Below are positions 1 through 64,000 of a DNA stretch of 64,000 bases, piece after piece (the first letter of the stretch is position 1; every line of letters begins with the position of its first letter). The notes under the pieces were generated by a model. That model searched no databases. It was not told the origin of the DNA and was given only the letters and a program-made list of their open reading frames with translations. Location of the stretch: IMG/VR virus record IMGVR_UViG_3300045988_034366; one strand, written 5' to 3'. Both the position numbers and the translations under genes were made by a program. Source of the DNA: a virus.

Positions 1-145
1 CTCCATCTTTGTTAAAGGTATCTTGTGTATCTACTACTATCTTATCTATATAGACATTCTTAAAGTATGGCATATCCAATACAGAACAATCTATATAGAT
101 TCCCTTATTACAAGGGATAACAAATAATTTATTAAATTCTACCAT
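1..145 (-). CDS. hypothetical protein, 5' fragment (ORF leaves the window at position 1)
   Basis: ATG at 143-145 on the minus strand (MVEFNKLFVIPCNKGIYIDCSVLDMPYFKNVYIDKIVVDTQDTFNKDG...). 48 codons without a stop. Co-oriented with the structural operon. Not in the ORF track because it has no stop in the window. Confidence 0.35.
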   Translation of the reverse strand, partial: MVEFNKLFVIPCNKGIYIDCSVLDMPYFKNVYIDKIVVDTQDTFNKDG

Positions 146-206
146 ATCAAGTTCTTTGATTAAAAGAAATAGGTTATAAAACCCTCACCCCTTTTATGTC
201 TCTAAG

Positions 207-1187
207 TTAGAGAGTTGCAATACTGAGACCTGTAGCAGTGTTGAAGGCTGCAATTACCTTATTAAGTTCTGCCTTATTAGCACATACAATTGTAATAGTC
301 TTTTCAGACTTTTGTACTGATTCATTGCTGCCAACATAAGCATAATGAATATCAAATACACAGTATGCCTTAGCTGGGTCTACAAGATAAGTAGTAGGTA
401 TGTTGTGAGGCCATCCTACTTGTCTGTACATATCTCCTCTCTCACCCATACAGAAGTATTCAAGGTCTGCAATAGTCTTACCATTGCCAATAGAACCACT
501 TGTACTTTCTGTTAGAGTAGCCCAATATCTTTCATCACCATTTACAGTAACAGGTACTGATTGTACTGTGAAGTAAACAGGGGTTTGAGCCATAACTCCA
601 AGTCTCCAAGGTTGCTCAACTTCAGTAATAACTACTCCAGTGTAAGTACCTGTGAGGTCTGCTACCTTAGTTGTAGGAGTTACCTCTGTAGTTGCAGATG
701 CAGTCTTAATCTCAATCTTGATAAGAGGAACTACTTCTCTGCTGAAGTTCTTAGCCAGAGAGACTGCAAGAACCTTATAGAACTCACTTGCATCCATGCC
801 AGCATAAGCATGTACCATACCATACTTGAAGTACTGGTCTTCATCTGACATACCTACATATTGCTTGAATGCAATTCTTAGGATGTAATCCTGTCCTGCA
901 ACAGGAGCACCACCATTGACATTTGAATCAAGAGCTATAGTTACTGACTTAAGGTCATGTGCCATAGCAGTTGCATCAGTAGCCTTTGCATAAAGGATAT
1001 TCTTTGTGTCAATTAGGTCACTTCTCATTAAGTTATCAGCACCCTTGTACTCAAAATACAGATGGCTCTTGGCAGTATCATTCTTTACTGCAATAGAACC
1101 AGCAGCATCTGAAGCAAGCACATGAGGAGTCTTGAATGCTGTTGCTACATAAAGTTGTCTTACTTGATTTACACTAAATGTCGCCAT
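207..1187 (-). CDS. structural-module protein, function unassigned (326 aa)
   Basis: Long ORF at the distal end of the minus-strand morphogenesis operon. No diagnostic motif seen. Plus-strand ORF 561-848 is an antisense shadow. Confidence 0.7.
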   Translation of the reverse strand: MATFSVNQVRQLYVATAFKTPHVLASDAAGSIAVKNDTAKSHLYFEYKGADNLMRSDLIDTKNILYAKATDATAMAHDLKSVTIALDSNVNGGAPVAGQDYILRIAFKQYVGMSDEDQYFKYGMVHAYAGMDASEFYKVLAVSLAKNFSREVVPLIKIEIKTASATTEVTPTTKVADLTGTYTGVVITEVEQPWRLGVMAQTPVYFTVQSVPVTVNGDERYWATLTESTSGSIGNGKTIADLEYFCMGERGDMYRQVGWPHNIPTTYLVDPAKAYCVFDIHYAYVGSNESVQKSEKTITIVCANKAELNKVIAAFNTATGLSIATL

Positions 1188-1218
1188 TTTAATTTGAAAT
1201 TAAATTATACAATAGATT

Positions 1219-1914
1219 TTATTTTCCTGCACTTGGAACCCTACTTATGATGGCAAGCCTAACTGCTCTCTCAAGTATTGCTCTATGTATTACAGGGTTC
1301 AGTCCACATTCTGTTTTTTTATTGATACCGTTGATTGACAAATCATTTGGTAAGTCATTCAGTATAATTGGGTTTGGTCTTGAAAGGTATCTGACAAGAT
1401 AACTAGCCACATTATACTTTGAAACTATTTCAACTGCCTCTTCATTAAGGTCAAGCCTTAAGGCTCTCCTCTCATTAGAACCCCTAAATGGATTTTTCCT
1501 TATCCTATGGTATTCATCCTGTGTAACAGGAGTTACACAAACATCTTCTCCACTCTTGCATCCTAATCCATCATCTTTCAAATCAACTGCCTCATAGGTT
1601 ATAAACCATAAGTCTTTGGGCAGCTTAAAGAATACTGAGTGCTTAGATAGTCCCTTATATGTAGTTTCCTTAATAGGGGTAGTGTAAGTTTTAATTAGGC
1701 CACTCAAGTATCTTCTGACTTCCTCAGTCTTTTCAAATGAGTCTCCAAATGTATTCTTACCATTGTACATATCTATTACCACATCTTCTTGTGCTTTGGT
1801 GAGAAAAACTGACTTCTCATATTCATCCAGCTCAATGGTATTAGGGGTTTTCTTTGTATTAGAGTAGCTGTTCAGTAAGGCATCAAACTCATTGGAAAAT
1901 TCTTCAGTAGTCAT
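1219..1914 (-). CDS. connector/head-completion-like protein, tandem paralog B (231 aa)
   Basis: Clear paralog of the adjacent 1914-2645 product. Shared blocks: EFSNEFD, LDEYEKSVFLTKAQ, RY..P.PIIL, DLSIN, IL[EQ]RAV. Its start overlaps the upstream stop at nt 1914. Confidence 0.75.
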   Translation of the reverse strand: MTTEEFSNEFDALLNSYSNTKKTPNTIELDEYEKSVFLTKAQEDVVIDMYNGKNTFGDSFEKTEEVRRYLSGLIKTYTTPIKETTYKGLSKHSVFFKLPKDLWFITYEAVDLKDDGLGCKSGEDVCVTPVTQDEYHRIRKNPFRGSNERRALRLDLNEEAVEIVSKYNVASYLVRYLSRPNPIILNDLPNDLSINGINKKTECGLNPVIHRAILERAVRLAIISRVPSAGK

Positions 1915-2645
1915 TATTCACTCCTTTGTCCTAATTCAACATCACTTTTTAGGTCTCCTGCATAAGCAGCTCTAGCTAGCTCTACTGCCCTCTGTAGTAT
2001 CTCAGGATGTGTCTCAGAGTCTAGCTCACAGCCCATTGCTTTTGTTTCCTTATTGATTGACAAGTCAGTTCCATCAAGATTTTCAAGTATAATAGGCTTA
2101 GGGTGCTTGACATATCTTATGTGATAGCCATTAGGGCTAACACTATTAAGATGTCCTACAATCAAGTTAATGTCATCTTCCCCATTGATTATTCTCCATG
2201 CCTGATTCTTCAAAGGTTGTTTGTAGGGCTTAGATGATACTCTAAGATATTCATCATACTTTATAGGTATGACCTGTAATCTGTATTTCCTATCATCATC
2301 TTTCTTTGTGACATCCACAACCTCATTTACTACTACAAAAACATCATCAGGCCAAGTAATCTTATATGCACCAGTTACATTTCCAAAGAATGATGTAGGA
2401 GCAGGGGCAGTACCAGAAGAGGCATAAGTCTTCATAAGTTTAGAGAAGTCCACTTGCCTCTTCTGAGAACCATCAAAGCCCTCCTGATACTTATTACCTT
2501 TAGGATTAAAGTAGTTCTTAATAATCTCACTCTGAGCCTTAGTTAAGAAGACTGATTTCTCATATTCATCTAAGCCTGGAGCTTGGTTAGACATTACATT
2601 GTTGTATAGAACATCAAACTCATTTGAAAATTCTGGTATAGTCAT
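1914..2645 (-). CDS. connector/head-completion-like protein, tandem paralog A (243 aa)
   Basis: Paralog of 1219-1914 with the same N- and C-terminal blocks. Only 1 nt separates it from the upstream gene. The functional label comes from position in the capsid module only. Confidence 0.75.
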   Translation of the reverse strand: MTIPEFSNEFDVLYNNVMSNQAPGLDEYEKSVFLTKAQSEIIKNYFNPKGNKYQEGFDGSQKRQVDFSKLMKTYASSGTAPAPTSFFGNVTGAYKITWPDDVFVVVNEVVDVTKKDDDRKYRLQVIPIKYDEYLRVSSKPYKQPLKNQAWRIINGEDDINLIVGHLNSVSPNGYHIRYVKHPKPIILENLDGTDLSINKETKAMGCELDSETHPEILQRAVELARAAYAGDLKSDVELGQRSE

Positions 2646-2646
2646 A

Positions 2647-3672
2647 TTACTTTAATTTAGCTTCCAATGCAAACTTTACTTCTTGATGCTTAGGAGAGTT
2701 CAAGTACTTAGCTGCTATATTGAGAGTAGGCTCTTCATTTGCCTCACACAGAGGAGAATTGTCAGCTCTCAAATACAGGTAATTGCCTCTATTAGAAATT
2801 AAGCCAGCTTCTATAGCCTTCTTAATAAGAACCTTTGTAGGAAGCATTGGGTCAGTAATTACTCTTAAGAATATCTTACTGTCATGCTGTATAAGTTCAT
2901 TAACCTTAGTCTGCAAGAACTCTAACTTAGCAGTCTTAGATGTAGGTCTGCCATCAATTGTTTCTACAATAACCCTCAGAGTGTCAAAATCATCCTCGAT
3001 TTTTCCAAACTCCTTGTAGCATCTCATTGTAGCACTCATATTACTCTTGGCAGTCTTAGTTTCCTCTCCTTCTGAGATAATAACAAACTGGTAAGTAGCT
3101 TTTGGGGTATCTTGCAGTGCCTGCAATGAAGGAGCAATAAAATCCTTATTAGCCAGCAATATCTTATATCTAATGTAGTCTTCTGGGTCAGATAGATTGA
3201 GGTAGTTATCCTGCTTAGTCAATCTAACCTTACTGATTCCCTTCTCATTACTATCATCCCAAAAGTTATCTACCTTCTTGTAGATGCTTAAAGCATTATA
3301 CTCTAGTCCCATAATCTCTTCAAGGAATGCCTTTTCCTTATCTGTAAGGACATTGACAAACATACCTGAAGATAGTCTAGGAACTACAAAGGTTCTGCTA
3401 GCTCCCTCTGCCATACCTCCTGCAAGGATATGCTTAGGGTTATTACCCCACATACCTGTCAGTTTAGGCACATGCCTTACAATAATCTTCTCATTCCTCA
3501 AACAGCTGACTACTTGGTCTGAGGGTTCTTCAATTTTTCTAGACCTCTTAGGTCTTTCAGGGGCAACTTCATTGCCCTTTACTTCTTGTAAAGGGGTTTC
3601 CATATCAGCACTATCTAAGTCAAAATCAGGTGCTGTATAGTCTACCTTCTCTTCCATCTTTTCTTTTGCCAT
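2647..3672 (-). CDS. structural-module protein, function unassigned (341 aa)
   Basis: ORF directly downstream of the capsid candidate and its terminator. Acidic N-terminus followed by a globular part. The plus-strand ORFs inside it are shadows. Confidence 0.75.
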   Translation of the reverse strand: MAKEKMEEKVDYTAPDFDLDSADMETPLQEVKGNEVAPERPKRSRKIEEPSDQVVSCLRNEKIIVRHVPKLTGMWGNNPKHILAGGMAEGASRTFVVPRLSSGMFVNVLTDKEKAFLEEIMGLEYNALSIYKKVDNFWDDSNEKGISKVRLTKQDNYLNLSDPEDYIRYKILLANKDFIAPSLQALQDTPKATYQFVIISEGEETKTAKSNMSATMRCYKEFGKIEDDFDTLRVIVETIDGRPTSKTAKLEFLQTKVNELIQHDSKIFLRVITDPMLPTKVLIKKAIEAGLISNRGNYLYLRADNSPLCEANEEPTLNIAAKYLNSPKHQEVKFALEAKLK

Positions 3673-3689
3673 AACTTCTCCGTAGTTTA

Positions 3690-3727
3690 TAAAAATAAAG
3701 GGGAGAAGGAGAGTAACCCCCTCTCCT
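3690..3727 (-). terminator. intrinsic terminator-like hairpin after the capsid candidate
   Basis: Minus-strand RNA forms AGGAGAG-7 nt loop-CTCTCCT (3707-3713 / 3721-3727), followed by a U-rich run (plus-strand A-rich 3691-3700). Confidence 0.55.
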
Positions 3728-3742
3728 CCTTTGGAATTATGA

Positions 3743-5254
3743 TTAGCCCTGTAGAACAGCAGGGATTAGTGACATAGTTCTTGTTGGGTCAAGAACACAG
3801 ATACCAAGAGTAGCCATTCTGTGGATTACAGCAGAATCCTCATCAAATGACATATAAGGATTACCCTTTTGACCTGTGAATGGATTTCTCAATCCCCACT
3901 GATAACCTCTGTATTCATTATCACCCTTAATCTTACACTTAAAGATATTAGGTTGGTCCATAGTACCAATGTACATAATATCATATCTGTAAGAGAAGGC
4001 AACACCTCCATTTGGATGGAGAATCTTGTTTCTTACGGGGTCATCATAGAATGGGTCTACATCAATCTTAACCCTTACTCCATTAGGAGCTTTGTATTCT
4101 ACAAATTGGAAACCAGCACTTAATGAGTTCTGATGAAGCTGTGATTGAGTCTTCTGTACAACTCCAATAGAGTTGTTATCAAGAACAAACTGAGTCCAAC
4201 CTGATACAGTCTTAAGTACTTCCTTGTGGAATTGGATAGCACCTCTTTCACCAGTCTTAATGAGGAAGTATCTATCACCAAAGTCCAACTTAGCAGCACT
4301 TAGCTCATATAGAGCATCTTCAAGAAGCTTCAAACTAAATGTGTTGTAATACATAGTATTAGCAACTTCCATTTGCTCAAATAAGCCAGCACCTGTCTTA
4401 ATAGCATTACCTGACTTACCAAAGTTCATGTACTCACCATTCTGATTTTTGTTGCTTCTACCAAAAGCAAGGGCATTGTTCTTGTATTCAGAGAACTGCT
4501 GTTCTACTTCCCAGTCTACATTGTGCATCCACATTGTAGCAACTGACTTAGTGTATCTACCCTCTGTTTCCTTAGTGATAGGAATACCAACAGCCAGCTT
4601 CTTATTCAGCATAGAACCTTCAACCTTGTGTTGGATTCTGACTACAGACCACTCATTTCTCATAGAAACAGGGCTTATAAATCTTACATCACCAACCTTT
4701 CTTGAAAGCTCCTTCTCAACAAATGCAGCCTCAACTGAGAATCTCTCACCTGCAAGTAATCTTTCAGCAGGAACACCTGCTGTGTTACCTCCAGCAAGCT
4801 CTACCTTGTAAACTGCATTAGTACCCTCCATTCTTGGGTCTCCGAGGATTCTGAATTGATAGACTTCATTCAGACTACCTACAATGTACTCACCATCAGC
4901 AAACCAGTCCTCAGGAAATACTAAGTAGAAAGGTGCAGTACCTACACCCACCATTCCTGAATCATTAGTTATAGGTGTACCATTTTCATCTCTTGCCTCT
5001 AAAAGAGGAATGTTTCTTCTTGAAGAACCAATAACATCCCAGTAGTACTCATTGTCATCCTCAAATTCTCTTGTTGGGAATTGGTTTAGGAATGTGTCAA
5101 GGGTCTTTCCTCTGTAGTAAGCTAACAGTTGCACCATTAGGTTTGTAGCCTTTTGTGGAGCTAACTGAAAGATAGAACCAAGGTGGTTTTCCTTAGTAAG
5201 TCCCTTCCAGTGCTGGAAGCCTACCATTTGAAACTTACCTAATTTTCCAGCCAT
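3743..5254 (-). CDS. major capsid protein candidate (503 aa)
   Basis: Sits right after an acidic scaffold-like gene and before a hairpin terminator. Its size fits the ~500-aa HK97-fold capsid proteins of crAss-like phages. The call rests on context and recollection, not on a motif. Confidence 0.6.
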   Translation of the reverse strand: MAGKLGKFQMVGFQHWKGLTKENHLGSIFQLAPQKATNLMVQLLAYYRGKTLDTFLNQFPTREFEDDNEYYWDVIGSSRRNIPLLEARDENGTPITNDSGMVGVGTAPFYLVFPEDWFADGEYIVGSLNEVYQFRILGDPRMEGTNAVYKVELAGGNTAGVPAERLLAGERFSVEAAFVEKELSRKVGDVRFISPVSMRNEWSVVRIQHKVEGSMLNKKLAVGIPITKETEGRYTKSVATMWMHNVDWEVEQQFSEYKNNALAFGRSNKNQNGEYMNFGKSGNAIKTGAGLFEQMEVANTMYYNTFSLKLLEDALYELSAAKLDFGDRYFLIKTGERGAIQFHKEVLKTVSGWTQFVLDNNSIGVVQKTQSQLHQNSLSAGFQFVEYKAPNGVRVKIDVDPFYDDPVRNKILHPNGGVAFSYRYDIMYIGTMDQPNIFKCKIKGDNEYRGYQWGLRNPFTGQKGNPYMSFDEDSAVIHRMATLGICVLDPTRTMSLIPAVLQG

Positions 5255-5296
5255 AAATAATTTAATTTATCAGTTATTTAGTTTACATCTCTGGGC

Positions 5297-6463
5297 TTAG
5301 ACATCTAACTTCCACCCCTTCCCAATAAAGGATTCAGGGTCCTCATCAACTCCACTTGCATATTTCAGACTACCATCTGAGGTTCTTGCAGTATTGTTAA
5401 GAGTATTTTCCAGCTCTCTAAGACCTTTCTTTACTTCTTTCTTTACTTTACCTTTCACTAAACCATCAAGATTCTTAAAGCCATCAGTTAGTGTAAAGAT
5501 TAGACCTATATTCTTTAGGAAATCTACTCTGTTCTCCATTTCATACCTTTGAATAGCAGTGTAGTATCTCCCAGTTTCAGGGTCTTTATAAACAGGCTTT
5601 GATATATTATCATATATCCTTTGTCTAGTTGCCTTATCTACAGACAACTCTCCAAAGACTTCCTTATCATTAAGGATAGATGTCTTCAGTTTTTCAGCCT
5701 GCCCTTTCCTTTCCTTCTCTTCCTGTTCTGCTTCTGCTTTTGCCTCATTGACAAGTTCATCATACTTGTCTTTGAAGAAATCCATATTGCTTTTCAAAGC
5801 CTCTTTAGCATCTTCAATATCGGTTCCAGCATTAAGGGATTTCTGCACTTCTCTTGCAGCTCTTTCCTTGCTATAACCTCTATTGATAAAATCTTGATAG
5901 ATTAGGTCTTTTCTAAGTTTTTCACCCTTATCACTTTCATCAGAGATAGACTCTTCCTCAATACTATCAAGGAAGTCGATTGTATTTTCATATTTCTTAA
6001 TCTCTGTAGGCTCTACTCCAGCAGTCAAAGCTTCATCAATTCTCTTCTGTCTTTCATCAAGACCAGCTTTTATTTGCTGCTCAATTAAGTCTCTAAAGTC
6101 TTCAGGCTCTTTAATCTTAGAATAAGACTCATCATCAAGGTCAGGGAAGATACCCTCCTCCTTCAAGGCTTTAGCAATGGAAGAGTAGAAGTTTTTGGGA
6201 GAAGTACCATCACCTTTCGGAGTGGTATCTTCCTTTTCCTCTTTATTATCTTTTCCACCACCTACGCTCTCTGGTTCAGTAAATAAAGTATCTACATCAA
6301 CCTCAGTAGTTTCATCTTTTTCTTTGCTATCATGGTTCTCTTCAGAACCATCTTCTCCACTCTCTTTACTAGGAGGTGGAGTTTCCTGTGCATCATCTTC
6401 TACAAACAGATTATCTATTTCCTCTGCTCCTAAGATGTTATCTAAGCTAAGTTCTTCTTCCAT
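5297..6463 (-). CDS. scaffolding-like protein (388 aa, acidic coiled coil)
   Basis: Very Glu/Asp/Lys-rich with coiled-coil stretches (EAKAEAEQEEKERKGQAEK). Lies immediately upstream of the capsid candidate. Has its own promoter at 6498-6529. Confidence 0.55.
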   Translation of the reverse strand: MEEELSLDNILGAEEIDNLFVEDDAQETPPPSKESGEDGSEENHDSKEKDETTEVDVDTLFTEPESVGGGKDNKEEKEDTTPKGDGTSPKNFYSSIAKALKEEGIFPDLDDESYSKIKEPEDFRDLIEQQIKAGLDERQKRIDEALTAGVEPTEIKKYENTIDFLDSIEEESISDESDKGEKLRKDLIYQDFINRGYSKERAAREVQKSLNAGTDIEDAKEALKSNMDFFKDKYDELVNEAKAEAEQEEKERKGQAEKLKTSILNDKEVFGELSVDKATRQRIYDNISKPVYKDPETGRYYTAIQRYEMENRVDFLKNIGLIFTLTDGFKNLDGLVKGKVKKEVKKGLRELENTLNNTARTSDGSLKYASGVDEDPESFIGKGWKLDV

Positions 6464-6497
6464 ATACTTCTCGTCTTAGTGTTATCTTAAACAGGTG

Positions 6498-6529
6498 CAA
6501 AGATAGATAAAATTTTATTTGCCTACAAT
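6498..6529 (-). promoter_or_regulatory. Bacteroides-type promoter (ATTG-N20-TAtcTTTGcac)
   Basis: On the minus strand the -7 box TATCTTTG is at 6498-6505 and the -33 xTTG at 6526-6529, with a 20-nt spacer. The ATG at 6463 lies 34 nt downstream. Confidence 0.6.
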
Positions 6530-6580
6530 ACAGTAAATAAATTACTTTGAATATACAAGTATAATATTTATATAATAGGC

Positions 6581-6610
6581 AAAAAGAAAGGGCAGGATGC
6601 TATCCTGCCC
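6581..6610 (-). terminator. intrinsic terminator
   Basis: Minus-strand RNA forms GGGCAGGAT-AGC-ATCCTGCCC (9-bp stem, 6590-6610), followed by UUUCUUUUU. It starts 8 nt after the stop of 6618-7088. Confidence 0.8.
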
Positions 6611-6617
6611 AATCAAA

Positions 6618-7088
6618 TCAGTGTTCCCTAAAATATTCTACTACCTTATTCTCAGACTTACTGTCAGCATCCTTAAACCAGAATACTATGGCAGATTCAA
6701 TCACTTTCTGCTCTATACCATCTGTAAACCAACTCCTAAACAATTCAGCATAATCATGGTATTGAGAGTTGATAGCTACATACACATCAGTAGCTGTTAC
6801 AGATGTTGGGAGTATTCCCCTATATCTTTCACAAACTTCCTTAGCCTTGTGCATATCAAACTTCTCTCCACTATATTTTCTGCCATTCTCAGTGTGATAC
6901 ATTCTAGATACGAGATACTCTGCTTCAGATTCACTGAAGTGGTCTCCTCTAGACATAGAGTCTCTCATATATCTCATGACTCTATCCATATCATCACTTC
7001 TCATGTGGTCTCTAAACTTGTCTGAGAGTCTTTCATTTCTTGGGTCAAGCATATCCATGAACTCATCAGGGCTATTATGTCTTCTCAT
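6618..7088 (-). CDS. hypothetical protein (156 aa), monocistronic unit
   Basis: Bracketed by its own -7 box (7141-7148) and terminator (6581-6610). Plus-strand ORF 6597-7025 is treated as the antisense shadow. Confidence 0.7.
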   Translation of the reverse strand: MRRHNSPDEFMDMLDPRNERLSDKFRDHMRSDDMDRVMRYMRDSMSRGDHFSESEAEYLVSRMYHTENGRKYSGEKFDMHKAKEVCERYRGILPTSVTATDVYVAINSQYHDYAELFRSWFTDGIEQKVIESAIVFWFKDADSKSENKVVEYFREH

Positions 7089-7140
7089 ATAGAAGTAGTC
7101 TAGTTATACGGTTTTATCTCTTTGTAAACGTTTACAAGTG

Positions 7141-7148
7141 CAAAGATA
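7141..7148 (-). promoter_or_regulatory. -7 box TAtcTTTGcac (no clear -33)
   Basis: The minus strand reads TATCTTTGCAC, 52 nt upstream of the ATG at 7088 and just downstream of the terminator at 7239-7266. Confidence 0.4.
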
Positions 7149-7238
7149 TACAACTAATTTCAGAATACCTATCATTACTAATTAGCCCCATAACTCTATG
7201 AGTTACAGGGCTTTTATTTAGCATTATGTTGCTGATTC

Positions 7239-7266
7239 AAAAAAAAAGCAGCCCTACTTGGCTGCT
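7239..7266 (-). terminator. intrinsic terminator
   Basis: Minus-strand RNA forms AGCAGCC-AAGUAG-GGCUGCU, followed by U9 (plus-strand A9 at 7239-7247). The hairpin overlaps the stop codon of 7254-7595. Confidence 0.8.
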
Positions 7267-7595
7267 TTATCATGTTTATAGAAAACATCTGTTATCTTAT
7301 TGTATATATAAGTAAGGAGATAGGCATCAACTTCATCATTATCCCTTTGTGGTTCATATCCTATATATCTCCATATAGCATTCTTGACATGCTCTGACTC
7401 ATGAGCAATACTGCTTCCCCTCTTGGCATTTACAGCTACAAGAGATGCACCATAATTATGTATAGTGATTGCATTTGCCTCTGTTTCCATTTCATCAGCA
7501 GGCAAAAACTTATCACATTCCTTCCACTTATCAAATATAACTATTGTCAGCTTATAGTTGAATATAGGGATTGTTATTTTCTTTTGGGTTATCAT
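7254..7595 (-). CDS. small HExxH zinc-metallopeptidase-like protein (113 aa)
   Basis: HExxH signature in SIAHESEHVKN. Its start overlaps the stop of the upstream HTH gene by 4 nt (7592-7595). Confidence 0.6.
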   Translation of the reverse strand: MITQKKITIPIFNYKLTIVIFDKWKECDKFLPADEMETEANAITIHNYGASLVAVNAKRGSSIAHESEHVKNAIWRYIGYEPQRDNDEVDAYLLTYIYNKITDVFYKHDKAAK

Positions 7596-7819
7596 ACTTT
7601 CTCCTTTCTTATTTTATTCCTTCTTATGAACTCATCAAGAGTTTTCTTATCCCATGATAATTCTTTGAAACCTGCTTCGTGTTTACCTCTGGGTAAGTAA
7701 CCTTCCCTAACATAGTTGTCAAAGGTTGCTCTACTTACATTTAAGTATTCACAGGCAGCATACTTGCTTAATCTCTTCTCCTTATCAGTAAACCTCTTTA
7801 AGCTATCTACTATCTCCAT
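7592..7819 (-). CDS. helix-turn-helix DNA-binding protein (excisionase/MerR-like, 75 aa)
   Basis: LSKYAACEYLNVSRATFDNYVREGYLP fits an AlpA/Xis-type HTH. Confidence 0.6.
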   Translation of the reverse strand: MEIVDSLKRFTDKEKRLSKYAACEYLNVSRATFDNYVREGYLPRGKHEAGFKELSWDKKTLDEFIRRNKIRKEKV

Positions 7820-7855
7820 AGCTAGGCTTTGCTCTACCTGTTCTTCTTGCCATAA

Positions 7856-8326
7856 TTATAAGATTTTAATTGTTATTTTTTCACCTTTATCATGCTTGTC
7901 TTTAAGGAGTTTGTATAGCTCCTTAAAAGTTTCTTTGCTGTTTATTACTTGACCTTTAACTTTATTAACACCTACTAATAAGCATCCTGCTGAATCTTTA
8001 TCAGTATTACCAGCATGAATAAGTATGCCTTCAAAGCCTTTTACATTAAGTAGTCTAGGTAGTTTACTATTGCATACTTGCTTATAGAAGGGTTTAGTAC
8101 AGAATCTAGGAGAAATAACATCTAATGTAACTTCATAAGTACCTCTTGGAATAGCAGTAATTGAAGGCTTTTTCAGCTTCCTAATCTCTGCTATTGACAT
8201 AGAATCATCTAACCCTCTGTCTGTGTCTTCAAGTACATTGCAGAACCACTTGCCATCTATAGTAAGATTACTTATGGTGTAGCCCTGCTTCTTCCATTTT
8301 CTGTCCACTACTAATTTCATGCTCAT
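7856..8326 (-). CDS. putative peptidoglycan-acting enzyme (YkuD/L,D-transpeptidase-like signature), endolysin candidate
   Basis: GILIHAGNTDKDSAGCLLVG resembles the H...S-x-G-C catalytic signature. Lies next to two membrane-anchored coiled-coil proteins. Confidence 0.45.
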   Translation of the reverse strand: MSMKLVVDRKWKKQGYTISNLTIDGKWFCNVLEDTDRGLDDSMSIAEIRKLKKPSITAIPRGTYEVTLDVISPRFCTKPFYKQVCNSKLPRLLNVKGFEGILIHAGNTDKDSAGCLLVGVNKVKGQVINSKETFKELYKLLKDKHDKGEKITIKIL

Positions 8327-8645
8327 TAAAAAGGTTTAAGTTTCTCTTTCTCAATTGGCAGGTAAGGTCTGTACATATAGAACTCATAAGATGAAACATT
8401 TGTTTTCTAAGTTCTCCTACTTCTTGTTCTAATCCTGAATTTCTCTTTAGTACCTCTTCCAGCCTTTCTCTATTATCTGATGACAGCTTCTCATAAAAGT
8501 CCAATGATTCTTTCATGTTGCTTATGAGATTGCTATCAACCTCACTATCATATTTCTTTCTTGCAAAGAACCATGATGTCCAGCCACTAACTATAGTGGT
8601 AATAAGTCCAATGCACCCAGTGATTAGTATTCCTAAGTCAATCAT
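8268..8645 (-). CDS. membrane-anchored coiled-coil protein (holin/spanin-like candidate, 125 aa)
   Basis: N-terminal TM helix (LGILITGCIGLITTIVSGWTSWFF) followed by a coiled coil. Overlaps the next gene by 59 nt. Confidence 0.5.
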   Translation of the reverse strand: MIDLGILITGCIGLITTIVSGWTSWFFARKKYDSEVDSNLISNMKESLDFYEKLSSDNRERLEEVLKRNSGLEQEVGELRKQMFHLMSSICTDLTCQLRKRNLNLFNEHEISSGQKMEEAGLHHK

Positions 8646-8647
8646 GC

Positions 8648-9262
8648 TTATTTTACAATTTCTATGAATCTATGTTGCTTGTTCTCGATATAGGGGTTCT
8701 TCTCCACGACTTCTACTCTAACCACTTTATGCTTCTTTTGAAATAGTCTAAATAACCAACATTTCTTTGGAGGATTTATAGTTTCTTTCTTATAATTTAC
8801 TATTACATATTTCTCACTAATAAACTTGGGAGTGGTAACAATGGTGCTAGGATATTTAAGTTCAAGTCCTATTTGATACCATTTATCACCAAGTAATGTA
8901 TCTATGTGCAGTGTAGGCTCTCTGAATATAGTATCTCTGAACTCAATTGTATCAGTCTTTGATGCTTCAGAGAGCATATATTGCATAGCTTTTAGGTTCT
9001 TATCCTTTATCTCTAGCTCCTTCCTAACCCCATCCATCTTCTGTAAGATGGAATCATTATAGTAACTGAGCTGCTCTACTGTCAGTTGAAATACTCTAGC
9101 ATCATTCTTCAATGATGAGTTTTCATCAGAATATGCCTTTATATTAGCAGCAGCAGTTGATAAGTCCTTTTTTAACTCTCTGTTATTATGGATTAGTATA
9201 GAGATAGAGGCAATTAATATAGCCCCTATCCCTATGACTATCCAGTTCAGTATTTTATTCAT
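8648..9262 (-). CDS. signal-anchored coiled-coil protein (204 aa)
   Basis: N-terminal hydrophobic anchor (ILNWIVIGIGAILIASISILI) followed by a coiled coil. Confidence 0.55.
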   Translation of the reverse strand: MNKILNWIVIGIGAILIASISILIHNNRELKKDLSTAAANIKAYSDENSSLKNDARVFQLTVEQLSYYNDSILQKMDGVRKELEIKDKNLKAMQYMLSEASKTDTIEFRDTIFREPTLHIDTLLGDKWYQIGLELKYPSTIVTTPKFISEKYVIVNYKKETINPPKKCWLFRLFQKKHKVVRVEVVEKNPYIENKQHRFIEIVK

Positions 9263-9678
9263 TATTTTTCATCTGCAAAAGGTGGAGTATTACCATCTAC
9301 GAATGGAGGTATTGTGCTCATAGTATGTGAATTATAATCATATAAAGTAATTAGGGCAATACTTGGTATGTCAGATATGCGTGTAGATAAATCAAATAAA
9401 AAGTATTTATTTGACTCATCCTCTGTAGTTTCTATAGGATAGAGGGAATACTGGCCATCATAATCACCATCAAACCCTATTTCTGCAACTATAGTATCTT
9501 TAGAATTAGATGTCTTAGGTCTAATTACAGCTAAATATTTTTCAGTAGATGTGGGAGGCTCTATATTTGTGGTTTCACCGAAATCACATGTATAATGAAT
9601 CTCACTAGGAGAGAGGTTATTTAAATGGTGTTGTACCAGGCTGTGGGGTAGATGTAGTACTAGTAGTAGTAGCATCAT
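9262..9678 (-). CDS. hypothetical protein (138 aa) or +1-frame extension of the upstream fibre-like gene
   Basis: ORF in the +1 frame relative to 9617-10216, overlapping it by 62 nt. The only start is the ATGATG at 9673-9678, inside the Thr-rich linker region of the upstream gene. Confidence 0.4.
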   Translation of the reverse strand: MMLLLLVLHLPHSLVQHHLNNLSPSEIHYTCDFGETTNIEPPTSTEKYLAVIRPKTSNSKDTIVAEIGFDGDYDGQYSLYPIETTEDESNKYFLFDLSTRISDIPSIALITLYDYNSHTMSTIPPFVDGNTPPFADEK

Positions 9679-10216
9679 ATTTATAGAGCTGTATATTCAG
9701 GTCAATAGTAGATAATGCAGCTGATGCACTATATTCAATAGTGCAGTCATTTCCATTATCTATGATGATATTTTGATTAATAGTATCATCTCCCATTTTA
9801 CCCAGTATTGCCACCCTAATGGCATCTACAGTATCATGTAAGTTTACTGATTGTACCCTTAATGAAAAAAATCCTCCTCTACTGTTAGGTAAAATTTCAA
9901 AGTATGTAGTTCCATTAGGCTCTATACTTTTGCTAACAGGTTCTGCTACTGAGGTAGTAGCAACAATATTTACCTTATCAGCTAGGGTACTACTTATTCT
10001 TACTCCAAATGGTGTTGTCGGTACTGTAGGTTCTGGGGTTGAAGAAGTAGTAGTTGTAGGAGGTACTACAGGCTTAGGAGTAGTAGTTGGTGATAAGGCT
10101 TGGGAATATATCTCTTCCCAGCCATTAGGCCCAAACCACTTTAGCTTCCCATTATAAAACCAAAGATGTTCCTTATTAGGTTCAACATTGCTTTCCACAA
10201 TAGTTACATTTCTCAT
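9617..10216 (-). CDS. fibre/decoration-like protein with Thr/Pro linkers (199 aa)
   Basis: N-terminus (VEPNKEHLWFYNGKLKWFGPNGWEE) is homologous to the N-terminus of the 10182-11507 product. The linker TTTPKPVVPPTTTTSSTPEPTVPTTPF is followed by a beta-rich domain. Confidence 0.65.
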   Translation of the reverse strand: MRNVTIVESNVEPNKEHLWFYNGKLKWFGPNGWEEIYSQALSPTTTPKPVVPPTTTTSSTPEPTVPTTPFGVRISSTLADKVNIVATTSVAEPVSKSIEPNGTTYFEILPNSRGGFFSLRVQSVNLHDTVDAIRVAILGKMGDDTINQNIIIDNGNDCTIEYSASAALSTIDLNIQLYKYDATTTSTTSTPQPGTTPFK

Positions 10217-11507
10217 AACTTATATTGTTTTTCATTGTTAATCTATATTGTGCTATAGGAAGGTACAGCATATTCTTCAAATCCATGCACCTAATATCAA
10301 TGTAGTCCTCATATACATCAACTATAGCACCTTCACTTTCCAAAGGTTTAGTTACTCTAGCACCTGATGTATTAGGCTGCCCATTGCTATCTATAGGACT
10401 TGCACATCCTGATACATGGACACAATAGCTGCCTTCCTGCTCATTCTGATAGACATTTTCTGTAGCTTGGTACTTTTGTAGATACCATTTCCAATGGGAA
10501 TGTCCACTGAACCATACAGTATTAGAATATGTCTTACAGAGATTTTCTAGTTTAGTTAGTTGTTCTCCCTGTAGCCAGTTTCCTTGTGGGTAAATCTTCA
10601 ACAGATTTCCTGCTCTATCAGGGAAAAACAAATGGGTTATGACAAAGCATTTCTCTTCTTTATATGCTTCAAGTCTCTCTGCTAGCCATTTTATATCCTC
10701 ATCCTTATAAGGTTTACCATCAGTGCCTAAGCTCCAATAGTACATACCTAAGAATAGGAAATGGAATGGGATGCCATCTACAGTATGGGTAAACTCATAT
10801 GTAGGCTCACATCCTGTATATTTCTTCCACCTCTCTACATTTAACCCAGATTGGGCATCATGATTACCTGGTGTAGCATATACTGGAGTATTGGGTGAAC
10901 TCTCTTGCACATTCTTCTGATAAATGCTGAACCCTCTCTCAGAGGCACTATTGGTAAGGTCTCCTGATATGCAGGTAAATGATACTGACTGCTTATCATT
11001 GAAGAACTTTAATGCTCTCTGAATATCTTCTGTAGGCTCTGCTGACTCATCAGAGCTATTATGCACATCACTTAGTAAGCCAAACCTAAATAGTCTTTTA
11101 CCATATTTAGGCTTGAATTGTCCTAACTCTATATGTCCTACCCTAACTCCCTTAGCATTATACACACCTATAGCATGAGCTGAATAGGGAGCTATGTTAA
11201 ACTTTACAAGTTCATTATAAGTACTGGAGTTGGGCATTTGGCAAATCTCAGCCCAATTATCCAGCACTATTCCCTTATCATCCTCATACTTTAAGAAATA
11301 TGTATCTTGTGGTAAGCTACCACTCAAAGCTATTTTGTGTGTTTCAGCATCAATAGACCCTACTATATTATCTTCTAACATAGAGAAATACTTGAGGCTT
11401 TCCCACCCATTTGGACCATAATACTTAATCAGGCCATTATTTAGCCATAAGACATTTTTATCTAAAGGCTCATTACTTGACCAGACTATGTCTCTAATTA
11501 TTTTCAT
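10182..11507 (-). CDS. virion-module protein with calcineurin-like metallophosphoesterase domain (441 aa)
   Basis: Metallophosphatase motifs LSDVHN, SGDLTN, TPGNHD, ITHLF and FSGHSHW. The N-terminal 40 aa are shared with the 9617-10216 product. Its start overlaps the portal stop by 4 nt (11504-11507). Confidence 0.75.
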   Translation of the reverse strand: MKIIRDIVWSSNEPLDKNVLWLNNGLIKYYGPNGWESLKYFSMLEDNIVGSIDAETHKIALSGSLPQDTYFLKYEDDKGIVLDNWAEICQMPNSSTYNELVKFNIAPYSAHAIGVYNAKGVRVGHIELGQFKPKYGKRLFRFGLLSDVHNSSDESAEPTEDIQRALKFFNDKQSVSFTCISGDLTNSASERGFSIYQKNVQESSPNTPVYATPGNHDAQSGLNVERWKKYTGCEPTYEFTHTVDGIPFHFLFLGMYYWSLGTDGKPYKDEDIKWLAERLEAYKEEKCFVITHLFFPDRAGNLLKIYPQGNWLQGEQLTKLENLCKTYSNTVWFSGHSHWKWYLQKYQATENVYQNEQEGSYCVHVSGCASPIDSNGQPNTSGARVTKPLESEGAIVDVYEDYIDIRCMDLKNMLYLPIAQYRLTMKNNISYEKCNYCGKQC

Positions 11508-13933
11508 TTTGTACTATTTGAGCTATTAGACCTGTTCTTAGCCTGCCTTAGACTAATCTTGTCTTTAAGCTGGTTATCTTCTCTATGCTTGTCTTTATCA
11601 AATGCCAACTTCTCTCTGTCCAATTTGAGTCTTTCATCAAATTGTCTCATTTTCTCTAGGAGATTTGCTCTAGCTTCTTCACTAAATTCAGGCTCTATGA
11701 CACCATCTTCTTCACCTTCGCTGCTAGCATTGATTTGGGCAATGAGAATTTTAGTTTCATTATCTCTTTGGTTAAGAGCATCTTCTTGCTGCATCTTAGC
11801 TTGCTCCAATTGTGCTTTTTGCTCAATTTCTTGCTGCTGTATTTGAGCTTGCTGCTGTTGAGCTTGGGCTTGCCTCTCTTGGATATTTCTCTCATCCTTT
11901 TCAACAAGTCTCTGCTTCTCAGCAAGTGAAGATGAACTAAACAGCTTCATAATAGTAGAGAAAGACAATGTTTGATTCTGTAGAGCTGCCTGTGCTAAGG
12001 TATCAAGTTTCTGATTAAGCTCTTGCATACCATTGCTGTTGTCTACCACAAGACCATAGTCAGCTTCTGCAAACTCATCTCCATCTATGTCCACTATTCT
12101 CTGAGAGTTATCAGATAATATATAGGAGAATTTCTTACTTCTGCCTCTTAGTGCAATCTTTGCTGTCTCTAAGAAGCACTCTAATGCTCTCTTCTTTACA
12201 TCCTCATGAACTACAAATAGCCACTCGGTAATATGAGAAGATTGTAATGTAGCTCTTTCTACTCCACCTACAGTCTCTCTATTACTTATTTGGCCTTCTC
12301 TTTGCTTGGTGATACCAGCAACTTCAGCCATTTCCATCTTGATAAATTCAAGGAGATTGATATACTGCTGTATCTGATTTCCATCGGAAGCTGCAATAAC
12401 TCCAGTAGAGGCATTATTCAATGCTCCAGCAAGTTTGCCTGTAGCAGCACCTATATTACCTTCATTGAAGCTATCTTCAACTGCAAGACCCATTGTCTTT
12501 GCATAGTATAGCCACTTTTCTACATCCCATCCTTTAGGTTTCTTAGCAAAGTCAAGTCTAACCAATGACCCCCAGTTCCTAGCTATCAACTTATTCAGTC
12601 TATCATGTATAGCATCATACAGATAATTGTATGGCTTCATCATATCTACTAAGCTGAAAGGTCTAGTATCATTAAGGTTATAGATAGAGCCAACTATCCC
12701 AAAGTGACACCTTGAAGGATTACTCAGTCTATTATACTGAACTATCCTTGGTCTCATATTGACATAAATGTCAGTACCTATTTTAGTTCCCTCCCATGCC
12801 TCGTTGATGTAGAATATCTGCTCTTCCTCTCCAGCATCCTTATCTATAACATAAGTTTCTGGGTAGAAGTTAAATACTTCTTCTCCAGTCTGAGGGTCAT
12901 AGCTTCTTACTTTCTTAATCCTTCTTCTTGATTTCCAATATACTCTAAGTACTCTCAAGTTCCCAGCCATATCATAAGGTAAGAGAGAGTTATTTACTCC
13001 ATCATAAGCACCCATAGGGTCCCAAAAGAAGCCTTCAGTACTCATCTCATCTCCTATCATATGATTATTGACAAAGCCATATCTTTCGTCAATGTTGTCC
13101 ATTGAGTCTACAGCATCCTGTCCTACATGGTCAGGCATCTTTTCTATATACTCCATGTCCTTCTTTGTCAATACATCATAGAAAGTATCAATTACTTGTG
13201 CAGGAGACCAATAGTCCTCAAGGACTATCATGTCAGCATCTTCTATTCTGTTGCTGTAGCCTCCTTTAAATATTCTTACCTTGAGTGGATTGAGTTTCTT
13301 AATGATGGGTTCTCCGCCAACTATGTCACATTGGTAGATTTCTTCACCAACTGCCATAGCATCCATGAACCCTTGGTTAAACATAAGAGGGATATTATAC
13401 TCCTTAATGTAATGATTAAGAAGGGCATTAGCCCTAATCTCCCTCATATCTTGCCACTCATAGGTATAATAGTCATTTATTCTTTCAAGCTCTTGGTTTG
13501 CCTCTTCTTCAGATTGGGCAGTATTTGATACCCATTCCTGTAATCTTTGCAGTAGTTCTTGCTTCTTATTGTTCTCAATCTCTGTAATAGCATTAGGATT
13601 GGTTACTACAACCTTAAAGTCAAATACTCTTTTACTTTCCTCACCACTTAACACTCTTAACTTGCTATTGATGATAGGATAGTGCTGTATTCTATCAGGA
13701 ATAAATCCTGCTTGTAGATTATCAGGATTCAGTATCATCTCAAGGTCACTCATGTGGAGTTTACCATTGAGTAAGTCATAGTTTATTTTCTTATGGATTA
13801 CAGATTTTCTGACTAAACTATAATTGAAGAAGGTCTTACTGTCTGCCCAATCCAAGTGCTTCTTCCTCCAAGCCTTATTTTTCTTACTAAAGGGGAGTTG
13901 CTGTGGAGGCAAATTTATCATTTCATATCCCAT
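11504..13933 (-). CDS. portal protein candidate (~809 aa)
   Basis: Large ORF immediately downstream of TerL with a Gln/Glu-rich C-terminal tail. The track start at 13984 lies upstream of the promoter -7 box, so the ATG at 13933 (MGYEMINLPP) is preferred. Confidence 0.7.
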   Translation of the reverse strand: MGYEMINLPPQQLPFSKKNKAWRKKHLDWADSKTFFNYSLVRKSVIHKKINYDLLNGKLHMSDLEMILNPDNLQAGFIPDRIQHYPIINSKLRVLSGEESKRVFDFKVVVTNPNAITEIENNKKQELLQRLQEWVSNTAQSEEEANQELERINDYYTYEWQDMREIRANALLNHYIKEYNIPLMFNQGFMDAMAVGEEIYQCDIVGGEPIIKKLNPLKVRIFKGGYSNRIEDADMIVLEDYWSPAQVIDTFYDVLTKKDMEYIEKMPDHVGQDAVDSMDNIDERYGFVNNHMIGDEMSTEGFFWDPMGAYDGVNNSLLPYDMAGNLRVLRVYWKSRRRIKKVRSYDPQTGEEVFNFYPETYVIDKDAGEEEQIFYINEAWEGTKIGTDIYVNMRPRIVQYNRLSNPSRCHFGIVGSIYNLNDTRPFSLVDMMKPYNYLYDAIHDRLNKLIARNWGSLVRLDFAKKPKGWDVEKWLYYAKTMGLAVEDSFNEGNIGAATGKLAGALNNASTGVIAASDGNQIQQYINLLEFIKMEMAEVAGITKQREGQISNRETVGGVERATLQSSHITEWLFVVHEDVKKRALECFLETAKIALRGRSKKFSYILSDNSQRIVDIDGDEFAEADYGLVVDNSNGMQELNQKLDTLAQAALQNQTLSFSTIMKLFSSSSLAEKQRLVEKDERNIQERQAQAQQQQAQIQQQEIEQKAQLEQAKMQQEDALNQRDNETKILIAQINASSEGEEDGVIEPEFSEEARANLLEKMRQFDERLKLDREKLAFDKDKHREDNQLKDKISLRQAKNRSNSSNSTK

Positions 13934-13955
13934 ATTCTTCAATATATTTGTTGTG

Positions 13956-13987
13956 CAAAGGTAACTAAAATAGTTAATCTGCACAAG
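13956..13987 (-). promoter_or_regulatory. Bacteroides-type promoter (CTTG-N20-TAccTTTGcac)
   Basis: -7 box at 13956-13963 and -33 at 13984-13987 on the minus strand. The ATG at 13933 lies 22 nt downstream. Confidence 0.6.
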
Positions 13988-14031
13988 ACTATAAATGATT
14001 TACTAAGCAATACGCCCTATTTTTACTAAAT

Positions 14032-16332
14032 TTACTGCCTGAATCTAGAATCATAGTTTCTCTTGAAGAATGGGTCATTCCCATCATAGCTACTATTAGC
14101 TTTTTCTTGCTTCTCTTTGCTAACATCTCCCTGATACCTTATCATTCTATCTTCTCTTAGGAGCATCAGCATACCCATAGCAGATATTCTATCAAAGTTG
14201 CCTTCAGAGTTATAATTGATAAGCTCTTTAAGTAATGCTCTATTCCTCACAGTAAATAGCCTAGGTACTAGTACTTCTTTCTCCTCCCCATCAATAGTCT
14301 GCATAATAGGAACTGGAGATAATAGCCAGCTTCTTAATCTGCTTCTTGCATAGGCATTGATGGCAGGAGAGGCATTAGTACCCTTTGATTTATTACCATA
14401 GCCTTCCTTCATCATTTGCTTTTCTTTCAAGAAATCTAATACATCAGTAAGTAGGTATAAACTATTCCTTGTAGAGAAGTGGGAAAATAGACCTTTCTTG
14501 TTATACTCATAATTTAGCCTGCCATTGTAAAATAAGCACAGCTTTCTACAAATCTCATAATAGTCATCTGCATAGAGAGGTCTTCCAGTGTATTCAGCCA
14601 CTATCCTATCTGTCCATAAGTCTAATACAAAAATTGAACCCAAAGACATAGTATTTGACTCATCATCATCATAAGGGTCAGCTCCTAATATATATCTATC
14701 ATTAAATGGTTTGCCTGTATTCTTATCAATCTTAGGCATTTGGTATATCTCAATAGCACCCTCAATCTTATTATCCTTATGGGGAAAGTCTCTGATAGGC
14801 TGTGCAGAAGTAGGCTTATATTCTATCTGACCTTCTTTGTTAAATACTAAATCTCCAACATAGACATCATCATACTCTGTAGGATTAGCATCTAATTGAC
14901 CTAATCTTTCAGTCAAGTCAGCTACAGGGAACATATTTACACCTGTTTTGACAATAGCCTCAGCAGGGGTAATAGGGACTTCAGCAATAGTCTTAATGAT
15001 AGTATTAGGGTCAGTAGAGTTATACTTTACCCTATATCTATTCATAAGAATCTCAATAAGAGCTTTGATTACATCAGATACACCATCCTCATTATAGCAT
15101 CCTTTTCTATTTACATAGCCAGGGAAAAAGAAAACAAAGTAAGGTTTACCTTGATTAAATTTATCATATACATTAGGTATGGCATACATATTATAACCCT
15201 TTGGGTTATACATAATTTCCTGAGCACCAGCAAAGTCTGATTCATTATCACCAGCAGTACCCAACATATAGATTTGACCAAAGACAATATCACCTTCCTG
15301 TACTGAAGGCAGCAATACATTATATAGGTCTACAAGTCTTGGAAATGTACCAAACTCTTCAATAAGGATTTTGGCAGCTCTCTTACCTCTCAACTTAGAT
15401 TCATCATCCTTAGATGATACACCAAGTACTGTATTCTGAGTACCCCTTTCAATGTCCAACTCTACATCCTTATACCCCATTATCCATGTCATTTCCTGCA
15501 AAGAGTTCTTTAATCTCTTTCTTGGAAACTGGGTATTAGTTGCACAGAAATTAGCCATATCTACAAACTTATTAAGAACACCATCCTTAGTAAGGTACTC
15601 CTTCTGATAGGCAGTTACTATACCTTTTACCTTATCATGTGCTTCCTCATTCTCACCTACCACAAAGATATGGTTAAGAATAGAAGCAAGACTATATGAC
15701 TTACCTTTACCTCTGGAGGCAAGTTCTGCCATGTGTTGCCCACCATCAAAGTTATTATATAGACCTCCATTAGATGCTTGGTCTAGACAATGGAATCTCC
15801 AGTAGATGCCTTCCCAACATTCAGGAAGTGCTTCTATTCTATCAGCTCTTTTGGACTTTCTCTTTTTACCATTCTTATCCTTATACTCTCTAATCTTAGA
15901 GAGCATCATAGGAGAGTAATTAAGAAACCAGTACATATAACCTGTAACCCATTCCCCATCGCTTTCCCTCACATAGCCTTCCCAGATTCTTCTTCTCTCC
16001 TCTCTTATCCACTTGCCATATTCACTATTAGGATTAGCATTAGGTCTGAGGTTAGTAAATGTACCATATTTCTCATAATGTAGAGCAGATGGTCTGAAAT
16101 AGTCCATATTCTCAAGTATGTGAGGATTAGCTAAGTCCACAATGATTCTACCTCTATCATCTCTTGGTCTATCCTTAGCATGCTCTCTTGTAGGACTTAT
16201 TAGCCTTTTGACAAATTCTACATTATTTATAATATCAAACAATTGGTCCTGAACCTCCTGAGGAAGGCTATTAACCAATTCCTCAGTCAGCTCAGTCTGA
16301 TATTCATTCATTGGTATCTTCTGAAACTCCAT
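14032..16332 (-). CDS. terL: terminase large subunit
   Basis: 766 aa. Walker A is ASRGKGKS and Walker B-like is AAKILIEEFG. Nuclease-domain acidic motif LGADPYDDDE. Lies upstream of the portal gene. Confidence 0.85.
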   Translation of the reverse strand: MEFQKIPMNEYQTELTEELVNSLPQEVQDQLFDIINNVEFVKRLISPTREHAKDRPRDDRGRIIVDLANPHILENMDYFRPSALHYEKYGTFTNLRPNANPNSEYGKWIREERRRIWEGYVRESDGEWVTGYMYWFLNYSPMMLSKIREYKDKNGKKRKSKRADRIEALPECWEGIYWRFHCLDQASNGGLYNNFDGGQHMAELASRGKGKSYSLASILNHIFVVGENEEAHDKVKGIVTAYQKEYLTKDGVLNKFVDMANFCATNTQFPRKRLKNSLQEMTWIMGYKDVELDIERGTQNTVLGVSSKDDESKLRGKRAAKILIEEFGTFPRLVDLYNVLLPSVQEGDIVFGQIYMLGTAGDNESDFAGAQEIMYNPKGYNMYAIPNVYDKFNQGKPYFVFFFPGYVNRKGCYNEDGVSDVIKALIEILMNRYRVKYNSTDPNTIIKTIAEVPITPAEAIVKTGVNMFPVADLTERLGQLDANPTEYDDVYVGDLVFNKEGQIEYKPTSAQPIRDFPHKDNKIEGAIEIYQMPKIDKNTGKPFNDRYILGADPYDDDESNTMSLGSIFVLDLWTDRIVAEYTGRPLYADDYYEICRKLCLFYNGRLNYEYNKKGLFSHFSTRNSLYLLTDVLDFLKEKQMMKEGYGNKSKGTNASPAINAYARSRLRSWLLSPVPIMQTIDGEEKEVLVPRLFTVRNRALLKELINYNSEGNFDRISAMGMLMLLREDRMIRYQGDVSKEKQEKANSSYDGNDPFFKRNYDSRFRQ

Positions 16333-16657
16333 TATATTCTCCCTTTATAACTGCTTCATAAAAATCAGAGCCTATCCAATTAAATATAAGATGACATAAT
16401 TCAGTATTTATATACTGTTGCATAGACTCCTCTTGCCCTTCTAGTACTTTAGCAGAATGGCTAAGTGAAATAACTATATGCCTATTCTTTCCTTTGACAA
16501 ACCATAGGACAGCCTTATATGTTTTATAGACTTTGAAAGTAGGATGAGGTTCTACTACTCTTTGCAATACTAAGTGCCCTTTAGATGAAATATCTCTCTC
16601 ACTTCTCCTATCTTCAATATGCCTATTAAGTCCTTCTACTATATCTTCAGCTCTCAT
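16304..16657 (-). CDS. hypothetical protein (117 aa)
   Basis: ORF overlapping both neighbours (29 nt with terL, 4 nt with the upstream gene), consistent with operon packing. Confidence 0.6.
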   Translation of the reverse strand: MRAEDIVEGLNRHIEDRRSERDISSKGHLVLQRVVEPHPTFKVYKTYKAVLWFVKGKNRHIVISLSHSAKVLEGQEESMQQYINTELCHLIFNWIGSDFYEAVIKGEYNGVSEDTNE

Positions 16658-17202
16658 ACGTAATCCATGAAATAAATGTTGGTACTATCCTTCTTTAGTA
16701 TATCATTGATAATAGGATTATGCTTCTTTGCCCATCTCTTAATGGTAGAGAAGAAATTAAACCTCTTGATATTGTCCCAAAAAGATACTCCTGATAACCA
16801 AGGAGTATAGGTATAATCAAATATATGTAGGTCTCTGTCAAGTATGACCTTCCACCCACTCTTTATACAAGCAAAAGAAAGAGCTAGGCATGAAGCACTC
16901 TTCAATACCTCTTCTCTGAATAGGTCTTCACTACCTTCTCTTTCAAGTATAATCCTAACTTTATATACTGAGAATATATTAACTATCTCTCCTATACTCT
17001 TAAATGTAAGGTCAAAATCTACCAACCCATGACATACTCTCCATACATCTCCATCTCTTCTTACTCTTACATCAAAGTAGGTTACTCCTATTTCTTTCTG
17101 CTGTGCTATACTCTTTACTTGAGTCCTCCATAGGAAAGAGAACCATTCAAATAACTTCTTCCTAGCTGGCAAGAATGTATAGCTATCATGTGTCCCAATC
17201 AT
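16654..17202 (-). CDS. PI-PLC X-domain-like phosphodiesterase (182 aa)
   Basis: N-terminal GTHDS motif, followed by YFDVRVRR...VCHGL. This matches the two catalytic-His blocks of PLC-like phosphodiesterases. Confidence 0.5.
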   Translation of the reverse strand: MIGTHDSYTFLPARKKLFEWFSFLWRTQVKSIAQQKEIGVTYFDVRVRRDGDVWRVCHGLVDFDLTFKSIGEIVNIFSVYKVRIILEREGSEDLFREEVLKSASCLALSFACIKSGWKVILDRDLHIFDYTYTPWLSGVSFWDNIKRFNFFSTIKRWAKKHNPIINDILKKDSTNIYFMDYV

Positions 17203-17738
17203 AATGTCAAATCATCTTCAAAGATTGTCTTTTCTCCAGAACCTCTCATCTTACCTGAACTCTTCATTTCAGAGTTAAGTGCTTTTTCAGCTTCATCTAA
17301 ATCCTTTACAAGAGGAGGTATTTGCTTTATAAGAGCACCTACTTCCTTCAAGTCCTTAATCTCTAGGTCATCAAACTCTTGAGCCTTTAATCTCTTTCTA
17401 TATTTATCAACCATAAATCTCGTGTCTTCAAGGAGTAAAGCAGATATAGGCTTGAATGACATATAGAAATCCATAGCCTCTGTGACTATTCTGTCAGGCT
17501 GCCATTTAGGAGGTAGTCCTTCTCCCTCTTTAATAGCTTCCATTCTCTCCTTTTCATCTACAAGATATTGGTAATCACTTCTAGGGTCACAGAAAAAGTA
17601 AATGAACCCTAATTCCATTATAGCTTTATCCTTATTAACAGTCCTGTCTCTTTGCCATATCTGTCTAAAAGGCTTCAAAGCAAAGGCTTCTTCTGATATG
17701 ACTATTTTATATCCTTCGTATCTAAACAGCTTAAGCAT
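17199..17738 (-). CDS. hypothetical protein (179 aa)
   Basis: First gene after the terminator at 17748-17784 and 4-nt overlap with the next gene. Small terminase is possible by position only. Confidence 0.65.
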   Translation of the reverse strand: MLKLFRYEGYKIVISEEAFALKPFRQIWQRDRTVNKDKAIMELGFIYFFCDPRSDYQYLVDEKERMEAIKEGEGLPPKWQPDRIVTEAMDFYMSFKPISALLLEDTRFMVDKYRKRLKAQEFDDLEIKDLKEVGALIKQIPPLVKDLDEAEKALNSEMKSSGKMRGSGEKTIFEDDLTL

Positions 17739-17747
17739 AAATTTGGT

Positions 17748-17784
17748 AAAAAAAAAAGAGTAATCAGATATTCCTGATTACTCT
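17748..17784 (-). terminator. intrinsic terminator (hairpin also readable on the plus strand)
   Basis: 11-bp stem AGAGTAATCAG/CTGATTACTCT (17757-17784). On the minus-strand RNA it is followed by a U run (plus-strand A10 at 17748-17757, whose last A is the first stem base). Confidence 0.8.
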
Positions 17785-17790
17785 TTTGAG

Positions 17791-18213
17791 TTATACAATT
17801 AATTTCTTTTCTGCTGGCTTAATGAGAGGTGAAGGAGCTGGGTCAGGAACATCTTCCCACTCTTCAATAATAAAGTCAATATCCCTATCTTGAAGCAATA
17901 GGCACTGCTTTCCATCCATCTCTACCACATCAAAGTTATAAGTAGTAACAGGATTATCTGTCACAACTCCATCTTTCAATGAGCCTGCTTGGTGCTTCCT
18001 CACTGCAAATCTTGCAGGATTAACACATACTATATCACCTACTTTAATATCTCTTACAGAACTACCTACTGCAAGTACTTTCTGATATTCTTTAAGACCT
18101 CCTTGCTGTCTGGCAGTATCTATAAGACCACCAATCTTTACATCCTTCTCATACTTATCCATTGTAGTGATAAGTGCAGTGAACATTGGCTTTATCTTTT
18201 TAACTTTAAGCAT
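17791..18213 (-). CDS. GroES/Cpn10-like co-chaperonin (T4 gp31 analogue)
   Basis: IKPMFTALITT...IGGLIDT...KVLAVGSSVRDIKVGDIVCV follows the GroES pattern: (I/V)(K/R)P, GG(I/L), xxAVG, VGDxV. Confidence 0.5.
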   Translation of the reverse strand: MLKVKKIKPMFTALITTMDKYEKDVKIGGLIDTARQQGGLKEYQKVLAVGSSVRDIKVGDIVCVNPARFAVRKHQAGSLKDGVVTDNPVTTYNFDVVEMDGKQCLLLQDRDIDFIIEEWEDVPDPAPSPLIKPAEKKLIV

Positions 18214-18478
18214 TCTTCTCCCTAATTTGCTTGATTAACTTATATCTCTTTTTCATGCCCAACATCCTATCATAAGTGCAATTTAGTTTGCCTAATGAGG
18301 GGATGTTAAAATTGGTTCTTAACTTAGCAAAATCCTCTTCATTAAGATTCTCCTTTAATGGTAAGGATTGTATATGGTTTTTTATAAATAACCAATATGC
18401 CTTATATGCCTTATCTACCACTTCCTTTGGTAAATTCAACTCTCTAGATACCTTACCTACTATATCAGGATAACTCAT
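18206..18478 (-). CDS. HU/IHF-like DNA-binding protein candidate (90 aa)
   Basis: The N-terminal pattern DIVGKVSRELNLPKEVVDKAYKAYWLFIKNHI and the later NIPSLGKL resemble the HU/IHF fold. Weak. Confidence 0.4.
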   Translation of the reverse strand: MSYPDIVGKVSRELNLPKEVVDKAYKAYWLFIKNHIQSLPLKENLNEEDFAKLRTNFNIPSLGKLNCTYDRMLGMKKRYKLIKQIREKNA

Positions 18479-18855
18479 TTCAATTCAAAAAGTAACAATA
18501 GCTGGAAGTAACCAGTTTCCTCATCAATGTTAGGTATAAATCTAGGATTTATCTTACCATCAACAATAACCTTATTCTTCCTTAGCTTGCCCATAATTAC
18601 TTGAAAGTGTGGGAGAGTGATATTACACTCTTCCCTTACTTTCTTTTTTGTGTCCTCACTCATGATAACCTTATCAAGGATATTGTCATCCTTAATAACT
18701 TTACTGAGCTGGTATCTTTGCTTTACAAAAGCAGTAATTACGTCAATCTCTCTATTTGTTAGATTATGAAAAGGCTGTAGAAATTCAAACCAATATCTAA
18801 AGAACTTACCATTTAATGAAGTGGGTATCCTAACTATGTTGTTAGCCTTCTTCAT
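18475..18855 (-). CDS. hypothetical protein (126 aa)
   Basis: ORF with a 4-nt overlap to the next gene. No motif recognised. Confidence 0.6.
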   Translation of the reverse strand: MKKANNIVRIPTSLNGKFFRYWFEFLQPFHNLTNREIDVITAFVKQRYQLSKVIKDDNILDKVIMSEDTKKKVREECNITLPHFQVIMGKLRKNKVIVDGKINPRFIPNIDEETGYFQLLLLFELK

Positions 18856-18863
18856 AATAGTAC

Positions 18864-19166
18864 TTACGCCTTAGTTACAGTCTCTGGCTCCTCTTCTTGC
18901 TTTGGAACTGTCATTATACTTTCAATCTCAGCAACACACTTTTCAAGGAAGTCTTGCTTAAACATATGACCATTCTCTACTACCTTGAACAAGTAATCAA
19001 GTCTCTTGAACATGTTAGCCATATTCAACTCTTGCAACTTTGCAAACAGCTGTCTATTTTGTTCACTAAGTTGATGGGCAACACTCTCAAGCTGCTCATA
19101 AGACATCTTTTCAGGTCTCTGCACCTGTGGCTTCATTTCCACAACTTTCTTCTTTTGCTCTTCCAT
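18864..19166 (-). CDS. hypothetical coiled-coil protein (100 aa)
   Basis: ORF in the operon. Plus-strand ORF 18897-19172 is a shadow. Confidence 0.6.
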   Translation of the reverse strand: MEEQKKKVVEMKPQVQRPEKMSYEQLESVAHQLSEQNRQLFAKLQELNMANMFKRLDYLFKVVENGHMFKQDFLEKCVAEIESIMTVPKQEEEPETVTKA

Positions 19167-19168
19167 TT

Positions 19169-19417
19169 TTAATATTTGTCTAAGTGGTTATGACCGAATC
19201 TATTCCTATAGAGGCTCTCCCATTCCTCTATGGAGCATTCTGCTATGTCAGTAGACCCACAATTATCACAATATTCTGAGTCTTTCATGTCTAGGACATG
19301 CCTTACATTCAATGATAAACAATGCTTGCAGTAAAATACTGGCTCATTATTGTAATCATTATGCGGTTTTCCTCTGTCTGTGCTTAAGTTGCTCATATAT
19401 TCTCTTCTTCTCATCAT
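19169..19417 (-). CDS. zinc-ribbon protein (82 aa)
   Basis: CKHC...(18)...CDNC four-Cys ribbon. The start may instead be an internal Met. Confidence 0.55.
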   Translation of the reverse strand: MMRRREYMSNLSTDRGKPHNDYNNEPVFYCKHCLSLNVRHVLDMKDSEYCDNCGSTDIAECSIEEWESLYRNRFGHNHLDKY

Positions 19418-19673
19418 TTAGACTACCTTTCTTATGCTTAGCATTATTGAAAGGTCTCTTAGGATAAATAACTCCATCAAGGGAGATATAGCCCCTTCTG
19501 ATTGCTCTTCTCACAGACTTAAACCTGCTTACTGCTTCATAAGTTCTCAGGTGAAGAATATCTCTTTCATAGAAATCTCCCACAATATCTACTCTATTCT
19601 TCTCCATGTAATCCTTGAACTCCCCTTCACTCATCAAGGGTCTTTCTACTAACTTCTGCTCTTCCATATTCAT
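19359..19673 (-). CDS. basic hypothetical protein (104 aa)
   Basis: Lys/Arg-rich. AVSRFKSVRRAIRRG...YPKRP faintly recalls ribosomal protein bS21. Not asserted. Confidence 0.55.
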   Translation of the reverse strand: MNMEEQKLVERPLMSEGEFKDYMEKNRVDIVGDFYERDILHLRTYEAVSRFKSVRRAIRRGYISLDGVIYPKRPFNNAKHKKGSLNDEKKRIYEQLKHRQRKTA

Positions 19674-19678
19674 AATGT

Positions 19679-19858
19679 TTACTTGAAATAAATTAGAACA
19701 AACTGCCCATTCTCTTTTAAGAGGGATACTATATCTTCTCTTTTTATACCAACCTCATTAGCACTATTAACAATACCTCTAATAGTTGTAGCAGTAAGAG
19801 CAGTCATAATTCCTGGAGCCTTAGTCCTAGCCTTTTTTACTCTTTCAATTTCTTCCAT
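19679..19858 (-). CDS. hypothetical protein (59 aa)
   Basis: Track ORF 19679-19996 runs through two tRNA genes. It is trimmed to the ATG at 19858 (MEEIERVKKARTK), just downstream of tRNA-Met. Confidence 0.5.
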   Translation of the reverse strand: MEEIERVKKARTKAPGIMTALTATTIRGIVNSANEVGIKREDIVSLLKENGQFVLIYFK

Positions 19859-19872
19859 ATTACTTGAATTAG

Positions 19873-19945
19873 TTGCAGGGGAGAGACTCGAACTCTCAAC
19901 CTCAAGGTTATGAGCCTTGCTAGCTACCATTGCTATCACCCTACG
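19873..19945 (-). tRNA. tRNA-Met(CAT), initiator-like C1xA72
   Basis: Acceptor CGTAGGG/CCCTGCA with a C1-A72 mismatch. Anticodon arm CAAGG-CTCATAA-CCTTG. T-arm GAGAG-TTCGAGT-CTCTC. Confidence 0.8.
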
Positions 19946-19956
19946 ATGTATATTAG

Positions 19957-20029
19957 AGCCTCTTGTAGGAATTGAACCCACATCTTCTGAGTACAAAACA
20001 GAAATAATAAACCTTTATACTAAAGAGGC
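19957..20029 (-). tRNA. tRNA-Thr(TGT)
   Basis: Acceptor GCCTCTT/AAGAGGC. Anticodon loop TTTGTAC. T-arm GTGGG-TTCAATT-CCTAC. The D-arm is weak. Confidence 0.75.
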
Positions 20030-20033
20030 ATTG

Positions 20034-20119
20034 TAGCTTCAGTGGGACTTGAACCCACACTTCCATTACTGGAAAACAGAGTTTAAGTCTGTCGGGTCTA
20101 CCTATTCCCCCATGAAGCC
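20034..20119 (-). tRNA. tRNA-Leu(TAA), long variable arm
   Basis: Acceptor GGCTTCA/TGAAGCT. Anticodon arm ACAGA-CTTAAAC-TCTGT. T-arm GTGGG-TTCAAGT-CCCAC. 86 nt. Confidence 0.85.
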
Positions 20120-20125
20120 TTCGTT

Positions 20126-20572
20126 TTAATAAGGTCTTACATCACACAGACCAAACAAGTATCTATACTTGTTGATATTCTGTATAAATGTCTCACATTC
20201 TGAAGTGATGCCTTTATATATAATCTCTTGAGGAATCTTGTCATAAAAAGATAATGTACCTACTTTAACTTCTTCAATGAAGTCTATAGCATTTAGTGTA
20301 TTACTTGCAGTACCTTTAATAACATTAGGTTGCATCTGCCCAAGTATTCCCATATAACCCTCTGCAAGCCCATCCTGATAATCTGATAGTATAACAAGAA
20401 ACTCATCAAGATACACATGAATATTCTTCTTAGGTGCTGCCCAATGGAGGTTTTTACACTTAGTTTTCCACCCCTCAAGTTGATTGAGGAAACTTATGAA
20501 GAATTGACTTCCTGTAGGAGAATTATTCTCTCTTTCCTCTTCCATTGGTGTAAACAAGCTATCTTCAAACAT
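20126..20572 (-). CDS. Dps/ferritin-like protein
   Basis: FLNQLEGWKTKCKNLHWAAPKKNIHVYLDEF matches the Dps helix A/B signature (KN-x-HW...H..LDEF). The track start at 20599 is a TTG inside the -7 box, so the ATG at 20572 is used. Confidence 0.5.
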   Translation of the reverse strand: MFEDSLFTPMEEERENNSPTGSQFFISFLNQLEGWKTKCKNLHWAAPKKNIHVYLDEFLVILSDYQDGLAEGYMGILGQMQPNVIKGTASNTLNAIDFIEEVKVGTLSFYDKIPQEIIYKGITSECETFIQNINKYRYLFGLCDVRPY

Positions 20573-20596
20573 ACCTTTTCTATTGTTTTGATGTTG

Positions 20597-20628
20597 CAAA
20601 GTTAAGTAAAATATTTGTAACTACCAAA
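20597..20628 (-). promoter_or_regulatory. Bacteroides-type promoter (TTTG-N20-TAacTTTGcaa)
   Basis: -7 box at 20597-20604 and -33 TTTG at 20625-20628. The ATG lies 24 nt downstream. The upstream part is near-identical to promoter 23365-23396. Confidence 0.7.
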
Positions 20629-20661
20629 CATTTTCTTAACTATTTTCCAATTATTTTCTAG

Positions 20662-20742
20662 TACCCCCTAAGAGACTCGAACTCTTACACATTGCTGCGT
20701 ATGCTCCTAAGGCATATGTGTCTACCATTCCACCAAGAGGGC
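20662..20742 (-). tRNA. tRNA-Leu(TAG), long variable arm
   Basis: Acceptor GCCCTCT/AGGGGGT with two G-U pairs. Anticodon arm TATGC-CTTAGGA-GCATA. T-arm AAGAG-TTCGAGT-CTCTT. Confidence 0.8.
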
Positions 20743-20882
20743 ATTATGACAGCTTCCTACTGGGGTTTCACCTGAATCCTATTAAAATAGGTCTACTGTA
20801 TTCACACTGCCTTTTCATAAGTAGCATAGAGGCTAATGTGTAACTTATATTATCTACCTTATTAGCATACTATTACTTACTG

Positions 20883-20957
20883 TGGGTGTTCAAAGAATCG
20901 AACTTTGTTCTAAGGATTTTCAGTCCTCCGCAATGTAACCATACCTGCCCAGCACCC
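20883..20957 (-). tRNA. tRNA-Phe(GAA)
   Basis: Acceptor GGGTGCT/AACACCC with one mismatch. Anticodon arm GAGGA-CTGAAAA-TCCTT. T-arm CAAAG-TTCGATT-CTTTG. Confidence 0.75.
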
Positions 20958-21025
20958 ATAATGACTTATTTGTGTCTCTCCCCACATCACCTTCCATAAG
21001 TCAAGGACGAAGATTTCTATTGAAG

Positions 21026-21110
21026 TGGGAGTAAAAGGACTCGAACCTATTGTGTTTCTATGTGCCAGATTTACAGTCTGGTGCCCATCCACCATCTGAG
21101 CAGTACTCCC
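21026..21110 (-). tRNA. tRNA-Tyr(GTA), long variable arm
   Basis: Acceptor GGGAGTA/TACTCCC. D-arm GCTC..GGGC. Anticodon arm CCAGA-CTGTAAA-TCTGG. T-loop TTCGAGT. Confidence 0.85.
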
Positions 21111-21262
21111 ATAAATTATTTCCCAAGTTAGTAAAGGTAGTTACCTAGGAGGTAACATACCTGAGGGCAAGTAAGTTATATTTGAAAAAGCCTGACTTAC
21201 CCTTCTTTTAAGAAATGAAATAACCTTTTTCATATCACTTAATTTAAGGGATTAATAATTAG

Positions 21263-21335
21263 TTTCCCCACTAGGAGTTGAACCTAGCTCTCATGATTAA
21301 AAGTCAAGAGCATCCACCATCAATGCTTTGGGGAA
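21263..21335 (-). tRNA. tRNA-Lys(TTT)
   Basis: Acceptor TTCCCCA/TGGGGAA. D-arm GCAT..ATGC. Anticodon loop CTTTTAA. T-arm CTAGG-TTCAACT-CCTAG. Confidence 0.8.
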
Positions 21336-21493
21336 ATGAAGCAGGGTCTTTTATAGAGGTCCTTCTGCTTTAGCTAGTTAGCTATTCTAGCTAATTCTCC
21401 CTGCATACCTCTTATTGTCACTACATCCTATATAGGAATTGTAAAAGGAAATAATATCCTATAGGAATAGCATATAAAAGATGCTTTGTCCTA

Positions 21494-21793
21494 TTACTCT
21501 CCTTCAACCATTTTGGGAGGATTTTGTTTAATAGTATTACTATCTTTTCTTTCATATTTCTCAGACCATGCTTTTGTTATGCCAGCGGATGTAAATACAG
21601 CAGCAACAGCACCTATATATGCAGCTAGACCATTTAAGTCTGTTGCTATAGTATGGTTATATATCACCTCTACTATAAGTAGTATTGCTGGTACTAATAG
21701 CAGTACCAAACCTATTACTGTAACTGCTACAAGGAAGAAGTTCTTTGAACTAACTCCTGTATTATTCTTTATAAGTTTATCTATATAACACAT
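21494..21793 (-). CDS. two-TM membrane protein embedded in the tRNA operon (99 aa, holin-like size)
   Basis: Hydrophobic segments FFLVAVTVIGLVLLLVPAILLIV and LAAYIGAVAAVFTSAGI. The opposite-strand ORF 21486-21788 is also open. Minus is chosen for co-orientation with the flanking tRNAs. Confidence 0.5.
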   Translation of the reverse strand: MCYIDKLIKNNTGVSSKNFFLVAVTVIGLVLLLVPAILLIVEVIYNHTIATDLNGLAAYIGAVAAVFTSAGITKAWSEKYERKDSNTIKQNPPKMVEGE

Positions 21794-21801
21794 GACTTAA
21801 G

Positions 21802-21876
21802 ACTTGGAGGTGGGATTTGAACCCACGAATCATCAGATTTGCAGTCTGTGCCCTTAAACCACTCGGGTACTCCAAG
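21802..21876 (-). tRNA. tRNA-Cys(GCA)
   Basis: Acceptor CTTGGAG/CTCCAAG. Anticodon loop CTGCAAA. T-arm GTGGG-TTCAAAT-CCCAC. Confidence 0.8.
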
Positions 21877-21880
21877 GTAG

Positions 21881-21958
21881 TACTGGCAGAGGGACTTGAA
21901 CCCCCATGTGACCAATTACCCTTTCTAGACTGTATAAGAGTCAGGGGATATGCCAGTA
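21881..21958 (-). ncRNA. aberrant tRNA-like gene (anticodon-like loop CTTATAC in the D-arm position)
   Basis: 8-bp terminal stem TACTGGCA/TGCCAGTA and canonical T-arm GGGGG-TTCAAGT-CCCTC. The only anticodon-like hairpin (GACT-CTTATAC-AGTC) starts 8 nt after the acceptor. No D-arm precedes it, and an AATTGG D-loop-like stretch follows it. Confidence 0.5.
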
Positions 21959-21964
21959 TGTTGG

Positions 21965-22036
21965 GGTGTCTGATGGGAGTTGAACCCACACAATTTGGAG
22001 CCACAATCCAAAGCTCTACCATTAAGCTACAGACAC
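21965..22036 (-). tRNA. tRNA-His(GTG)
   Basis: Acceptor GTGTCTG/CAGACAC with discriminator C. D-arm GCTT..GAGC. Anticodon arm TTGGA-TTGTGGC-TCCAA. Confidence 0.85.
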
Positions 22037-22038
22037 AG

Positions 22039-22110
22039 TTCTGATGAGTAGACTCGAACTACTAACTACTGCCTTATGAGAGCAGCTTTCTACCATTGAA
22101 ATACATCAGA
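22039..22110 (-). tRNA. tRNA(CAT), elongator Met or Ile2
   Basis: Acceptor TCTGATG/CATCAGA. D-arm TTTC..GAAA. Anticodon arm CTGCT-CTCATAA-GGCAG. T-arm AGTAG-TTCGAGT-CTACT. Confidence 0.85.
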
Positions 22111-22115
22111 ATATG

Positions 22116-22188
22116 TAGGGATAATAGGACTTGAACCTATAACTCCTTCCGTATCAGAGAAGTGCTCTAACCATTGAACTATATCCCT
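22116..22188 (-). tRNA. tRNA-Ile(GAT)
   Basis: Acceptor AGGGATA/TATCCCT. Anticodon arm CTTCT-CTGATAC-GGAAG. T-arm ATAGG-TTCAAGT-CCTAT. Confidence 0.85.
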
Positions 22189-22194
22189 ATATTG

Positions 22195-22266
22195 CTGATG
22201 GGATAGGATTTGAACCCATATCAGCTGGTTTTGGAGACCAGTATTTTACCATTAAACTACCCATCA
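22195..22266 (-). tRNA. tRNA-Trp(CCA)
   Basis: Acceptor TGATGGG/CCCATCA. Anticodon arm CTGGT-CTCCAAA-ACCAG. T-arm ATGGG-TTCAAAT-CCTAT. Confidence 0.85.
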
Positions 22267-22273
22267 ATTTCTG

Positions 22274-22345
22274 CGGGGGTAGAGAGAATCGAACTCTCAT
22301 CTCTTGATTAACAGTCAAGTGCATAGACCTTCCAGCTACACCCCC
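22274..22345 (-). tRNA. tRNA-Asn(GTT)
   Basis: Acceptor GGGGGTG/TACCCCC. Anticodon arm CTTGA-CTGTTAA-TCAAG. T-arm GAGAG-TTCGATT-CTCTC. Confidence 0.85.
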
Positions 22346-22351
22346 TAATTG

Positions 22352-22425
22352 TTGCTCCTATAGGACTTGAACCTATGACCTTTTCCTTGTAAGGGAACTA
22401 TTCTTAACCACTGAACTAAGGAGCA
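22352..22425 (-). tRNA. tRNA-Val(TAC)
   Basis: Acceptor TGCTCCT/AGGAGCA. Anticodon loop CTTACAA. T-arm ATAGG-TTCAAGT-CCTAT. Confidence 0.85.
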
Positions 22426-22507
22426 ATGAAGCAGTTTCTTTAACCTCTAACTGCTTAAAAAGAGGGTTCAAGCAAAAGCTCAACATTATGAAAACATGAA
22501 ACATGTG

Positions 22508-22581
22508 TGGAGAATGAGGGACTTGAACCCTAAACTTGACTTTGCAAAAGTCATGTGTTAGCCAATTACACCACAAACCCC
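22508..22581 (-). tRNA. tRNA-Ala(TGC), imperfect acceptor stem
   Basis: D-arm GTGT-AATTGGCTA-ACAC. Anticodon arm TGACT-TTTGCAA-AGTCA. T-loop TTCAAGT. Acceptor GGGGTTT/ATTCTCC has a G3-U70 pair but two U-U mismatches. Confidence 0.6.
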
Positions 22582-22586
22582 ATTAG

Positions 22587-22659
22587 TAGGGAAAAGGAGA
22601 CTCGAACTCCTGATTTCTTGCTCCCAAAGCAAGCTCCTTGACCACTAGGATATTTCCCT
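22587..22659 (-). tRNA. tRNA-Pro(TGG)
   Basis: Acceptor AGGGAAA/TTTCCCT. Anticodon arm CTTGC-TTTGGGA-GCAAG. T-arm AGGAG-TTCGAGT-CTCCT. Confidence 0.85.
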
Positions 22660-22664
22660 ATAAG

Positions 22665-22750
22665 CGGAGAGCAATGTACTCGAAACATATACAATTACTT
22701 GTACACTTTGCTTAGCAGGCAAGCCCTATAACCTCATAGGTTTACTCTCC
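22665..22750 (-). tRNA. tRNA-Ser(GCT), long variable arm
   Basis: Acceptor GGAGAGT/GCTCTCC. Anticodon arm CTTGC-CTGCTAA-GCAAG. 86 nt. Confidence 0.8.
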
Positions 22751-22755
22751 AATAG

Positions 22756-22841
22756 TGGAAGTGTGAGATGTCGATTCCCATACCTTTTATGGTACCCATA
22801 GTTTTCAAGACTAGTCTAGAGGCCGCTCTAGTTACACTTCC
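22756..22841 (-). tRNA. tRNA-Ser(TGA), long variable arm, unusual T-loop
   Basis: Acceptor GGAAGTG/CACTTCC. Anticodon loop CTTGAAA. The T-arm TGGGA-ATCGACA-TCTCA has A at position 54 instead of T. Confidence 0.75.
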
Positions 22842-22890
22842 AATTTGCCTACCCTACCGCTGTAGGAATAGGACTTTTAAGTCGGGTCGC

Positions 22891-22962
22891 AGACTATGAG
22901 GGAATTGAACCCTGACCTTCACATTGACAGTGTGATATGCAAACCATTACACTACATAGTCT
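22891..22962 (-). tRNA. tRNA-Asp(GTC)
   Basis: Anticodon arm TCACA-CTGTCAA-TGTGA. T-loop TTCAATT. Acceptor AGACTAT/ATAGTCT. Ends are uncertain by 1-2 nt. Confidence 0.8.
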
Positions 22963-22968
22963 ATATAG

Positions 22969-23041
22969 TAGAGCCACTGGGAATTGAACCCAGATTTCTG
23001 CCTTGAAAGAGCAGTTACCTAACCTTTTAGTAGATGACTCC
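22969..23041 (-). tRNA. tRNA-Glu(TTC)
   Basis: Acceptor GGAGTCA/TGGCTCT. Anticodon arm CTGCT-CTTTCAA-GGCAG. T-arm CTGGG-TTCAATT-CCCAG. Confidence 0.85.
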
Positions 23042-23047
23042 ATTTAG

Positions 23048-23119
23048 TAGGGAAGTAAGGACTTGAACCTTATCCTTAGCCTTGAGAGAGCTATGACCTA
23101 ACCTATAGTCTACATCCCC
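23048..23119 (-). tRNA. tRNA-Glu(CTC)
   Basis: Acceptor GGGGATG/CTTCCCT with one mismatch. Anticodon arm TAGCT-CTCTCAA-GGCTA. T-arm TAAGG-TTCAAGT-CCTTA. Confidence 0.8.
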
Positions 23120-23128
23120 ATTTCTTAG

Positions 23129-23200
23129 TACCCCCTGAGGGAATTGAACCCCCATTAAAGGCTTAGAAGACCCTTGCATTATCCATTATACTAAGGGGGC
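23129..23200 (-). tRNA. tRNA-Arg(TCT)
   Basis: Acceptor GCCCCCT/AGGGGGT. Anticodon arm AGGGT-CTTCTAA-GCCTT. T-arm GGGGG-TTCAATT-CCCTC. Confidence 0.85.
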
Positions 23201-23204
23201 ATTG

Positions 23205-23275
23205 TTGTTCTCATAGGACTCGAACCTATAAACTCAGCTCCAAAAACTGATGTGTTACCATTACACCAGAGAACA
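23205..23275 (-). tRNA. tRNA-Gln(TTG)
   Basis: Acceptor TGTTCTC/GAGAACA. D-arm GTGT..ACAC. Anticodon arm TCAGT-TTTTGGA-GCTGA. T-arm ATAGG-TTCGAGT-CCTAT. Confidence 0.85.
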
Positions 23276-23364
23276 ATAAAAAGAGTACCATCTTAAAACA
23301 ACTGGTTAAGATGATACTCAAACAAAGATGAATATTCACCTAAAACCACCTCTCAATTGCAGTG

Positions 23365-23396
23365 CAAAGGTAAGCATAATTTTTGAAACTACCAAA
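23365..23396 (-). promoter_or_regulatory. Bacteroides-type promoter of the tRNA array (TTTG-N20-TAccTTTGcac)
   Basis: -7 box at 23365-23372 and -33 TTTG at 23393-23396. The first tRNA (Gln) 5' end lies 89 nt downstream. Confidence 0.7.
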
Positions 23397-23485
23397 TATT
23401 TTCTAAAATATTTTCAAGCAAAGCACTGCATTTGTCTATAAGAGTAAAAGAAATTTGCTAGGTTTTAGGTTCTCTAAAGTAAATA

Positions 23486-23893
23486 CTAACTCTTCTCTGC
23501 TAATTTATTAGCCCAGAGTTCAGTATAAAACTTATAGTAATTCCAACTGAATCCCATCATACCACAAATGCTATACACTATAAGATGTAATAAAGATGGG
23601 ATGCCTATAACTACTAAATATAAAGGACCTAGAATCCTAGATTGTTTACTATGTCCATGACTATGCTTAACAGCTGTATCTGTGGACATAGTATTCACAA
23701 AGATATAGCTACCTAAAGACATAGTTGGTAGCACATAATTATATATTATAGTATTACCTCCTACTATACCTTCTCTATATGCTGCCTCACATAATATACA
23801 TAATATACCTTCTATACAAATAGCAAGTAGATTCTGTGGGAATTGCCATAACCACATCAATGAATCCTTAATATAACTACTAATCTTCTTCAT
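23486..23893 (-). CDS. multi-pass membrane protein (135 aa)
   Basis: Several hydrophobic segments. The track start at 23938 is a TTG, so the ATG at 23893 (MKKISSYIKDSLMW) is used. Confidence 0.6.
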   Translation of the reverse strand: MKKISSYIKDSLMWLWQFPQNLLAICIEGILCILCEAAYREGIVGGNTIIYNYVLPTMSLGSYIFVNTMSTDTAVKHSHGHSKQSRILGPLYLVVIGIPSLLHLIVYSICGMMGFSWNYYKFYTELWANKLAEKS

Positions 23894-24172
23894 TATTAAA
23901 TATAATTTATCCCTAGAGCTGGGTTTAACAGCCTTCAAGACAGCTATTTTAGCTTTCCTATCAATTACTTACTTCAGTAGACCCGGGCTTTTAATCCTCT
24001 AAAGTCTGATTCCCTGTGCCTTTTCTCAGTGTGATGTGCTCAGACAATCTACCTTATAAAGTAATCATTTGTGTAGTATTGGGGACACCTCTCTATTATT
24101 TATAGATACTACCCAACTTCTGCCCCATTACTTTTTATCCTCATGGGGGATAACCTAATCACACTTAGGTTC
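23894..24172 (-). ncRNA. structured ~280-nt leader or independent small RNA downstream of promoter 24180-24211
   Basis: No ORF. Three strong hairpins lie directly after the promoter: 24152-24171 (AACCTAA/TTAGGTT), 24122-24149 (CCCCAT/ATGGGG) and 24071-24114 (GTAGTAT/ATACTAC). Confidence 0.4.
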
Positions 24173-24179
24173 TACGGTG

Positions 24180-24211
24180 CAAAGATAAGAAAAAAAAATG
24201 ACATGGCCAAA
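24180..24211 (-). promoter_or_regulatory. Bacteroides-type promoter (TTTG-N20-TAtcTTTGcac)
   Basis: -7 box at 24180-24187 and -33 TTTG at 24208-24211 on the minus strand. Confidence 0.65.
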
Positions 24212-24294
24212 TTTTAGTCATGCTATTTTATAACTAGGGGCAGCAAGATAGAGTACAACAACACAAAAGCTAGCCCATAATATAAAAAATGTTT

Positions 24295-25095
24295 TTACAA
24301 TTTCGTCCTAGAAATTCTCACACTGATTAAGTGATTCTTTAATTCCTCATCACTTAACCTATTTAACCAGTTCACACTGTCAAAAGTGAATAGGGGGTTC
24401 TTCTTGAAGAGTACATGTAAGTATTTTACCTCTTTGTCACTAGTAGAACCCTCTGGAGGATTCTCTCCATTTCCACTAATACGCCAAATTCTTAAGGCAC
24501 TATCCTGTAAGGGGTATTTAAATCTCATTGGCTTAACCCCTACTCCAAAAGGAGTTACACAGTACCCATTTCTAATCTGAATTAACTGCCTTTCTCTATT
24601 TGAGTCCAGTACATTCTCCAGTTCATAGTAGCCATCTTTAGCTACTTCAGCAACTACACTAAGTATATTGTTAGAAATATAAGGAGTCAAGATGCAAGAT
24701 TTATTATTATCTTCACCAAATGGGTCAACCCCAGCAAGAGTATTTTCTGAAAGGACCTCTATTGGTCTTCCATATCCATCTGCAATGTGTATGTTGAATA
24801 CTTTAGCACTTTTATATTGAAAGATACTTTTCTTGCCAAGAGTTAAACTAATACTTGCATTACCATTTTTCTCAGATATATGCAGTCTTGCCTTTACCAC
24901 AGTATCAACTATCTCAGGTCTTTTCTCCTTCTCCTCTTCTAGACCTCCTATATTGACCAATTTTCCATCTATATTCTCTATAAGAGCTACTCTATTATCT
25001 TGTAACTCCTTGACCAATATCTCATCTTGGTTTGTAAGATTGGCATCTCCTTCAACCAATCTCTTCCCCTTTATGTTGAATATTCTCCTTTTCAT
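24295..25095 (-). CDS. hypothetical protein (266 aa)
   Basis: Last minus-strand gene before the strand switch. The promoter -7 box ends 4 nt before its ATG. Confidence 0.7.
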   Translation of the reverse strand: MKRRIFNIKGKRLVEGDANLTNQDEILVKELQDNRVALIENIDGKLVNIGGLEEEKEKRPEIVDTVVKARLHISEKNGNASISLTLGKKSIFQYKSAKVFNIHIADGYGRPIEVLSENTLAGVDPFGEDNNKSCILTPYISNNILSVVAEVAKDGYYELENVLDSNRERQLIQIRNGYCVTPFGVGVKPMRFKYPLQDSALRIWRISGNGENPPEGSTSDKEVKYLHVLFKKNPLFTFDSVNWLNRLSDEELKNHLISVRISRTKL

Positions 25096-25099
25096 GCTG

Positions 25100-25131
25100 C
25101 AAAGATACTACTATAGTTTTAACTATGCAAG
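25100..25131 (-). promoter_or_regulatory. Bacteroides-type promoter (CTTG-N20-TAtcTTTGcag) giving a leaderless or near-leaderless mRNA
   Basis: -7 box at 25100-25107 and -33 at 25128-25131. The ATG at 25095 lies only 4 nt after the box. Confidence 0.55.
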
Positions 25132-25226
25132 TACAAAAAAAAAATTACTTATACTATGGATAGTAAATTTCTAATTTTTTTTTTTGAAAAATTTTTGATA
25201 TTTGTAGGAGTGGTTGATAATATACC

Positions 25227-25238
25227 CATCACTCCTCC
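25227..25238 (+). repeat. CATCACTCCTCC motif, copy 1
   Basis: Intergenic, 67 nt upstream of the ATG at 25305. Confidence 0.6.
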
Positions 25239-25304
25239 CCTGTTATTGAGAATGGGATATATCCCCCTGTCATCAACATTATTCACCTAATAAATTCAAC
25301 AACA

Positions 25305-25577
25305 ATGAAAAAGTTTGTAGAGACAACCCTGTCCTCAGTAATGGGTAAAGCTGAAATCAACGCTTTCCTATCAACTAAAGAAGGTCTAGAATACCTTCTT
25401 GCCATTGCAGACAACAGAGTACTGTTACCATGCCACGCAATTCCTGAAGAGCCTACTCCTATGAGTGTGAGAACTGCTGTTAGTTTAGCATATTCCCATG
25501 TTAAATACCTTAAAGAGTATGAAGATTGGCGCATTGCTTGCATGGAAGATGTACAAAATCAGATGCACTGTAGCTAA
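25305..25577 (+). CDS. hypothetical early protein (90 aa)
   Basis: First plus-strand ORF after the strand switch. Minus-strand ORF 25283-25543 is a shadow. Confidence 0.6.
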   Translation: MKKFVETTLSSVMGKAEINAFLSTKEGLEYLLAIADNRVLLPCHAIPEEPTPMSVRTAVSLAYSHVKYLKEYEDWRIACMEDVQNQMHCS

Positions 25578-25587
25578 GTAAATAGGA

Positions 25588-25620
25588 TGATAAGGAGGAG
25601 CACATAACTTCTCCTTATCA
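25588..25620 (+). terminator. hairpin without U-tract (terminator-like or processing site)
   Basis: Perfect 10-bp stem TGATAAGGAG/CTCCTTATCA, starting 10 nt after the stop of 25305-25577. Confidence 0.35.
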
Positions 25621-25638
25621 CTTGATAAACATAATCAT

Positions 25639-25875
25639 ATGAAGAAAAACATTCTACTTTGCTTACTTGTTGCTATTGCATCATTTACAGCAGGCTTTAT
25701 GGTGTGCCAAAACACCACAGTTAAACAGCAGTCCAACCTCATAGAAGCTTATGATGCTTATAATAAGCACACTGAAGAGCTGTTAGATACATTGAATAGT
25801 CAGTATAATTGGGTTGATGCTTTTGACCCTTATGACTATTATGAGTCTAGAGAGAAGTTGGATTCATTAATTTAA
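25639..25875 (+). CDS. small signal-anchored or lipoprotein-like protein (78 aa)
   Basis: N-terminus is MKKNILLCLLVAIASFTAGFMVCQN. Confidence 0.6.
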   Translation: MKKNILLCLLVAIASFTAGFMVCQNTTVKQQSNLIEAYDAYNKHTEELLDTLNSQYNWVDAFDPYDYYESREKLDSLI

Positions 25876-25890
25876 GCTCATCACTCCTCC
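25876..25890 (+). repeat. GCTCATCACTCCTCC motif, copy 2
   Basis: Abuts the stop codon of 25639-25875. Followed by TAcaTTTG at 25893-25900. Confidence 0.6.
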
Positions 25891-25964
25891 TTTACATTTG
25901 AATTAACTTTAACTTGGGTGTGCTTGATACCCTAAATAAGTCCTAAAGGCATAGGCATTATCTT

Positions 25965-26243
25965 ATGGAAAAGATTGAGAGAGGAACTATTATAGAAATT
26001 AAAGTTCCTAACGTAGAAAAGCCTATTAAGGCTGTAGTACTTGATGTTATAGAAAATTACGCTAGTGACTATAGTGCTTGCTATGTGTATATTTTGTGTG
26101 CACAGAAGAGAATCTTTAGAGCTTTTAACTGGTGGCATTGGGTTGTTGATAAAGGAGAAAGCTATAAAGATTGGTCAGACTTTATTTATGATGGTATTAT
26201 CGTAGAGTATTGTGAAATACCTGAAATCCCATCATATATTTAA
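25965..26243 (+). CDS. hypothetical early protein (92 aa)
   Basis: ORF followed by the terminator at 26265-26296. Confidence 0.6.
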   Translation: MEKIERGTIIEIKVPNVEKPIKAVVLDVIENYASDYSACYVYILCAQKRIFRAFNWWHWVVDKGESYKDWSDFIYDGIIVEYCEIPEIPSYI

Positions 26244-26264
26244 GCTAAGGAAATAAATAGATTA

Positions 26265-26296
26265 GGGACGGGAATAATCCTGTCCCTTTTCTTTTT
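26265..26296 (+). terminator. intrinsic terminator
   Basis: GGGACGGGA-ATAA-TCCTGTCCC, followed by TTTTCTTTTT. Confidence 0.7.
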
Positions 26297-26362
26297 GAAG
26301 AGTCAGGTAGGAGCAATATCACAAAAAGGTAAAAGCAATAATAGGTATCAGCAATGTTTTAC

Positions 26363-26386
26363 CAGCACAGCTCATCACTCCTCCTT
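26363..26386 (+). repeat. 24-nt repeat CAGCACAGCTCATCACTCCTCCTT, copy 3 of the motif
   Basis: Perfect repeat of 26463-26486, exactly 100 nt away. Intergenic. Confidence 0.8.
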
Positions 26387-26462
26387 GGTGCTTGGGCTGG
26401 TGGGGAATGATAAGAGCTATAAGATATTATGTATCTAATAGATGATATTAGGTATATGATAT

Positions 26463-26486
26463 CAGCACAGCTCATCACTCCTCCTT
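26463..26486 (+). repeat. 24-nt repeat CAGCACAGCTCATCACTCCTCCTT, copy 4 of the motif
   Basis: Perfect repeat of 26363-26386. Lies 130 nt upstream of the ATG at 26616. Confidence 0.8.
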
Positions 26487-26615
26487 AGCTCCTGACACAC
26501 TGCATTAGCAATGTGTTATAATTTATCATTTATCAATTAACAATTAGCAAATAACATTTGCTTTATTGCCTAAAGAATAAGGAACCCTTGGCAATAATAT
26601 TATAGGGATAAGGCT

Positions 26616-26897
26616 ATGAATATCTTTTCAAGTCTTCGAGTTTATGCTGGTAAATGGATGTTGAAATCCTCAAGAGCTTTTACGCAGGAAGAGCAGGATG
26701 CAGTATCTTCTGCAACTGTAGTAGCCAGTCAGTATGGCAATAGTGTTTGCTTTATGATGAAGTCTGGAGGACAGACTTTTATCCCACTTGACCAAAGCTC
26801 TAGTCTTGGAGTTGGGGAAAGTGTAGACCTCTCTAAGGCAGAGTTGATTACTCTTGAGAAAGATGGGGAGGCTGACATTAATAGAGTAAAGATTTAA
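26616..26897 (+). CDS. hypothetical early protein (93 aa)
   Basis: ORF followed by a long hairpin terminator. Confidence 0.6.
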   Translation: MNIFSSLRVYAGKWMLKSSRAFTQEEQDAVSSATVVASQYGNSVCFMMKSGGQTFIPLDQSSSLGVGESVDLSKAELITLEKDGEADINRVKI

Positions 26898-26910
26898 GTC
26901 TCTCATAGAT

Positions 26911-26952
26911 AAACTACTATTGCCACATAGTGTGGTGATAGTAGTTTTTATT
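26911..26952 (+). terminator. intrinsic terminator (17-bp hairpin)
   Basis: AAACTACTATTGCCACA-TAG-TGTGGTGATAGTAGTTT, followed by TTATT. Confidence 0.7.
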
Positions 26953-27196
26953 CTTTAGGTAATAGCAATAATTCACTCTATTTCAATAGCTTATACTGTT
27001 ATGTTAGACTATTTATTAGTGGCTGGCTTGATATCCCTCTTCATGCTTTTAGCAATATGGGAAGACCAACAAAACAAGTAAGAATCATAGAAACATAGCT
27101 ATTTATACTGATAACCAAAAGAGTATAACTATTATAACAACAATGTTTTACTCAATAATTCCTGTATCAATAGATGTTAAAATAAACATATTCCCT

Positions 27197-27421
27197 ATGA
27201 ACAAATTCAAACTCATATTAAAAGGAGTGTTGTTATGGACAACAGCCTTTGCAGTTACACTATTTATATCAGGGATAGATGGAATACCATTCTCTTATAT
27301 AATAGTATCTCTTATAGTTATTCCAATACTCTGCTATACCTGTTATAAGGTAATATCAGAAGATGAATTGGAAACACTAACACTTTGCAAATACTTCGGT
27401 ATAAGCATTAAAGAAAAATAG
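27197..27421 (+). CDS. small two-TM membrane protein (74 aa)
   Basis: Starts MNKFKLILKGVLLWTTAFAVTLFISG and continues with IIVSLIVIPILCYTCY. The track start at 27143 is also possible. Confidence 0.55.
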   Translation: MNKFKLILKGVLLWTTAFAVTLFISGIDGIPFSYIIVSLIVIPILCYTCYKVISEDELETLTLCKYFGISIKEK

Positions 27422-27422
27422 T

Positions 27423-27611
27423 ATGACAACTGATAGACAAAAAGCTAGTGTTCACTTTTGTGAACAATGGCTTAACATTACCTTCAATGGTGATATTGAA
27501 AATAGATACCAAGTCTCAATATTCTTAGGTGAATACCTACAGGAAGCTAAAGACTTATATAATGAGTTAAGATGTGAATATGAAGCATACCTTTGGGATT
27601 TAGAAGATTAA
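27423..27611 (+). CDS. hypothetical protein (62 aa)
   Basis: Tightly packed ORF, 1 nt after the previous stop. Confidence 0.5.
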   Translation: MTTDRQKASVHFCEQWLNITFNGDIENRYQVSIFLGEYLQEAKDLYNELRCEYEAYLWDLED

Positions 27612-27615
27612 AATA

Positions 27616-27846
27616 ATGAGAAAAAGATTCAACACTGAAAGAATTTGTAGTTCAGAGAACTATGAGTTCTCACAGAGATACCATAAAAGAATATTAACCA
27701 CTAATCACAATAATAAAGAAGTAATTACTCTGTCATCTAAAGTAAAAATAACCAAGACATATTATACATATGTATTTGGCAAAAAAGTACAAATAAAGAA
27801 AACAGAGTTATCTCATTATGAAGGGTTTAATATTTATACTGAATAA
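27616..27846 (+). CDS. hypothetical basic protein (76 aa)
   Basis: Tightly packed ORF. Confidence 0.5.
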   Translation: MRKRFNTERICSSENYEFSQRYHKRILTTNHNNKEVITLSSKVKITKTYYTYVFGKKVQIKKTELSHYEGFNIYTE

Positions 27847-27885
27847 TAATAAAATAACTAACAATCAGTATTTATACTGAATATA

Positions 27886-27957
27886 GCTCCTATAGTTCAA
27901 TGGATAGAATAACTCTCTCCTAAAGAGTAGATACAGGTTCAATTCCTGTTGGGAGTA
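27886..27957 (+). tRNA. tRNA-Arg(CCT)
   Basis: Acceptor GCTCCTA/TGGGAGT. D-arm GTTC..GAAT. Anticodon arm ACTCT-CTCCTAA-AGAGT. T-arm ACAGG-TTCAATT-CCTGT. Confidence 0.8.
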
Positions 27958-28084
27958 CAATAATAACAAGGTATTTACTCATATAAGGTAAATTGATTGT
28001 GTTTATTAGGTAATGTGTTAGAATTTTAATCGGTGACTTATTGTCACTACAGCATGATGGTCTGTGAAGATAGTCATGCTTAAT

Positions 28085-28156
28085 GTCTCCATAGTTCAAG
28101 GGATAGAACAATAGTCTTCTAAACTATATATCTGAGTTCGAGTCTCAGTGGAGATA
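28085..28156 (+). tRNA. tRNA-Arg(TCT), second copy
   Basis: Acceptor GTCTCCA/TGGAGAT. D-arm GTTC..GAAC. Anticodon arm ATAGT-CTTCTAA-ACTAT. T-arm CTGAG-TTCGAGT-CTCAG. Confidence 0.85.
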
Positions 28157-28365
28157 CTATGAGTCCACTGTACTCCTTTCATAATGACTATAAATAGTAT
28201 AGAAAAGGATGCTAATAGGTAAGCTATTACCACTTAGTAAATGCAACAGCTTCAATGTGGGGATATAAAGAAGAAGCTACGTGACTTAAATACAAAATTC
28301 AATAGGAAAGCTGTATGACTTTGTTAGGACATTCTTTCAATATGAAATGAATCCATTTTTATTAA

Positions 28366-28439
28366 GGGCCTATAGCTCAAGTGGTTAGAGCAACACACTC
28401 ATAATGTGAAGGTTTAGGGTTCAAATCCCTATTGGCCCA
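28366..28439 (+). tRNA. tRNA(CAT), Met or Ile2
   Basis: Acceptor GGGCCTA/TTGGCCC. D-arm GCTC..GAGC. Anticodon loop CTCATAA. T-arm TAGGG-TTCAAAT-CCCTA. Confidence 0.8.
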
Positions 28440-28616
28440 CGCTGGTTTACAATATCTAATAAGTTTCCCGAAGCACATTAGAACAACTCTACGGAGCTAA
28501 TGTGAGTCTTCAAAATTAACTTGGTGAAATGATATATCCTAGAGGCTTCTCACTGATGCTAAAGTGATTTTAAAATATTTATTACTAACACAAATTAATA
28601 ATTAAAATAAAAGTAT

Positions 28617-28856
28617 ATGACTGACAAGAGATTTAAAGAGGCAGAAGAGATAAATAGAAATATAAAGCAAATTAAGGATGAATTAAATTTTTTAAAACGA
28701 TGTGATTATTGTTGTATAAAATTATATGATGATATTAGCAATCACATACAGGCTAAGGAGCTTAATTCCATACCTGCATCTATCATTTATAAATTTGCTT
28801 TTGAATATTTTACTAAAGAGTTGACTAGATTAGAAGAACAACTTAAATGTATATAA
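28617..28856 (+). CDS. hypothetical protein (79 aa)
   Basis: ORF with coiled-coil-like sequence. Confidence 0.5.
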   Translation: MTDKRFKEAEEINRNIKQIKDELNFLKRCDYCCIKLYDDISNHIQAKELNSIPASIIYKFAFEYFTKELTRLEEQLKCI

Positions 28857-28871
28857 TAAACAAATAAGAAT

Positions 28872-29186
28872 ATGACAACAAAGAAAAGATGGACTGAGGA
28901 AGAAGATAAACTTTTAGTCCAAGCTATTACAGCTAATCCTACAAACATTAAAGAAGCTTTAATACAAGTAAGTAAGACTCTTGATAGAACATTTTATGCT
29001 TGTCATTTCAGATGGTATCGTGTACTATCTATTACACAAAATTCAACAAAGGCTAGCACTTTATTTATGACAGTAGGAAGTAAAACTGTATATAAAAATA
29101 GAAAGAATAGCAGCAGTAATTCTACAACAAAACCAATTAAAAGTAATTTATGGAATACAATAAAGAAATTCTTAAAAATAAAATGA
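28872..29186 (+). CDS. Myb/SANT-like DNA-binding protein (104 aa)
   Basis: KRWTEEEDKLLVQAI...CHFRWYRVL fits the Trp-spaced Myb/SANT repeat. Confidence 0.5.
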   Translation: MTTKKRWTEEEDKLLVQAITANPTNIKEALIQVSKTLDRTFYACHFRWYRVLSITQNSTKASTLFMTVGSKTVYKNRKNSSSNSTTKPIKSNLWNTIKKFLKIK

Positions 29187-29213
29187 AACCACCTATTAAA
29201 TATTAAAGACAAT

Positions 29214-29528
29214 ATGAAATTCGTTATTACAGATGCTAGTCAATATGCTTCTGGGAAGAAAGGACTTTCTCCTGAATATATTGATAAATTAAAAGATAAA
29301 TATACATTAGAAACAATTAGAGCAAAAACTGTTTTTAATAATATAGAAGAATTAACTTTAGTAACCATTAATGATATATATTCATTAGCAAGATTAAAAG
29401 ATTTAGTAGGGCCATTTATTATAGGTTTAGATTTATGTCTGCCAGAAGAAATTGAAAACAAAATGGATTCAACTATAGTTATTTATGATAGTTATATAGA
29501 AAGGGAAGGATGTTCATGCTGTTGTTGA
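29214..29528 (+). CDS. hypothetical protein (104 aa), C-terminal CSCCC
   Basis: ORF. Minus-strand ORF 29240-29461 is a shadow. Confidence 0.55.
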   Translation: MKFVITDASQYASGKKGLSPEYIDKLKDKYTLETIRAKTVFNNIEELTLVTINDIYSLARLKDLVGPFIIGLDLCLPEEIENKMDSTIVIYDSYIEREGCSCCC

Positions 29529-29729
29529 AATTATTTCAACAATTGGACTTTTATTAGATGCCAAGGAATTGGTAGGTATGATGGAGTGTTTCAAGGAAAT
29601 CTTACTTAAAAAAGTAAGAAGAGAATTACTTAAGAGTGCTAAAAAAGGAGAGATTATTATACCAGATGCAATGTCCTTTGCTCTTATGCTCAAAGAATTT
29701 ATGGGGAAAGATTAACTCTTTTATATACA

Positions 29730-30104
29730 ATGAATGAAATCAAAGTAAGTGTAAGCATTGTACTTCGAGGAAGTATTCTGCTTACCCAAGAGGAGGCTGA
29801 AACTCTTGAGAAAGAACAGCCAAAGAGTGGTTTTGAGAAGCATACTCAAGTAGTAGAAAACCCAAATGGGAAAAACAAGCAGGTTATACACTATCAGACT
29901 AGAAAGTGTAGAACTGCCAGTCAATCTGTGAAGATATGCAAGGAAGCATATTTTCATATGATTGACAAGTCTGCTTGCCCTGAATGGGAAAAGATGAGCA
30001 AGTGGGCTTCCAAGAGCAATAAGGAGAGACTTGAATCTCACTTGCAGAAACTTACTGAGCATCTTGGGGGAATTTCATTTACCTATAAGGTGTTTGAAGA
30101 CTAA
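29730..30104 (+). CDS. hypothetical protein (124 aa)
   Basis: ORF followed by the terminator at 30115-30152. Minus-strand ORF 29721-30062 is a shadow. Confidence 0.6.
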   Translation: MNEIKVSVSIVLRGSILLTQEEAETLEKEQPKSGFEKHTQVVENPNGKNKQVIHYQTRKCRTASQSVKICKEAYFHMIDKSACPEWEKMSKWASKSNKERLESHLQKLTEHLGGISFTYKVFED

Positions 30105-30114
30105 GAAACCACAG

Positions 30115-30152
30115 AGGAGGATGAAGCATAGTCTTTATCCTCCTTTCTTTTT
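30115..30152 (+). terminator. intrinsic terminator
   Basis: AGGAGGAT-14 nt loop-ATCCTCCT, followed by TTCTTTTT. Confidence 0.7.
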
Positions 30153-30187
30153 GCAACCTATTTAATTAGTAACTAAAATGCTTAGAT

Positions 30188-30364
30188 ATGTGTGGTATAA
30201 TAGTATTAGGAATAATTATATTCTTCCTAATTATAAAGATACTACTTAGGTATAAACCAAGGTTTGACTTAGTAATATCTGGTAACGGATTTATATTATT
30301 ATTGTGGTATAATAAATATGATGATAACAATATAAAGAAAAGAGTTTACATAAAACTATTTTGA
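30188..30364 (+). CDS. small TM protein (58 aa, below the ORF-track cut-off)
   Basis: Starts MCGIIVLGIIIFFLIIKILLRYK. Its stop lies 2 nt before the next ATG at 30367. Confidence 0.4.
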   Translation: MCGIIVLGIIIFFLIIKILLRYKPRFDLVISGNGFILLLWYNKYDDNNIKKRVYIKLF

Positions 30365-30366
30365 CT

Positions 30367-31119
30367 ATGCTGGAATTTGAATTAAAGAGAAGCAAGAAAG
30401 GTAAGAGGTCAAGATGGGCTAAAAAGTACCCAAGGAAGAGAATATTAAAGAAAGGCAGTGAGAAAGCTGCTGGATGGTATTTTCACAATTGGTATGATGA
30501 TAATTATCATTATTTCCACGGAGATTTGCATAAATTCCTGTTGCAGAATGTAGGCAGACCAGTAGATAAGGTATTCTCTGAGTTCTTGCAAAGATGTAGA
30601 AAAGGGACTGAGAAGTATAACTTAAAAGAACAATTCTATGATATGTTTGAAGAAAAAGAGGACATAGACTATAGAGGAGGTTTCTACTTGTCTAATGGTA
30701 TTATCAATTACAAGAAGAGAAGCAAAAGACCTAAAGGTTCTTATGTCCCATCATCTCTTATATTATCACAATTCAATACTCAGAATCTTCCGAGTAAAAG
30801 AAAGTTGTATAATATATGTGAGAGAGCCAAGGAGACACATAAGAAGCAACTTCTTGGTACATTCTACATCTCAACTGGTTTATACAAATCAAGAAAGGCT
30901 ACAGTTTATGTAGCAGTAAAGTCAGATTACAAGACATCTTGCTTTTACATGAATATTGCTAATATAGTAGAGGTAGGATTAGGTATTAGGTTCTATGTAC
31001 AGAGAACACAAGATGGGAAAGAATATATTGACCCAAAGTACATCACTTACTATGAGTATAAATGGTTAAGTAACAAGGAGTTACCTGACTATGTATTTCT
31101 GACTAAAGAAGGAGACTAA
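30367..31119 (+). CDS. hypothetical basic protein (250 aa)
   Basis: The track start at 30361 is a TTG, so the ATG at 30367 (MLEFELKRSKKGKR) is preferred. Confidence 0.65.
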   Translation: MLEFELKRSKKGKRSRWAKKYPRKRILKKGSEKAAGWYFHNWYDDNYHYFHGDLHKFLLQNVGRPVDKVFSEFLQRCRKGTEKYNLKEQFYDMFEEKEDIDYRGGFYLSNGIINYKKRSKRPKGSYVPSSLILSQFNTQNLPSKRKLYNICERAKETHKKQLLGTFYISTGLYKSRKATVYVAVKSDYKTSCFYMNIANIVEVGLGIRFYVQRTQDGKEYIDPKYITYYEYKWLSNKELPDYVFLTKEGD

Positions 31120-31163
31120 AGTCTCATTGACTAAATCAACATAAGTTTAACAAAAAAAAAAGC

Positions 31164-31472
31164 ATGAAGACAATCTTAGTAGTTTATACTAATACTGCTC
31201 TAACAGCGAAGCAGATTAGTGACAGAAAGATGCAGAAGTATGTCTTTAGGACTGAAGAGGACTTCAAAGAGGGAGACTTGATTGAGTCAAAGGCATATTC
31301 AAGCAAGATGCAGGTAGTTGATGTCATTGACAATGACTACAAATATTATAACTCTTCCACTGGTGAGCTGAGGAATGACATCAACTCAACTAGATGCTAT
31401 CCTATCAAGAAGATAGTACTTAGGGAGGACGATGAACTCACTGTGTATGCTGCAAAATGCAATGCGGAATAA
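31164..31472 (+). CDS. hypothetical protein (102 aa)
   Basis: ORF preceded by an A10 tract. Confidence 0.6.
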   Translation: MKTILVVYTNTALTAKQISDRKMQKYVFRTEEDFKEGDLIESKAYSSKMQVVDVIDNDYKYYNSSTGELRNDINSTRCYPIKKIVLREDDELTVYAAKCNAE

Positions 31473-31501
31473 AGTTATTTATGGATTATTACTAAAAGTA
31501 T

Positions 31502-31993
31502 ATGGAACAGAAAGCATTTAACATAATTATCTCTATTGCAGTGCTGGCAATGGGATTTATCTTATGCTTGGATTGTGGAGGGAAAAGAGAGTATAAGCCC
31601 CCTGAAGTGAAAGTAGACTCTTTTGAGTATAGGCAAGACTTTCATAGTAAATCTCCAGAAGATGGATTGATGGAAGCATTAATATACTATGAAGTGCAAC
31701 ATCCTCAAATAGTATATGCACAAGCTCTTATTGAGACTGGTAACTTCAAGTCCAATTTATGTCTGAATAATAATAATCTGTTTGGACTTTATAATAGTAG
31801 TAGGGGCAGATATCATAGATTTGACCATTGGACAGAGTCTGTGATAGCCTATAAGGTTTTCATCCAACGCAGATATAAACCCCCGGAAAACTACTATAAG
31901 TTCCTGCAAAGAATAGGATATGCAGGAGACCCTAACTACATTAGTAAACTAAAGAAAGTTGTAAACAAGAATGACACGAGAAGAAGTGAATAA
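31502..31993 (+). CDS. membrane-anchored GH73-type glucosaminidase/muramidase-like protein
   Basis: N-terminal TM segment (IIISIAVLAMGFILCL). AQALIETGNFKS...NNNLFGL matches the FlgJ/LytD glucosaminidase block with its catalytic Glu. Confidence 0.55.
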   Translation: MEQKAFNIIISIAVLAMGFILCLDCGGKREYKPPEVKVDSFEYRQDFHSKSPEDGLMEALIYYEVQHPQIVYAQALIETGNFKSNLCLNNNNLFGLYNSSRGRYHRFDHWTESVIAYKVFIQRRYKPPENYYKFLQRIGYAGDPNYISKLKKVVNKNDTRRSE

Positions 31994-33119
31994 CTTGGCT
32001 TTATCTAAAATAGATGAAACTAAGTATCTGATACTGGAGCTTATCACTGGGTATGGCAAGACCAAAGTAGCAATAGACCTCATTAATCATATATGTGATA
32101 GGGTATTCAGGAATGATGAAAGTCCTACTACTATACTTATTCTTGTAGCTAAGACTGTGCATAAGCAGACTTGGAAAGATGAGATTAAGAAGTGGGGAGG
32201 TATAAACTCAGACTGTATTACCATTGAATGCTATGAGTCTTTTAAGAACTATGAGAACTCATATTTTGATATTGTAGTAGCTGATGAGATGCAACATCTC
32301 TCAGAGGCGAGACTGAAAGTATTAGAATCTATTCATATCAATGAAGCTTTTATTGGCCTGTCTGCCACTATCAAGAGAGACATGAGGGACTACTTCATTC
32401 ATAATCATAAGGCTGAGGTTATTAAGTGTGACCTCAAAGAAGCTGTTGAGGATGAGGTATTGCCTGAGCCTACAGTATATCTACTGCCTTTATCCTTGGA
32501 TGTTAAAAGTTATACCTATAAATTCGAGAAAGTCAATAGATTTGGGCGTAGTATAATCACTACTCAGAAAGGTTACTATGATAGAATCTCTTCACTTATA
32601 AAGTGGTACAAGAATAAGTACTCTGATTCAGGAAATAGAAGAATGAAGAACTTGTGGCTTTCTACTGCTGGCAAGAGACTGAAATGGTGTGCTGAACAGA
32701 AAGAAGCCCTTGTATTATCTCTTCTTGACAAATTCAGGAATTACAAGACTTTGACTTTCTGTAGTGGTATTGAGCAGTCAGAGAGGTTAGGTAAATACAA
32801 TATCACCTCGAAGAACAAGGCTTCTGTAAAGAACCTTGAAATGTTTAATTCTAATAAGATTAAGCATATAACTGCTTGTAACATTCTCAATGAGGGTGTA
32901 AATCTGACTAATTGTAGGATAGGCATATTCTGCAACCTGAATAGTTCAGAGATTGTAGTCAAGCAAAGAGTAGGACGTATTCTTCGTCATAAATCTCCTA
33001 TTATCATTATTCCCTACTTCAAGAATACTAGGGAAGAAGAGTTAGTAGAGAAGATGATTGAAGAGTACAGCAAAGACTCTATAATAACCATAGATAATGT
33101 TAATGATATAAAACTATAG
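31971..33119 (+). CDS. SF2 (DEAD/DEAH-type) DNA helicase
   Basis: Walker A TGYGKTKV, motif II VADEMQH, and C-terminal helicase motifs (NILNEGVNL, VGRILR). Confidence 0.75.
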   Translation: MTREEVNNLALSKIDETKYLILELITGYGKTKVAIDLINHICDRVFRNDESPTTILILVAKTVHKQTWKDEIKKWGGINSDCITIECYESFKNYENSYFDIVVADEMQHLSEARLKVLESIHINEAFIGLSATIKRDMRDYFIHNHKAEVIKCDLKEAVEDEVLPEPTVYLLPLSLDVKSYTYKFEKVNRFGRSIITTQKGYYDRISSLIKWYKNKYSDSGNRRMKNLWLSTAGKRLKWCAEQKEALVLSLLDKFRNYKTLTFCSGIEQSERLGKYNITSKNKASVKNLEMFNSNKIKHITACNILNEGVNLTNCRIGIFCNLNSSEIVVKQRVGRILRHKSPIIIIPYFKNTREEELVEKMIEEYSKDSIITIDNVNDIKL

Positions 33120-33123
33120 TCTG

Positions 33124-33723
33124 ATGAATTATATTATCAATGAAGATATCTGCATAAAGAAAGGTATGGATTTGCCATCCTTGCTTGCAGTGTTATTAGT
33201 GAAAACTGGAGTAAATATATCTAAACTATTTAATGACTTGGTAGAAAAACAGATATTAGTGAAAGATATGTTCTCTGGTGGATTCTTTGTCACACAAAGA
33301 TGGAATAGTGTATGTTCAGACATCCTACTTAGTGCTGATAAGTCTGTACCCTCTGATGAAAGATTGGTTTCTCTAGTTGATAAGCTAATGGAAATATTTC
33401 CTAAAGGGAAGAAAGAAGGTACAACTGTATATTGGAGGGGAAATAGAAAAGACAACAAAGAGAGACTTCAGAAGTTCTTCAAATTGTATGGAAACAAGTA
33501 CTCTGATGAACAGATTTTACATGCTGCCAGTGAGTATGTTAAGTCCTTTAATGGTCAATACAACTATATGAGGGCACTTAAATACTTCATATGGAAAGAT
33601 GTGAGAAAGACTAACAGCAATAATGAAGGGTATATCGAAGAGGTGTCTGACTTAGCTTCTTACATAGAAAATGCTGGTCAGGAAGAAACTCTTAGAAATG
33701 ACTGGGCTACAACATTAAGATAG
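33124..33723 (+). CDS. hypothetical replication-module protein (199 aa)
   Basis: ORF between two helicase-like genes. No motif recognised. Confidence 0.6.
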   Translation: MNYIINEDICIKKGMDLPSLLAVLLVKTGVNISKLFNDLVEKQILVKDMFSGGFFVTQRWNSVCSDILLSADKSVPSDERLVSLVDKLMEIFPKGKKEGTTVYWRGNRKDNKERLQKFFKLYGNKYSDEQILHAASEYVKSFNGQYNYMRALKYFIWKDVRKTNSNNEGYIEEVSDLASYIENAGQEETLRNDWATTLR

Positions 33724-33724
33724 T

Positions 33725-34939
33725 ATGAAGGAAAATATAAGTTTAAGAGAAAGGGTTGTTGCTAATCTTGAAGAAAGAAGGCAACGAATCCTAGATGGAC
33801 AGCTTAATTGCATTCCATCTCCTTTCAAGAGATTCAGTGAAGATTTCATTGGTATTGAGCAAAGTTGCTATTACACCATAACTTCTTTCACTAAGGGAGG
33901 TAAATCTCAATTCACTTCCTATACTTTTATCTACAAGCCTCTCATGTTCTGCTATTTTACTAAGGCAGATATTGACATCAAGATATTGTATTTTCCTTTA
34001 GAGGAGACTCCTGAGAGGATTATGCAGAGATTTATATCTTGGTTACTATTTGACTTCAGTAAGGGCAAGATAAGAGTTAGCCCAAGAGAGTTAAGGAGTA
34101 CTGTCTCTCCAGTATCTGAGGAAGTCTTGAATATAATCAACAGCGAGGAAATCCAAGACATACTTAAGTATTTTGAAGAGCATGTAATCTTCCCTGAAGA
34201 AGCTGCAAATCCTACAGGAATATATAAGTACTGTAAGAATTATGCAGAGGAGCATGGCACAGTATATACTAAGACTGGTCAGTATAAGGATGAGTTTGGC
34301 ATAGTACAGAGCAGACAAGTGTTTGACAGGTATGAGCAAGATAATCCTAATGAATACAGACTGATTATCATAGATACTATCAACCTTATAGATACTGAAA
34401 GAGGAATGGCTATCAAGCAATCTATGGATAAGCTAAGCGAGTATTGTGCCAAATATCTCAGAAACAGGTATAACTATTCTCCTGTCATTATTCAACAACA
34501 AGCATTTGACCAAGAGGGCAATGAGGCTTTCAAGATTGGCAGGGTAAGACCTTCTGTTGCTGGATTAGGAGATAGTAAGTACACTTCAAGAGATAGTAAT
34601 GTGGTTCTTGGATTGTTTTCACCATTTAGATTTGCATTAAAAGAGTATGAGGGATATGATATATCCAAGTTTAAGGATAATATTAGATTCCTTGAAATGA
34701 TTGTGAATAGAGATGGTGAGATGGGAGGACTATGCCCATTATTCTTTGATGGTGCAGTATGTCACTTTGAAGAACTCCCAAGGCCAGACAACAGCGGTGA
34801 AATATCTAAAGTATATGACTATCTAAAACACATAAGAGGTGTAGCAGCTAAGTCATTTTGTAGTTATGGAATGAAGAAAAGGAAAAAGAGCTTGCATAAT
34901 ACTGGATTATTTAGTAAATTCGCAGCCCTTTTCAAGTAA
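33725..34939 (+). CDS. RecA-fold ATPase, DnaB/gp4-like replicative helicase candidate
   Basis: P-loop-like SFTKGGKSQFTS and Walker B YRLIIIDTINLID. Confidence 0.45.
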   Translation: MKENISLRERVVANLEERRQRILDGQLNCIPSPFKRFSEDFIGIEQSCYYTITSFTKGGKSQFTSYTFIYKPLMFCYFTKADIDIKILYFPLEETPERIMQRFISWLLFDFSKGKIRVSPRELRSTVSPVSEEVLNIINSEEIQDILKYFEEHVIFPEEAANPTGIYKYCKNYAEEHGTVYTKTGQYKDEFGIVQSRQVFDRYEQDNPNEYRLIIIDTINLIDTERGMAIKQSMDKLSEYCAKYLRNRYNYSPVIIQQQAFDQEGNEAFKIGRVRPSVAGLGDSKYTSRDSNVVLGLFSPFRFALKEYEGYDISKFKDNIRFLEMIVNRDGEMGGLCPLFFDGAVCHFEELPRPDNSGEISKVYDYLKHIRGVAAKSFCSYGMKKRKKSLHNTGLFSKFAALFK

Positions 34940-34963
34940 AAGTAACATTATAAAACAAAAACA

Positions 34964-35734
34964 ATGGCAAAAATTCTAGTTTTAGCAAAATCAGGCTTCG
35001 GAAAAACTACCTCCTATTGTGGTAGGGAAAAGTTGGGAATTAAGGGTCTTGACCCAAAGGAAACCTATATCATTCAGTGCATTGGTAGAGGTGTTCCCAA
35101 TCCCAATTTCAAATTGATTGAGGGTAGCATTGGAGTGGATAATGTAGGAAAGCCTACTCAAAAGCTCACAAATGCAAATGCCCTTGCTACAGGTAATAGA
35201 GTTCAAGTAGATGGGCTTACAGGACTTGACAGATTTGCAGCAGTAGCTGAAATTCTGAACATCTTGAAGAAAGCTCCCTACAAGAATATCATCATTGATG
35301 ATTTCAATTACCTTGCCCAAGACTTTTATATGGCAAATGCCATGAAAGGTGGATGGGATACCCCTAAGCAGATTGGCTATGGAATGGGCTTAGTATTTGA
35401 TGCTTTCAAGGGATTTCCTGAGGATAAGAATATTATCTGCTGTGCCCATTATGAGGAGTATAAGGATAAAAATGGAGACTCCATTTCCTATAAGTTCAAG
35501 ACCACTGGAAAGATGGTTGATGACTATATCACTCCTGAGGGTAAGTTTGATATTATCCTCTTTGGGAAGGTAGGATATGACCCTGAAAACAAGAAGCCTA
35601 TCAAGCATTTTGTGAAAGAATTTGATGGTGAATATCCTGCTAAAGATAGTCTTGGTGCATTGGATGACCTTCCTGATGAGATTCCTAATGACTTATCTAT
35701 AGTAGTAGACAAGTTAAGGGAAATCTATGGATAG
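34964..35734 (+). CDS. P-loop ATPase (Sak4/RecA-like recombination ATPase candidate)
   Basis: Walker A AKSGFGKTT at the N-terminus and Walker B NIIIDDFNYL. Confidence 0.55.
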   Translation: MAKILVLAKSGFGKTTSYCGREKLGIKGLDPKETYIIQCIGRGVPNPNFKLIEGSIGVDNVGKPTQKLTNANALATGNRVQVDGLTGLDRFAAVAEILNILKKAPYKNIIIDDFNYLAQDFYMANAMKGGWDTPKQIGYGMGLVFDAFKGFPEDKNIICCAHYEEYKDKNGDSISYKFKTTGKMVDDYITPEGKFDIILFGKVGYDPENKKPIKHFVKEFDGEYPAKDSLGALDDLPDEIPNDLSIVVDKLREIYG

Positions 35735-36005
35735 GAATGAAACTATAGAATTATCAAGGTTGGCTGCCTTTGATAAAGTGCCTATACCTAAGGCACTTAA
35801 AGCAATCACAGACTATTGTCTTGAAAAGGGTAAATCAGATATTGGCATCTCAGTACTGAAAGAGTACTTGGCAAGAGATGTTGTTATGCTAGGGTCCTGC
35901 CTAAATCAAGCCTTAGAATACTTTGAAAGAAAGTTTGTGATATGCAAGCTATGGAGTGCTCCCATAAATAATGCGGGGCAAAGAAAGTTATTACAAATCT
36001 TTTAA
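35727..36005 (+). CDS. hypothetical protein (92 aa)
   Basis: ORF overlapping the previous stop by 8 nt. Confidence 0.55.
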   Translation: MDRNETIELSRLAAFDKVPIPKALKAITDYCLEKGKSDIGISVLKEYLARDVVMLGSCLNQALEYFERKFVICKLWSAPINNAGQRKLLQIF

Positions 36006-36016
36006 TATAAGAAAAT

Positions 36017-36472
36017 ATGAAGACATTAACAGTAAGACAGTTTGCAGGTGTAAAAAGAATTGCACAGAATGTTAATCCTTTGGTAGTAAAGAAGAATAAG
36101 ATTGCTGCCAAGATTGATGAACTCAATGCAGAGTATGATGCTCTGACTGAGGAGATTGAGGGACATGAAATGGGTGTCAAGGCCCTGACTAAAGGCTTCA
36201 CTAGTGAGGACTTAGTTGTCAAGAGGGTAGAAGATACTGGTAAGACTGATAAGGATGGTAAGCCTATCAAGGTAACTAAGTATGAGCCTAAAGAAGGTGT
36301 TGTGGTATTCAATGAGGAAGCTAATGTGTATGAGATTCACGCAGAAGAGCCTGAACCTGAACCTGAAGCTGTTGCTCCTGATACAATAGATGATACTGAG
36401 AAGGCTCCTGAAGCTGTAGTAGAAGTCAAGGTAAATGCAGAGTCTTCTTTCCCTGACAATCTTCCTTACTAA
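36017..36472 (+). CDS. hypothetical protein with acidic Pro/Glu tail (151 aa)
   Basis: ORF. Minus-strand ORF 35884-36312 is a shadow. Confidence 0.6.
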   Translation: MKTLTVRQFAGVKRIAQNVNPLVVKKNKIAAKIDELNAEYDALTEEIEGHEMGVKALTKGFTSEDLVVKRVEDTGKTDKDGKPIKVTKYEPKEGVVVFNEEANVYEIHAEEPEPEPEAVAPDTIDDTEKAPEAVVEVKVNAESSFPDNLPY

Positions 36473-36520
36473 AAAACAAGAGAAAATTTACAAGAAGTAG
36501 AATTAAACAAGTTAAATAAA

Positions 36521-37453
36521 ATGAAGAAGAATATTGGTTTTAATTTCATGGCCTTTAGTAAAGGGGCAGTGTCTACTGAAGGCAATACAGTGAAGAGATA
36601 TGTAGGTGTAGCACCTGTATTTGTACTTGGTGTAAATCCTAATAAGGAGGAACTTGAAAAGCTGTATAATACCCAGCTTGAGAATACTCCTGAATATCTC
36701 AGTGAAGTTGAAGTAGGTGAGGACAAGCACAAAGTTCCTAATGTGAGAATTGACTTCATTGTCAAGACTGATGCTGAGAAGTGTGGTGGTATTGAGTTTA
36801 CTACCAAGGTGGCTTTCTTCATTAGGAAAGAACCTAGAATCAACAGAGATGGTAGTAAGGTACAGGTAATTGACAAGTATGGTAGGACTGCTTGGGTAAC
36901 TAAAGAGCAGTACAAGAACAAGGAGATTCCTGTATATTCTAGTGGCCCTGCAAACATTGACAAGGACTATAGAGCTTGTTTCCATGGAGAGGAAGAGCTT
37001 ACCAACTTCATTAAGGCATATCTTAACATTCCTAATGTGATGAAGTATGTCAATGAGAAGTGGATTATGGTTGATAATCCTGATGATTGTGAAGCAAGAC
37101 TTGAGCATGTTGAGGATTACTTCAAAGGTGACTTCAGTGAACTTAGGGAAATTATTGCTCTTCAGCCTACCAATAAGGTTAAAGTGCTATTTGGTGTGAG
37201 AACCACTGATGACAATAAGCAGTATCAAGCTGTCTATACTCAGATGTTCTTGAAGAATAATATCACTGACTATAGCAGACTTGACAAGGACTTGCAGGAT
37301 AGAAAAGCTGCTGGTGCTTATTCTACCACTGAGTTCATTGTAGGAGACTTGAAGGAGTATAATGTTGAAGCTACTGACCTCAGCAACTCTGGCTCAAGTG
37401 ATATGCCTTTCCCTAAGGCAGAGGAGTCATCTCCTTGGGACTTTGGAAAATAA
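36521..37453 (+). CDS. single-stranded-DNA-binding protein candidate (310 aa)
   Basis: Lies between the recombination ATPase and the primase. The C-terminal acidic tip ...SGSSDMPFP... recalls the SSB D-I-P-F tail. Minus-strand ORFs 36469-36963 and 36512-37108 are shadows. Confidence 0.4.
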   Translation: MKKNIGFNFMAFSKGAVSTEGNTVKRYVGVAPVFVLGVNPNKEELEKLYNTQLENTPEYLSEVEVGEDKHKVPNVRIDFIVKTDAEKCGGIEFTTKVAFFIRKEPRINRDGSKVQVIDKYGRTAWVTKEQYKNKEIPVYSSGPANIDKDYRACFHGEEELTNFIKAYLNIPNVMKYVNEKWIMVDNPDDCEARLEHVEDYFKGDFSELREIIALQPTNKVKVLFGVRTTDDNKQYQAVYTQMFLKNNITDYSRLDKDLQDRKAAGAYSTTEFIVGDLKEYNVEATDLSNSGSSDMPFPKAEESSPWDFGK

Positions 37454-37482
37454 GTAGTAAACTCTCTCTCAAAAAAAAAAGT

Positions 37483-38526
37483 ATGTCTGTCAGTAAAGGT
37501 GAATCTTCTGTTACTTTAAGTGACATTCTAGAGAAGACAACAGAAGCAAATATTCTGTCATTCTATCTAGGAGTCACTGAAATTCCTTGTATTATACATA
37601 GTCCTCTTAGGAAAGATAACAGGCCATCATTTGGCCTGTACTCCTCTAATGGAAAAAGGATATATTTTGTAGACTTTGCAACCAAGGATAGAGGAGGTGT
37701 ATTTGACCTCCTTTGTCAGATGTGGGGATGCAACTACAGAGAAGTCCTAACAAGGATAAGCAAGGATATGCCAAAGCTCTGCTCCATAGGAACACCTGAT
37801 GTCCATAAACATATTCCATGTGCTGTGAGAAGTACCATTGAATGCAAAAAGAGTACTGACTTACAATGCAAAGTCAGAGATTGGACATCTTATGATGTTG
37901 AATATTGGAAATCCTATGGAATAAGTCTTGATTGGCTGAAGTATGCAGAAGTTTATCCCATATCACATAAAATCATCATTAAAGATGGTCATAGATATGT
38001 GTTTGGGGCTGACAAATATGCTTATGCTTATGTAGAACACAAGGAAGGTAAAGTTACTCTAAAGATATATCAACCTTTTAATAAGAATGGTTATAAATGG
38101 AGTAACAAGCATGACAACTCTGTGATAAGCCTGTGGACTAAAGTACCTGAATATGGGGAGCAGATTTGCATTTGTTCTTCACTGAAAGATGCTTTATGCC
38201 TATGGGCTAATACAGGGATACCATCTCTTGCTATCCAAGGTGAGGGATATAGGATAAGTGATACTGCAATTAGTGAACTGAAAAGAAGATACAAACAAAT
38301 CTTCATTTGCTTGGATAATGATGAGCCAGGATTAAAAGATGCTCAGAAGTTAGCTGAGGAAACAGGGTTTACTAATGTAGTATTGCCACCCTTTGATGGA
38401 GGAAAAGATATTTCTGACCTTTTTAAGGCTAAAGGAAAAGAAGAGTTCCTCAAAATTATTAAGCCTTTATTTAAAATCAAAGTAATAGATGATGATTGGG
38501 ATGATTTACCCTTCAAAGTCTATTAA
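37483..38526 (+). CDS. DnaG-type primase (zinc-finger-like N-terminus + Toprim)
   Basis: IHSPLRKDNRPSFGLY is CHC2-finger-like. The Toprim domain has ICSSLKDAL (conserved acidic position unclear) and FICLDNDEPG (DxD). The ATG at 37483 follows an A10 tract. Confidence 0.7.
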   Translation: MSVSKGESSVTLSDILEKTTEANILSFYLGVTEIPCIIHSPLRKDNRPSFGLYSSNGKRIYFVDFATKDRGGVFDLLCQMWGCNYREVLTRISKDMPKLCSIGTPDVHKHIPCAVRSTIECKKSTDLQCKVRDWTSYDVEYWKSYGISLDWLKYAEVYPISHKIIIKDGHRYVFGADKYAYAYVEHKEGKVTLKIYQPFNKNGYKWSNKHDNSVISLWTKVPEYGEQICICSSLKDALCLWANTGIPSLAIQGEGYRISDTAISELKRRYKQIFICLDNDEPGLKDAQKLAEETGFTNVVLPPFDGGKDISDLFKAKGKEEFLKIIKPLFKIKVIDDDWDDLPFKVY

Positions 38527-38556
38527 AAAGAAAAACCAAGTAAAAATTAAAACATT

Positions 38557-39264
38557 ATGGAAACTCGTAAAATCACTATCGTTTCAACTAAGAGTCAATC
38601 TAAGAAAGTTATCATGTCTTCTGCTACTACTCTTGCAGAACTGAAGTCTGACCTGAGACAGAATGGCATTGACTATGAAGGTATGTCCTTCTTTGAAGGT
38701 ACTTCTAAAGTAGAGTTAAAGAATGATGCTTCTGTTCTTCCTCATGATGTACCTTGGAAAGGCACTGTTACCAATGAATTGGTATTCATGCTCACCAATA
38801 CTAACAAGAAAATTAGGTCTGGTGCAATGAGCAGAATGGAGGCATATGCTGAAATCAAGAGAATGGGTCTTCAAGATGCTTGCCTTAAGAAGTTTGGGAA
38901 GAACTTCACTATGTGTAAGACTGCTGACCTTATTGCATTGGTACAGAGTAATAGTGCTGCAAAGCCTGCTCCTGCTCCTAAAGCTGAGGCTAAGAAGGAG
39001 GAGACACCTGTAAACACTCCTGTAGCACCTGCAAGTAATGGCGGTGAATGTGTTGATACTGCATCAAGAGCTGCTATCAGTAAGTTGGTGGAAATCCTTG
39101 AGGACAATGGCACAATTGAGGATTATGAGAAAGAGGAAGTGCTTGGTATTCTTGGGGGTGAAGTAGCTGTAACTACTGCAACCTCCGAGGAGTATAAGCC
39201 TAAGTCAGCTTCTCCTTACTCTGATGATGAGATTGATGATATGTTTAATGACATGGACATCTAA
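38557..39264 (+). CDS. beta-grasp-like N-domain + HeH/SAP-like motif + acidic tail protein (235 aa)
   Basis: Residues 5-80 alternate short beta strands and one helix (ITIVST, KKVIMSS, TLAELKSDLRQNG, MSFFEG, VELKND, ELVFMLT). SRMEAYAEIKRMGL...KTADLIALV is SAP/HeH-like. There is an internal LGILGG. Confidence 0.35.
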   Translation: METRKITIVSTKSQSKKVIMSSATTLAELKSDLRQNGIDYEGMSFFEGTSKVELKNDASVLPHDVPWKGTVTNELVFMLTNTNKKIRSGAMSRMEAYAEIKRMGLQDACLKKFGKNFTMCKTADLIALVQSNSAAKPAPAPKAEAKKEETPVNTPVAPASNGGECVDTASRAAISKLVEILEDNGTIEDYEKEEVLGILGGEVAVTTATSEEYKPKSASPYSDDEIDDMFNDMDI

Positions 39265-39286
39265 GGGCAAAAAAAAATATGTAATG

Positions 39287-39325
39287 GTAGGCAGGAGATA
39301 TTATATCTCCTCCTACTTTTTTTTT
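39287..39325 (+). terminator. intrinsic terminator
   Basis: 13-bp stem GTAGG(C)AGGAGATA/TATCTCCTCCTAC, followed by T9. Confidence 0.8.
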
Positions 39326-39327
39326 AC

Positions 39328-40638
39328 ATGAGTATGAGTGAAGAAAATATTAAGCGATTTAATGAAAGTGTACATACACTCTATAATGCTATAATGGATA
39401 AACCTCTTCAAGTGCTTGGCATATTCAATGACTTCTTTGGAGCAGACAAAGTTGATATGCAGGGTGTTTGGAATGAAGATAGACTAAGGTCTTGGCTTGA
39501 AGTAGAGCCTATTACTTCATATCTCTATAGGGGTAACTCAAATGTAACATCTAGTGAATGGGATACATATCATACTAAGAGTATAATGGATTTGTCTCAA
39601 AGTGAATTTGAATGGGCACTCTCATCATTATCTCATGAAGATACAATAGAAAGTATTGTTAGTAGTAAGTTCGACAATATGTTTATCCTTGTACATTTTC
39701 CGCATGTAAGGATTACTAATGAGCATGATAGATATGTAGATATTAACCATCTGTGGGCTAAGATTAAAATAACATCTGAGGGCACTATGAATGGTAATTT
39801 TACTCTCAATAGGTCTGAATACCAAGCTATTCACTTTATTAGTAACTATATGCACAGTCATGTAAGTAGCATTCCTAAAGATGACCTTACTAGGTTTATG
39901 AGTCCCTGCACTGGAGATGGGCCTATCAATAGTACTATATCATCTTTATATAGAGAATTTGATAGTGACCTTTGGCAGTTATTCTGTCTTGAACTCAGTA
40001 AGTATGTTACTGTGGAATCTATTTCAGGAAGACCTTATCATTATCTTGAAAAAATAGGTACTAGTAATATGGATACAGGAGTATCTTCCTTTATTGCATT
40101 TAATAATCCTACTAGATACTGGGATTCTTCTAATGCAGCACTAGACAGGTTAAGAAAGTTTGTCAAGTACTTTGTTCAAGGAAATCATTTGAAGTTTAAC
40201 TATGTGAATGGCTCTTATTCCATAGGAATGTCTTTCATAGAGTACATAGTGCTAATTAGCAATGAATTTATTAAATGGTACAATAGGCAATTCAATGATA
40301 AGAAAATGACTACTACTCTTGAAAGCCTAGAAAGAACCCATGTAGTTAGAGAATGTATTATTAGCAATGGTAAAATCTACTATGATAGCAGCAGAAACAA
40401 TATCAATACCCTTTCTTCTTATATAGGAAAGAAAGTTTGCACTTTCAAAGGAGTGAAGATTACTCTTAGCATATCAGACATATCTGAGGTAAATGCTGAG
40501 AACAAGAGTATCATACTTGACCCTCAGACTGCATTATTTATATTAAATCAAATCCTCAAAGTATTAAATTATAGATATGGAAGGAAAACAGCTAACCATA
40601 CAGAGTACCAAGTTGGTACAGAAGTTAGGTACATATAA
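39328..40638 (+). CDS. orphan protein upstream of the JAB/E1 pair (436 aa), weak UBC/E2-like signature
   Basis: FILVHFPHVRITNE...YMHSHVSSIPKDDLTRFMSPCTGDGPI loosely recalls the E2 beta-meander plus HPN...C. Overlaps the JAB gene by 62 nt. Confidence 0.3.
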   Translation: MSMSEENIKRFNESVHTLYNAIMDKPLQVLGIFNDFFGADKVDMQGVWNEDRLRSWLEVEPITSYLYRGNSNVTSSEWDTYHTKSIMDLSQSEFEWALSSLSHEDTIESIVSSKFDNMFILVHFPHVRITNEHDRYVDINHLWAKIKITSEGTMNGNFTLNRSEYQAIHFISNYMHSHVSSIPKDDLTRFMSPCTGDGPINSTISSLYREFDSDLWQLFCLELSKYVTVESISGRPYHYLEKIGTSNMDTGVSSFIAFNNPTRYWDSSNAALDRLRKFVKYFVQGNHLKFNYVNGSYSIGMSFIEYIVLISNEFIKWYNRQFNDKKMTTTLESLERTHVVRECIISNGKIYYDSSRNNINTLSSYIGKKVCTFKGVKITLSISDISEVNAENKSIILDPQTALFILNQILKVLNYRYGRKTANHTEYQVGTEVRYI

Positions 40639-41788
40639 TTATAAGCTGGTTATACCAGCTGAAGTTGAGAGAAAAATAAGATTTGCCTGCCAAAGAGTAT
40701 GGAATACAGAGTGGTCAGGCACATTATTTTTTACACATGAAGGTTCATTTGAGAACAATGACCTTGTAATAAGATGTGTGGATATTTACATTATGGATAT
40801 TGGTACTCAAGCCTATACAGAGTTTGATATGAATCCTGATGTAATAGCATATATGTGTGAGCATTCAGAGCTACTTGATTGTCAAATGGGCCTTATCCAT
40901 TCTCATAATAATATGTCTACTTTCTTTAGTGGCACTGATACTGCTACCTTGAAGGAAGAGGGCAGAGATAGGAACAACTTTGTATCTCTCATTGTGAACA
41001 ATGAAGGAAGCTATACAGCTGCTATCACTAGAAGAGTGAAAAGTAAGAGTGTGAAAGAGTCTGTATCCTATGAGTTCTTTGGAGATGGTGAAAAGCATGA
41101 TACCAAGGAGTATGTGTCTGAAGAGAATGAGATTGAGTGGTTCTATCTCAACATAGTCAAGGAAGGAGATACCTTTTCCTTTCAAGACATGGATGTTAGG
41201 TTTGAGGAAATCAAGAAGAGGAAAGCTGAGAAAGCTAAAGAGGCTGAAATGGCTAGGAAACAAACTTCTCAGGTTACTTCATATAGACCTTCAACTGTTA
41301 TAAATTCTTATGGCACAAAGGCAGGGTCTGCCAGCACTATGGCTAGTAAGAAGGCTATTGGTCAAACATCACTCTTTGATGGCATAGATGATTGGGATTC
41401 TGATAACTTTGATATACCATATGGTACAGCTAAATTTGATAGGAACACCATCAGACAGCTTACTTTGCAGTTGATTACTGGTAGTATTATCATACCTAAT
41501 GATAGTAAGATTGACATCAAGAAGTGGGCAGCCTCTATGCCTGCAATGTATCAGAAGAGATTTGGCAAAGGAGAAGAAGGCATGAAGCTCTTTGAGTTGT
41601 GGGCAGATACATATACTGAGTTCCTCTGTTGGTATGCAACAGATAGAAAACTTGAAGCTCAAGGTATGGATGACACTGAGATATGTGCTATATGTGCCCA
41701 TGATATGATTGAAGAATTAACTAAACTCCCTGAGAATGAATATATCAAGGGGTATATTGATGCACTTCAGAAATACTTAATATTATGA
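40577..41788 (+). CDS. JAB/MPN-domain metalloprotease with long C-terminal extension (403 aa)
   Basis: Exact JAMM motif H-x-H-x7-S-x2-D in GLIHSHNNMSTFFSGTD, with an upstream Glu (NTEWSG). Confidence 0.75.
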   Translation: MEGKQLTIQSTKLVQKLGTYNYKLVIPAEVERKIRFACQRVWNTEWSGTLFFTHEGSFENNDLVIRCVDIYIMDIGTQAYTEFDMNPDVIAYMCEHSELLDCQMGLIHSHNNMSTFFSGTDTATLKEEGRDRNNFVSLIVNNEGSYTAAITRRVKSKSVKESVSYEFFGDGEKHDTKEYVSEENEIEWFYLNIVKEGDTFSFQDMDVRFEEIKKRKAEKAKEAEMARKQTSQVTSYRPSTVINSYGTKAGSASTMASKKAIGQTSLFDGIDDWDSDNFDIPYGTAKFDRNTIRQLTLQLITGSIIIPNDSKIDIKKWAASMPAMYQKRFGKGEEGMKLFELWADTYTEFLCWYATDRKLEAQGMDDTEICAICAHDMIEELTKLPENEYIKGYIDALQKYLIL

Positions 41789-42735
41789 ATGGAGAAACAA
41801 TAATTCAAGCAATAACTCAAGAAAACATTCCTGCAACTATGCAGGAGGCTTATAATTCCCTTATAGAAAATCTCAATGAAAATACTATACCTGAGTCAGA
41901 CAGTGCTATAGAAGATGATGGTGACAGCATTAGCTTTGACCTTTCAGAGGAAGAACAGGCTATCCTTGACCAAGCTGTAGAAGATGCACATCAAGAGATA
42001 CCTACAAACTCTGCAACTTTGCTTGTAGATGAAGCTACTAGTAGATTCAGTTCTGCTATATGGTATGAGAAGATACGGGAAAAGACTATTGTTCTTGCAG
42101 GTGTAGGAGGTATTGGCAGTTATGTGGGATTCCTGCTTGCAAGAATGAAACCTGCCTCTTTGTTCATTTATGACAATGATATAGTGGAAGCTGTCAATAT
42201 GTCAGGCCAGCTATATAGTCGAAATGATATTGGAGTTACTAAGGTAGCTGCCCTTGCAAACATGGTCAAGGATTATGCTGACTATGGTAGTGTGTTTGCC
42301 ATAGCTGAAAGATTCACTCCTGAATGTGAACCTACAGATATTATGATTTGTGGGTTTGACAATATGGAAGCTAGAAGAGTGTTCTTCACAAAGTGGGTTG
42401 AGCACGTTCACAGTAAACCTGAGGAGGAAAGAGCTAATTGTCTATTCATTGATGGAAGACTTGCAGCTGAAGAATTTCAAGTTCTCTGTATCAAGGGAGA
42501 TGATTTGTTCAACATTGATAGGTATCAGAAGGAATACTTGTTCACTGATGCAGAAGCTGATGAGACTATTTGTTCTTATAAACAGACTACTTTCTGTGCA
42601 AATATGATTGCATCTTATATGGTTAATTTGTTTGTAAATTTCTGTGCTAATCAATGTGAGCCTCTCATTGACAGAGACCTGCCATTCCTTACTACATATA
42701 ATGCAGAAACGATGTATCTTAAAACCGAAGCATAA
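41785..42735 (+). CDS. E1-like ThiF/MoeB/UBA-family adenylyltransferase (316 aa)
   Basis: Rossmann GxGxxG in VLAGVGGIGSYVGFLLAR, then YDNDIVEAVNMSGQLY and GFDNMEARR blocks. Its start overlaps the JAB gene stop by 4 nt (41785-41788). Confidence 0.75.
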   Translation: MNGETIIQAITQENIPATMQEAYNSLIENLNENTIPESDSAIEDDGDSISFDLSEEEQAILDQAVEDAHQEIPTNSATLLVDEATSRFSSAIWYEKIREKTIVLAGVGGIGSYVGFLLARMKPASLFIYDNDIVEAVNMSGQLYSRNDIGVTKVAALANMVKDYADYGSVFAIAERFTPECEPTDIMICGFDNMEARRVFFTKWVEHVHSKPEEERANCLFIDGRLAAEEFQVLCIKGDDLFNIDRYQKEYLFTDAEADETICSYKQTTFCANMIASYMVNLFVNFCANQCEPLIDRDLPFLTTYNAETMYLKTEA

Positions 42736-43520
42736 TGGAATTTTCAGCTAGATTTATACGTGAAATGACTAGGCCATTTTACGATGCCCAGCCTCTCCGC
42801 TTTAATTCAAGGGATACAAGTAATCCTATTACTCTTGATAGTAATAATATGTTCAGTAAAAGTCTTGTTGTAGATACTACAGGAGACAATATTGAAATAC
42901 CCTCAATTGCTAGGACATATTACGAAAACATTATCCGTGATAATTTGATTCATAGTAATGTAAGGGTAGAGAGAATTATACTGCCTCTTTATACAAGTGG
43001 TAATAGTCAAAGTAGAAGAACTTTTGATGGTATCATGAGAGAGTTCTTCTGCAAACCCCCCCTTAACCAAAGAGTGCTAAAGGTTACAACTAATAAAGGT
43101 GATACTTATTATGGTGGATATGGCCTTATATTAGATGAGGAGTTTAATCCTCTCCTAATGTGTGGACTAAAGGCCAGAAAGGTGATATCAGAACATGGTG
43201 ATGATGCAGAAGTTGTACATATACAATACTATAGAACTGTCTGTCATGTTAGTCCTATAGTATTTACAGAGCCTAACAAGTTAATTAATAAGGGCATCAT
43301 AAAGAAGCTGATTCCTCTATATACCACTATGGACACAACTTTTCCAAATGTCAGTGTTGGCACTTCAAATAGCCCTGATAGTAGGAAAGTAGAAGTGATT
43401 ATAGATGATTTCAGCAAGTTCTTCATTTCCCCTATTGTACCTACTCCCAATAAGTGCAGTAATGATGCACTTAATAAGTGTCTGAATGATAACATAGAAG
43501 ACATTCTGTATCTAATATGA
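42735..43520 (+). CDS. orphan protein translationally coupled to the E1-like gene (261 aa)
   Basis: Its start overlaps the E1 stop at nt 42735, and its stop overlaps the ung start. No motif recognised. Confidence 0.6.
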   Translation: MEFSARFIREMTRPFYDAQPLRFNSRDTSNPITLDSNNMFSKSLVVDTTGDNIEIPSIARTYYENIIRDNLIHSNVRVERIILPLYTSGNSQSRRTFDGIMREFFCKPPLNQRVLKVTTNKGDTYYGGYGLILDEEFNPLLMCGLKARKVISEHGDDAEVVHIQYYRTVCHVSPIVFTEPNKLINKGIIKKLIPLYTTMDTTFPNVSVGTSNSPDSRKVEVIIDDFSKFFISPIVPTPNKCSNDALNKCLNDNIEDILYLI

Positions 43521-44194
43521 CAGTAGAAGAATATTTTGGGGATTGGGTTCATGTCTTTGACATGAAGGAACTCCACAAGGTGATGTATAAGTTAAGAGTG
43601 GAATATCAGAGAAAGAAGATATGTCCTGCTCAACCTGATGTATTTAGAGCCTTTGAGTTATGTCCCCTTAAAGACTTGAAAGTAGTTATGTTAGGACAAG
43701 ACCCCTATCCCCAAAAGGGAGTTGCTACTGGCATACTATTTGGAAATAGGGCTGATGTGCAAGAGAAAAATTTATCTCCATCTCTACAAATCGTTAAAGA
43801 GGCAGCTATAAATTTTGAGATTCCAAAGAATAATTGTATCTTTGACCCCACTTTGGAGAGTTGGGCAAAACAGGGGATACTAATGATAAATTCTGCTCTC
43901 ACAGTAGAAATGAATAAGGTTGGTTCTCATGCGATGATATGGAGACCATTCACAATTGCTTTATTAAAACACTTATCAGAGTGTGAGACTGGCATTATTT
44001 ATGTTCTATTTGGGAGACAGGCTCAAACATTTAAGCCCTACATTAACAAACAATTCAATAACATTCTTGAAATTGAACATCCAGCATACTATGCAAGGCT
44101 CAATAAGAGGATGCCATCTGAATTGTTTGCTACTATAAGTAATATGTGTAAAGACAAATATGGAGTACCAATTAAATGGTACCAAGAGTGTTAA
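43517..44194 (+). CDS. ung: uracil-DNA glycosylase (family 1)
   Basis: VVMLGQDPYPQKG water-activating motif and the C-terminal EIEHPAYY (HPSP-like) block. Confidence 0.8.
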   Translation: MTVEEYFGDWVHVFDMKELHKVMYKLRVEYQRKKICPAQPDVFRAFELCPLKDLKVVMLGQDPYPQKGVATGILFGNRADVQEKNLSPSLQIVKEAAINFEIPKNNCIFDPTLESWAKQGILMINSALTVEMNKVGSHAMIWRPFTIALLKHLSECETGIIYVLFGRQAQTFKPYINKQFNNILEIEHPAYYARLNKRMPSELFATISNMCKDKYGVPIKWYQEC

Positions 44195-44214
44195 ACAATA
44201 AAAACAAAAAGACA

Positions 44215-44778
44215 ATGAAAAAGTTCTATTTGAAGAATGGCAAAGAGGTGCAGGTTGGTGACACTATCACTAAAGTAATCAAGACAAAACATCCTTTGCT
44301 TGGTGAGGTCACTATGGTAGAAAATGTAGTAGTTACCGAGGCAGCTTTGCCTAAACTGATTGAGAAGGGTATTATTACTACCTCACTTGGTTCTGATTTT
44401 GATGTGGACAAGGTTAAGCCTGCTGAGTCACATATGAATCTTCACTACTATGTTGAAAAGCTGGCAAAGAAACTTAACTGGAAGGTAGAGAAAATGTATA
44501 ACTACCTCAATACCATTGATAGTGTGTATCCTGCTGCTGCATTCTCCATGATACTCAGAGAAGTAGCTATTGAGCTTGACAAGAAGTATGAAGACCACAT
44601 TGAGAAGAGTCCTGAAATCTATGTAATCTCCATGCTTGATGGAAAGATTACCAAGGCTAACAAGGCTCACATCAAGAACTACAGAAACTTTGCAGCATTT
44701 AGGTCTGTTGAAGATGCTAAGACAGCTTGCAGCATTGTAAGAGAAATCCTTAAAGAGCTATTCAAAAGTGGCAAATAA
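44215..44778 (+). CDS. hypothetical protein (187 aa)
   Basis: ATG at 44215 (MKKFYLKNGKEV) is preferred over the track start at 44176. Confidence 0.6.
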   Translation: MKKFYLKNGKEVQVGDTITKVIKTKHPLLGEVTMVENVVVTEAALPKLIEKGIITTSLGSDFDVDKVKPAESHMNLHYYVEKLAKKLNWKVEKMYNYLNTIDSVYPAAAFSMILREVAIELDKKYEDHIEKSPEIYVISMLDGKITKANKAHIKNYRNFAAFRSVEDAKTACSIVREILKELFKSGK

Positions 44779-45292
44779 GAAAATTAGAAATGCTACACAG
44801 AGTAGCTCTAAAGGTATAACCTTCAAATCCCAGTTGGAGAAGAGCATATATAATACTCTTCTTCAACAGGGGTTTACTCCTCAATATGAACCAATTACTT
44901 TCACTTTGTGGGATGGCTTTAGTCCTATCACTCCCTACTATGACAAGGAGACTGACAAGCAGAAGGTAAGGAGAATATCTGAGGGAGTAAATACATGCCA
45001 TTCAAAGATACTTGTTCAGAAAACAAGCAAAGTAGTAAGTATAAAATACACACCAGACTTTTACTTCAATTATAATGGCTTAGATGTTTACATTGAGGCT
45101 AAAGGAATTGAAAATGATGTCTTCTATATTAAGAAGAAGATGTTTATAAAGTATCTTGATGATGTATTGGTTAGTACTGGAAGGAGGTCTATATACTTTG
45201 AAGTTTATACCAAGGGACAGCTCTTACAGGCAATAGAAATAATCAAAGACTATGCAACAGAATGTAATTCACAAACTGATACAGCAAGCTAA
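44768..45292 (+). CDS. PD-(D/E)XK nuclease (DUF1064-like, resolvase candidate)
   Basis: KYTPDFYF...DVYIEAKG matches the D...(D/E)xK core. It has a GTG start (no in-frame ATG after the upstream stop) and overlaps the previous gene by 11 nt. Confidence 0.55.
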   Translation: MANKKIRNATQSSSKGITFKSQLEKSIYNTLLQQGFTPQYEPITFTLWDGFSPITPYYDKETDKQKVRRISEGVNTCHSKILVQKTSKVVSIKYTPDFYFNYNGLDVYIEAKGIENDVFYIKKKMFIKYLDDVLVSTGRRSIYFEVYTKGQLLQAIEIIKDYATECNSQTDTAS

Positions 45293-45458
45293 TAAATTGC
45301 CTGTATTGGAATATGACCCTAATCCTATTATTTTCAAGGATAATGTGGATGCTACTATAAGAGAGGTAAAACAAAGACTTGGGGTTTTACAGACTCTTAA
45401 GGCAGAAATAGATTACCGATTAACTTTAACTCATGCAGATGATGAAGAGTTTACGTGA
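45252..45458 (+). CDS. hypothetical protein (68 aa)
   Basis: Small ORF overlapping both neighbours. Confidence 0.45.
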   Translation: MQQNVIHKLIQQANKLPVLEYDPNPIIFKDNVDATIREVKQRLGVLQTLKAEIDYRLTLTHADDEEFT

Positions 45459-46170
45459 TATTTCATGGCAAGTAAGTGAAGAGGGGTATAGGGCAGACCC
45501 TGCACTTAGCTACTCTACTCTTGCAAGATATGAAAGAGAGGGGTTTAATAACTTGGATAAGCTATTTGACAGGATAGAAACCCCCTCCCTTACCTTTGGC
45601 TCTGCTGTAGATTCTATCATTACAGGTGGGCAAGAGGAGTTTGATGAAAGGTTCATGGTAGCTGAGTTTCCCTCAATGCCTGACTCTATTGTGAAGATAA
45701 TAAAATCTTTGTATAAACAATATGCTGGAACATATAGGAGCCTGCTTAATATATCTGATAGTTCAATTATTAGAGAAACTGAAGACCAAAACTATCAAAT
45801 GAATTGGAAACCTGAAACAAGGGCTAAGGTTATCAAAGAAAAAGGTACTGACTACTATAATTTATTGTTTGTAGCAGGTGATAGGTGTATCATAGATACT
45901 CAGACTTATCAGGATGTAGTTAATGCAGTTAGAGTATTGAAGGAAAGTAGCTCTACCAAGTTATACTTTGCAGATGACAATCCCTTTGAGCCTGATATTG
46001 AAAGATTATATCAGTTGAAGTTTAAGGGAGAGTTTGATGGTATAACCTATAGAAATATGGCTGACTTAATTATAGTCAATCATAAAGAGAAATGGGTAAA
46101 GCCAGTAGATTTGAAAACAAGTTCCCATACAGAGTGGGACTTTTATAAGTCCTTTGTAGATTGGAGATAT
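45433..46170 (+). CDS. PD-(D/E)XK recombination exonuclease, exon 1 of 2
   Basis: ADLIIVN...VKPVDLKTS nuclease core. The reading frame is interrupted after ...FVDWRY by the intron. The track ORF runs 3 codons into the intron. Confidence 0.65.
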
Positions 46171-46195
46171 GAAAAATAAGTAATTTATTTATTAA

Positions 46196-46227
46196 TTTGG
46201 AGATACGAGAAATTTTACTTATCTTTG
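46196..46227 (+). promoter_or_regulatory. Bacteroides-type promoter inside the intron (TTTG-N20-TAtcTTTGcat)
   Basis: -33 at 46196-46199 and -7 at 46220-46227. The LAGLIDADG ATG lies 24 nt downstream. Confidence 0.65.
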
Positions 46228-46251
46228 CATTGAATTATAAATCAATGTATT

Positions 46252-46899
46252 ATGAGAAAGTATAATTTTAATGAACATTATTTTGATATTATAGATTGTC
46301 AAGAAAAAGCTTATTGGTTAGGATTCTTTGCAGCGGATGGATATAATCATGTAGGTAAAGGTTGTATAGAGTTTAGATTACATAAACAAGATAAAGAAAT
46401 ATTAGAAAAATTCAAATCTTGTATAGAAGCTAATAACCCCATTGGATTATATAAACAAACTTATTGTAATTTGACTTTATATTCCCAACATCTATGTAAT
46501 AAGTTGTCTGAATATGGGTTAAGTCAAGCAAAGACTTACACATTGCAAATTCCTCAATTAGATTATAAATTAATGAGACATTTTATAAGAGGGTATTATG
46601 ATGGTGATGGCTGTTTTTCTGTAACAAAAAGAAAAGATAGAACTGAAAATAGTCTAATTTACCAATTTAATATTACTGGAATGGAAAATCCTCTTAGAAA
46701 AATGCAAGAGCATTTAATAAATAATGTAGGAGTTGTTGATAATGGGCTAAAGCATAGAAAGTCTACTATTGCTGTCACTATTCACTATAGTGGAAAGAAT
46801 GTATGTAAAAGAATACTTGATTATCTATATCAGGATGCTACTATATATCTTCAAAGAAAATATAATAAATATAAAGAATATTGTATCTCGGCAGAGTAA
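46252..46899 (+). CDS. LAGLIDADG homing endonuclease (double-motif)
   Basis: Two LAGLIDADG motifs: YWLGFFAADGYN and FIRGYYDGDGCF. Confidence 0.85.
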   Translation: MRKYNFNEHYFDIIDCQEKAYWLGFFAADGYNHVGKGCIEFRLHKQDKEILEKFKSCIEANNPIGLYKQTYCNLTLYSQHLCNKLSEYGLSQAKTYTLQIPQLDYKLMRHFIRGYYDGDGCFSVTKRKDRTENSLIYQFNITGMENPLRKMQEHLINNVGVVDNGLKHRKSTIAVTIHYSGKNVCKRILDYLYQDATIYLQRKYNKYKEYCISAE

Positions 46900-47206
46900 T
46901 CTGCAATAATAAAAAACCTCGTGAATTCAGGGAACATCCTAAGACTTGAAATTTAATATATAGGTCTAAAATTGTTTGAAATATAACAGCCTATAATATA
47001 TAAATGGGTTATTCTAGGACAATCCTGAGCCAAGCCTTAATAATAAGGAAGGTGCAACGACTATCCCTTTATGGGAGTACACTCAAGTGAGTGGAAGTGC
47101 GAGGCTCCTAAGAAATTAGGATGATGATATAGTCTCATCTATATGGTAACATATAGCAGTTCATAAGAGAACGCAGATAAATTAACGACTTATCTGGAAG
47201 ATAATG

Positions 47207-47521
47207 GATATTCAAGCCAGACTATATTGGTCTATTATAAGACAAAATATGGATAAGGATGAGTACTTCAAAGACTTCAAGCTACTTGACTATGATTTCA
47301 TTGTAGTCAATAAGAGGACTTTAACTCCTCTTGTATGGAACTGTCCCTTTACTCAAGCACAAGGTACATTGAGATTTGGTAATAATTCTCAAATTGAAAT
47401 GAGAAGTCCCTTTGAGATAGGAAAGGAGCTTAATTCCTATCTCACTTCAAGACCAAAAGTGCCTATGGGAATTAATGAGACTGGTACTAATAATTTAAAA
47501 GATTGGTTAAATAAACTATGA
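47207..47521 (+). CDS. PD-(D/E)XK recombination exonuclease, exon 2 of 2
   Basis: Begins DIQARLYWSIIRQ (the QxxxY motif of RecB-type nucleases), in frame with exon 1. Confidence 0.65.
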   Translation, partial: DIQARLYWSIIRQNMDKDEYFKDFKLLDYDFIVVNKRTLTPLVWNCPFTQAQGTLRFGNNSQIEMRSPFEIGKELNSYLTSRPKVPMGINETGTNNLKDWLNKL

Positions 47522-47751
47522 GTGGTTGTAGCAGTGGACAAGCAGGTAGTCAATTTTGTGATTCTTGTAGTGACTACTCCTGTAGTAGTAACCCCCACTA
47601 TATATCTTCTTACCCAGATGAAGAGTATGATATATACGAGGGAGTAGAACATCTAAAAGGGGTTAAAGCCCCAAACATTCCTATAGTAGATATAAAAGAG
47701 GAGACCCAGAATCAAATTAGAAAATTATGGGACAATTTTGATAATCTTTAA
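47518..47751 (+). CDS. Cys/Ser-rich small protein (77 aa)
   Basis: Starts MSGCSSGQAGSQFCDSCSDYSCSS. 4-nt overlap with the upstream stop. Lies directly upstream of nrdD. Confidence 0.5.
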   Translation: MSGCSSGQAGSQFCDSCSDYSCSSNPHYISSYPDEEYDIYEGVEHLKGVKAPNIPIVDIKEETQNQIRKLWDNFDNL

Positions 47752-47762
47752 TTGTTATAATT

Positions 47763-49527
47763 ATGCAGGTAATAAAAAGAGACAAAAGCAAAGAAGAATT
47801 TGACATCAGTAAGATTAATAGAGCTGTAAGAAAAGCCTTTGAGTCTTGTAATAAGAAGATGCCTCAATATCTTGGAGATATGATTCATGCCCTATTTAGT
47901 ACCTTGGAAGGAGATACAATAGGCATTGAAGAAATCCAAAATAAAGTTGAGGATATACTTATGAATGAGAAGCACTTTGATGTAGCAAAGAGTTATATCA
48001 TTTATAGAAATAAACATGAAGAGTCTAGGTTCATTAGAGGAAGAATTGATTACATGTCTAACTATGAAGATTCTGATGATAATGCTGCTAGTTCTTCAGA
48101 GACTGACCCTAATGCTAATGTAACTCAGAAGAATGTTGCCAATCTTGATGGAGAAGTTTATAAGGTAGAGAATAGAATTATTCAGAGACAGAGAATGAAG
48201 GATGAACTTAATGTCCTTTACCCAGAGGTGGCAAAGCAATATAAAATAGATGTTGAGAATCATATAATATATCCTCATGATGAAGCTAGTGTGCCTACTT
48301 TGAAGTTCTATTGTCAAGCAGATTCTCTTTACCCACTTATGACAGAAGGTGTAGGTAATATAGATGGTATAACACCCTCTCATCCTAATGATTTACCATC
48401 ATTTAGTGGACAAATAACTAATCTTGCCTTCTTGCTTTCTTCCCAATGTAAAGGTGCAGTAGCCTTTGGAGAATATTTCATTGTTCTAAACTATTACATT
48501 ATTGCAGAGTTTGGAGATAAGTGGTATGAGAAGCTTGATTGTGTTGTAACAAATTCTCATTGTAAGGTTCAAAGGACGGTCAGAGATATAATAGAGAAAG
48601 CTTTCAAACAGTTTATCTATGGTGTTAATCAGCCTGCTGGTAATAGGTCCTATCAGAGTCCATTTACAAATGTGTCTTATTATGACCATACATACTTCAG
48701 TTCACTGTTTGGAGAGTTTTACTACCCTGATGGAACTAAGCCTGAGTGGGCTGCAATTAATGTTCTTCAGAAGATGTTTATGAAATTCTTCAATAAACTC
48801 AGAACCAAGAAGATTTTGACCTTCCCTGTTGAAACATTAGCAATGGTACATGATGGCAAAGATATTATAGATAAGGAATATAAGGACTTCTGTGCAGAAA
48901 TGTATGCAGAAGGACACTCATTCTTTACCTATATTTCAGATAGTGCTGATAGTCTTGCATCATGCTGTAGATTGAGAAATGAGTTTACAGAGAATACATT
49001 TAATCCTACATCAGGTCTTACTGGTGTTATGACTGGTAGCTGTCATGTTATCACTCTTAATATTAATAGGATTGTACAAGATTCTTTAAAAAAGTATGCT
49101 AATGAACATGGAGAAGATATATCTAAATATAAATGTTGGGGAAGTGATGCTAAAGAAGCTATTTTAGATGAACTACTTGATATTCTTGAAAGAGTATATA
49201 AGTATCATATTGCTTATAAGACTATGCTCTATGAGCAAGAAGAGAAAGGCATGTTTGCAGCTTGTAATGGTGGCTATATACACATGAACAAGTTATATAG
49301 TACCATTGGTATCAATGGCTTGAATGAAGCAGCTAAATTCTTAGGTCTTGAGGTATCTAATAATCCTGAATATATTAAGTTCTTACAGTTTATTCTTGGC
49401 ACTATTAAGGAACAGAACAAGTTACACTCTATCCATGACAAGAAGAGACCTTTCTTGTTTAATTCTGAGGTAGTTCCTGCTGAATCTCTTGGTGGTAAGA
49501 ATTATAGATGGGATAAAAAGGATGGAT
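47763..49527 (+). CDS. nrdD: anaerobic (class III) ribonucleotide reductase NrdD, exon 1 of 2
   Basis: N-terminal ATP-cone (VIKRDKSKEEFDISKINRAV). The frame is interrupted after ...RWDKKDG plus 1 nt. Confidence 0.8.
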
Positions 49528-50242
49528 TAGAACCAATGTCCATCTAAAACCTCTTTTAATTGACTCAGAAGTCCCTATGGGATTATGAGGGGCAAGCAAG
49601 GGAAACCTGTGCAGCCTGACAGACTAAACAAAGAGGACTTTAATATACAATCTGTGAAGATAGAATATTAAGGTATGCAATAGTCGGAACTCTATGGTAA
49701 CATAGAGAGGTTAATAGAAATATTAACCCATTCATTAGAAATATGGTTATAATCTTGCATAATTGGGATAAAAGTTTTAACTTTGTTCCCAAAATAATTA
49801 ATATGGAGACTAAATTATGCAAGGTTTGTGGTAGAGAATTACCATTAGAAATGTTTGATGAAGGAAGACATCAGTGTAAAGATTGTAGAAAAGCTTATAG
49901 GAAGCAAAGGAGATTAGAACATCCTGAGATTCATAGAGCACAAGCTACAAGAAGGCAGAATAGACAAGGAGAATGGCTTAATAGTATAAAAACTCCTTGT
50001 ATTGTCTGTGGAGAAGCAGAACCTGTTTGTATTGATTTTCATCATATCAATCCAGTAGATAAGGACTTTACTATAGGTAAGTATAGAAGTAGAAGAAGGG
50101 AATGGCTTCTACAAGAAGTGAGCAAGTGTGTTTGCTTATGTGCTAACTGCCATAGGAAAGTACATGCTGGTTTGATAAACTTAAATAACTATATTGCTAA
50201 TGAATCACCTCTCTGCACAACGGGAGAGGGTGTAACAGAATG
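49528..50242 (+). mobile_element. group I intron carrying an HNH homing-endonuclease gene 3' of the core
   Basis: 5' exon GATGGAT (49521-49527) pairs with the guide GTCCATC (49538-49544), with U-G at the splice site. 3' exon ATTGG (50243-50247) pairs with the adjacent CCAAT (49533-49537) as P10. R-like CCTGACAGACTAAA at 49615-49628, S-like GCAATAGTCGG at 49677-49687. GNRA-capped hairpins at 49691-49731. Terminal G at 50242. Splicing gives ...KKDG-Y-WVPEDENLYNSYFF. Confidence 0.8.
49754..49785 (+). promoter_or_regulatory. Bacteroides-type promoter inside the intron (CTTG-N20-TAacTTTGttc)
   Basis: -33 at 49754-49757 and -7 at 49778-49785. The HNH ATG lies 17 nt downstream. Confidence 0.6.
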
Positions 50243-50243
50243 A
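49803..50243 (+). CDS. HNH homing endonuclease
   Basis: N-terminal CxxC...CxxC ribbon. HNH core DFHHINP...CANCHRKVH. Its TGA stop straddles the 3' splice site. Confidence 0.85.
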   Translation: METKLCKVCGRELPLEMFDEGRHQCKDCRKAYRKQRRLEHPEIHRAQATRRQNRQGEWLNSIKTPCIVCGEAEPVCIDFHHINPVDKDFTIGKYRSRRREWLLQEVSKCVCLCANCHRKVHAGLINLNNYIANESPLCTTGEGVTE

Positions 50244-50661
50244 TTGGGTTCCTGAAGATGAAAATCTTTATAACTCATATTTCTTTGATGCCCATGATAA
50301 TACTTCAGTACTAGATAAGATGATTTTGCATGGAAGGCAGACAGCACAATATTGTGATGGAGGCTCAGCTTGTCATATTAATCTTGAAGACCACCTTAGT
50401 AAGGAACAATATCTCAAACTTATAGACTTTGCAATAGCTAATGGAACCAACTACTTCACATTTAATATTCCTAATAGTGAGTGTGATGATTGTGGTTACA
50501 TTACTAAGCATCCTATTACTGAATGCCCAAAGTGCCACAGTAAGAATATCACTCAATATACAAGGGTAATTGGATATCTTAGACCTATTAAGTCCTTTAG
50601 TAAGGATAGACAAATAGAAGCAAATAAAAGAGTTTATAGTAAAGATGTTAAAGTATGTTGA
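50243..50661 (+). CDS. nrdD: NrdD, exon 2 of 2 (zinc ribbon + glycyl-radical loop)
   Basis: YNSYFF, then the CDDCGY...CPKCHS ribbon, then the glycyl-radical motif TRVIGYLRP. Confidence 0.8.
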
Positions 50662-51118
50662 TACTAAGGTAGTCTTTGCGGAGATACCTGATGAAATAAC
50701 TCTTGCTATCAATATAAGTGGCTGCCCTTGCAATTGCAAGGGTTGCCATTCATCATATTTAGCAGAGGATATAGGAGAACCTCTTGATTTACAACACTTA
50801 ACTAATCTTATTGATAGTAATAAGGGTATAACTTGTGTTGGTTTAATGGGAGGTGATGCTAATCCAAGTGAAGTAGATGATATTGCACAAGACATCAAGG
50901 AATACTATCCAGAGTTGAAAGTTGGATGGTATAGTGGTAGACAAGAGCTTAGTAAGGATATTGAACTTAGTAATTTTGATTTTATCAAGCTTGGGCCATA
51001 TAAGGAAGAATTTGGTCCACTTAACAGTAAGACTACTAACCAGAGATTCTATAAGGTTAATGGTAAGGAGTTGGTAGATATAACAAGTAGATTTTGGAAA
51101 CATGAAACTGAAAATTAA
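50645..51118 (+). CDS. nrdG: anaerobic RNR activating protein NrdG (radical SAM)
   Basis: Cys cluster GCPCNCKGCHS. Adjacent to and overlapping nrdD. Minus-strand ORF 50365-50898 is a shadow. Confidence 0.8.
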   Translation: MLKYVDTKVVFAEIPDEITLAINISGCPCNCKGCHSSYLAEDIGEPLDLQHLTNLIDSNKGITCVGLMGGDANPSEVDDIAQDIKEYYPELKVGWYSGRQELSKDIELSNFDFIKLGPYKEEFGPLNSKTTNQRFYKVNGKELVDITSRFWKHETEN

Positions 51119-51641
51119 AATAAAAGTATTAACTGAAGGCTGTATGCCCAGTGTTATTGACAAGGGTGACTGGATTGACCTTATCTGTTCTGAGAATGTA
51201 ATTCTTAAAGCTCCTCAATCAGGTGTACTTAGAGAAAAAAAGAATGAACATGGCGTAATTTCTAGAGTAAGAAATGTGGAAGCAGAAGTAACTTATATTC
51301 CTCTTGGAGTTGCAATGAAACTGCCTAAGGGATATGAGGCTGTTGTTCTTCCTAGAAGCAGCACTCCAAAGAAGTTTGGAATTATGTGTGGTAACTCAAT
51401 GGGAGTTATTGATAATAGCTATTGTGGTAATAAAGATGAATGGAAATTTCCTGCTGTAGCTATTAGACCTACTTCTATTGAGAAAGGCACTAGGATTTGT
51501 CAATTCAGAGTACAGTTATCTCAAAAAGCCACTACATGGCAAAAAATCAAATGGTTGTTTACATCAGGTGTTAAACTTGTAGAAGTAGATGACTTAGGTA
51601 ATGACAACAGAGGTGGATTTGGGAGCACTGGAGTAAAGTAG
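51102..51641 (+). CDS. dut: dUTPase (trimeric type)
   Basis: Motif III GVIDNSYCGN and motif V RGGFGSTG at the C-terminus. Confidence 0.8.
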   Translation: MKLKIKIKVLTEGCMPSVIDKGDWIDLICSENVILKAPQSGVLREKKNEHGVISRVRNVEAEVTYIPLGVAMKLPKGYEAVVLPRSSTPKKFGIMCGNSMGVIDNSYCGNKDEWKFPAVAIRPTSIEKGTRICQFRVQLSQKATTWQKIKWLFTSGVKLVEVDDLGNDNRGGFGSTGVK

Positions 51642-51664
51642 TAACTAAAAAAAAAGCATGAAAC

Positions 51665-52159
51665 ATGGTATTGAAAATAGTTGTAATCTTGCTTGCAGTA
51701 GTCATTTTGGCTATTATTATCAATGGTATTGAGGATTGTCGTAAGCAAAAGAAGAGAGAAAATATGTCCTTTAGAGAGGCAATGGACTTGGTAGAATTGC
51801 CTGTTGTAACTTTCTATAATAAGGATACAAAGTTAAATTTTCTCTTAGATACTGGCAGTGACCTTTCCTATATTAATAAATCTATCCTACCCTCCTTAGA
51901 GTATAAGGAGATAGATGAAAGTAGGAATATCATAAGTGTAGGAGGTAACTCACAGAGTCTTGGATGCTGTGATATGACAGTCACTTATAAGAGTCAAAAG
52001 TTTATTGATAGGTTCTATGTCAGTGACCTTGATGAAGCCTTTGGAGCTATAAAGGCAGAAACAGGAGTACAGATTCATGGTATCTTGGGAAGTAAATTCT
52101 TTGCAAAGTATAAGTATATTCTTGATTTTGAAAGTTTAATCGCATATTCTAAGAAATAA
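51665..52159 (+). CDS. membrane-anchored retropepsin-like aspartic protease (164 aa)
   Basis: N-terminal TM segment (VVILLAVVILAIIINGI). Catalytic LLDTGSD and the later HGILGSKFF block. Confidence 0.6.
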   Translation: MVLKIVVILLAVVILAIIINGIEDCRKQKKRENMSFREAMDLVELPVVTFYNKDTKLNFLLDTGSDLSYINKSILPSLEYKEIDESRNIISVGGNSQSLGCCDMTVTYKSQKFIDRFYVSDLDEAFGAIKAETGVQIHGILGSKFFAKYKYILDFESLIAYSKK

Positions 52160-52431
52160 TGAAAGATTTAATTAAGTTGAGGTCAAGAGGTGGAGCTGAG
52201 AACTACCTTAAGAAGTTGATAAAGAAGGGTGATTCTGAGTCACTTACCTATGTACTTGAGACTGATAGTCCCTATCTTAGGACAGGTGAAGTAGCTAATG
52301 GAAGAAAATTCATTGACCCATCTGGTGGACCAATGATTGTAGTAGGTGATTATCTTGAAGAAGCCAATGCTGTTGTAGAATCTATAGACTTTGCAGAAGG
52401 ATATGGTTGGACTATAACTTTTAAGAAATGA
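52159..52431 (+). CDS. hypothetical protein (90 aa)
   Basis: Its start overlaps the upstream stop at nt 52159, and its stop overlaps the polymerase start. Confidence 0.6.
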   Translation: MKDLIKLRSRGGAENYLKKLIKKGDSESLTYVLETDSPYLRTGEVANGRKFIDPSGGPMIVVGDYLEEANAVVESIDFAEGYGWTITFKK

Positions 52432-54483
52432 TATATTTTGTTACTGGTGAGAGGAAGCTATTTGAATTTCCTGAAGCTAAGTATAAATGTATTTCTGTAG
52501 AAGAGAGTTTCAATATATTGGAGTCTTTGCAGATTGTAGGTTTGGATACTGAGACTACAGGTACAGAGATATGGCAAGGTATGTTACTTACCCTCCAGCT
52601 TGGCAATAGGGAGAATCAGGTAGTAATAGACTGCTTGACTATTGATGTCAAGAAGTATAAAGACTATCTTGAAAGTGACAGATTATTCATTATCCATAAT
52701 GCAAAGTTTGACTTGAGATGGCTGTATAAGGAACATATTGTAGTCAGAAATGTCTATGATACTTATTTGGCTGAAAAGATTCTATTTCTTGGATTCCCTC
52801 CAGGTATTGTATCTCTCTCTTTGCAGGCTTGTTGTGACAGGTATTTAGGTATTTATCTTGACAAGACTGTAAGAGGGCAGATACATGCTGGGATGACAGA
52901 AGAGGTTATAGTTTATGCTGCAAATGATGTAGTGCATCTTGAAGATATTATGAACTTACAGCTCAACACTATCAATGCAAGGGGTCAGAAAGTAGCACTT
53001 GACATTGAGAATGAGTTTGTAAGGGTTCTTGCATATATTGAGTTTTGTGGTATTAAACTTGACCCTATCATGTGGAAAGCTAAGATGGATAAGGATGCAG
53101 AGAGGCTAAGGGCAGCTGAACAGAAACTTAATGAGTGGGTAGTGGATTATGTAATGAAGAAGGGAGATACCTCTAACATTGCGAGAAACTATGATACTAA
53201 CAGAAGAGGCAAAAAAGCTAAGCTGGCTGATAATGTATATGTAGTTATTCCATCTCCTTCATTGTTTTCTGAATATGATACTGGGCCTCAATGTATAATT
53301 AATTGGAATAGCTCCAAACAGGTTATCAGATTGTTTGAAGAACTCGGATTTGATTTATTGGTCAAAGACAAGAAAACAGGCAAGATGAAGAAGTCTGTGG
53401 AGTCCAAGTTTATAGAATTGCAAGCTAATAAGAGTACTATAGTACCTTTGTACTTGGAGTACTCAGCAGCTTTTAAGGTAGTAACATCTTTTGGCCAAAA
53501 CTTCCTTGATGCAATTAATCCTGTAACACATAGAATACATCCTACATTCAATCAAATGATGGATACTGGTAGATTAAGTTGTGGCTCAGGTGGTAAAGGC
53601 AAAGGAGGAAAGACCAAGGATGATGATGTCGCAGAGGAGGAAGATGGAAGCAAGGATACTTCTATACAATCAAATGATAAGAGTGTCAATGTGCAGCAAC
53701 TTCCTGCTACAGAAGAGACAAGAGCAGCATTTGTTCCTGAAAAGGGGTATATGCTTATAGATTGTGATTATGGAGACCAAGAGGGACATGTATTCACTGA
53801 ACTATCTAATGATAGGGAGTGGATTGCATTTTATAATGACCCTAATCAAAGAGATGGACATTCTTTTGTAGCTAAGATGTGTTTCCCCAAAGACCTTGAT
53901 GGTGTAGAGGAGAAAGATGTCAAGAAAGTAAGAAAAGACCTTAGGTCTTTGGCTAAGAAGGCAAGGTTCTGTTTCAATTATAATGGCCAAGCCCCCACAA
54001 TGGCAACCAATTGCAATATCCCCATAGACTTTGCAACTGAGATATATAACAACTACTTCAAGAGGTTTAATGGTATAGCAAGCTATTTCAAAGTCCAAAA
54101 GAGAGATATGTGGGATAGAGGATATATCCTAATTTCAAAGATAACTGGGCTTAGGGCATACATCTATGACTATCCTATACTGAAGGGCATTGAAAGAAGA
54201 AAGAATGGTATGGAGGATTTTTGGGATATATATAAAGCCTCTAGGGATAGTGGCAGAGTAGTATCCGAAATACCACCAACTATTATGCAAGAGATTGCCA
54301 AGAGGTTTGCTCAAGGAAAACCTATTGAAGAAATAGCTGTTACTTACTCATATAAGGTAAAGAAAGCAGGTAAAGTTGAAGAAAGGTTCATAGACATTAA
54401 CAGGGAAACTGTATATGTGTCTGTGATGAAACACTTATGGAAGAGAAAGAGTGCATCTGATAACCAATCATGCAATTATCCCT
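52428..54483 (+). CDS. family A DNA polymerase, exon 1 of 2 (3'-5' exonuclease + palm motifs A and B)
   Basis: Exo motifs GLDTETTG, NAKFDLRWL and YAANDVVHL. NVQQLP followed by LIDCDYGDQE (motif A). RSLAKKARFCFNYNG (motif B). The frame is interrupted after ...SCNYP plus 1 nt. Confidence 0.8.
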
Positions 54484-54539
54484 TAATTGCGGGGGCATAT
54501 AGTAGTGATGCTATATGAAAAACTCAGTGAATTGCTGGA

Positions 54540-54561
54540 AAGCTAAGGATAAATCTATGCT
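54540..54561 (+). repeat. 22-nt direct repeat AAGCTAAGGATAAATCTATGCT, copy 1
   Basis: Perfect repeat of 54617-54638. The two copies bracket the intron R element. Confidence 0.8.
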
Positions 54562-54616
54562 AATCAGCAGCCAAGGCTTGTAGAAATGCAAGTAAGGTTC
54601 AGAGACTAATCAAAGT

Positions 54617-54638
54617 AAGCTAAGGATAAATCTATGCT
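54617..54638 (+). repeat. 22-nt direct repeat AAGCTAAGGATAAATCTATGCT, copy 2
   Basis: Perfect repeat of 54540-54561, 77 nt downstream. Confidence 0.8.
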
Positions 54639-54684
54639 GAAATGGACAAGAGTGCTGAGTATCTCTTAATTATTTATTTACCCT

Positions 54685-54716
54685 ATTGGATAATTAAGAA
54701 AAAATTTGTATCTTTG
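54685..54716 (+). promoter_or_regulatory. Bacteroides-type promoter inside the intron (ATTG-N20-TAtcTTTGtac)
   Basis: -33 at 54685-54688 and -7 at 54709-54716. The endonuclease ATG lies 25 nt downstream. Confidence 0.6.
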
Positions 54717-54741
54717 TACTATAAATTAAAGATAACAAATT

Positions 54742-55317
54742 ATGAAGAGATGTTCAAGTTGTGGTAAGTTAAAGGATGAGTCAGAGTTTTATCATTATAA
54801 GTCATCAAAAGATGGCTTAACTCACCAGTGTAAGCAATGTATGTCTGAATATAGAGCTTCTAAAAGAGAGCATTATAAAGAGTACATGGCTCATAGGAGA
54901 GAAGTAGATAATGAGACTATAAAAGCTAATAGAAGAAAGCATTATAGGAATCATCCTGAGAGTAGAATGTTAATGGCAGCTAAGCAAAGAGCCAAGAATC
55001 AAGGATTAGAGTTTAACTTAACTATAGATGATATAGTTATTCCTGATAAATGCCCTTTGTTAGAAGTTCCTTTTGTTGCTGGAGAAAAAGGTAATTATGA
55101 ATATACACCCTCCCTTGATAGAATAGACCCTACTAAGGGATACATTAAAGGAAATGTATGGGTAATTACCAAAAGAGCAAATACAATGAAGAATAGTGCA
55201 ACAAGGGAAGAACTATTAAAGTTTGCTGATAACATCTATAAATATTTTGGAGATAATGATATAGTCCAACCTATTGAGAAATCAATAGAACTACAGGATA
55301 AAGAGCCTGTAGGGTAA
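54742..55317 (+). CDS. HNH/His-Me-finger homing endonuclease
   Basis: N-terminal CxxC...CxxC ribbon like the nrdD-intron enzyme. SLDRIDPTKGYIKGNVWVITKRANTMKN nuclease block. Its 3' 60 nt overlap the intron S element and P9 hairpins. Confidence 0.75.
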   Translation: MKRCSSCGKLKDESEFYHYKSSKDGLTHQCKQCMSEYRASKREHYKEYMAHRREVDNETIKANRRKHYRNHPESRMLMAAKQRAKNQGLEFNLTIDDIVIPDKCPLLEVPFVAGEKGNYEYTPSLDRIDPTKGYIKGNVWVITKRANTMKNSATREELLKFADNIYKYFGDNDIVQPIEKSIELQDKEPVG

Positions 55318-55324
55318 TAAATTG

Positions 55325-55578
55325 CACAAGGGACAGCTGCTGCAATGACTAAGATTGCTGGTATCAGGTACTTCAATCACCTAGTCAAAGATGGTTTGAT
55401 ATTTAAGGTACTCATACCTAATGATGTACATGATGAATACCTTATAGAACCTCCTGCTGAAATAGCAGAGCAGGAAGCCAAGAAGCTGAGTGAGTGTATG
55501 GAGTATGCAGCTAGAATTTTCTGTAAGAAAGTGACCATCAAGGCTGAGCCTGAAATTGCAGACCATTGGGTGCATTAA
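55325..55578 (+). CDS. family A DNA polymerase, exon 2 of 2 (motif C)
   Basis: (S)QGTAAAMTKIAG...PNDVHDEYLIE carries the catalytic motif C (HDE). Confidence 0.8.
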
Positions 55579-55584
55579 GTGTAT

Positions 55585-55710
55585 ATGGAAGAGTGTGAAA
55601 TCATAGTAGGTGTAGTATCAGTGGTAGCCATCCTGTATGGGGTGGCTATACACTATCTTGCTAAAGAGGCAAGGAAATATAACAATTTTAATAAATGGAA
55701 ACAAAAGTAA
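55585..55710 (+). CDS. micro-ORF, single-TM peptide (41 aa)
   Basis: Starts MEECEIIVGVVSVVAILYGVAIHYLAKE. Fills the gap and overlaps the next start. Below the track cut-off. Confidence 0.35.
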   Translation: MEECEIIVGVVSVVAILYGVAIHYLAKEARKYNNFNKWKQK

Positions 55711-56108
55711 ACCCTGAATATCAGAAACTGATAGATATTATAGAAGGAGTCTTATCTTCCTCTGTATTTAGTCAAGAAATGAAACATCGTCTTCAAGTAG
55801 TGAAAGACGGTCTTATTCACTTAGGTTCAAGACCTAAATTGAGTGATAGTGTGGAGCAGTTCATGGATATTACCGCTAATATGGCTAAGACTTATGCAGC
55901 CAAGAATCATGACTATGGCAATAGCTTTGAGCAATCCCTTGATAAGTTTGGTCTGGTAGCATCTATTGTAAGGATGGGAGATAAAATGAATAGGATTGAA
56001 TCTCTCAGCAAGAAAGAAGCAGAGGTTAAAGATGAGTCTATCAAAGATACTCTCTTAGACCTTGCCAATTATGCTATTATGACTGTAATGTGGTTAAATA
56101 GGAGTTAA
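55695..56108 (+). CDS. DUF1599-like all-alpha protein (MazG-like NTP-pyrophosphohydrolase fold candidate)
   Basis: AKNHDYGNSFEQSLDKFG...VRMGDKMNRIESL matches the K-x-x-DYG...DK-x-x-R pattern. Confidence 0.4.
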   Translation: METKVNPEYQKLIDIIEGVLSSSVFSQEMKHRLQVVKDGLIHLGSRPKLSDSVEQFMDITANMAKTYAAKNHDYGNSFEQSLDKFGLVASIVRMGDKMNRIESLSKKEAEVKDESIKDTLLDLANYAIMTVMWLNRS

Positions 56109-56109
56109 C

Positions 56110-56253
56110 ATGACATTTATAATTCATTTTAAAGATGGTTATAGGGAAACCTATAGTAATAGGTATGATGAGGATGTAGAGCATGAGAGGGATGCAGCTT
56201 GGGATGATGTCTATGCTGCATTTCCTGATGCTGATTATATAGAATCATTTTAA
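56110..56253 (+). CDS. micro-ORF (47 aa, acidic)
   Basis: Starts MTFIIHFKDGYRETYSNRYDEDVEHERD. Begins 1 nt after the upstream stop. Below the track cut-off. Confidence 0.35.
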   Translation: MTFIIHFKDGYRETYSNRYDEDVEHERDAAWDDVYAAFPDADYIESF

Positions 56254-56277
56254 TATGACTTTAATACGTTAATCATT

Positions 56278-56616
56278 ATGAAAGTAAAGATTGAAATAAC
56301 AGAAGGTTGTACTAGTTATTCCTATACTATTAATGATATAGAATGGGTAGATTTAGTAGATAAAGAATCAGATTATTATAATCTTGAACTTGCTGATAAA
56401 GTATGTGAAGAGCTTCTTAAACAGGCACAAGAACAATATCAATTGCCAAATTGGATAATGGATTACTTATGGGATGGTTGTAATACTACTTGTGAGCAAT
56501 ATACTTTCACTAAATTAGTTAAAAATAATAAAGACACTAAAGAAGAATATCTTGGACATTGTGGACAATGTGGTGATATGATTTATAGATGGACACTTGA
56601 ACTTGATATTTCATAA
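56278..56616 (+). CDS. hypothetical protein (112 aa)
   Basis: ORF with a C-terminal CGQCGD half-ribbon. Confidence 0.55.
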   Translation: MKVKIEITEGCTSYSYTINDIEWVDLVDKESDYYNLELADKVCEELLKQAQEQYQLPNWIMDYLWDGCNTTCEQYTFTKLVKNNKDTKEEYLGHCGQCGDMIYRWTLELDIS

Positions 56617-56655
56617 CTTCTTATAATAGTGAGCATTAATTAATAGAGTTTTAAT

Positions 56656-56829
56656 ATGAAAAAATCAATTTTAACAGCTATAGTATATATTATAATATTT
56701 GCTATGGAAATATTAGTGTACTATATATCTAAAGAAAATGCTATTTTTGTATATGGTCTTATAACATTGATTGCATTTATATTTACTTTTGGTTATTCTT
56801 TAGATAACACTGAATATGTGAGATTATAA
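56656..56829 (+). CDS. micro-ORF, two-TM peptide (57 aa)
   Basis: Starts MKKSILTAIVYIIIFAMEILVYY and continues with LITLIAFIFTFGY. Below the track cut-off. Confidence 0.4.
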   Translation: MKKSILTAIVYIIIFAMEILVYYISKENAIFVYGLITLIAFIFTFGYSLDNTEYVRL

Positions 56830-56850
56830 ATATTAATAGAAGACTTTTAT

Positions 56851-57003
56851 ATGACTTTAAATGAATATTTATTGATAAGGTTTAACAGAAGTAATCATCC
56901 TAAGTATAGGAAATATGCAACGCGGTGGATAAGAAATTTAACTTCAGACCAATTATCTTACTTTAGAAAAGAAATGATTAAATCAATTATAATAGAAGGG
57001 TAA
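56851..57003 (+). CDS. micro-ORF (50 aa, basic)
   Basis: Starts MTLNEYLLIRFNRSNHPKYRKYATRW. Below the track cut-off. Confidence 0.35.
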   Translation: MTLNEYLLIRFNRSNHPKYRKYATRWIRNLTSDQLSYFRKEMIKSIIIEG

Positions 57004-57007
57004 AAAG

Positions 57008-57190
57008 ATGAGTGGAATTAAGCTTATTGTTAAAACAAAGGCTAAAGAGACTCTGAAACTATCTAACCACCTAAGGACATTTCTTTTTGAACAGGAGTGT
57101 GGTGAATTGAGTGACTATACTCCTGCTCAGAAGAAAATCCTTAGGGATGCTTTGTTAGTTTTAGACTCTGTGGTCAGCAAGAGTAAATAA
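57008..57190 (+). CDS. hypothetical protein (60 aa)
   Basis: Tightly packed ORF. Confidence 0.5.
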   Translation: MSGIKLIVKTKAKETLKLSNHLRTFLFEQECGELSDYTPAQKKILRDALLVLDSVVSKSK

Positions 57191-57191
57191 T

Positions 57192-57482
57192 ATGACAGAG
57201 AAGCAACTAAAATGGCAGAAGAGGAATAGAATACTTTGGAGGTTAAAAGGTATGGTAGGCTTTTCATTTGAGGAAGGAGTACTTACACCTCTTGAGAATG
57301 ATAGGCTGAACACTGCCTTTAGCATCATTAGAGGAGTAATCCAAGATTCAGTAGAGTCAAGTATTGAATTAGGATTTAATGCTAAGAGGAGGTGTCCCCT
57401 TTGTGGGAAACCTGTTGTGGAAGGCAGTGAATATTGTAAAAAACATAAGGAATATATGGAGGAAAGACAATGCCAAAGATAA
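57192..57482 (+). CDS. hypothetical protein with C-terminal zinc-ribbon-like CxxC...CxxH (96 aa)
   Basis: Contains CPLCGKPVVEGSEYCKKH. Confidence 0.5.
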   Translation: MTEKQLKWQKRNRILWRLKGMVGFSFEEGVLTPLENDRLNTAFSIIRGVIQDSVESSIELGFNAKRRCPLCGKPVVEGSEYCKKHKEYMEERQCQR

Positions 57483-57928
57483 TTTTATGCCGAGGTATTC
57501 AAGGTAGTGGTAAGACTACATGGGCTAAACGATGGGTACTTGAAGACCCTGAACATAGAGTAAGGTTCAACAATGATGACATCAGAAATATGTTGGGTAA
57601 GTATTGGGTCCCTAGTAGAGAAGGTCTTATAAAGGACTTAAGGGGTACTTTTCTATGGAACTCTATGTTCTATGGTTTTGATATTGTTATTGATAATATG
57701 AATCTTAATCCTAAGGAATTAGAGTATTATAATAAAATGCTTGATAATTGGAATGACCCTGAAGTAACAATACCTACTATAGTAAGACAAAAGTATAGCC
57801 TTGAATTTAAGAACTTCTTTACACCTCTTCAAGAGTGTATAGAGAGGGACTCAAAGAGACCTAATCCAATAGGAGAAGAGGTCATAAGAAAGACTTATGA
57901 AAAGTATAAAGACATTCTGAAAGTATAG
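57470..57928 (+). CDS. polynucleotide-kinase-like P-loop kinase (kinase domain only)
   Basis: MPKIILCRGIQGSGKTTWAKRW closely parallels the N-terminus of the T4 Pnk kinase domain. No phosphatase domain is present. Confidence 0.6.
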   Translation: MPKIILCRGIQGSGKTTWAKRWVLEDPEHRVRFNNDDIRNMLGKYWVPSREGLIKDLRGTFLWNSMFYGFDIVIDNMNLNPKELEYYNKMLDNWNDPEVTIPTIVRQKYSLEFKNFFTPLQECIERDSKRPNPIGEEVIRKTYEKYKDILKV

Positions 57929-57929
57929 T

Positions 57930-58139
57930 ATGAGACAATATACATCAAGAGAGTTCATAAAGATAGTGAAATTTAATGGTTTCTGGTACAATAGGAATAA
58001 TGGAGACCATGCTATCTATGTGAATGATAAGGGAAGGCATATCAGCATACCTAAGAATCTTGAATGTGTAATTGCTCGAAGACTAATAAAGGAGAATAGC
58101 CTAGAAGTAAACATTAAAAGGAAAAGAAAAGATGTATGA
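57930..58139 (+). CDS. hicA: HicA-like toxin (mRNA interferase fold)
   Basis: FIKIVKFNGFWYNRNNGDHAIYVNDKGRHISIPKN...IARRLIKE follows the HicA pattern (GF...GSH...iP.h....i.k). Confidence 0.6.
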   Translation: MRQYTSREFIKIVKFNGFWYNRNNGDHAIYVNDKGRHISIPKNLECVIARRLIKENSLEVNIKRKRKDV

Positions 58140-58473
58140 TAACTACAATTACCCATTGGGAGCAGATAACCCTGATGCCCCTTGGAATCAAGAGGAAAAC
58201 CCTGAAAGAGAAATTGAAGTCACGGTTAGTGTAACTTTAAGTAAAACTATTAAGGTTAAGGTATCTGACTATGACATCATCAATTCTGGCAAAGATGAAG
58301 ATGGTGAGTATTTTGAGGATATAGATTACTCAAACTGTGACCTTAAAGGTGCAGTTGAAAAGCAGATTGTATTACCTCAAACTGCTCACATGTATGTTAA
58401 GAGCAACCCAAAAGTGCATGAAGATTTAAGTAATTGGTGTGTTGATGATTTTGAAGTGAATTTGGAGGAATAA
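58132..58473 (+). CDS. acidic hypothetical protein (113 aa), possible HicA partner
   Basis: 8-nt overlap with the hicA-like gene. No HicB motif recognised. Confidence 0.55.
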   Translation: MYDNYNYPLGADNPDAPWNQEENPEREIEVTVSVTLSKTIKVKVSDYDIINSGKDEDGEYFEDIDYSNCDLKGAVEKQIVLPQTAHMYVKSNPKVHEDLSNWCVDDFEVNLEE

Positions 58474-58475
58474 TT

Positions 58476-58634
58476 ATGGAAAGATTAGTTGTAATGGACT
58501 TCTCTGATAGCAGTGTAACTATATATGAAAATCCTGAAGATAAGAGTACAGAAGAATTACTTAAAGAAAGGGGACATAATATAGATGAATGTAGTGTTAT
58601 GTTTTGTGAAAGTGTAACTATAAATTTGAAATAA
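58476..58634 (+). CDS. micro-ORF (52 aa)
   Basis: Starts MERLVVMDFSDSSVTIYENPEDK. Its TAA overlaps the thyX ATG (TAATG). Below the track cut-off. Confidence 0.4.
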   Translation: MERLVVMDFSDSSVTIYENPEDKSTEELLKERGHNIDECSVMFCESVTINLK

Positions 58635-59536
58635 TGAAATTGATTAAACCTTATTTTGAAATATGGGAACAGCCTACTGGTCTTGAAGGAGTTTATAAAC
58701 AGATTGAGAAGGTAGGTAGAGTATGTTATAAGTCTGAGGATAAGATAACAGAAGATTCTGCTAAGCCATTTGTAGATAGAATGATTAGGTCTGGACATGG
58801 TGCTATGTTGGAGCATGGAACTGCGTATTTGGAATTTCATGTTAAAGACCCATCTGAGGTAGGAGAAGAAAAGTATCATAGTCAGCAAAGTGAACTAAAT
58901 AAGCTTATAAGTAGGTATGCTAATAATAGATACTCTATAATAAAAGTAAATCATTATTATGATACTGTCTTCATAACTACTAATTACAGGGTATTAATAG
59001 AGAATAATTGGCTCAAAGACTTAAAGTATATCTGTGAACCTACAGTGTTCCATGAGAAGAGAGCTACTGTACACTTTGTATGTGACAGAGGTGTATCCCA
59101 TGAATTTGTAAGGCATAGAGTAATGTCTTTTGCTCAAGAAAGTACAAGGTATTGTAACTATTCTAAGGATAAGTTTGGTAATGAACTTACATTTATTCAA
59201 CCCTGTTGGTTGGATGATGAGAGGCTGAAACTATATGGACCTTATCATACTATTATAAGGGACAAATCTCCTGAGAGTATCTTCATTGCTAACTTAAATA
59301 ATGCAGAAAGAGACTATTTGGACTTAATTAGTCTTGGTTGGAAACCACAAGAAGCAAGAGCTATTTTACCAAACTCCTTAAAGACAGAATTGGTTATAAC
59401 TGGATTTACATCTGATTGGAATCACTTCTTTGACCTAAGAGCAAGAGGCACTACAGGTGCTCCACATCCTCAGGCTAAGGAATTAGCAGAACCTTTAATG
59501 GAGGAATTTGTTACAAGAAAGTATATTAATAACTAA
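58634..59536 (+). CDS. thyX: FAD-dependent thymidylate synthase ThyX
   Basis: ThyX signature RHRVMSFAQESTRY (RHRxxS...ESxRY). Confidence 0.85.
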   Translation: MKLIKPYFEIWEQPTGLEGVYKQIEKVGRVCYKSEDKITEDSAKPFVDRMIRSGHGAMLEHGTAYLEFHVKDPSEVGEEKYHSQQSELNKLISRYANNRYSIIKVNHYYDTVFITTNYRVLIENNWLKDLKYICEPTVFHEKRATVHFVCDRGVSHEFVRHRVMSFAQESTRYCNYSKDKFGNELTFIQPCWLDDERLKLYGPYHTIIRDKSPESIFIANLNNAERDYLDLISLGWKPQEARAILPNSLKTELVITGFTSDWNHFFDLRARGTTGAPHPQAKELAEPLMEEFVTRKYINN

Positions 59537-59552
59537 AATAACTAAAAAGATT

Positions 59553-60182
59553 ATGGCTATTGAGCAAATAAATCAGTTAAAGCAAGGTTCCATTATTAGT
59601 GAGAGTTCTCACTATATTGTGAACAGAGTGTCAGGTTCTACAGTCCATCTTAAACACTTTGAAAGTGATGAAGATGTTCAAATTGGTATCAGTTACTTGA
59701 AGAACTACACTAATTCTGCTGACCTTTATGATACTACAGTGGAAGTGACTAAGGAGGATAAGAAGGATGGTACTCTTGGCATTAGAAGTATATGGGAGAA
59801 TATCCATTCTGGTCAAGTATTTACTGTATGCTTCAAGAAGCAGGATAAGCCTAAGAGTAAGAGAAAGTTACAGGAAGAGATTGATGCTATTGTAGAACAG
59901 TTCTCAGATAGTATTGACACAGTTAAGAACAACAAGAAGGGTGTTGCAAATGCAGCAAAGAATCTTGTTACTGAGCTGGTTAATAATCCTGTACTCCCTT
60001 ATGAGGAAGGTGAAGATAGGGTTCTTAGAGGCTATAAGGTGCAATTTGCATCTAGGGATGGCAGATATGATTGTGTGGACATGGATATTGTCAGGACTGA
60101 TAAAGAGTCTGGCATTAGACCTGTTAATATAAACACAATTAAATGGCTTATATTTAATGGTGTAAAATACATTGTTAAATAA
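59553..60182 (+). CDS. hypothetical protein (209 aa)
   Basis: ATG at 59553 (MAIEQINQLKQG) is preferred over the track start at 59508. Last gene before terminator 60193-60233. Confidence 0.6.
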   Translation: MAIEQINQLKQGSIISESSHYIVNRVSGSTVHLKHFESDEDVQIGISYLKNYTNSADLYDTTVEVTKEDKKDGTLGIRSIWENIHSGQVFTVCFKKQDKPKSKRKLQEEIDAIVEQFSDSIDTVKNNKKGVANAAKNLVTELVNNPVLPYEEGEDRVLRGYKVQFASRDGRYDCVDMDIVRTDKESGIRPVNINTIKWLIFNGVKYIVK

Positions 60183-60192
60183 GTCAATTGAT

Positions 60193-60233
60193 AAGGGAGG
60201 ATAAGTTAAGTGCTTATTCTCCCTTAATTTTTT
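60193..60233 (+). terminator. intrinsic terminator
   Basis: 13-bp stem AAGGGAGGATAAG/CTTATTCTCCCTT, followed by AATTTTTT. Confidence 0.7.
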
Positions 60234-60243
60234 CCCATAATAC

Positions 60244-60275
60244 CTTGTGGGAAACAAACATTTTAATTACCTTTG
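60244..60275 (+). promoter_or_regulatory. Bacteroides-type promoter (CTTG-N20-TAccTTTGcac)
   Basis: -33 at 60244-60247 and -7 at 60268-60275. The ATG at 60299 lies 23 nt downstream. Confidence 0.65.
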
Positions 60276-60298
60276 CACAAACTAACAATTAATCAAAT

Positions 60299-63200
60299 AT
60301 GAGTACAACTTGTTATACTCCTGTAAAAGGAGTGGATGATGTCATAGCATCCAAAGTAGCTAATTGGACAGATAGCAGAGTAAGCTTGTTGAGGGGCCTG
60401 TATGATGAAAAACATCCTGATGCCCCCTTAGACACTTCAAATATTGATGAAGCTGCTAGCAAACTAGTATCTTTTAGAAAAGAATTAACCATTTCTAATG
60501 CTAAAGAAATCAATACATATGGTTCTAATTTAGCTAACACTTATGAGTCTCTTTTGAATACATTTAGTGCTGAAGATAGATTTAACAGAGTGAATATGAT
60601 TGCCTATATGTTCTCGGAAAGATTAACTGAATACGAGGAAGCTAATCCCAATTTAAATAGGAAACTTATTTGTAATGGATTTAATGTAAATGGCCAAATA
60701 AAAGGAGGTCAAACTATGTTATTTGAATCATTATATAATGAGATACTAGATTACTGGGCAGAAGCAGTAGAAGAGGGTGAAACCCATGATGCTGATGAGT
60801 ATAGAAAGGTAATAGAAAATTGGCCAGCTCTAGTTGCATATGCAAGAATGAGACTAAGAGACACTGAGGAATTGAAATTAGGAAACAAATTAGAGTACGC
60901 TGATGATGCTAACCCTGATAACTTTGGTGATAATAATTTATCTGACTTATATAACACAGAAGAATCCAAAAGAGAAGGATATCAAGAAATAAATGATTAT
61001 CAGTCTGCTTTTAGTTCTATAGGTAAAAAAGTAAGAAGATTCTTAGGAACATTACAAAAGATTGAAAAAGGAGAAGAAGTTATAGATGACTTAGGATGGC
61101 CTGTTATGCTTGACCCTGTAAAGGCACATCAGTCTCTTTTAGATATGCTAAGGGGGGCAAACTCTGAGACTAGAATGATGAGTATGCTAAGGGAAGCATC
61201 TCAGTCACAAGAGTGGCTTAACCCTGTTATAGAAGGTCTTGAGGGTGATAACTTACTTAAAACTCAGTTCTATGTAGACTTAAAGAGGGCATTTCAGCCT
61301 TACTCTATTCTAATTGAGGAGTTTTCTAATGGGCTTAGAACATTTAAAATTAAGCTGCTTAATAGGGCCAAAAATCTTCTATCTGGAAAATATATGACCA
61401 GAGTATTATATGGAATACCTGTTAATTCTAGAAACTCAATATACAATTCTAATGGTAATGTCAATTGGGAAAACTTACAGAAACTCAGAAGTCTTGTACA
61501 TGAGTATCTAGATAACAAGCAAGAGGTATTTGCTGGTGTGCAATCTAGCAAGCCTGCAAAGTTCTATATAGCTAAGGGGCCTGAGAGAGTGTCTAGAGCT
61601 GAGCAAAAAAGAGTATTAGTGCAGATGACAGAAGCTCTTGAGATTGACATTGATAGTGCTACTTTAGATAGAATAATGTCTAATCCTAGAGATTTGAGAA
61701 ATTTGACTAATAACATAAGAGATGCCATTACTCAAGGATTTGAAAGGGTACTAAATAAAGCTACCTTGGATGCTATGGATAATGGCAATTACTCCTCTAT
61801 TTCTAGCCAAAAGTATAAGAATGTCTTAAAGGCCAAATATGCTGCCTCTACTGCTAAGCAAGGTGCTGTCAGGGAGAAAATTGATAAAATCTTGACTGTA
61901 GTTAGTAAGAATAGAGAGGGGCTTAGGCTAGAGAGTAGAGTAAGACACAAGGATAGAAAGGGCAAAGGAGTTACTTTGTTTAGCTATGTCCTTCCATCAT
62001 ATCTTAGCGACCTCATGGATAGTGTTGAAGGGTATGTTAAGGCTAGAGATACTCAAGGTCTTAGAAAGATGCTAGAGGAGAAGTACCTAAACTCTTCCTA
62101 CTTCAGAGACAACGGAGTTATCCTTAACAAGTGGCTTGAAGAGTTATACAATAGTGACTTGTCAAAGGATGATAGTTTTGCAGCTAATTTTAGTTGGAAT
62201 AGATTTCTTGGAGATACTAATGATAACTTTGAGAATTTTACCAGTAAAAAGCACGCTATAGCAATGCTATCTGACTTCTTCTCTGATAGACAGCAAAGTC
62301 CAAATAGCAAATATGCACACTATCCTGTCTTCATTCTAGGTGATAGCGGGGTATCTAAAAGCATAAGAGCTAGAAGATATTCAGCTCAGGAAATTTTAGA
62401 TGGTCTGTATAATGTGTACAGGCAAGAGTGTAGAAGAATGTCTTTGACTAGAGCAGCTAATGAAAAGCTCAAGAGAGATGGATATTCCACTATTGATAAC
62501 TTTTCTGAGAAAGAGAATGAGTTTACATTCCTTCCTTTCTTAAACCAATCTTTCAAAGGGAGAGACATTTCCAGCATCTCTGAGAAAGAGGTTAAAGATG
62601 CTATTAAGTCATATATGAACCAAGCTGTAAAAGACTTCAAAGTTAAACTTGATGAGCTTGGAGTTCTTAACACTGTAACTAAGACTGTACAAGGCAAAGA
62701 AGTAACTTCATACGAGTACCTTAGTCAGGAGGCTAAAAGTGAGGAGGAGCTTGATAGGAAGCTAGCAGATTTCTATTGGAATACAAAGTTTGCTACTATA
62801 CAGCAACTCCAAATGATGACCATAGACCCTGCATATTATAAAGGAACAAAAGACCTTCAAAAGAGATACAAGGAGATTCATGCTCCAGGTAAGCTCTTAA
62901 GTCTTGAAGCTAGGGATTTCAATGGTGAGCTTTATAGTGCTGATGGTATTGAGAGATGTGTGTACTTCGATGATATTGAGGTAGCAGCAAATCCCGCATT
63001 CCTTGAAGCAATAAAAGCTCATTTTGGGGAAGACTCAAGATATGCAAAGTATCTAAGTAATACTCTTACTGATGGACAAGGATATAGAACTCTTGACTCT
63101 TATAGGAAAGTTAAAGGAATGTCAGGAGAGTGGACTAGGGAAATGGAAAATGCCTACAATGAGATTAAATCTCTTAGGTCTAGATATGGAAAGGAAGATG

Positions 63201-64000
63201 ATATAAGTCCTGAGGACTTAAAGAAAATCGCTGACTTAGCTATAGTTTTCCAACCTATAAAGCCCTACATGTACACTGTTGAGAACTATGCTATAAATGA
63301 TACAGATGTTCTTAAAATCCCTGTTCAGCACAAGTATGCTGAAGCTGTATTGATTCCTGAGCTACTTCCTAAAGGAAGCAAGCTTAGAGATATGGCCTAC
63401 TGGATGGAAGAGCATGTAGATGAGAATGGCAAGTCTGCTCCTATAGACCTTATTGGTTCTACCAAGATTGTCAAGGTAGGAGGATTTGGTTCTACTGCTA
63501 TAGACTATAAGACCAATGAAAAAAATCTCTATGTAGATTCTAATGGTGATGTAATACCAGTAGAGAAAGGTAAAGACCTTACTAGGGATAATCAAAAGAA
63601 AAATCCTAATTTCTCTAAACTTGCTGTTTCCATCTCTGAGCTAGATAGTTTACATTCAAATTTAAGTAAGGCTTATGTCCATCAATTGAGTTATAATGAC
63701 TATAGAATACAAACTAATGTGCCAGAGCATATAAATAGCTCACAGCTATTTGGTACTCAGGTTAGAAAGTTAATCATGGCACATATAAAAGAAAATGATT
63801 ACCATTATGAAGATTACATAGGTGGAAATAAAATCAATCTTGGTGGCAAGTTAGGAGTTACTAGACTCAACGGTAGAAATCTTGTTGCCTTCTACAACTC
63901 ACTTATAGTGGCAAATATATTAGAGTCCTATGATTCTTTTGCAGCAGAAGCTTCTGACATAAAGAAACTTAGTGATAAATTATTACAAACTACTATAAGC
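60299..64000 (+). CDS. giant ORF, N-terminal 1234 codons (continues beyond the window). Candidate virion-packaged giant protein of the crAss-type block.
   Basis: I translated the frame codon by codon from the ATG at 60299 (an in-frame TAA lies at 60290) to 64000 and found no stop. Only short minus-strand shadow ORFs are listed here in the track. It has its own promoter and follows a terminator. No polymerase motif was seen in this part. Confidence 0.85.
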   Translation, partial: MSTTCYTPVKGVDDVIASKVANWTDSRVSLLRGLYDEKHPDAPLDTSNIDEAASKLVSFRKELTISNAKEINTYGSNLANTYESLLNTFSAEDRFNRVNMIAYMFSERLTEYEEANPNLNRKLICNGFNVNGQIKGGQTMLFESLYNEILDYWAEAVEEGETHDADEYRKVIENWPALVAYARMRLRDTEELKLGNKLEYADDANPDNFGDNNLSDLYNTEESKREGYQEINDYQSAFSSIGKKVRRFLGTLQKIEKGEEVIDDLGWPVMLDPVKAHQSLLDMLRGANSETRMMSMLREASQSQEWLNPVIEGLEGDNLLKTQFYVDLKRAFQPYSILIEEFSNGLRTFKIKLLNRAKNLLSGKYMTRVLYGIPVNSRNSIYNSNGNVNWENLQKLRSLVHEYLDNKQEVFAGVQSSKPAKFYIAKGPERVSRAEQKRVLVQMTEALEIDIDSATLDRIMSNPRDLRNLTNNIRDAITQGFERVLNKATLDAMDNGNYSSISSQKYKNVLKAKYAASTAKQGAVREKIDKILTVVSKNREGLRLESRVRHKDRKGKGVTLFSYVLPSYLSDLMDSVEGYVKARDTQGLRKMLEEKYLNSSYFRDNGVILNKWLEELYNSDLSKDDSFAANFSWNRFLGDTNDNFENFTSKKHAIAMLSDFFSDRQQSPNSKYAHYPVFILGDSGVSKSIRARRYSAQEILDGLYNVYRQECRRMSLTRAANEKLKRDGYSTIDNFSEKENEFTFLPFLNQSFKGRDISSISEKEVKDAIKSYMNQAVKDFKVKLDELGVLNTVTKTVQGKEVTSYEYLSQEAKSEEELDRKLADFYWNTKFATIQQLQMMTIDPAYYKGTKDLQKRYKEIHAPGKLLSLEARDFNGELYSADGIERCVYFDDIEVAANPAFLEAIKAHFGEDSRYAKYLSNTLTDGQGYRTLDSYRKVKGMSGEWTREMENAYNEIKSLRSRYGKEDDISPEDLKKIADLAIVFQPIKPYMYTVENYAINDTDVLKIPVQHKYAEAVLIPELLPKGSKLRDMAYWMEEHVDENGKSAPIDLIGSTKIVKVGGFGSTAIDYKTNEKNLYVDSNGDVIPVEKGKDLTRDNQKKNPNFSKLAVSISELDSLHSNLSKAYVHQLSYNDYRIQTNVPEHINSSQLFGTQVRKLIMAHIKENDYHYEDYIGGNKINLGGKLGVTRLNGRNLVAFYNSLIVANILESYDSFAAEASDIKKLSDKLLQTTIS

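Follow-up and report, generated by a model that had tools for sequence, protein, structure and literature searches.

In eukaryotic ufmylation, UBA5 is a minimal E1 whose cysteine lies inside the adenylation domain, and the UFM1 precursor ends in x-Gly followed by a short extension (VG-SC). Modifiers of the SAMP/TtuB type carry Gly-Gly ends, serve also as sulfur carriers, and are cellular. In the BilABCD operons, the gene order is Ubl, second protein, JAB DUB, and E1, and BilC pre-processes BilA by taking off a C-terminal extension, which exposes a Gly (PMC10557695). Phages lambda and T1 encode TAPI, a Ubl with a conserved C-terminal Gly and an extra C-terminal domain, together with TAPK (JAB+NlpC/P60), and release of the Ubl has been predicted; this is the only phage pairing of a Ubl and a JAB of such form to have been described earlier (PMC1779556).

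With moderate confidence, we read a gene block in the window (the whole stretch of DNA that was analyzed, 64,000 nucleotides) as a phage-encoded cassette for Ubl processing and activation, and probably for conjugation, that is transcribed with the replication genes.

Gene block and its conservation

The phage of the window is a Steigviridae-like crAss phage, and the nearest GenBank record is that of bajarodcaudo virus 1. The cassette is located within the DNA-replication block of this crAss-like gut phage itself (Table 1). The five ORFs were re-found exactly at the coordinates given in the preliminary description, and the overlaps of 62, 4, 1, and 4 nt that it listed were each correct upon re-checking. 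The same gene block is present in crAss001 (Gp79–Gp75), and the replication block of that phage belongs to the middle gene class (PMC8375218). GenBank labels Gp77 and Gp76 of crAss001 as 'metalloprotease' and 'ThiF', respectively: the domain-level annotation is already known, and the system-level reading is absent from GenBank.

Table 1 Positions of the features of the cassette and its flanks in the window
Feature	Position	Strand	Remark
Toprim primase	37435-38526		flanks the five-ORF block
235-aa ORF	38557-39264	+	Ubl precursor
Ubl beta-grasp domain, aa 1-89	38557..38823	+	folded core aa 1-83 and flexible tail KKIRSG ending in Ser88-Gly89
Predicted processing site Gly89/Ala90	38821..38826	+	putative cleavage
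C-terminal moiety of precursor	38824..39264	+	AF2 secondary structure and family alignment
Intrinsic-terminator-like hairpin	39287..39325	+	14-bp stem and T9
436-aa ORF (p436)	39328-40638	+	
403-aa ORF	40577-41788	+	JAMM/MPN+ (JAB)
Glu45 of JAMM motif	40709-40711		
HxH part of JAMM motif	40898-40939		
316-aa ORF	41785-42735	+	ThiF/E1
Cys263 of E1	42571-42573		
261-aa ORF (p261)	42735-43520	+	
UDG	43517-44194		flanks the five-ORF block on the other side

When 50,697 GenBank phage records were searched, the 235-aa, 436-aa, and JAB proteins were each found in 74 records, with identical organism and host breakdowns, and the E1 was found in 82 records, comprising the same groups as the other three and 8 others. 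The order Ubl-p436-JAB-E1 is seen in 74 GenBank phages and approximately 140 metagenomic loci. It is kept in 80 of 80 IMG/VR relatives and in approximately 62 of 75 distant environmental loci, the remainder being mostly cut contigs. In FpV4, the UDG gene lies on the other side and the four-gene block is still whole.

The fifth gene product, p261, occurs in only 40 of the 74 GenBank phage records, a Bacteroides crAss-like subset. No homologue of it could be detected in FpV4, in Dulem virus, or at 75 environmental loci; hhalign did not link it to the same-position gene of FpV4 or Dulem virus, and Pfam and PDB searches gave no match. p261 is a fast-evolving, lineage-specific protein whose gene is coupled in translation to those of E1 and UDG, and the conserved core therefore consists of four genes rather than five. 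Thus, the five-gene unit envisaged in the preliminary description stands for Ubl, p436, JAB, and E1, which are co-conserved in the 74 GenBank records and the environmental loci, but not for the 261-aa gene.

The hairpin that separates the Ubl gene from the enzyme genes was found where a terminator had been claimed, and its z-score against shuffles is −5.2. In distant relatives (crAss001, DAC15, FpV4, and others), the position of the hairpin and T-run is kept, and the stem sequences have diverged.

The proposed ubiquitin-like precursor

The ubiquitin-sized N-terminal domain noticed earlier in the 235-aa protein was borne out by AF2 and Foldseek: aa 1–83 are modeled with confidence as a ubiquitin-like beta-grasp fold. 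In the AF2 model, this core (topology b-b-a-b-b-b) has a pLDDT of 86–96, and the tail has one below 50. The top Foldseek matches of the domain in the PDB are exclusively Ubl/beta-grasp folds (Mpe1 Ubl, Dvl DIX, SUMO1, TINCR, UBX, ubiquitin, and ISG15), with a probability of 1.0 and target TM values of 0.6–0.72.

The best-conserved feature of the protein is K-x-[KR]-S-G: Gly89 is kept in all 150 cluster representatives, and Ser88 in 149 of the 150. The tail ends in SG and not in GG, which counts against a conjugation reading. Across the phages, the conserved [S/A]-Gly is followed by 1 to more than 200 aa, and the extensions of the lineages are unrelated to each other. Stand-alone Ubl ORFs that stop 1–3 aa past the conserved Gly were found in at least 10 environmental phage loci; their endings are SG-K, SG-F, or SG-VNV, and the extension is a single residue in L106, L123, L137, L144, L150, and L107. 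In 3 relatives (L005, L024, and L025), homing-endonuclease insertions split the Ubl gene exactly at the conserved-Gly junction. The combination of the variable extension, the stand-alone Ubls, and the insertions at the invariant Gly is characteristic of a Ubl precursor that undergoes processing, and we infer that the 235-aa protein is cleaved at Gly89.

The C-terminal moiety begins with three short helices (aa 93–133 in the AF2 model; HeH/SAP-like by eye), which are followed by a disordered Ala/Pro/Lys linker, a helical hairpin (aa 168–199; AF2 and family alignment), and an acidic tail that follows the pattern S..EID.MF. Pfam and PDB searches with this moiety gave no match; in some relatives, it contains a ribosomal L7/L12 C-terminal domain. 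The LGILGG to which the preliminary description drew attention is real (residues 196–201), yet its GG is EG, KG, SG, or NG in relatives. The motif is thus not conserved, and the candidate processing site is instead Ser88-Gly89, the invariant pair with which the beta-grasp ends.

The JAMM peptidase and the E1

The 403-aa protein consists of a JAMM/MPN+ domain (aa ~25–150) and a helical C-terminal domain of ~200 aa. The exact motif HxHx7Sx2D with an upstream Glu, reported previously, was found as Glu45 ... His108-x-His110-x7-Ser118-x2-Asp121, and it does not vary among 16 diverse relatives and ~60 environmental homologues. Pfam Prok-JAB matches the protein at E = 3.4e-5 with 24.1 bits, slightly short of the 25-bit cut-off. 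When the family profile was compared with the PDB, CSN5, archaeal JAMM1, and Rpn11 were matched with E values of 8e-5 to 1e-3 (8e-4 for JAMM1); the nearest solved relatives are thus Ubl isopeptidases. The protein is a JAMM/MPN+ peptidase with an intact catalytic motif.

The E1-like partner in the pair proposed earlier is likewise real. The 316-aa protein contains the ThiF/E1 blocks GVGGIGS, YDNDIVEAVNMSGQ, and FDNMEARR, which are conserved, and it scores 63.2 bits against Pfam ThiF (cut-off 28.1; E = 2.6e-17). Ahead of the core of ~230 aa (aa 85–316) lies an N-terminal extension that is acidic and variable. The conserved residues are Arg87, G106xG108G, Asp130/132, Asn138, Gln142, Lys153, Asp192-Asn193, Arg197, Asp223-Gly-Arg225, and Cys263; the ATP/Mg residues and Cys263 are invariant in 54–59 of 59 distant homologues. 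The best solved relative in the PDB is UBA5 (1.6e-14), followed by PaaA, MccB, UBA6/UBA1, TcdA, ThiF, MoeB, and Cap2. Among the PADLOC models, the Cap2-type E1-E2 models match at 1e-11 within the adenylation domain only, and BilD matches at 1e-4; BilA, BilB, BilC, and Cap3 have no match in the cassette. At the N-x-x-R-Q/L motif, Gly replaces the Arg of canonical E1, MoeB, and UBA5. Because this Arg, the CYS domain, the UFD, and the Zn motifs are all missing, the thioester chemistry of the protein is uncertain. Cys263 was read by eye as the counterpart of the UBA5/ThiF/MoeB cysteine, the computed alignments stopping short of that half. The protein can be assigned as a minimal ThiF/E1 adenylation domain.

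The second gene product

In p436 (AF2 model with a pLDDT of 81.4), a helical N-terminal region is followed by a four-strand beta-meander (aa 119–166) and a loop that carries both His176-Ser-His178 and Cys194-x-Gly196. After this loop come helices and the motif Glu230-Ser231..Gly234.Pro236, and a C-terminal alpha/beta domain follows. His178, Cys194, Gly196, Glu230, Ser231, Gly234, and Pro236 are invariant in 67–68 of 68 distant homologues. The HSH...PC motif pointed out before is accordingly present and conserved, but the UBC-like (E2) identity suggested with it gained no E2 match, whether folds or profiles were searched. A Foldseek search of the PDB, in which BilB and Cap2 have solved structures, yielded nothing below E = 1, and a PDB sequence search gave no match; neither Pfam Prok-E2 nor UQ_con matched any of 60 family members, the PADLOC BilB model did not match p436, and hhalign with UbcH5B gave a probability of 1%. 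Hence, no similarity to an E2, an RWD, or BilB could be detected in p436. Its BFVD matches are uncharacterized phage proteins only, and 185,579 species genomes contained only 3 matches, all of them on crAss-type MAG contigs. p436 is a phage-restricted protein of a fold family without known assignment, situated at the 'E2 position' of the cassette. Its position, its co-occurrence with the other genes, and its invariant His/Cys/Glu residues are the only features that make it a candidate for a transfer role.

Proposed pathway and alternative explanations

The 235-aa product would be a Ubl precursor composed of a beta-grasp, a tail reaching to Ser88-Gly89, and a dispensable, lineage-variable C-terminal extension. 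The JAMM peptidase would cut past Gly89, exposing the carboxylate, and may also reverse conjugates as in the Bil and eukaryotic systems. The adjacent minimal ThiF/UBA5-like E1 would adenylate Gly89 with ATP and possibly pass the Ubl to the invariant Cys263. The Ubl may then reach a lysine of phage or host proteins directly, as happens without an E2 in the archaeal SAMP system, or, more likely, via the always adjacent p436, in which Cys194/His178/Glu230 may define a transfer enzyme, an E2 analogue in function and not by homology. The terminator past the Ubl gene would keep the supply of the substrate high and that of the enzymes low.

It seems unlikely that the Ubl is instead a sulfur carrier of the ThiS/MoaD type, which would be adenylated by the E1 and become a thiocarboxylate after JAB trimming (cf. 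CysO/Mec+ and QbsE/QbsD), providing sulfur for a thio-modified nucleotide, tRNA, or DNA base with p436 as the sulfur-using enzyme. Triads of JAB, Ubl, and E1 in sulfur assimilation have been described (PMC1779556). The E1 is minimal, of MoeB/ThiF size, and without the E2-binding UFD; nucleotide-metabolism genes surround the cassette, and p436 has an invariant Cys. The best NCBIfam matches of the E1 are also ThiF models (1.8e-17), but these lie far below their cut-offs, no NCBIfam model being matched at its cut-off, and the closest relative of the E1 among solved structures is UBA5, an enzyme of conjugation, rather than ThiF or MoeB. Moreover, the annotations of the replication/early half of crAss001 include no rhodanese, cysteine desulfurase, PP-loop thiolase, or radical-SAM partner. 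The phage Ubl tails end in Ser-Gly or Ala-Gly, whereas, to our knowledge, the described sulfur carriers end in Gly-Gly.

It is quite doubtful that JAB and E1 act on the Ubl-type defense machinery of the host, either by removing cGAS conjugates that Cap2 has made, or the Ubl marks that Bil-type systems place on phage proteins, or by titrating host components, with the Ubl domain as a decoy or a mere folding/solubility domain of a replication accessory protein. Host systems of such kind exist and are aimed at phage virions (PMC10557695, PMC10097602), the cassette is phage-restricted, and the Cap2-type PADLOC models match the E1. However, a lone deconjugase would suffice for this purpose, yet the four genes strictly co-occur; the invariant Gly, the variable extension, and the stand-alone Ubls point to the phage's own Ubl as the substrate, and Cap3 and BilC are among the unmatched models.

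That the E1 takes part in neither conjugation nor sulfur transfer and adenylates another target, such as a peptide C-terminus (cf. MccB and PaaA) or a nucleic-acid or cofactor carboxylate (cf. TcdA), beside independent syntenic replication accessory proteins, is in line with the ranking of MccB, PaaA, and TcdA among its best solved relatives (5.7e-13 to 2e-11) and with p436 and p261 having no assignable function, but is hardly probable, since synteny alone fails to account for identical phyletic patterns in very distant phages (p436 identity, 21–35%) while the flanking genes change, and since a beta-grasp with an invariant terminal Gly, an intact JAMM, and an E1 compose the defining triad of Ubl systems (PMC1779556).

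Comparison with known systems

The role of this cassette inside the replication block of the phage is undescribed. The BilABCD operons (type I and type II/CEHH-6C anti-phage operons) have a four-gene logic and order identical to those of the phage cassette. The differences are that the latter resides in the replication block of a lytic phage and not in a bacterial defense island with CapH/CapP, that its E1 is a ~230-aa single domain without a CYS domain, that its second protein is not recognizable as an E2, that the BilD model alone among the Bil models of PADLOC is matched, and that the Ubl extension can consist of a 146-aa multi-domain moiety.

Eukaryotic ufmylation (UFM1/UBA5/UfSP) includes the best solved relative of the phage E1, and the stand-alone phage Ubls, with x-Gly and then a short extension, resemble the UFM1 precursor. 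In contrast, the processing enzyme is a JAMM metallopeptidase in the phage and a cysteine protease in ufmylation, and the phage cassette lacks both a UFC1-like E2 and the NxxR Arg of UBA5. The archaeal SAMP/UbaA/JAMM1 and Thermus TtuB/TtuC systems likewise combine a MoeB-like E1 of minimal size with a beta-grasp modifier and a JAMM isopeptidase, and like the phage cassette they have no recognizable E2 or E3; the phage cassette differs in always containing the extra p436. CBASS type II Cap2/Cap3 shares the ThiF-type adenylation domain (Cap2 structures, 8e-9) and a JAB peptidase, whereas the phage cassette has no fused E2, CD-NTase substrate, or effector, and the E1 match covers the adenylation domain only. 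Finally, TAPI and TAPK belong to a tail-assembly module without an E1 or an adenylation step, whereas the present cassette is placed in the replication block and encodes an E1.

Organization of the locus

All five open reading frames (ORFs) of the block, p235 to p261, were recovered in the window exactly as first described, together with their overlaps of 62, 4, 1, and 4 nt. The block is flanked by the genes for a Toprim primase and a uracil-DNA glycosylase (UDG). The hairpin proposed as a terminator downstream of p235 was also confirmed: it comprises 14 bp and is followed by T9, and its folding z-score is -5.2. The coordinates of these and the other features are listed in the table.

Coordinates of the features in the window and in the relative phage loci (L-numbers)
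Feature	Sequence	Coordinates	Strand
Toprim primase gene	window	37435-38526	
p235, predicted ubiquitin-like (Ubl) precursor	window	38557-39264	+
Hairpin and T-run (terminator-like)	window	39287-39325	
p436	window	39328-40638	+
Overlap of p436 end and JAB start	window	40577-40638	
JAB peptidase	window	40577-41788	+
E1-like enzyme	window	41785-42735	+
p261, fifth gene	window	42735-43520	+
UDG gene	window	43517-44194	
Intron-containing region	window	45433-47521	
ORF upstream of the intron region	window	45433-46179	
LAGLIDADG-type ORF	window	46252-46899	
Group I intron	window	46863-47156	
ORF downstream of the intron	window	47204-47521	
Split p235 gene with HNH endonuclease gene	L005	4177-5478	
Split p235 gene with endonuclease remnant	L024	4563-5492	
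Retropepsin-like protease gene	L084 (Dulem virus 41)	11134-11679	
ThiF homologue and nearby ORFs	L085 (Xanthomonas phage PhiXhv-15)	3763-8518	
Retropepsin-like protease gene (Gp66)	L091 (crAss001)	20493-21008	

The window belongs to a crAss-like phage. Its nearest GenBank record, bajarodcaudo virus 1, is 77% identical at the nucleotide level across half the region, with a gene order identical to that of the window region. The equivalent block in crAss001 (Steigviridae) is Gp79-Gp75, in which GenBank labels the JAB orthologue Gp77 as 'metalloprotease domain' and the E1 orthologue Gp76 as 'thiamine biosynthesis protein ThiF'. The replication and nucleotide-metabolism genes that surround this block in crAss001 are of the middle class, which is turned on at 10-30 min post infection (PMC8375218).

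A hairpin with a T-run directly 3′ of the Ubl gene keeps its position in crAss001, DAC15, FpV4, and other phages, with differing stems. When the window is compared with the relative loci L082, L083, L087, and others, the structure is found at the same position and the stem sequence is wholly different. This conservation of position suggests a selected attenuator or terminator that separates the substrate gene from the enzyme genes, and such an arrangement would fit an expression mode with high substrate and low enzyme. The long overlap of the p436 3′ end with the JAB 5′ end is also kept (62 nt in the window, 62-125 nt in the relatives), and crAss001, FpV4, and Dulem virus have it at the equivalent site; the JAB frame is +1 relative to that of p436.

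Two further observations concern regions downstream of the cassette. One is that the window carries a group I intron (Rfam RF00028, 89.6 bits) with a LAGLIDADG-type ORF upstream; they lie between two ORFs that together look like a PD-(D/E)XK exonuclease, which is encoded by one gene in crAss001 (Gp70). The other is that a gene for a retropepsin-like aspartyl protease is located a few kb downstream, still inside the replication block, in crAss001 (Gp66) and Dulem virus 41. The eukaryotic protein Ddi1 couples a retropepsin-like protease to ubiquitin recognition.

The predicted Ubl precursor

In the AlphaFold2 model of the 235-aa protein (35-sequence alignment), residues 1-83 form a confident beta-grasp (pLDDT 86-96) and residues 84-89 (KKIRSG) form a disordered tail of low pLDDT. 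The tail leads into three short helices and a disordered linker of Ala, Pro, and Lys, which are followed by a helical hairpin and, at the C-terminus, a short helix. When the N-domain was searched against the PDB with Foldseek, the top 50 matches were essentially all Ubl, DIX, UBX, or RBD beta-grasps (E ~3e-3, probability 1.0); the Mpe1 Ubl, the Dvl and Axin DIX domains, SUMO1, TINCR, UBX, ubiquitin, and ISG15 were among them, with target-normalised TM values of 0.6-0.72. The model and the search, which returned ubiquitin-like folds only, place the N-domain in the beta-grasp class and bear out the ubiquitin-like domain that the preliminary description had proposed for this protein.

No part of the protein is more strongly conserved than the end of the beta-grasp domain. 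In a set of 150 cluster representatives (50% identity), Gly89 occurs in all 150, Ser88 in 149, and Lys84, Lys85, and Ile86 in 134-143; the whole family comprises 1,923 such clusters (E<=1e-3). The internal LGILGG, which had been considered as the Ubl C-terminus, is not conserved in the relatives and was therefore dropped.

Three lines of evidence argue for the conserved Gly as a processing point. The first comes from 75 distant environmental loci, which were retrieved by a distant p436 profile (p436 identity 21-35%): the sequence after K-x-K-[S/A]-G is unrelated between the lineages, and its length varies from 1 to >200 residues. The second is that at least 10 of these 75 loci encode a stand-alone Ubl of ~76-82 aa, with the stop 1-3 residues past the Gly (the ends being SG-K, SG-F, SG-E, AG-K, AG-I, SG-VNV, SG-TSI, and AG-KQN); all ten loci with a stand-alone Ubl retain p436, JAB, and E1. 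The third is provided by split genes, in which the insertion lies precisely where the Ubl meets the C-terminal moiety: in the relative locus L005, an intact HNH homing-endonuclease gene is inserted two codons past the Ser-Gly of the p235 gene, so that one ORF of 91 aa encodes the Ubl (...KKIRSG-IC*) and another the C-terminal half, and the same arrangement with a decayed endonuclease remnant is seen in L024 and L025. We argue from these sequence comparisons that the 235-aa protein is a Ubl precursor with predicted processing after the conserved Gly. A conserved Gly with a variable extension is the pattern of the Ubl precursors UFM1, NEDD8, SUMO, BilA, and QbsE.

Four of 147 cluster representatives of the family contain a ribosomal L7/L12 C-terminal domain (PF00542, E down to 1e-16), which sits inside the C-terminal moiety (members P0426, P0471, and P0489) and is absent from the window protein. 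The phages with these carriers thus encode a ubiquitin-like domain fused to a ribosomal-protein domain. No relationship between the p235 C-terminal moiety and the ribosomal L12 N-terminal domain was detected by hhalign.

The JAB peptidase and the E1-like enzyme

The JAMM motif previously read in the 403-aa JAB protein was confirmed as Glu45 and His108-x-His110-x7-Ser118-x2-Asp121. These catalytic residues are invariant in 16 diverse relatives and are kept in 56-63 of 64 environmental homologues, the remainder being gaps from split genes. The score with the Pfam Prok-JAB model (24.1 bits) is 0.9 bit short of the 25-bit cut-off, and the family profile matches CSN5 (8e-5), archaeal JAMM1 (8e-4), and Rpn11, all of which are Ubl isopeptidases. 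By its matches to models and solved members, JAB is assigned to the JAMM/MPN+ family as a predicted peptidase.

The ThiF/E1 identity of the 316-aa protein is likewise well founded. The Pfam ThiF score is 63.2 bits versus a cut-off of 28.1, and the residues that mark the ThiF/MoeB/E1 superfamily (G106xG108G, Lys153, Asp192-Asn193, and Arg197) are invariant. In 59 distant homologues, Arg87, GxGG, Asp130/132, Asn138, Gln142, Lys153, Asp192-Asn193, Arg197, Asp223-Gly-Arg225, and Cys263 are kept in 54-59. The Arg of the N-x-x-R-Q/L ATP-binding motif is missing: the segment reads N138-M-S-G141-Q142, position 141 is Gly in 55 of the 59 homologues, and UBA5 has NMNRL there in the HMMER alignment. The best solved relative of the E1 profile is UBA5 (1.6e-14), followed by PaaA, MccB, UBA6/UBA1, TcdA, ThiF, MoeB, and Cap2. 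GenBank entries already bear the labels 'ThiF', 'E1 enzyme family protein', and 'metalloprotease'.

This E1 is minimal: an N-terminal extension, acidic and variable, precedes a core of ~230 aa, and a CYS domain, a UFD, and CxxC zinc motifs are all absent. It is not a canonical E1 of the UBA1/NAE/SAE/BilD type. The single invariant cysteine, Cys263 (segment ICSYKQTT), lies inside the adenylation domain, and its catalytic role is putative. The PDB alignments end at the adenylation half, the profile alignments stop at the DNxxxR motif, and the C-terminal half gave no matches to solved E1s when it was compared with them to place Cys263. By eye, we take this residue to be where the UBA5, ThiF, and MoeB cysteines sit.

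The protein in the E2 position

The AlphaFold2 model of p436 (60 sequences, pLDDT 81.4) contains, from the N- to the C-terminus, a helical region, a four-strand antiparallel meander (aa 119-166), a His/Cys loop, two helices, and an alpha/beta domain. The loop bears His176-Ser-His178 and Cys194-x-Gly196, and Glu230-Ser231..Gly234.Pro236 is located after the two helices. His178, Cys194, Gly196, Glu230, Ser231, Gly234, and Pro236 are invariant in 67-68 of 68 distant homologues.

The order of meander, His motif, Cys, and helices recalls the UBC fold, as the UBC-likeness noted in the preliminary description had suggested; every homology test, however, failed. With Foldseek, nothing was found below E=1 in the PDB, where BilB, Cap2, and hundreds of E2s are represented, and the only matches in BFVD were uncharacterised phage homologues. 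There was no UBC/E2-type Pfam family in the 60 members, no PADLOC match, and no relevant match of the profile to PDB sequences, and the hhalign probability versus UbcH5B was 1.2%. The spacing from His178 to Cys194 is 16 residues; in E2s, the HPN-like motif is ~8-10 residues from the catalytic Cys. Membership in the UBC/E2 family was rejected on the negative searches, and we therefore describe p436 as a Cys/His protein that is restricted to phages and occupies the E2 position. A search of 185,579 species genomes found p436 on 3 MAG contigs only, all of the crAss type. Its position, co-occurrence, and invariant residues make p436 a candidate transfer enzyme outside the E2 family.

Conservation of the cassette

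The Ubl fusion, p436, and JAB each match 74 of 50,697 GenBank phage records, with identical organism and host breakdowns. These records are Steigviridae/Asinivirinae crAss-like Bacteroides phages, Flavobacterium Fipvunavirus phages, Dulem virus 41, and bajarodcaudo virus. E1 matches 82 records, and the breakdown contains the same groups and 8 others. The gene order is kept in all 80 of the 80 IMG/VR relatives retrieved with E1. In the 75 environmental loci, the four genes occur together in 57 by both Ubl models and in 5 more by one model, always in the order Ubl-p436-JAB-E1; the other loci are mostly incomplete contigs. Overall, this order was found in >200 loci. In FpV4, UDG is on the opposite side of the block, which indicates that the cassette is independent of UDG.

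The co-conserved five-gene unit suggested earlier holds for Ubl, p436, JAB, and E1 but not for p261, whose detection is limited to 40 of the 74 records. There is no hhalign link between p261 and the same-position gene in FpV4 or Dulem virus, and p261 has no match in the environmental loci or, by profile search, in Pfam or the PDB. We regard the cassette as a single unit of four genes. It is conserved and phage-restricted, and a major group of gut phages, among them crAss001, DAC15, and their relatives, carries it in the replication block, as do many environmental phages.

In many relatives (L105, L112, L119, L120, L126, L141, L154, L160, and L164), the JAB or E1 gene is interrupted by insertions of 0.5-1.3 kb. 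Such interruptions are also present in the Flavobacterium phages Fpv1, FpV21, and Fpv20, and the insertion in Fpv1 is annotated as an endonuclease. The insertions may represent introns, inteins, or genes for homing endonucleases within the enzyme cores.

Proposed pathway and alternatives

We tentatively propose that Steigviridae-type crAss-like phages, among which are abundant phages of the human gut, and their aquatic relatives run their own Ubl-conjugation pathway during genome replication. In this pathway, a JAMM enzyme would release a modifier made as a fusion precursor, a minimal UBA5-like E1 would activate it, and p436, a structurally novel Cys/His enzyme outside the UBC fold, would transfer it to phage or host proteins. 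The fusion of Ubl with an L12-domain moiety in some lineages forms part of this reading. Eukaryotic ubiquitin is also made as a fusion precursor. In the proposed pathway, JAB would trim the precursor after Gly89, and E1 would adenylate this residue. The activated Ubl would pass to the target either directly, in the manner of the archaeal SAMP system, which works without an E2, or via Cys194 of p436; JAB may reverse the modification too. The analysis shows the folds, the motifs, the linkage, and a conserved Gly that is followed by variable sequence; every chemical step and the targets are inferred. Ubl processing and activation by the cassette are probable, while true protein conjugation via p436 is conceivable but rather uncertain. 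Relative to the preliminary description, the case is more coherent on the Ubl precursor and weaker on the E2 claim and the five-gene unit. Both crAss001 and its host can be grown in culture, which opens the prediction to direct testing; the residue before the Ser-Gly tail is Lys or Arg, so that modified lysines would retain a diagnostic Ser-Gly remnant (+144.05 Da) after tryptic digestion.

Alternatively, Ubl, E1, and JAB might serve sulfur transfer, which we consider improbable. While the E1 is minimal and ThiF-like, the neighbourhood is one of nucleotide metabolism, and sulfur operons with JAB, Ubl, and E1 are known (PMC1779556), the Ubl terminus is S-G or A-G (G-G in one lineage), unlike the Gly-Gly terminus of a ThiS/MoaD pathway. 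Furthermore, the scores of the ThiF equivalog models on E1 are far below their cut-offs, no sulfur-transfer gene is annotated in the replication and early half of crAss001, and the closest solved E1 relative is UBA5. Counter-defence against host CBASS or Bil is plausible in outline, but it leaves unexplained both the strict co-occurrence of four genes and the phage's own Ubl with its predicted processing. Unrelated functions joined only by synteny do not fit, as very distant phages share identical phyletic patterns while the flanks change.

Prokaryotic Ubl/E1/JAB systems are currently assigned either to sulfur transfer or to the defence of the host against phages (CBASS Cap2/3, Bil, and Bub). 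If the phage cassette conjugates, phages would employ ubiquitin-like modification as an offensive tool or in their own replication, and this would raise the questions of the targets, the interplay with host Ubl-based immunity, and the origin of the ubiquitin-precursor architecture. It would be the first Ubl conjugation system of a virus of bacteria, and p436 would represent a new class, or candidate new family, of Ubl-transfer enzyme. The domain labels pre-exist in GenBank; what is new is the reading of these genes as a phage-borne Ubl/JAB/E1 cassette that is sited in the replication block and includes a novel fourth component.

Comparison with known systems

In the literature searched, of which the coverage is incomplete, there was no relevant paper joining crAss/Crassvirales with ThiF, E1, or ubiquitin-like systems, and no description of phage-encoded E1-like/Ubl systems. 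The only earlier phage Ubl and JAB pairing found is lambda TAPI/TAPK, which acts in tail assembly without an E1 (PMC1779556). In the locus L085 of the jumbo Xanthomonas phage PhiXhv-15, a homologue of ThiF that is 29% identical to the window E1 has in its vicinity a 141-aa ORF with the end ...KASGG*, and the locus also encodes an 892-aa protein rich in Cys. The hhalign probability was 0.1% each for the 892-aa protein as a p436 homologue and for the 141-aa ORF as a crAss Ubl homologue, and both were therefore dropped as evidence; L085 may be an independent phage Ubl/E1 pairing.

The cassette does not belong to PRTRC (ParB-related, ThiF-related cassette): the NCBIfam models PRTRC_ThiF and PRTRC_A gave 31 and 12.4 bits versus cut-offs of 144.75 and 101.8, respectively, and the other components of the PRTRC A-F set, which includes ParB, were not found. 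The closest architecture is that of BilABCD, in which the order is Ubl-E2-DUB-E1 and the DUB pre-processes the Ubl (PMC10557695); the phage cassette has the corresponding order, with p436 in the E2 position. Three of the four cassette components were identified, whereas p436 is not an E2 by any test. Among the PADLOC BilA-D models, only BilD matched (1.1e-4), with none for BilA, BilB, or BilC at E<=0.1. Thus, three of the four components lack sequence membership in Bil; the cassette E1 is of a different, minimal type. The closest enzyme relative of this E1 is UBA5 of the UFM1 pathway, and the closest minimal triad is the archaeal SAMP/UbaA/JAMM1.

What the first reader, a model, noticed from the sequence alone, without database searches (positions are those of the whole stretch)
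46171..47206. Group I intron in the recombination exonuclease gene, with the homing-endonuclease gene apparently in the P1 loop
The PD-(D/E)XK exonuclease ORF stops 3 codons after ...FVDWRY and resumes 1 kb later with DIQARLYW.
- A contiguous 14-nt guide, GAATATT-GTATCTC (46876-46889), pairs with both exon ends.
- Its 3' half pairs with the last 7 nt of exon 1 (GAGATAT), with a U-G wobble exactly at the junction.
- Its 5' half pairs with the first 7 nt of exon 2 (GATATTC).
- R-like and S-like core elements, a GTAA-capped hairpin and a terminal G at 47206 follow.
- The guide lies about 700 nt downstream of the 5' splice site, inside the last codons of the LAGLIDADG ORF. So the endonuclease gene and its promoter sit in loop L1. 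That is an unusual placement compared with the usual peripheral loops of P2, P6, P8 or P9.
Basis: partly seen in the sequence, partly recalled or inferred. Interest (0 to 1): 0.65.

Follow-up and report, generated by a model that had tools for sequence, protein, structure and literature searches.

The report
Mobile self-splicing intron in crAss-like phage
A gut (crAss-like) phage nuclease gene is interrupted by a genuine mobile self-splicing group I intron whose homing-endonuclease gene sits in the loop of the first helix (P1); this is a clean new example of an arrangement already documented in other organisms.

Summary
Window 46171-47206 is a 1036-nt group I intron (Rfam RF00028, 89.6 bits) in the replication-block PD-(D/E)XK exonuclease gene of a Beta-group (Steigviridae-like) crAss-like phage. 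Removing it gives exactly the sequence ...GATTGGAGATAT|GATATTCAAG... found uninterrupted in 39+ related phages, including 98%-identical ones. The 14-nt guide at 46876-46889 forms P1 (U.G at the 5' splice site) and P10 as described.

The intact double-motif LAGLIDADG gene (46252-46899) does lie in the P1 loop. More precisely, it sits in the terminal loop of an extended P1-P1a-P1b stem. Its last 54 nt encode the 3' strands of P1b and P1a, the guide and half of P2. Support comes from compensatory changes, a shuffle test (z = -5) and three natural ORF-deletion variants whose breakpoints all fall inside that loop. A conserved Bacteroides-type promoter motif precedes the ORF.

The intron is 100% identical between phages whose exons are 73-78% identical, so it is actively mobile.

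The "unusual placement" claim is overstated. P1 insertions are documented (Physarum I-PpoI, Synechocystis tRNA-fMet intron with P1/P2 overlap, fungal mitochondria), and group I introns are known in crAss-like phages.

Verdict: real, well resolved, a new member of a known kind. Splicing itself is inferred, not shown.

The parts
45433..46170 (+). Exon 1 of the PD-(D/E)XK (PDDEXK_b / exonuclease VIII-like) gene, ending ...FVDWRY
   Evidence: ORF list. The spliced product hits Pfam DUF3799 PDDEXK and phrog_412 exonuclease VIII. Colinear with the uninterrupted 347-aa gene of cr85_1.
46171..47206 (+). Group I intron, 1036 nt, 28.7% G+C
   Evidence: RF00028 at 89.6 bits. Its excision reproduces the empty site found in 39+ loci. 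Same insertion in cr116_1, bajarodcaudo virus 1 and 12 IMG/VR contigs.
46164..46172 (+). P1 5' strand (GAGAUAU|GA); the 5' splice site follows U46170
   Evidence: Pairs with 46881-46889. U.G at 46170.46883 is invariant in 6 variants. The two intron-side pairs change compatibly (G.U to A-U, A-U to G.U).
46177..46179 (+). In-frame UAA that stops exon-1 ribosomes two codons into the intron
   Evidence: The feature is described as typical of bacterial and phage group I introns in PMC3073962.
46183..46193 (+). P1a 5' strand (AUUUAUUUAUU)
   Evidence: Pairs with 46859-46870. Two pairs show U-A to C-G double changes in diverged copies.
46196..46205 (+). P1b 5' strand (UUUGGAGAUA). It is a near copy of the exon-1 end, and its first four bases are the -33-like TTTG
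   Evidence: Pairs with 46846-46855. G.U to G-C in two copies. TTGGAGATA is repeated at 46161 and 46197.
46196..46227 (+). Promoter-like site TTTG-N20-TATCTTTG (Bacteroides -33/-7 type), 24 nt upstream of the endonuclease ATG
   Evidence: 10 sites in the window against 1.8 expected, 0/100 shuffles. Motif and spacing are conserved in all 6 diverged intron copies, and it resembles the sites upstream of the tRNA arrays. Function is inferred.
46252..46899 (+). Homing-endonuclease gene, 215 aa, double-motif LAGLIDADG (LGFFAADG, RGYYDGDG)
   Evidence: Pfam LAGLIDADG_3 at 39.7 bits and LAGLIDADG_1 at 28.1 bits. phrog_4645 endonuclease, E = 2e-49. Weak matches to I-PanMI and I-AniI in PDB.
46846..46855 (+). 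P1b 3' strand (UAUCUUCAAA), inside the endonuclease coding sequence
46859..46870 (+). P1a 3' strand (AAUA[U]AAUAAAU), inside the endonuclease coding sequence
   Evidence: The compensating A-to-G changes in L092 are synonymous in the ORF.
46876..46889 (+). Internal guide sequence: 46876-46882 forms P10 with exon 2, and 46881-46889 forms P1
   Evidence: Invariant except G46876 to A in L093.
46891..46904 (+). P2 (GCAGA/UCUGC) with a GUAA loop. The endonuclease stop codon UAA (46897-46899) lies in the loop
   Evidence: one C-G to U-A double change.
46917..47104 (+). P3 (46917-23/47098-104) enclosing P4 (46927-32/47023-28), P5 (46937-41/47015-19), P6 (47029-31/47051-53), P6a (47035-38/47045-48), the P7 5' strand (47059-63), P7.1 (47064-67/47073-76) and P7.2 (47080-84/47089-93)
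   Evidence: Coordinates. Pair counts, with double changes in P4, P5, P6a and P7.2.
46942..47014 (+). 73-nt insertion in L5, specific to one sublineage and folding as an extension of P5
   Evidence: Absent from cr116_1, L089, L092, L093 and L094. No other copy in the window.
47106..47121 (+). P8 (UCCUAA GAAA UUAGGA)
   Evidence: three pairs with double changes.
47130..47134 (+). P7 3' strand (UAGUC, within the S element), forming a pseudoknot with 47059-47063
   Evidence: Invariant, so covariation gives no evidence for or against it.
47139..47196 (+). P9 with GUAA loop (47139-47156), P9.1 (47159-62/47169-72), P9.2 (47174-80/47190-96)
   Evidence: one double change in P9, three in P9.2.
47206..47206 (+). 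Terminal G (omega-G); the 3' splice site follows it
   Evidence: G immediately before GATATTCA in all six variants.
47207..47521 (+). Exon 2 of the exonuclease gene, starting DIQARLYW (QxxxY motif)

Best explanation
Window 46171-47206 is a mobile group I (IA-type, with P7.1/P7.2) self-splicing intron. It is inserted in the replication-block PD-(D/E)XK exonuclease gene of a Beta-group crAss-like phage, between the (D/E)xK motif and the QxxxY motif.

**How it works**
- The pre-mRNA folds so that the last 7 nt of exon 1 pair with the guide 711 nt downstream (U46170.G46883).
- Two helper helices bridge that distance: P1a (46183-93 with 46859-70) and P1b (46196-205 with 46846-55). They close the base of a ~640-nt loop that carries the LAGLIDADG homing-endonuclease gene.
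- Guanosine-initiated splicing then joins ...WRY to DIQ..., restoring a 350-aa nuclease.
- The endonuclease is probably transcribed from its own Bacteroides-type promoter inside the loop. It would cut intron-less alleles at TTGGAGATAT|GATATTCAAG, and repair would copy the intron in.
- The last 54 nt of the ORF double as the 3' strands of P1b and P1a, the guide and the P2 5' strand. Translating the endonuclease and forming P1 on the same RNA molecule should therefore be mutually exclusive.

**Shown:** intron identity, the junction, the helices with covariation, the ORF family, the sporadic distribution and the horizontal spread.

**Inferred:** actual splicing, promoter activity, the cleavage site and the translation/splicing conflict.
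For: - **Ribozyme:** RF00028 at 89.6 bits, full-length. Related copies score 86-98 bits.
- **Junction:** excision gives TCCTTTGTAGATTGGAGATAT|GATATTCAAGCCAGACTATAT, identical to 39 intron-less loci. About 70 of 79 IMG/VR loci are uninterrupted across residues 1-350. cr85_1 has an uninterrupted 347-aa gene.
- **Core model:** 68 pairs, 99.3% paired, 12 pairs changed on both sides against 0-1 in slid controls. The unconstrained MFE of the ORF-less construct recovers all helices.
- **Extended P1:** recovered by MFE in natural mini-introns, in 6 sequence variants and by RNAalifold with 3 double changes. Duplex energy is -21.9 kcal/mol against -8.9 +/- 2.6 for shuffles (0/2000). The best partner anywhere in the intron is exactly the 46845 segment.
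- **Deletion series:** three independent ORF deletions (L071 747 nt, L074 551 nt, bajarodcaudo 448 nt) keep both sides of the stem. The 5' splice site to guide distance ranges from 126 to 714 nt.
- **Endonuclease:** LAGLIDADG Pfam hits.
- **Promoter motif:** enriched in the window and conserved across copies.
- **Mobility:** the intron is 100% identical between phages whose exon 1 is 73-78% identical. The nearest exon relatives (98%) lack it.
Against: - No RNA data: splicing, the transcription start and endonuclease activity are all untested.
- P1 proper, P7, P7.1 and P9.1 never vary among the six variants, so covariation says nothing about them.
- The six variants are related. The shuffle control can overstate significance, although the slid controls do not.
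- Higher identity within 60 nt of the junction cannot be read as co-conversion, because intron-less L011 shows it too.
- Formal subgroup assignment (IA2) rests on the presence of P7.1/P7.2 only. No subgroup models were available.
Confidence: 0.9

Rival explanations
1. The real P1 is the local hairpin that the Rfam model draws (46867-46875 with 46880-46888, U46872.G46883). The endonuclease ORF would then be the upstream exon, giving an endonuclease-exon 2 fusion. The exonuclease halves would be separate genes.
For: cmscan aligns its P1 5' strand to AAAUAUAAA just upstream of the guide. Position 46872 ends a codon of the endonuclease frame, so a fusion would be in frame (my arithmetic).
Against: - The local hairpin has two non-canonical pairs.
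- The would-be splice-site U is C in L092 and L093 (AAATAC), which removes the U.G pair that group I 5' splice sites require.
- The empty sites show that the inserted DNA starts at 46171, not 46873.
- The covariance model has no way to represent a 700-nt L1, so it must pick a local partner.
Confidence: 0.02
2. The ORF is not in P1. A second guide close to the 5' splice site forms P1, and the ORF lies in P2 or between P1 and P2.
For: TTATCTT at 46219-46225 can pair with 6 of the last 7 exon bases (my inspection).
Against: - That pairing puts U opposite the splice-site U, so there is no U.G.
- The segment is removed in the L071, L074 and bajarodcaudo deletion variants, which keep an otherwise perfectly conserved ribozyme.
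- The 5' leader's best partner in the whole intron is the 46845-46889 block.
- The guide at 46876-46889 sits immediately 5' of P2, as in every group I intron.
Confidence: 0.02
3. The intron is a splicing-dead relic. The nuclease is either a pseudogene or works as two separately translated fragments (248 aa and 105 aa).
For: Both fragments are annotated as separate CDSs in cr116_1 and bajarodcaudo virus 1. Exon 2 happens to begin with ATG at 47204.
Against: - Ribozyme helices are maintained by 12 compensated pairs across copies whose ORFs differ by up to 22% in amino-acid sequence.
- The terminal G and both guide pairings are conserved.
- Exon 2 stays conserved and colinear with uninterrupted genes.
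- The ATG is made of the last three intron bases (AUG|GAU) and is absent in L089, L093 and L094, which end ...TTG.
Confidence: 0.05

Closest known systems
Synechocystis PCC 6803 tRNA-fMet group I intron with its PD-(D/E)XK endonuclease (PMC3073962, Table 1)
   Same: A bacterial-type group I intron with the endonuclease gene inserted in P1. The ORF's end overlaps P1/P2 (61 nt there, 54 nt here over P1b/P1a/guide/P2).
   Different: The host gene is a tRNA rather than a protein-coding gene. The endonuclease family differs (PD-(D/E)XK against LAGLIDADG). No P1a/P1b helper stem or internal promoter is listed in that table; I did not examine its sequence.
Physarum polycephalum Ppo.L1925 intron encoding I-PpoI (PMC3073962 Table 1; PMC3679873)
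   Same: Mobile group I intron with the endonuclease gene in P1.
   Different: Nuclear rDNA host, His-Cys box enzyme, no overlap with core helices, eukaryotic expression.
Hypomyces aurantius mitochondrial cox3-i2 upstream intron (PMC4964425)
   Same: Group IA intron with a double-motif LAGLIDADG coding region in the P1 loop.
   Different: Fungal mitochondrion, the ORF is degenerate there, and it is part of a tandem intron complex.
Phage T4 td intron with I-TevI (as described in PMC3073962)
   Same: Phage group I intron in a nucleotide/DNA-metabolism gene. It has a stop codon just inside the intron, and the ORF's 3' end contributes to core helices ('core creep'). Ribosomes on the ORF interfere with splicing, and the element is mobile by homing.
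   Different: ORF in the P6 loop, GIY-YIG family, 20-nt overlap with P6a/P7. Here the overlap involves the substrate helix and guide rather than the catalytic core.
Staphylococcus phage Twort nrdE intron with I-TwoI, and Enterococcus phage EF1 introns
   Same: Closest ribozyme cores by sequence in cultured phages (81-82% identity over 108-165 nt from P6 to P9).
   Different: Different host genes. The annotated Twort endonuclease is HNH and ends just upstream of the segment aligned to P6'/P7, so it is not in P1. The ORFs were therefore acquired independently of the core.
Group I introns of Delta and Zeta crAss-like phages (PMC7886860)
   Same: Same phage order. Group I introns with endonuclease ORFs (including LAGLIDADG) in core replication and structural genes.
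   Different: That paper lists MCP, PolB, primase, ATP_43b and the RNAP genes, identified through protein domains. It does not describe an intron in the PDDEXK_b nuclease of Beta-group phages, and it gives no RNA structures.

Membership tests
Group I intron (Rfam RF00028) | Conserved catalytic core P3-P9 with the P/Q/R/S elements | tested here: met
   89.6 bits against a gathering score of 50, model positions 1-253. Explicit model 99.3% paired with 12 doubly-changed pairs.
Group I intron (Rfam RF00028) | P1 formed by the 5' exon end and an internal guide, with U.G at the cleavage site | tested here: met
   GAGAUAU pairs with GUAUCUC, with U46170.G46883. Invariant in 6 variants, and the two adjoining intron pairs vary compatibly. 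No covariation is possible in the exon part.
Group I intron (Rfam RF00028) | Terminal G at the 3' splice site, and P10 between the guide and the 3' exon | tested here: met
   G precedes GATATTCA in all variants. P10 has 7 bp, or 6 bp in L093 where G46876 is A.
Group I intron (Rfam RF00028) | P3/P7 pseudoknot carrying the guanosine-binding site | tested here: inconclusive
   GACUA/UAGUC can pair and P3 is 100% paired. P7 never varies, so it is supported only by the match to the R/S consensus.
Group I intron (Rfam RF00028) | Guanosine-dependent self-splicing | not testable with these tools
   Needs an in vitro splicing assay or RNA-seq.
Subgroup IA2 (phage-type group I introns) | Extra hairpins P7.1 and P7.2 between P7 and P3' | tested here: met
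   P7.1 at 47064-67/47073-76 and P7.2 at 47080-84/47089-93, the latter with one double change. No subgroup-specific models were available, so the assignment to IA2 rather than another IA subgroup rests on my knowledge of the classification.
LAGLIDADG homing endonuclease | One or two LAGLIDADG motifs with the conserved acidic residue, and a family profile match | tested here: met
   LAGLIDADG_3 at 39.7 bits (cut-off 22.5, two stretches) and LAGLIDADG_1 at 28.1 bits (cut-off 23.1). The motifs LGFFAADG and RGYYDGDG are read from the sequence.
LAGLIDADG homing endonuclease | Site-specific cleavage of the intron-less allele | not testable with these tools
   Predicted target TTGGAGATAT|GATATTCAAG. 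Needs a cleavage assay.
Mobile (homing) intron | Sporadic presence at one site, intact empty sites in relatives, and intron phylogeny discordant with host phylogeny | tested here: met
   6 of 79 exonuclease loci carry it, plus more found through the ORF. 39 identical empty sites. Intron 100% identical against exons 73-78% identical. ORF-decay variants are present.
PD-(D/E)XK nuclease (host gene) | Profile match spanning the catalytic motifs, restored only after splicing | tested here: met
   DUF3799 PDDEXK-like at 26.4 bits (cut-off 26) over residues 197-264, which spans the junction at 246|247. phrog_412 exonuclease VIII, E = 3e-15. The motif assignment (VDLK, QARLY) is my reading.

The most novel reading that the evidence does not exclude
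The extended P1 stem may be more than a clamp; it may act as a built-in switch. Its outer helix P1b has three properties:
- It is a near copy of the ligated-exon homing site: 17/19 identical once the ORF loop is removed, and 1/3000 random joins score as high.
- Its 5' arm doubles as the -33 element of the endonuclease promoter.
- Its 3' arm, P1a and the guide are read as endonuclease codons.

If this is functional, transcripts from the upstream promoter would fold P1-P1a-P1b and splice. Transcripts from the internal promoter lack all the 5' strands and would serve only as endonuclease mRNA. The target-like hairpin would mark the spot where a free endonuclease gene originally invaded an ORF-less intron. 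This may also be the first LAGLIDADG gene in P1 described for a phage intron; I could not verify that.
Probability: 0.2. Interest if true: 0.45.

Novelty: new member of a known kind. Interest (0 to 1): 0.3.

Why it matters
- **Annotation.** It corrects public records. In cr116_1 and bajarodcaudo virus 1 the nuclease is split into unrelated-looking CDSs, whereas it is one spliced 350-aa gene.
- **Distribution.** It extends documented group I introns in Crassvirales to the Beta/Steigviridae group and to the replication-block PDDEXK nuclease.
- **A natural experiment.** The data include full, partly deleted and nearly ORF-less copies, plus diverged copies with compensated helices. Together these show how a ribozyme tolerates a 640-nt insertion in its substrate helix and how an ORF creeps into P1/P2. 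The same set offers ready-made constructs for testing the conflict between translation and splicing.

None of this changes what is known about how group I introns or homing endonucleases work.

Tried and rejected
- **Distant endonuclease homologs (31-37% identity, L096-L107).** I scanned them for intron cores to see whether this endonuclease family is habitually in P1. None reached the Rfam gathering score, so they are uninformative.
- **Missing Rfam hits.** cr116_1 (L001), Twort (L083) and L013 gave no hit. For cr116_1 this was a filter artefact, because a focused search gives 92 bits. Twort and L013 were not rechecked.
- **Co-conversion tracts.** Identity rises to 85-95% within 60 nt of the junction, but intron-less L011 shows the same rise. 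I rejected this as evidence for co-conversion.
- **The internal copy GAGATAC (46201-46207) as an alternative 5' splice site.** Rejected as productive. It has C instead of U in the window. The exon-1 frame has already met UAA at 46177-46179, and the 37-nt offset shifts the frame. In all folds the copy pairs with 46846-46855, not with the guide.
- **Literature searches.** 'L1 loop' with LAGLIDADG found nothing. Two queries failed on term length. Loizos et al. 1994 (PMC45360) is not held, so it is cited only through the reference list of PMC3984707.
- **PDB sequence search with the endonuclease.** It gave only weak matches (E about 0.003; I-PanMI, I-AniI). I did not pursue structure prediction because the family assignment was already clear.
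- **The 73-nt L5 insertion as a repeat element.** There is no other copy in the window.
Full report
**Context.** The window is a crAss-like phage. The region matches bajarodcaudo virus 1 (85%), cr116_1 (Crassvirales, Steigviridae, Asinivirinae) and cr85_1. Gene order is uracil-DNA glycosylase, small ORFs, the PD-(D/E)XK nuclease, then the anaerobic ribonucleotide reductase, the same as in those genomes. A family-A DNA polymerase lies downstream, as in the Beta group of PMC7886860.

**Observation.**
- The upstream ORF ends ...FVDWRYEK* at 46179, and the downstream ORF begins MDIQARLYW at 47204.
- Joining 46170 to 47207 is in frame and gives 350 aa.
- The 14-mer GAATATTGTATCTC at 46876-46889 pairs through its 3' half with GAGATAT of exon 1 (six Watson-Crick pairs and U.G at the junction). 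Its 5' half pairs with GATATTC of exon 2.
- Rfam's group I model matches 46863-47156 over its full length at 89.6 bits and puts its P1 3' strand on the same guide.
- The ORF 46252-46899 is a double-motif LAGLIDADG endonuclease.

**The junction is fixed by empty sites.** A search of IMG/VR with the spliced protein returned 79 loci, about 70 of which encode residues 1-350 without interruption. In 39 of them the DNA reads TCCTTTGTAGATTGGAGATAT|GATATTCAAGCCAGACTATAT, identical to the window after removal of 46171-47206. Some of these loci are 98% identical to the window's exons. cr85_1 has an uninterrupted 347-aa gene reading FVDWNYQIQARLYW across the site. Shifting both boundaries by one base gives the same product, but only the stated choice places U before the 5' splice site and keeps G as the last intron base.

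**Ribozyme anatomy.** Diverged copies were found through the endonuclease protein: L089-L091, L093 and L094, plus L092 (the same contig as L079) and cr116_1. With these I aligned six sequence variants from the guide to the terminal G. I then tested an explicit model comprising P2, P3, P4, P5, P6, P6a, P7 (as a pseudoknot), P7.1, P7.2, P8, P9, P9.1 and P9.2 (coordinates).
- Of 400 cells, 99.3% form standard pairs.
- Twelve pairs have changes on both sides. Sliding the 3' partners by 1-3 columns gives 0-1 such pairs and 34-45% pairing.
- P7, P7.1 and P9.1 never vary and are supported only by consensus.
- The unconstrained minimum-energy fold of the intron with the ORF body replaced by GAAA recovers all these helices.
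- P7.1 and P7.2 mark it as an IA-type intron, like other phage introns. The nearest cores in cultured phages are the Twort nrdE intron and introns of Enterococcus phage EF1.

**Where the endonuclease gene sits.** The ORF lies between the 5' splice site and the guide, so it is inside P1. The structure is more elaborate than a large L1.
- Folds of the natural short forms and of all six variants give three stacked helices: P1 (46164-46172 with 46881-46889), P1a (46183-46193 with 46859-46870, one bulged U) and P1b (46196-46205 with 46846-46855). The ORF body occupies the P1b loop.
- The 5' leader pairs with the 3' block at -21.9 kcal/mol, against -8.9 +/- 2.6 for shuffles (0 of 2000). Sliding along the whole intron, its best partner is exactly that block.
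- RNAalifold finds two U-A to C-G double changes in P1a and one C-G to U-A change in P2, plus several one-sided G.U changes. In L092 the changes on the 3' strand are synonymous in the endonuclease frame (AGA to AGG, AAA to AAG), with matching changes in the non-coding 5' strand.
- Three independent deletion derivatives exist: L071 (747 nt), L074 (551 nt) and bajarodcaudo virus 1 (448 nt). All have lost ORF sequence, but all keep intron bases 1-34 and the last ~65 nt of the ORF, so the breakpoints lie in the P1b loop. The 5' splice site to guide distance ranges from 126 to 714 nt.
- The last 54 nt of the ORF (46846-46899) therefore encode both protein and the 3' strands of P1b and P1a, the guide and the 5' strand of P2. 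The stop codon lies in the GUAA loop of P2.

**Promoter.**
- TTTG-N20-TATCTTTG at 46196-46227 matches the Bacteroides -33/-7 pattern (consensus from my knowledge).
- The pattern TTTG-N18-22-TAnnTTTG occurs 10 times in the window against 1.8 expected, with no shuffle reaching 10.
- The intron copy closely resembles three copies upstream of the tRNA arrays.
- Motif and 20-nt spacing are kept in all six variants although the flanks of L093 and L094 have diverged. The ATG follows 20-24 nt later.
- Activity is inferred, not shown. The -33 TTTG forms the first four bases of the P1b 5' strand.

**Mobility.** The intron is 100% identical between the window and L070, L072, L074 and L078, whose exon 1 is only 73-78% identical to the window's. 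The closest exon relatives lack it. Altogether 12 IMG/VR contigs, two GenBank phages and the window carry it, always at the same site. Intact, diverged and decaying ORFs coexist. This is the expected picture for an element spreading by homing and then degenerating. The higher identity next to the junction is not evidence of co-conversion, because intron-less L011 shows it too.

**Mechanism.** The sequence data show:
- a structurally conserved group I ribozyme;
- a guide matching both exon ends;
- a terminal G;
- an intact LAGLIDADG gene in the P1b loop;
- horizontal spread.

The following are inferred:
- The transcript from the nuclease promoter folds P1-P1a-P1b and self-splices. The UAA two codons into the intron stops exon-1 ribosomes, a feature PMC3073962 describes as typical.
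- The endonuclease is made mainly from a shorter transcript that lacks the 5' strands.
- The enzyme cuts TTGGAGATAT|GATATTCAAG.
- Ribosomes finishing the ORF would unwind the guide and P2, so translation and splicing exclude each other on one molecule. PMC3073962 describes such a conflict for I-TevI and the T4 td intron.

**Comparison with what is known.**
- P1 is a recognised location for endonuclease genes. PMC3679873 lists 'P1, P2, P6, P8 or P9'.
- PMC3073962 Table 1 lists I-PpoI in P1, and the Synechocystis tRNA-fMet intron with the ORF in P1 and 61 nt of overlap with P1/P2.
- PMC4964425 describes a double LAGLIDADG region in the P1 loop of a mitochondrial IA1 intron.
- ORF ends that extend into core helices are the 'core creep' of PMC3073962.
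- Group I introns with endonucleases are described in crAss-like phages, mainly the Delta and Zeta groups (PMC7886860).
- I found no paper describing this intron, and public records annotate the two exons as separate genes.
- It is therefore a new member of a known kind. The helper stem, the deletion series and the dual-coding tail are instructive details.

**Rivals.**
- The local hairpin drawn by the covariance model is not a conserved splice site. Its U is C in two variants, and the insertion demonstrably starts at 46171.
- No alternative guide near the 5' splice site gives a U.G pair, and that segment is dispensable in the deletion variants.
- A dead intron with two separate polypeptides is hard to reconcile with the compensated helices. 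The 'start codon' of exon 2 is made of the last three intron bases, and three variants lack it.

**Side observation on origin.** With the loop removed, the P1b arms read TTGGAGATACGATCTTCAA against the homing site TTGGAGATATGATATTCAA. That is 17 of 19 matches, and 1 of 3000 random joins scores as high. This fits the idea that an endonuclease gene invades an intron at a sequence resembling its own target. That idea comes from Loizos et al. 1994, cited in PMC3984707; I could not read the paper itself. The homing site is partly palindromic and P1b is a hairpin, so the two halves of the match are not independent. I treat this as a lead only.

**Verdict.** Novelty is modest and interest is about 0.3.

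Noticed in passing
window 52428-55578: A second group I intron (RF00028 at 54473-54708, 62.4 bits) splits the family-A DNA polymerase gene. Exon 1 matches Pfam DNA_pol_A up to profile position 278, and ORF 55345-55578 matches positions 309-380. A 191-aa Cys-rich ORF (54742-55317) lies downstream of the core and has no Pfam hit. In my notebook I called it HNH-type; that is not supported by any search.
   Followed up: partly
window 46195-46207 and 46843-46858: With the ORF loop removed, the two arms flanking it read TTGGAGATACGATCTTCAA. This is 17/19 identical to the intron's own homing site (1/3000 random joins score as high). It may be a footprint of the endonuclease gene invading at a target-like site, or a by-product of hairpin and target symmetry.
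   Followed up: partly
window 47872-47884: The 13-mer TTGGAGATATGAT, identical to the centre of the homing site, recurs about 660 nt downstream in the N-terminal coding region of the anaerobic ribonucleotide reductase gene (codons LGDMI). It is also present in intron-less close relatives (L004, L005, L006, L009), so it is a lineage feature. Whether it is a secondary target is unknown.
   Followed up: partly
window 46942-47014: A 73-nt insertion in loop L5 is present in the window-type introns (L070-L074, L078, L085, bajarodcaudo) but absent from cr116_1, L089, L092, L093 and L094. It folds as an extension of P5 and has no other copy in the window.
   Followed up: yes
window 19874-23275 (-) and 27886-28439 (+); promoter-like sites at 20597-20628, 23365-23396 and 24180-24211 (-): There are 24 tRNA hits in two arrays. 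Three very similar TTTGG-N-CTTAnCTTTGCA promoter-like sites sit upstream of the minus-strand arrays, and they resemble the site inside the intron.
   Followed up: partly
L001 (cr116_1, MT774389) 1817-3851; L003 (bajarodcaudo virus 1, PQ006092) 2450-3950: Public annotations give the nuclease as two unrelated CDSs. In cr116_1 they are 'PD-(D/E)XK superfamily exonuclease' and 'hypothetical protein'. In bajarodcaudo they are four 'hypothetical proteins', including two spurious small ORFs inside the intron. The intron is not annotated in either record.
   Followed up: yes
L059 5151-5394, L050 4381-4644, L071 404-644, L084 2039-2321 and 2387-2611: Related phages carry further group I introns. There are relatives of this core in the ribonucleotide reductase gene region, another intron upstream of the nuclease in L071, and two adjacent cores in Enterococcus phage EF1. 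Introns seem common in this Beta-group neighbourhood.
   Followed up: no
window 47181-47189 (loop of P9.2): The P9.2 stem covaries (three doubly-changed pairs), but its 9-nt loop keeps UAACGAC in all six variants. This suggests a tertiary contact. No partner was identified.
   Followed up: no
window 46171-46210 compared with L001, L093, L094: The distance that exon-1 ribosomes can read into the intron varies. It is 2 codons in the window (UAA 46177-46179) but about 12-13 codons in cr116_1 and L093, and longer in L094. In those copies the ribosomes would run through the P1a and P1b 5' strands.
   Followed up: no
L002, L044, L049-L051, L055-L057, L069: A second class of empty site, TGGAATTAT|CAAATTCAGG (WNY|QIQ), differs at five positions around the junction and never carries the intron. 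It would not pair with the guide and may resist the endonuclease.
   Followed up: no
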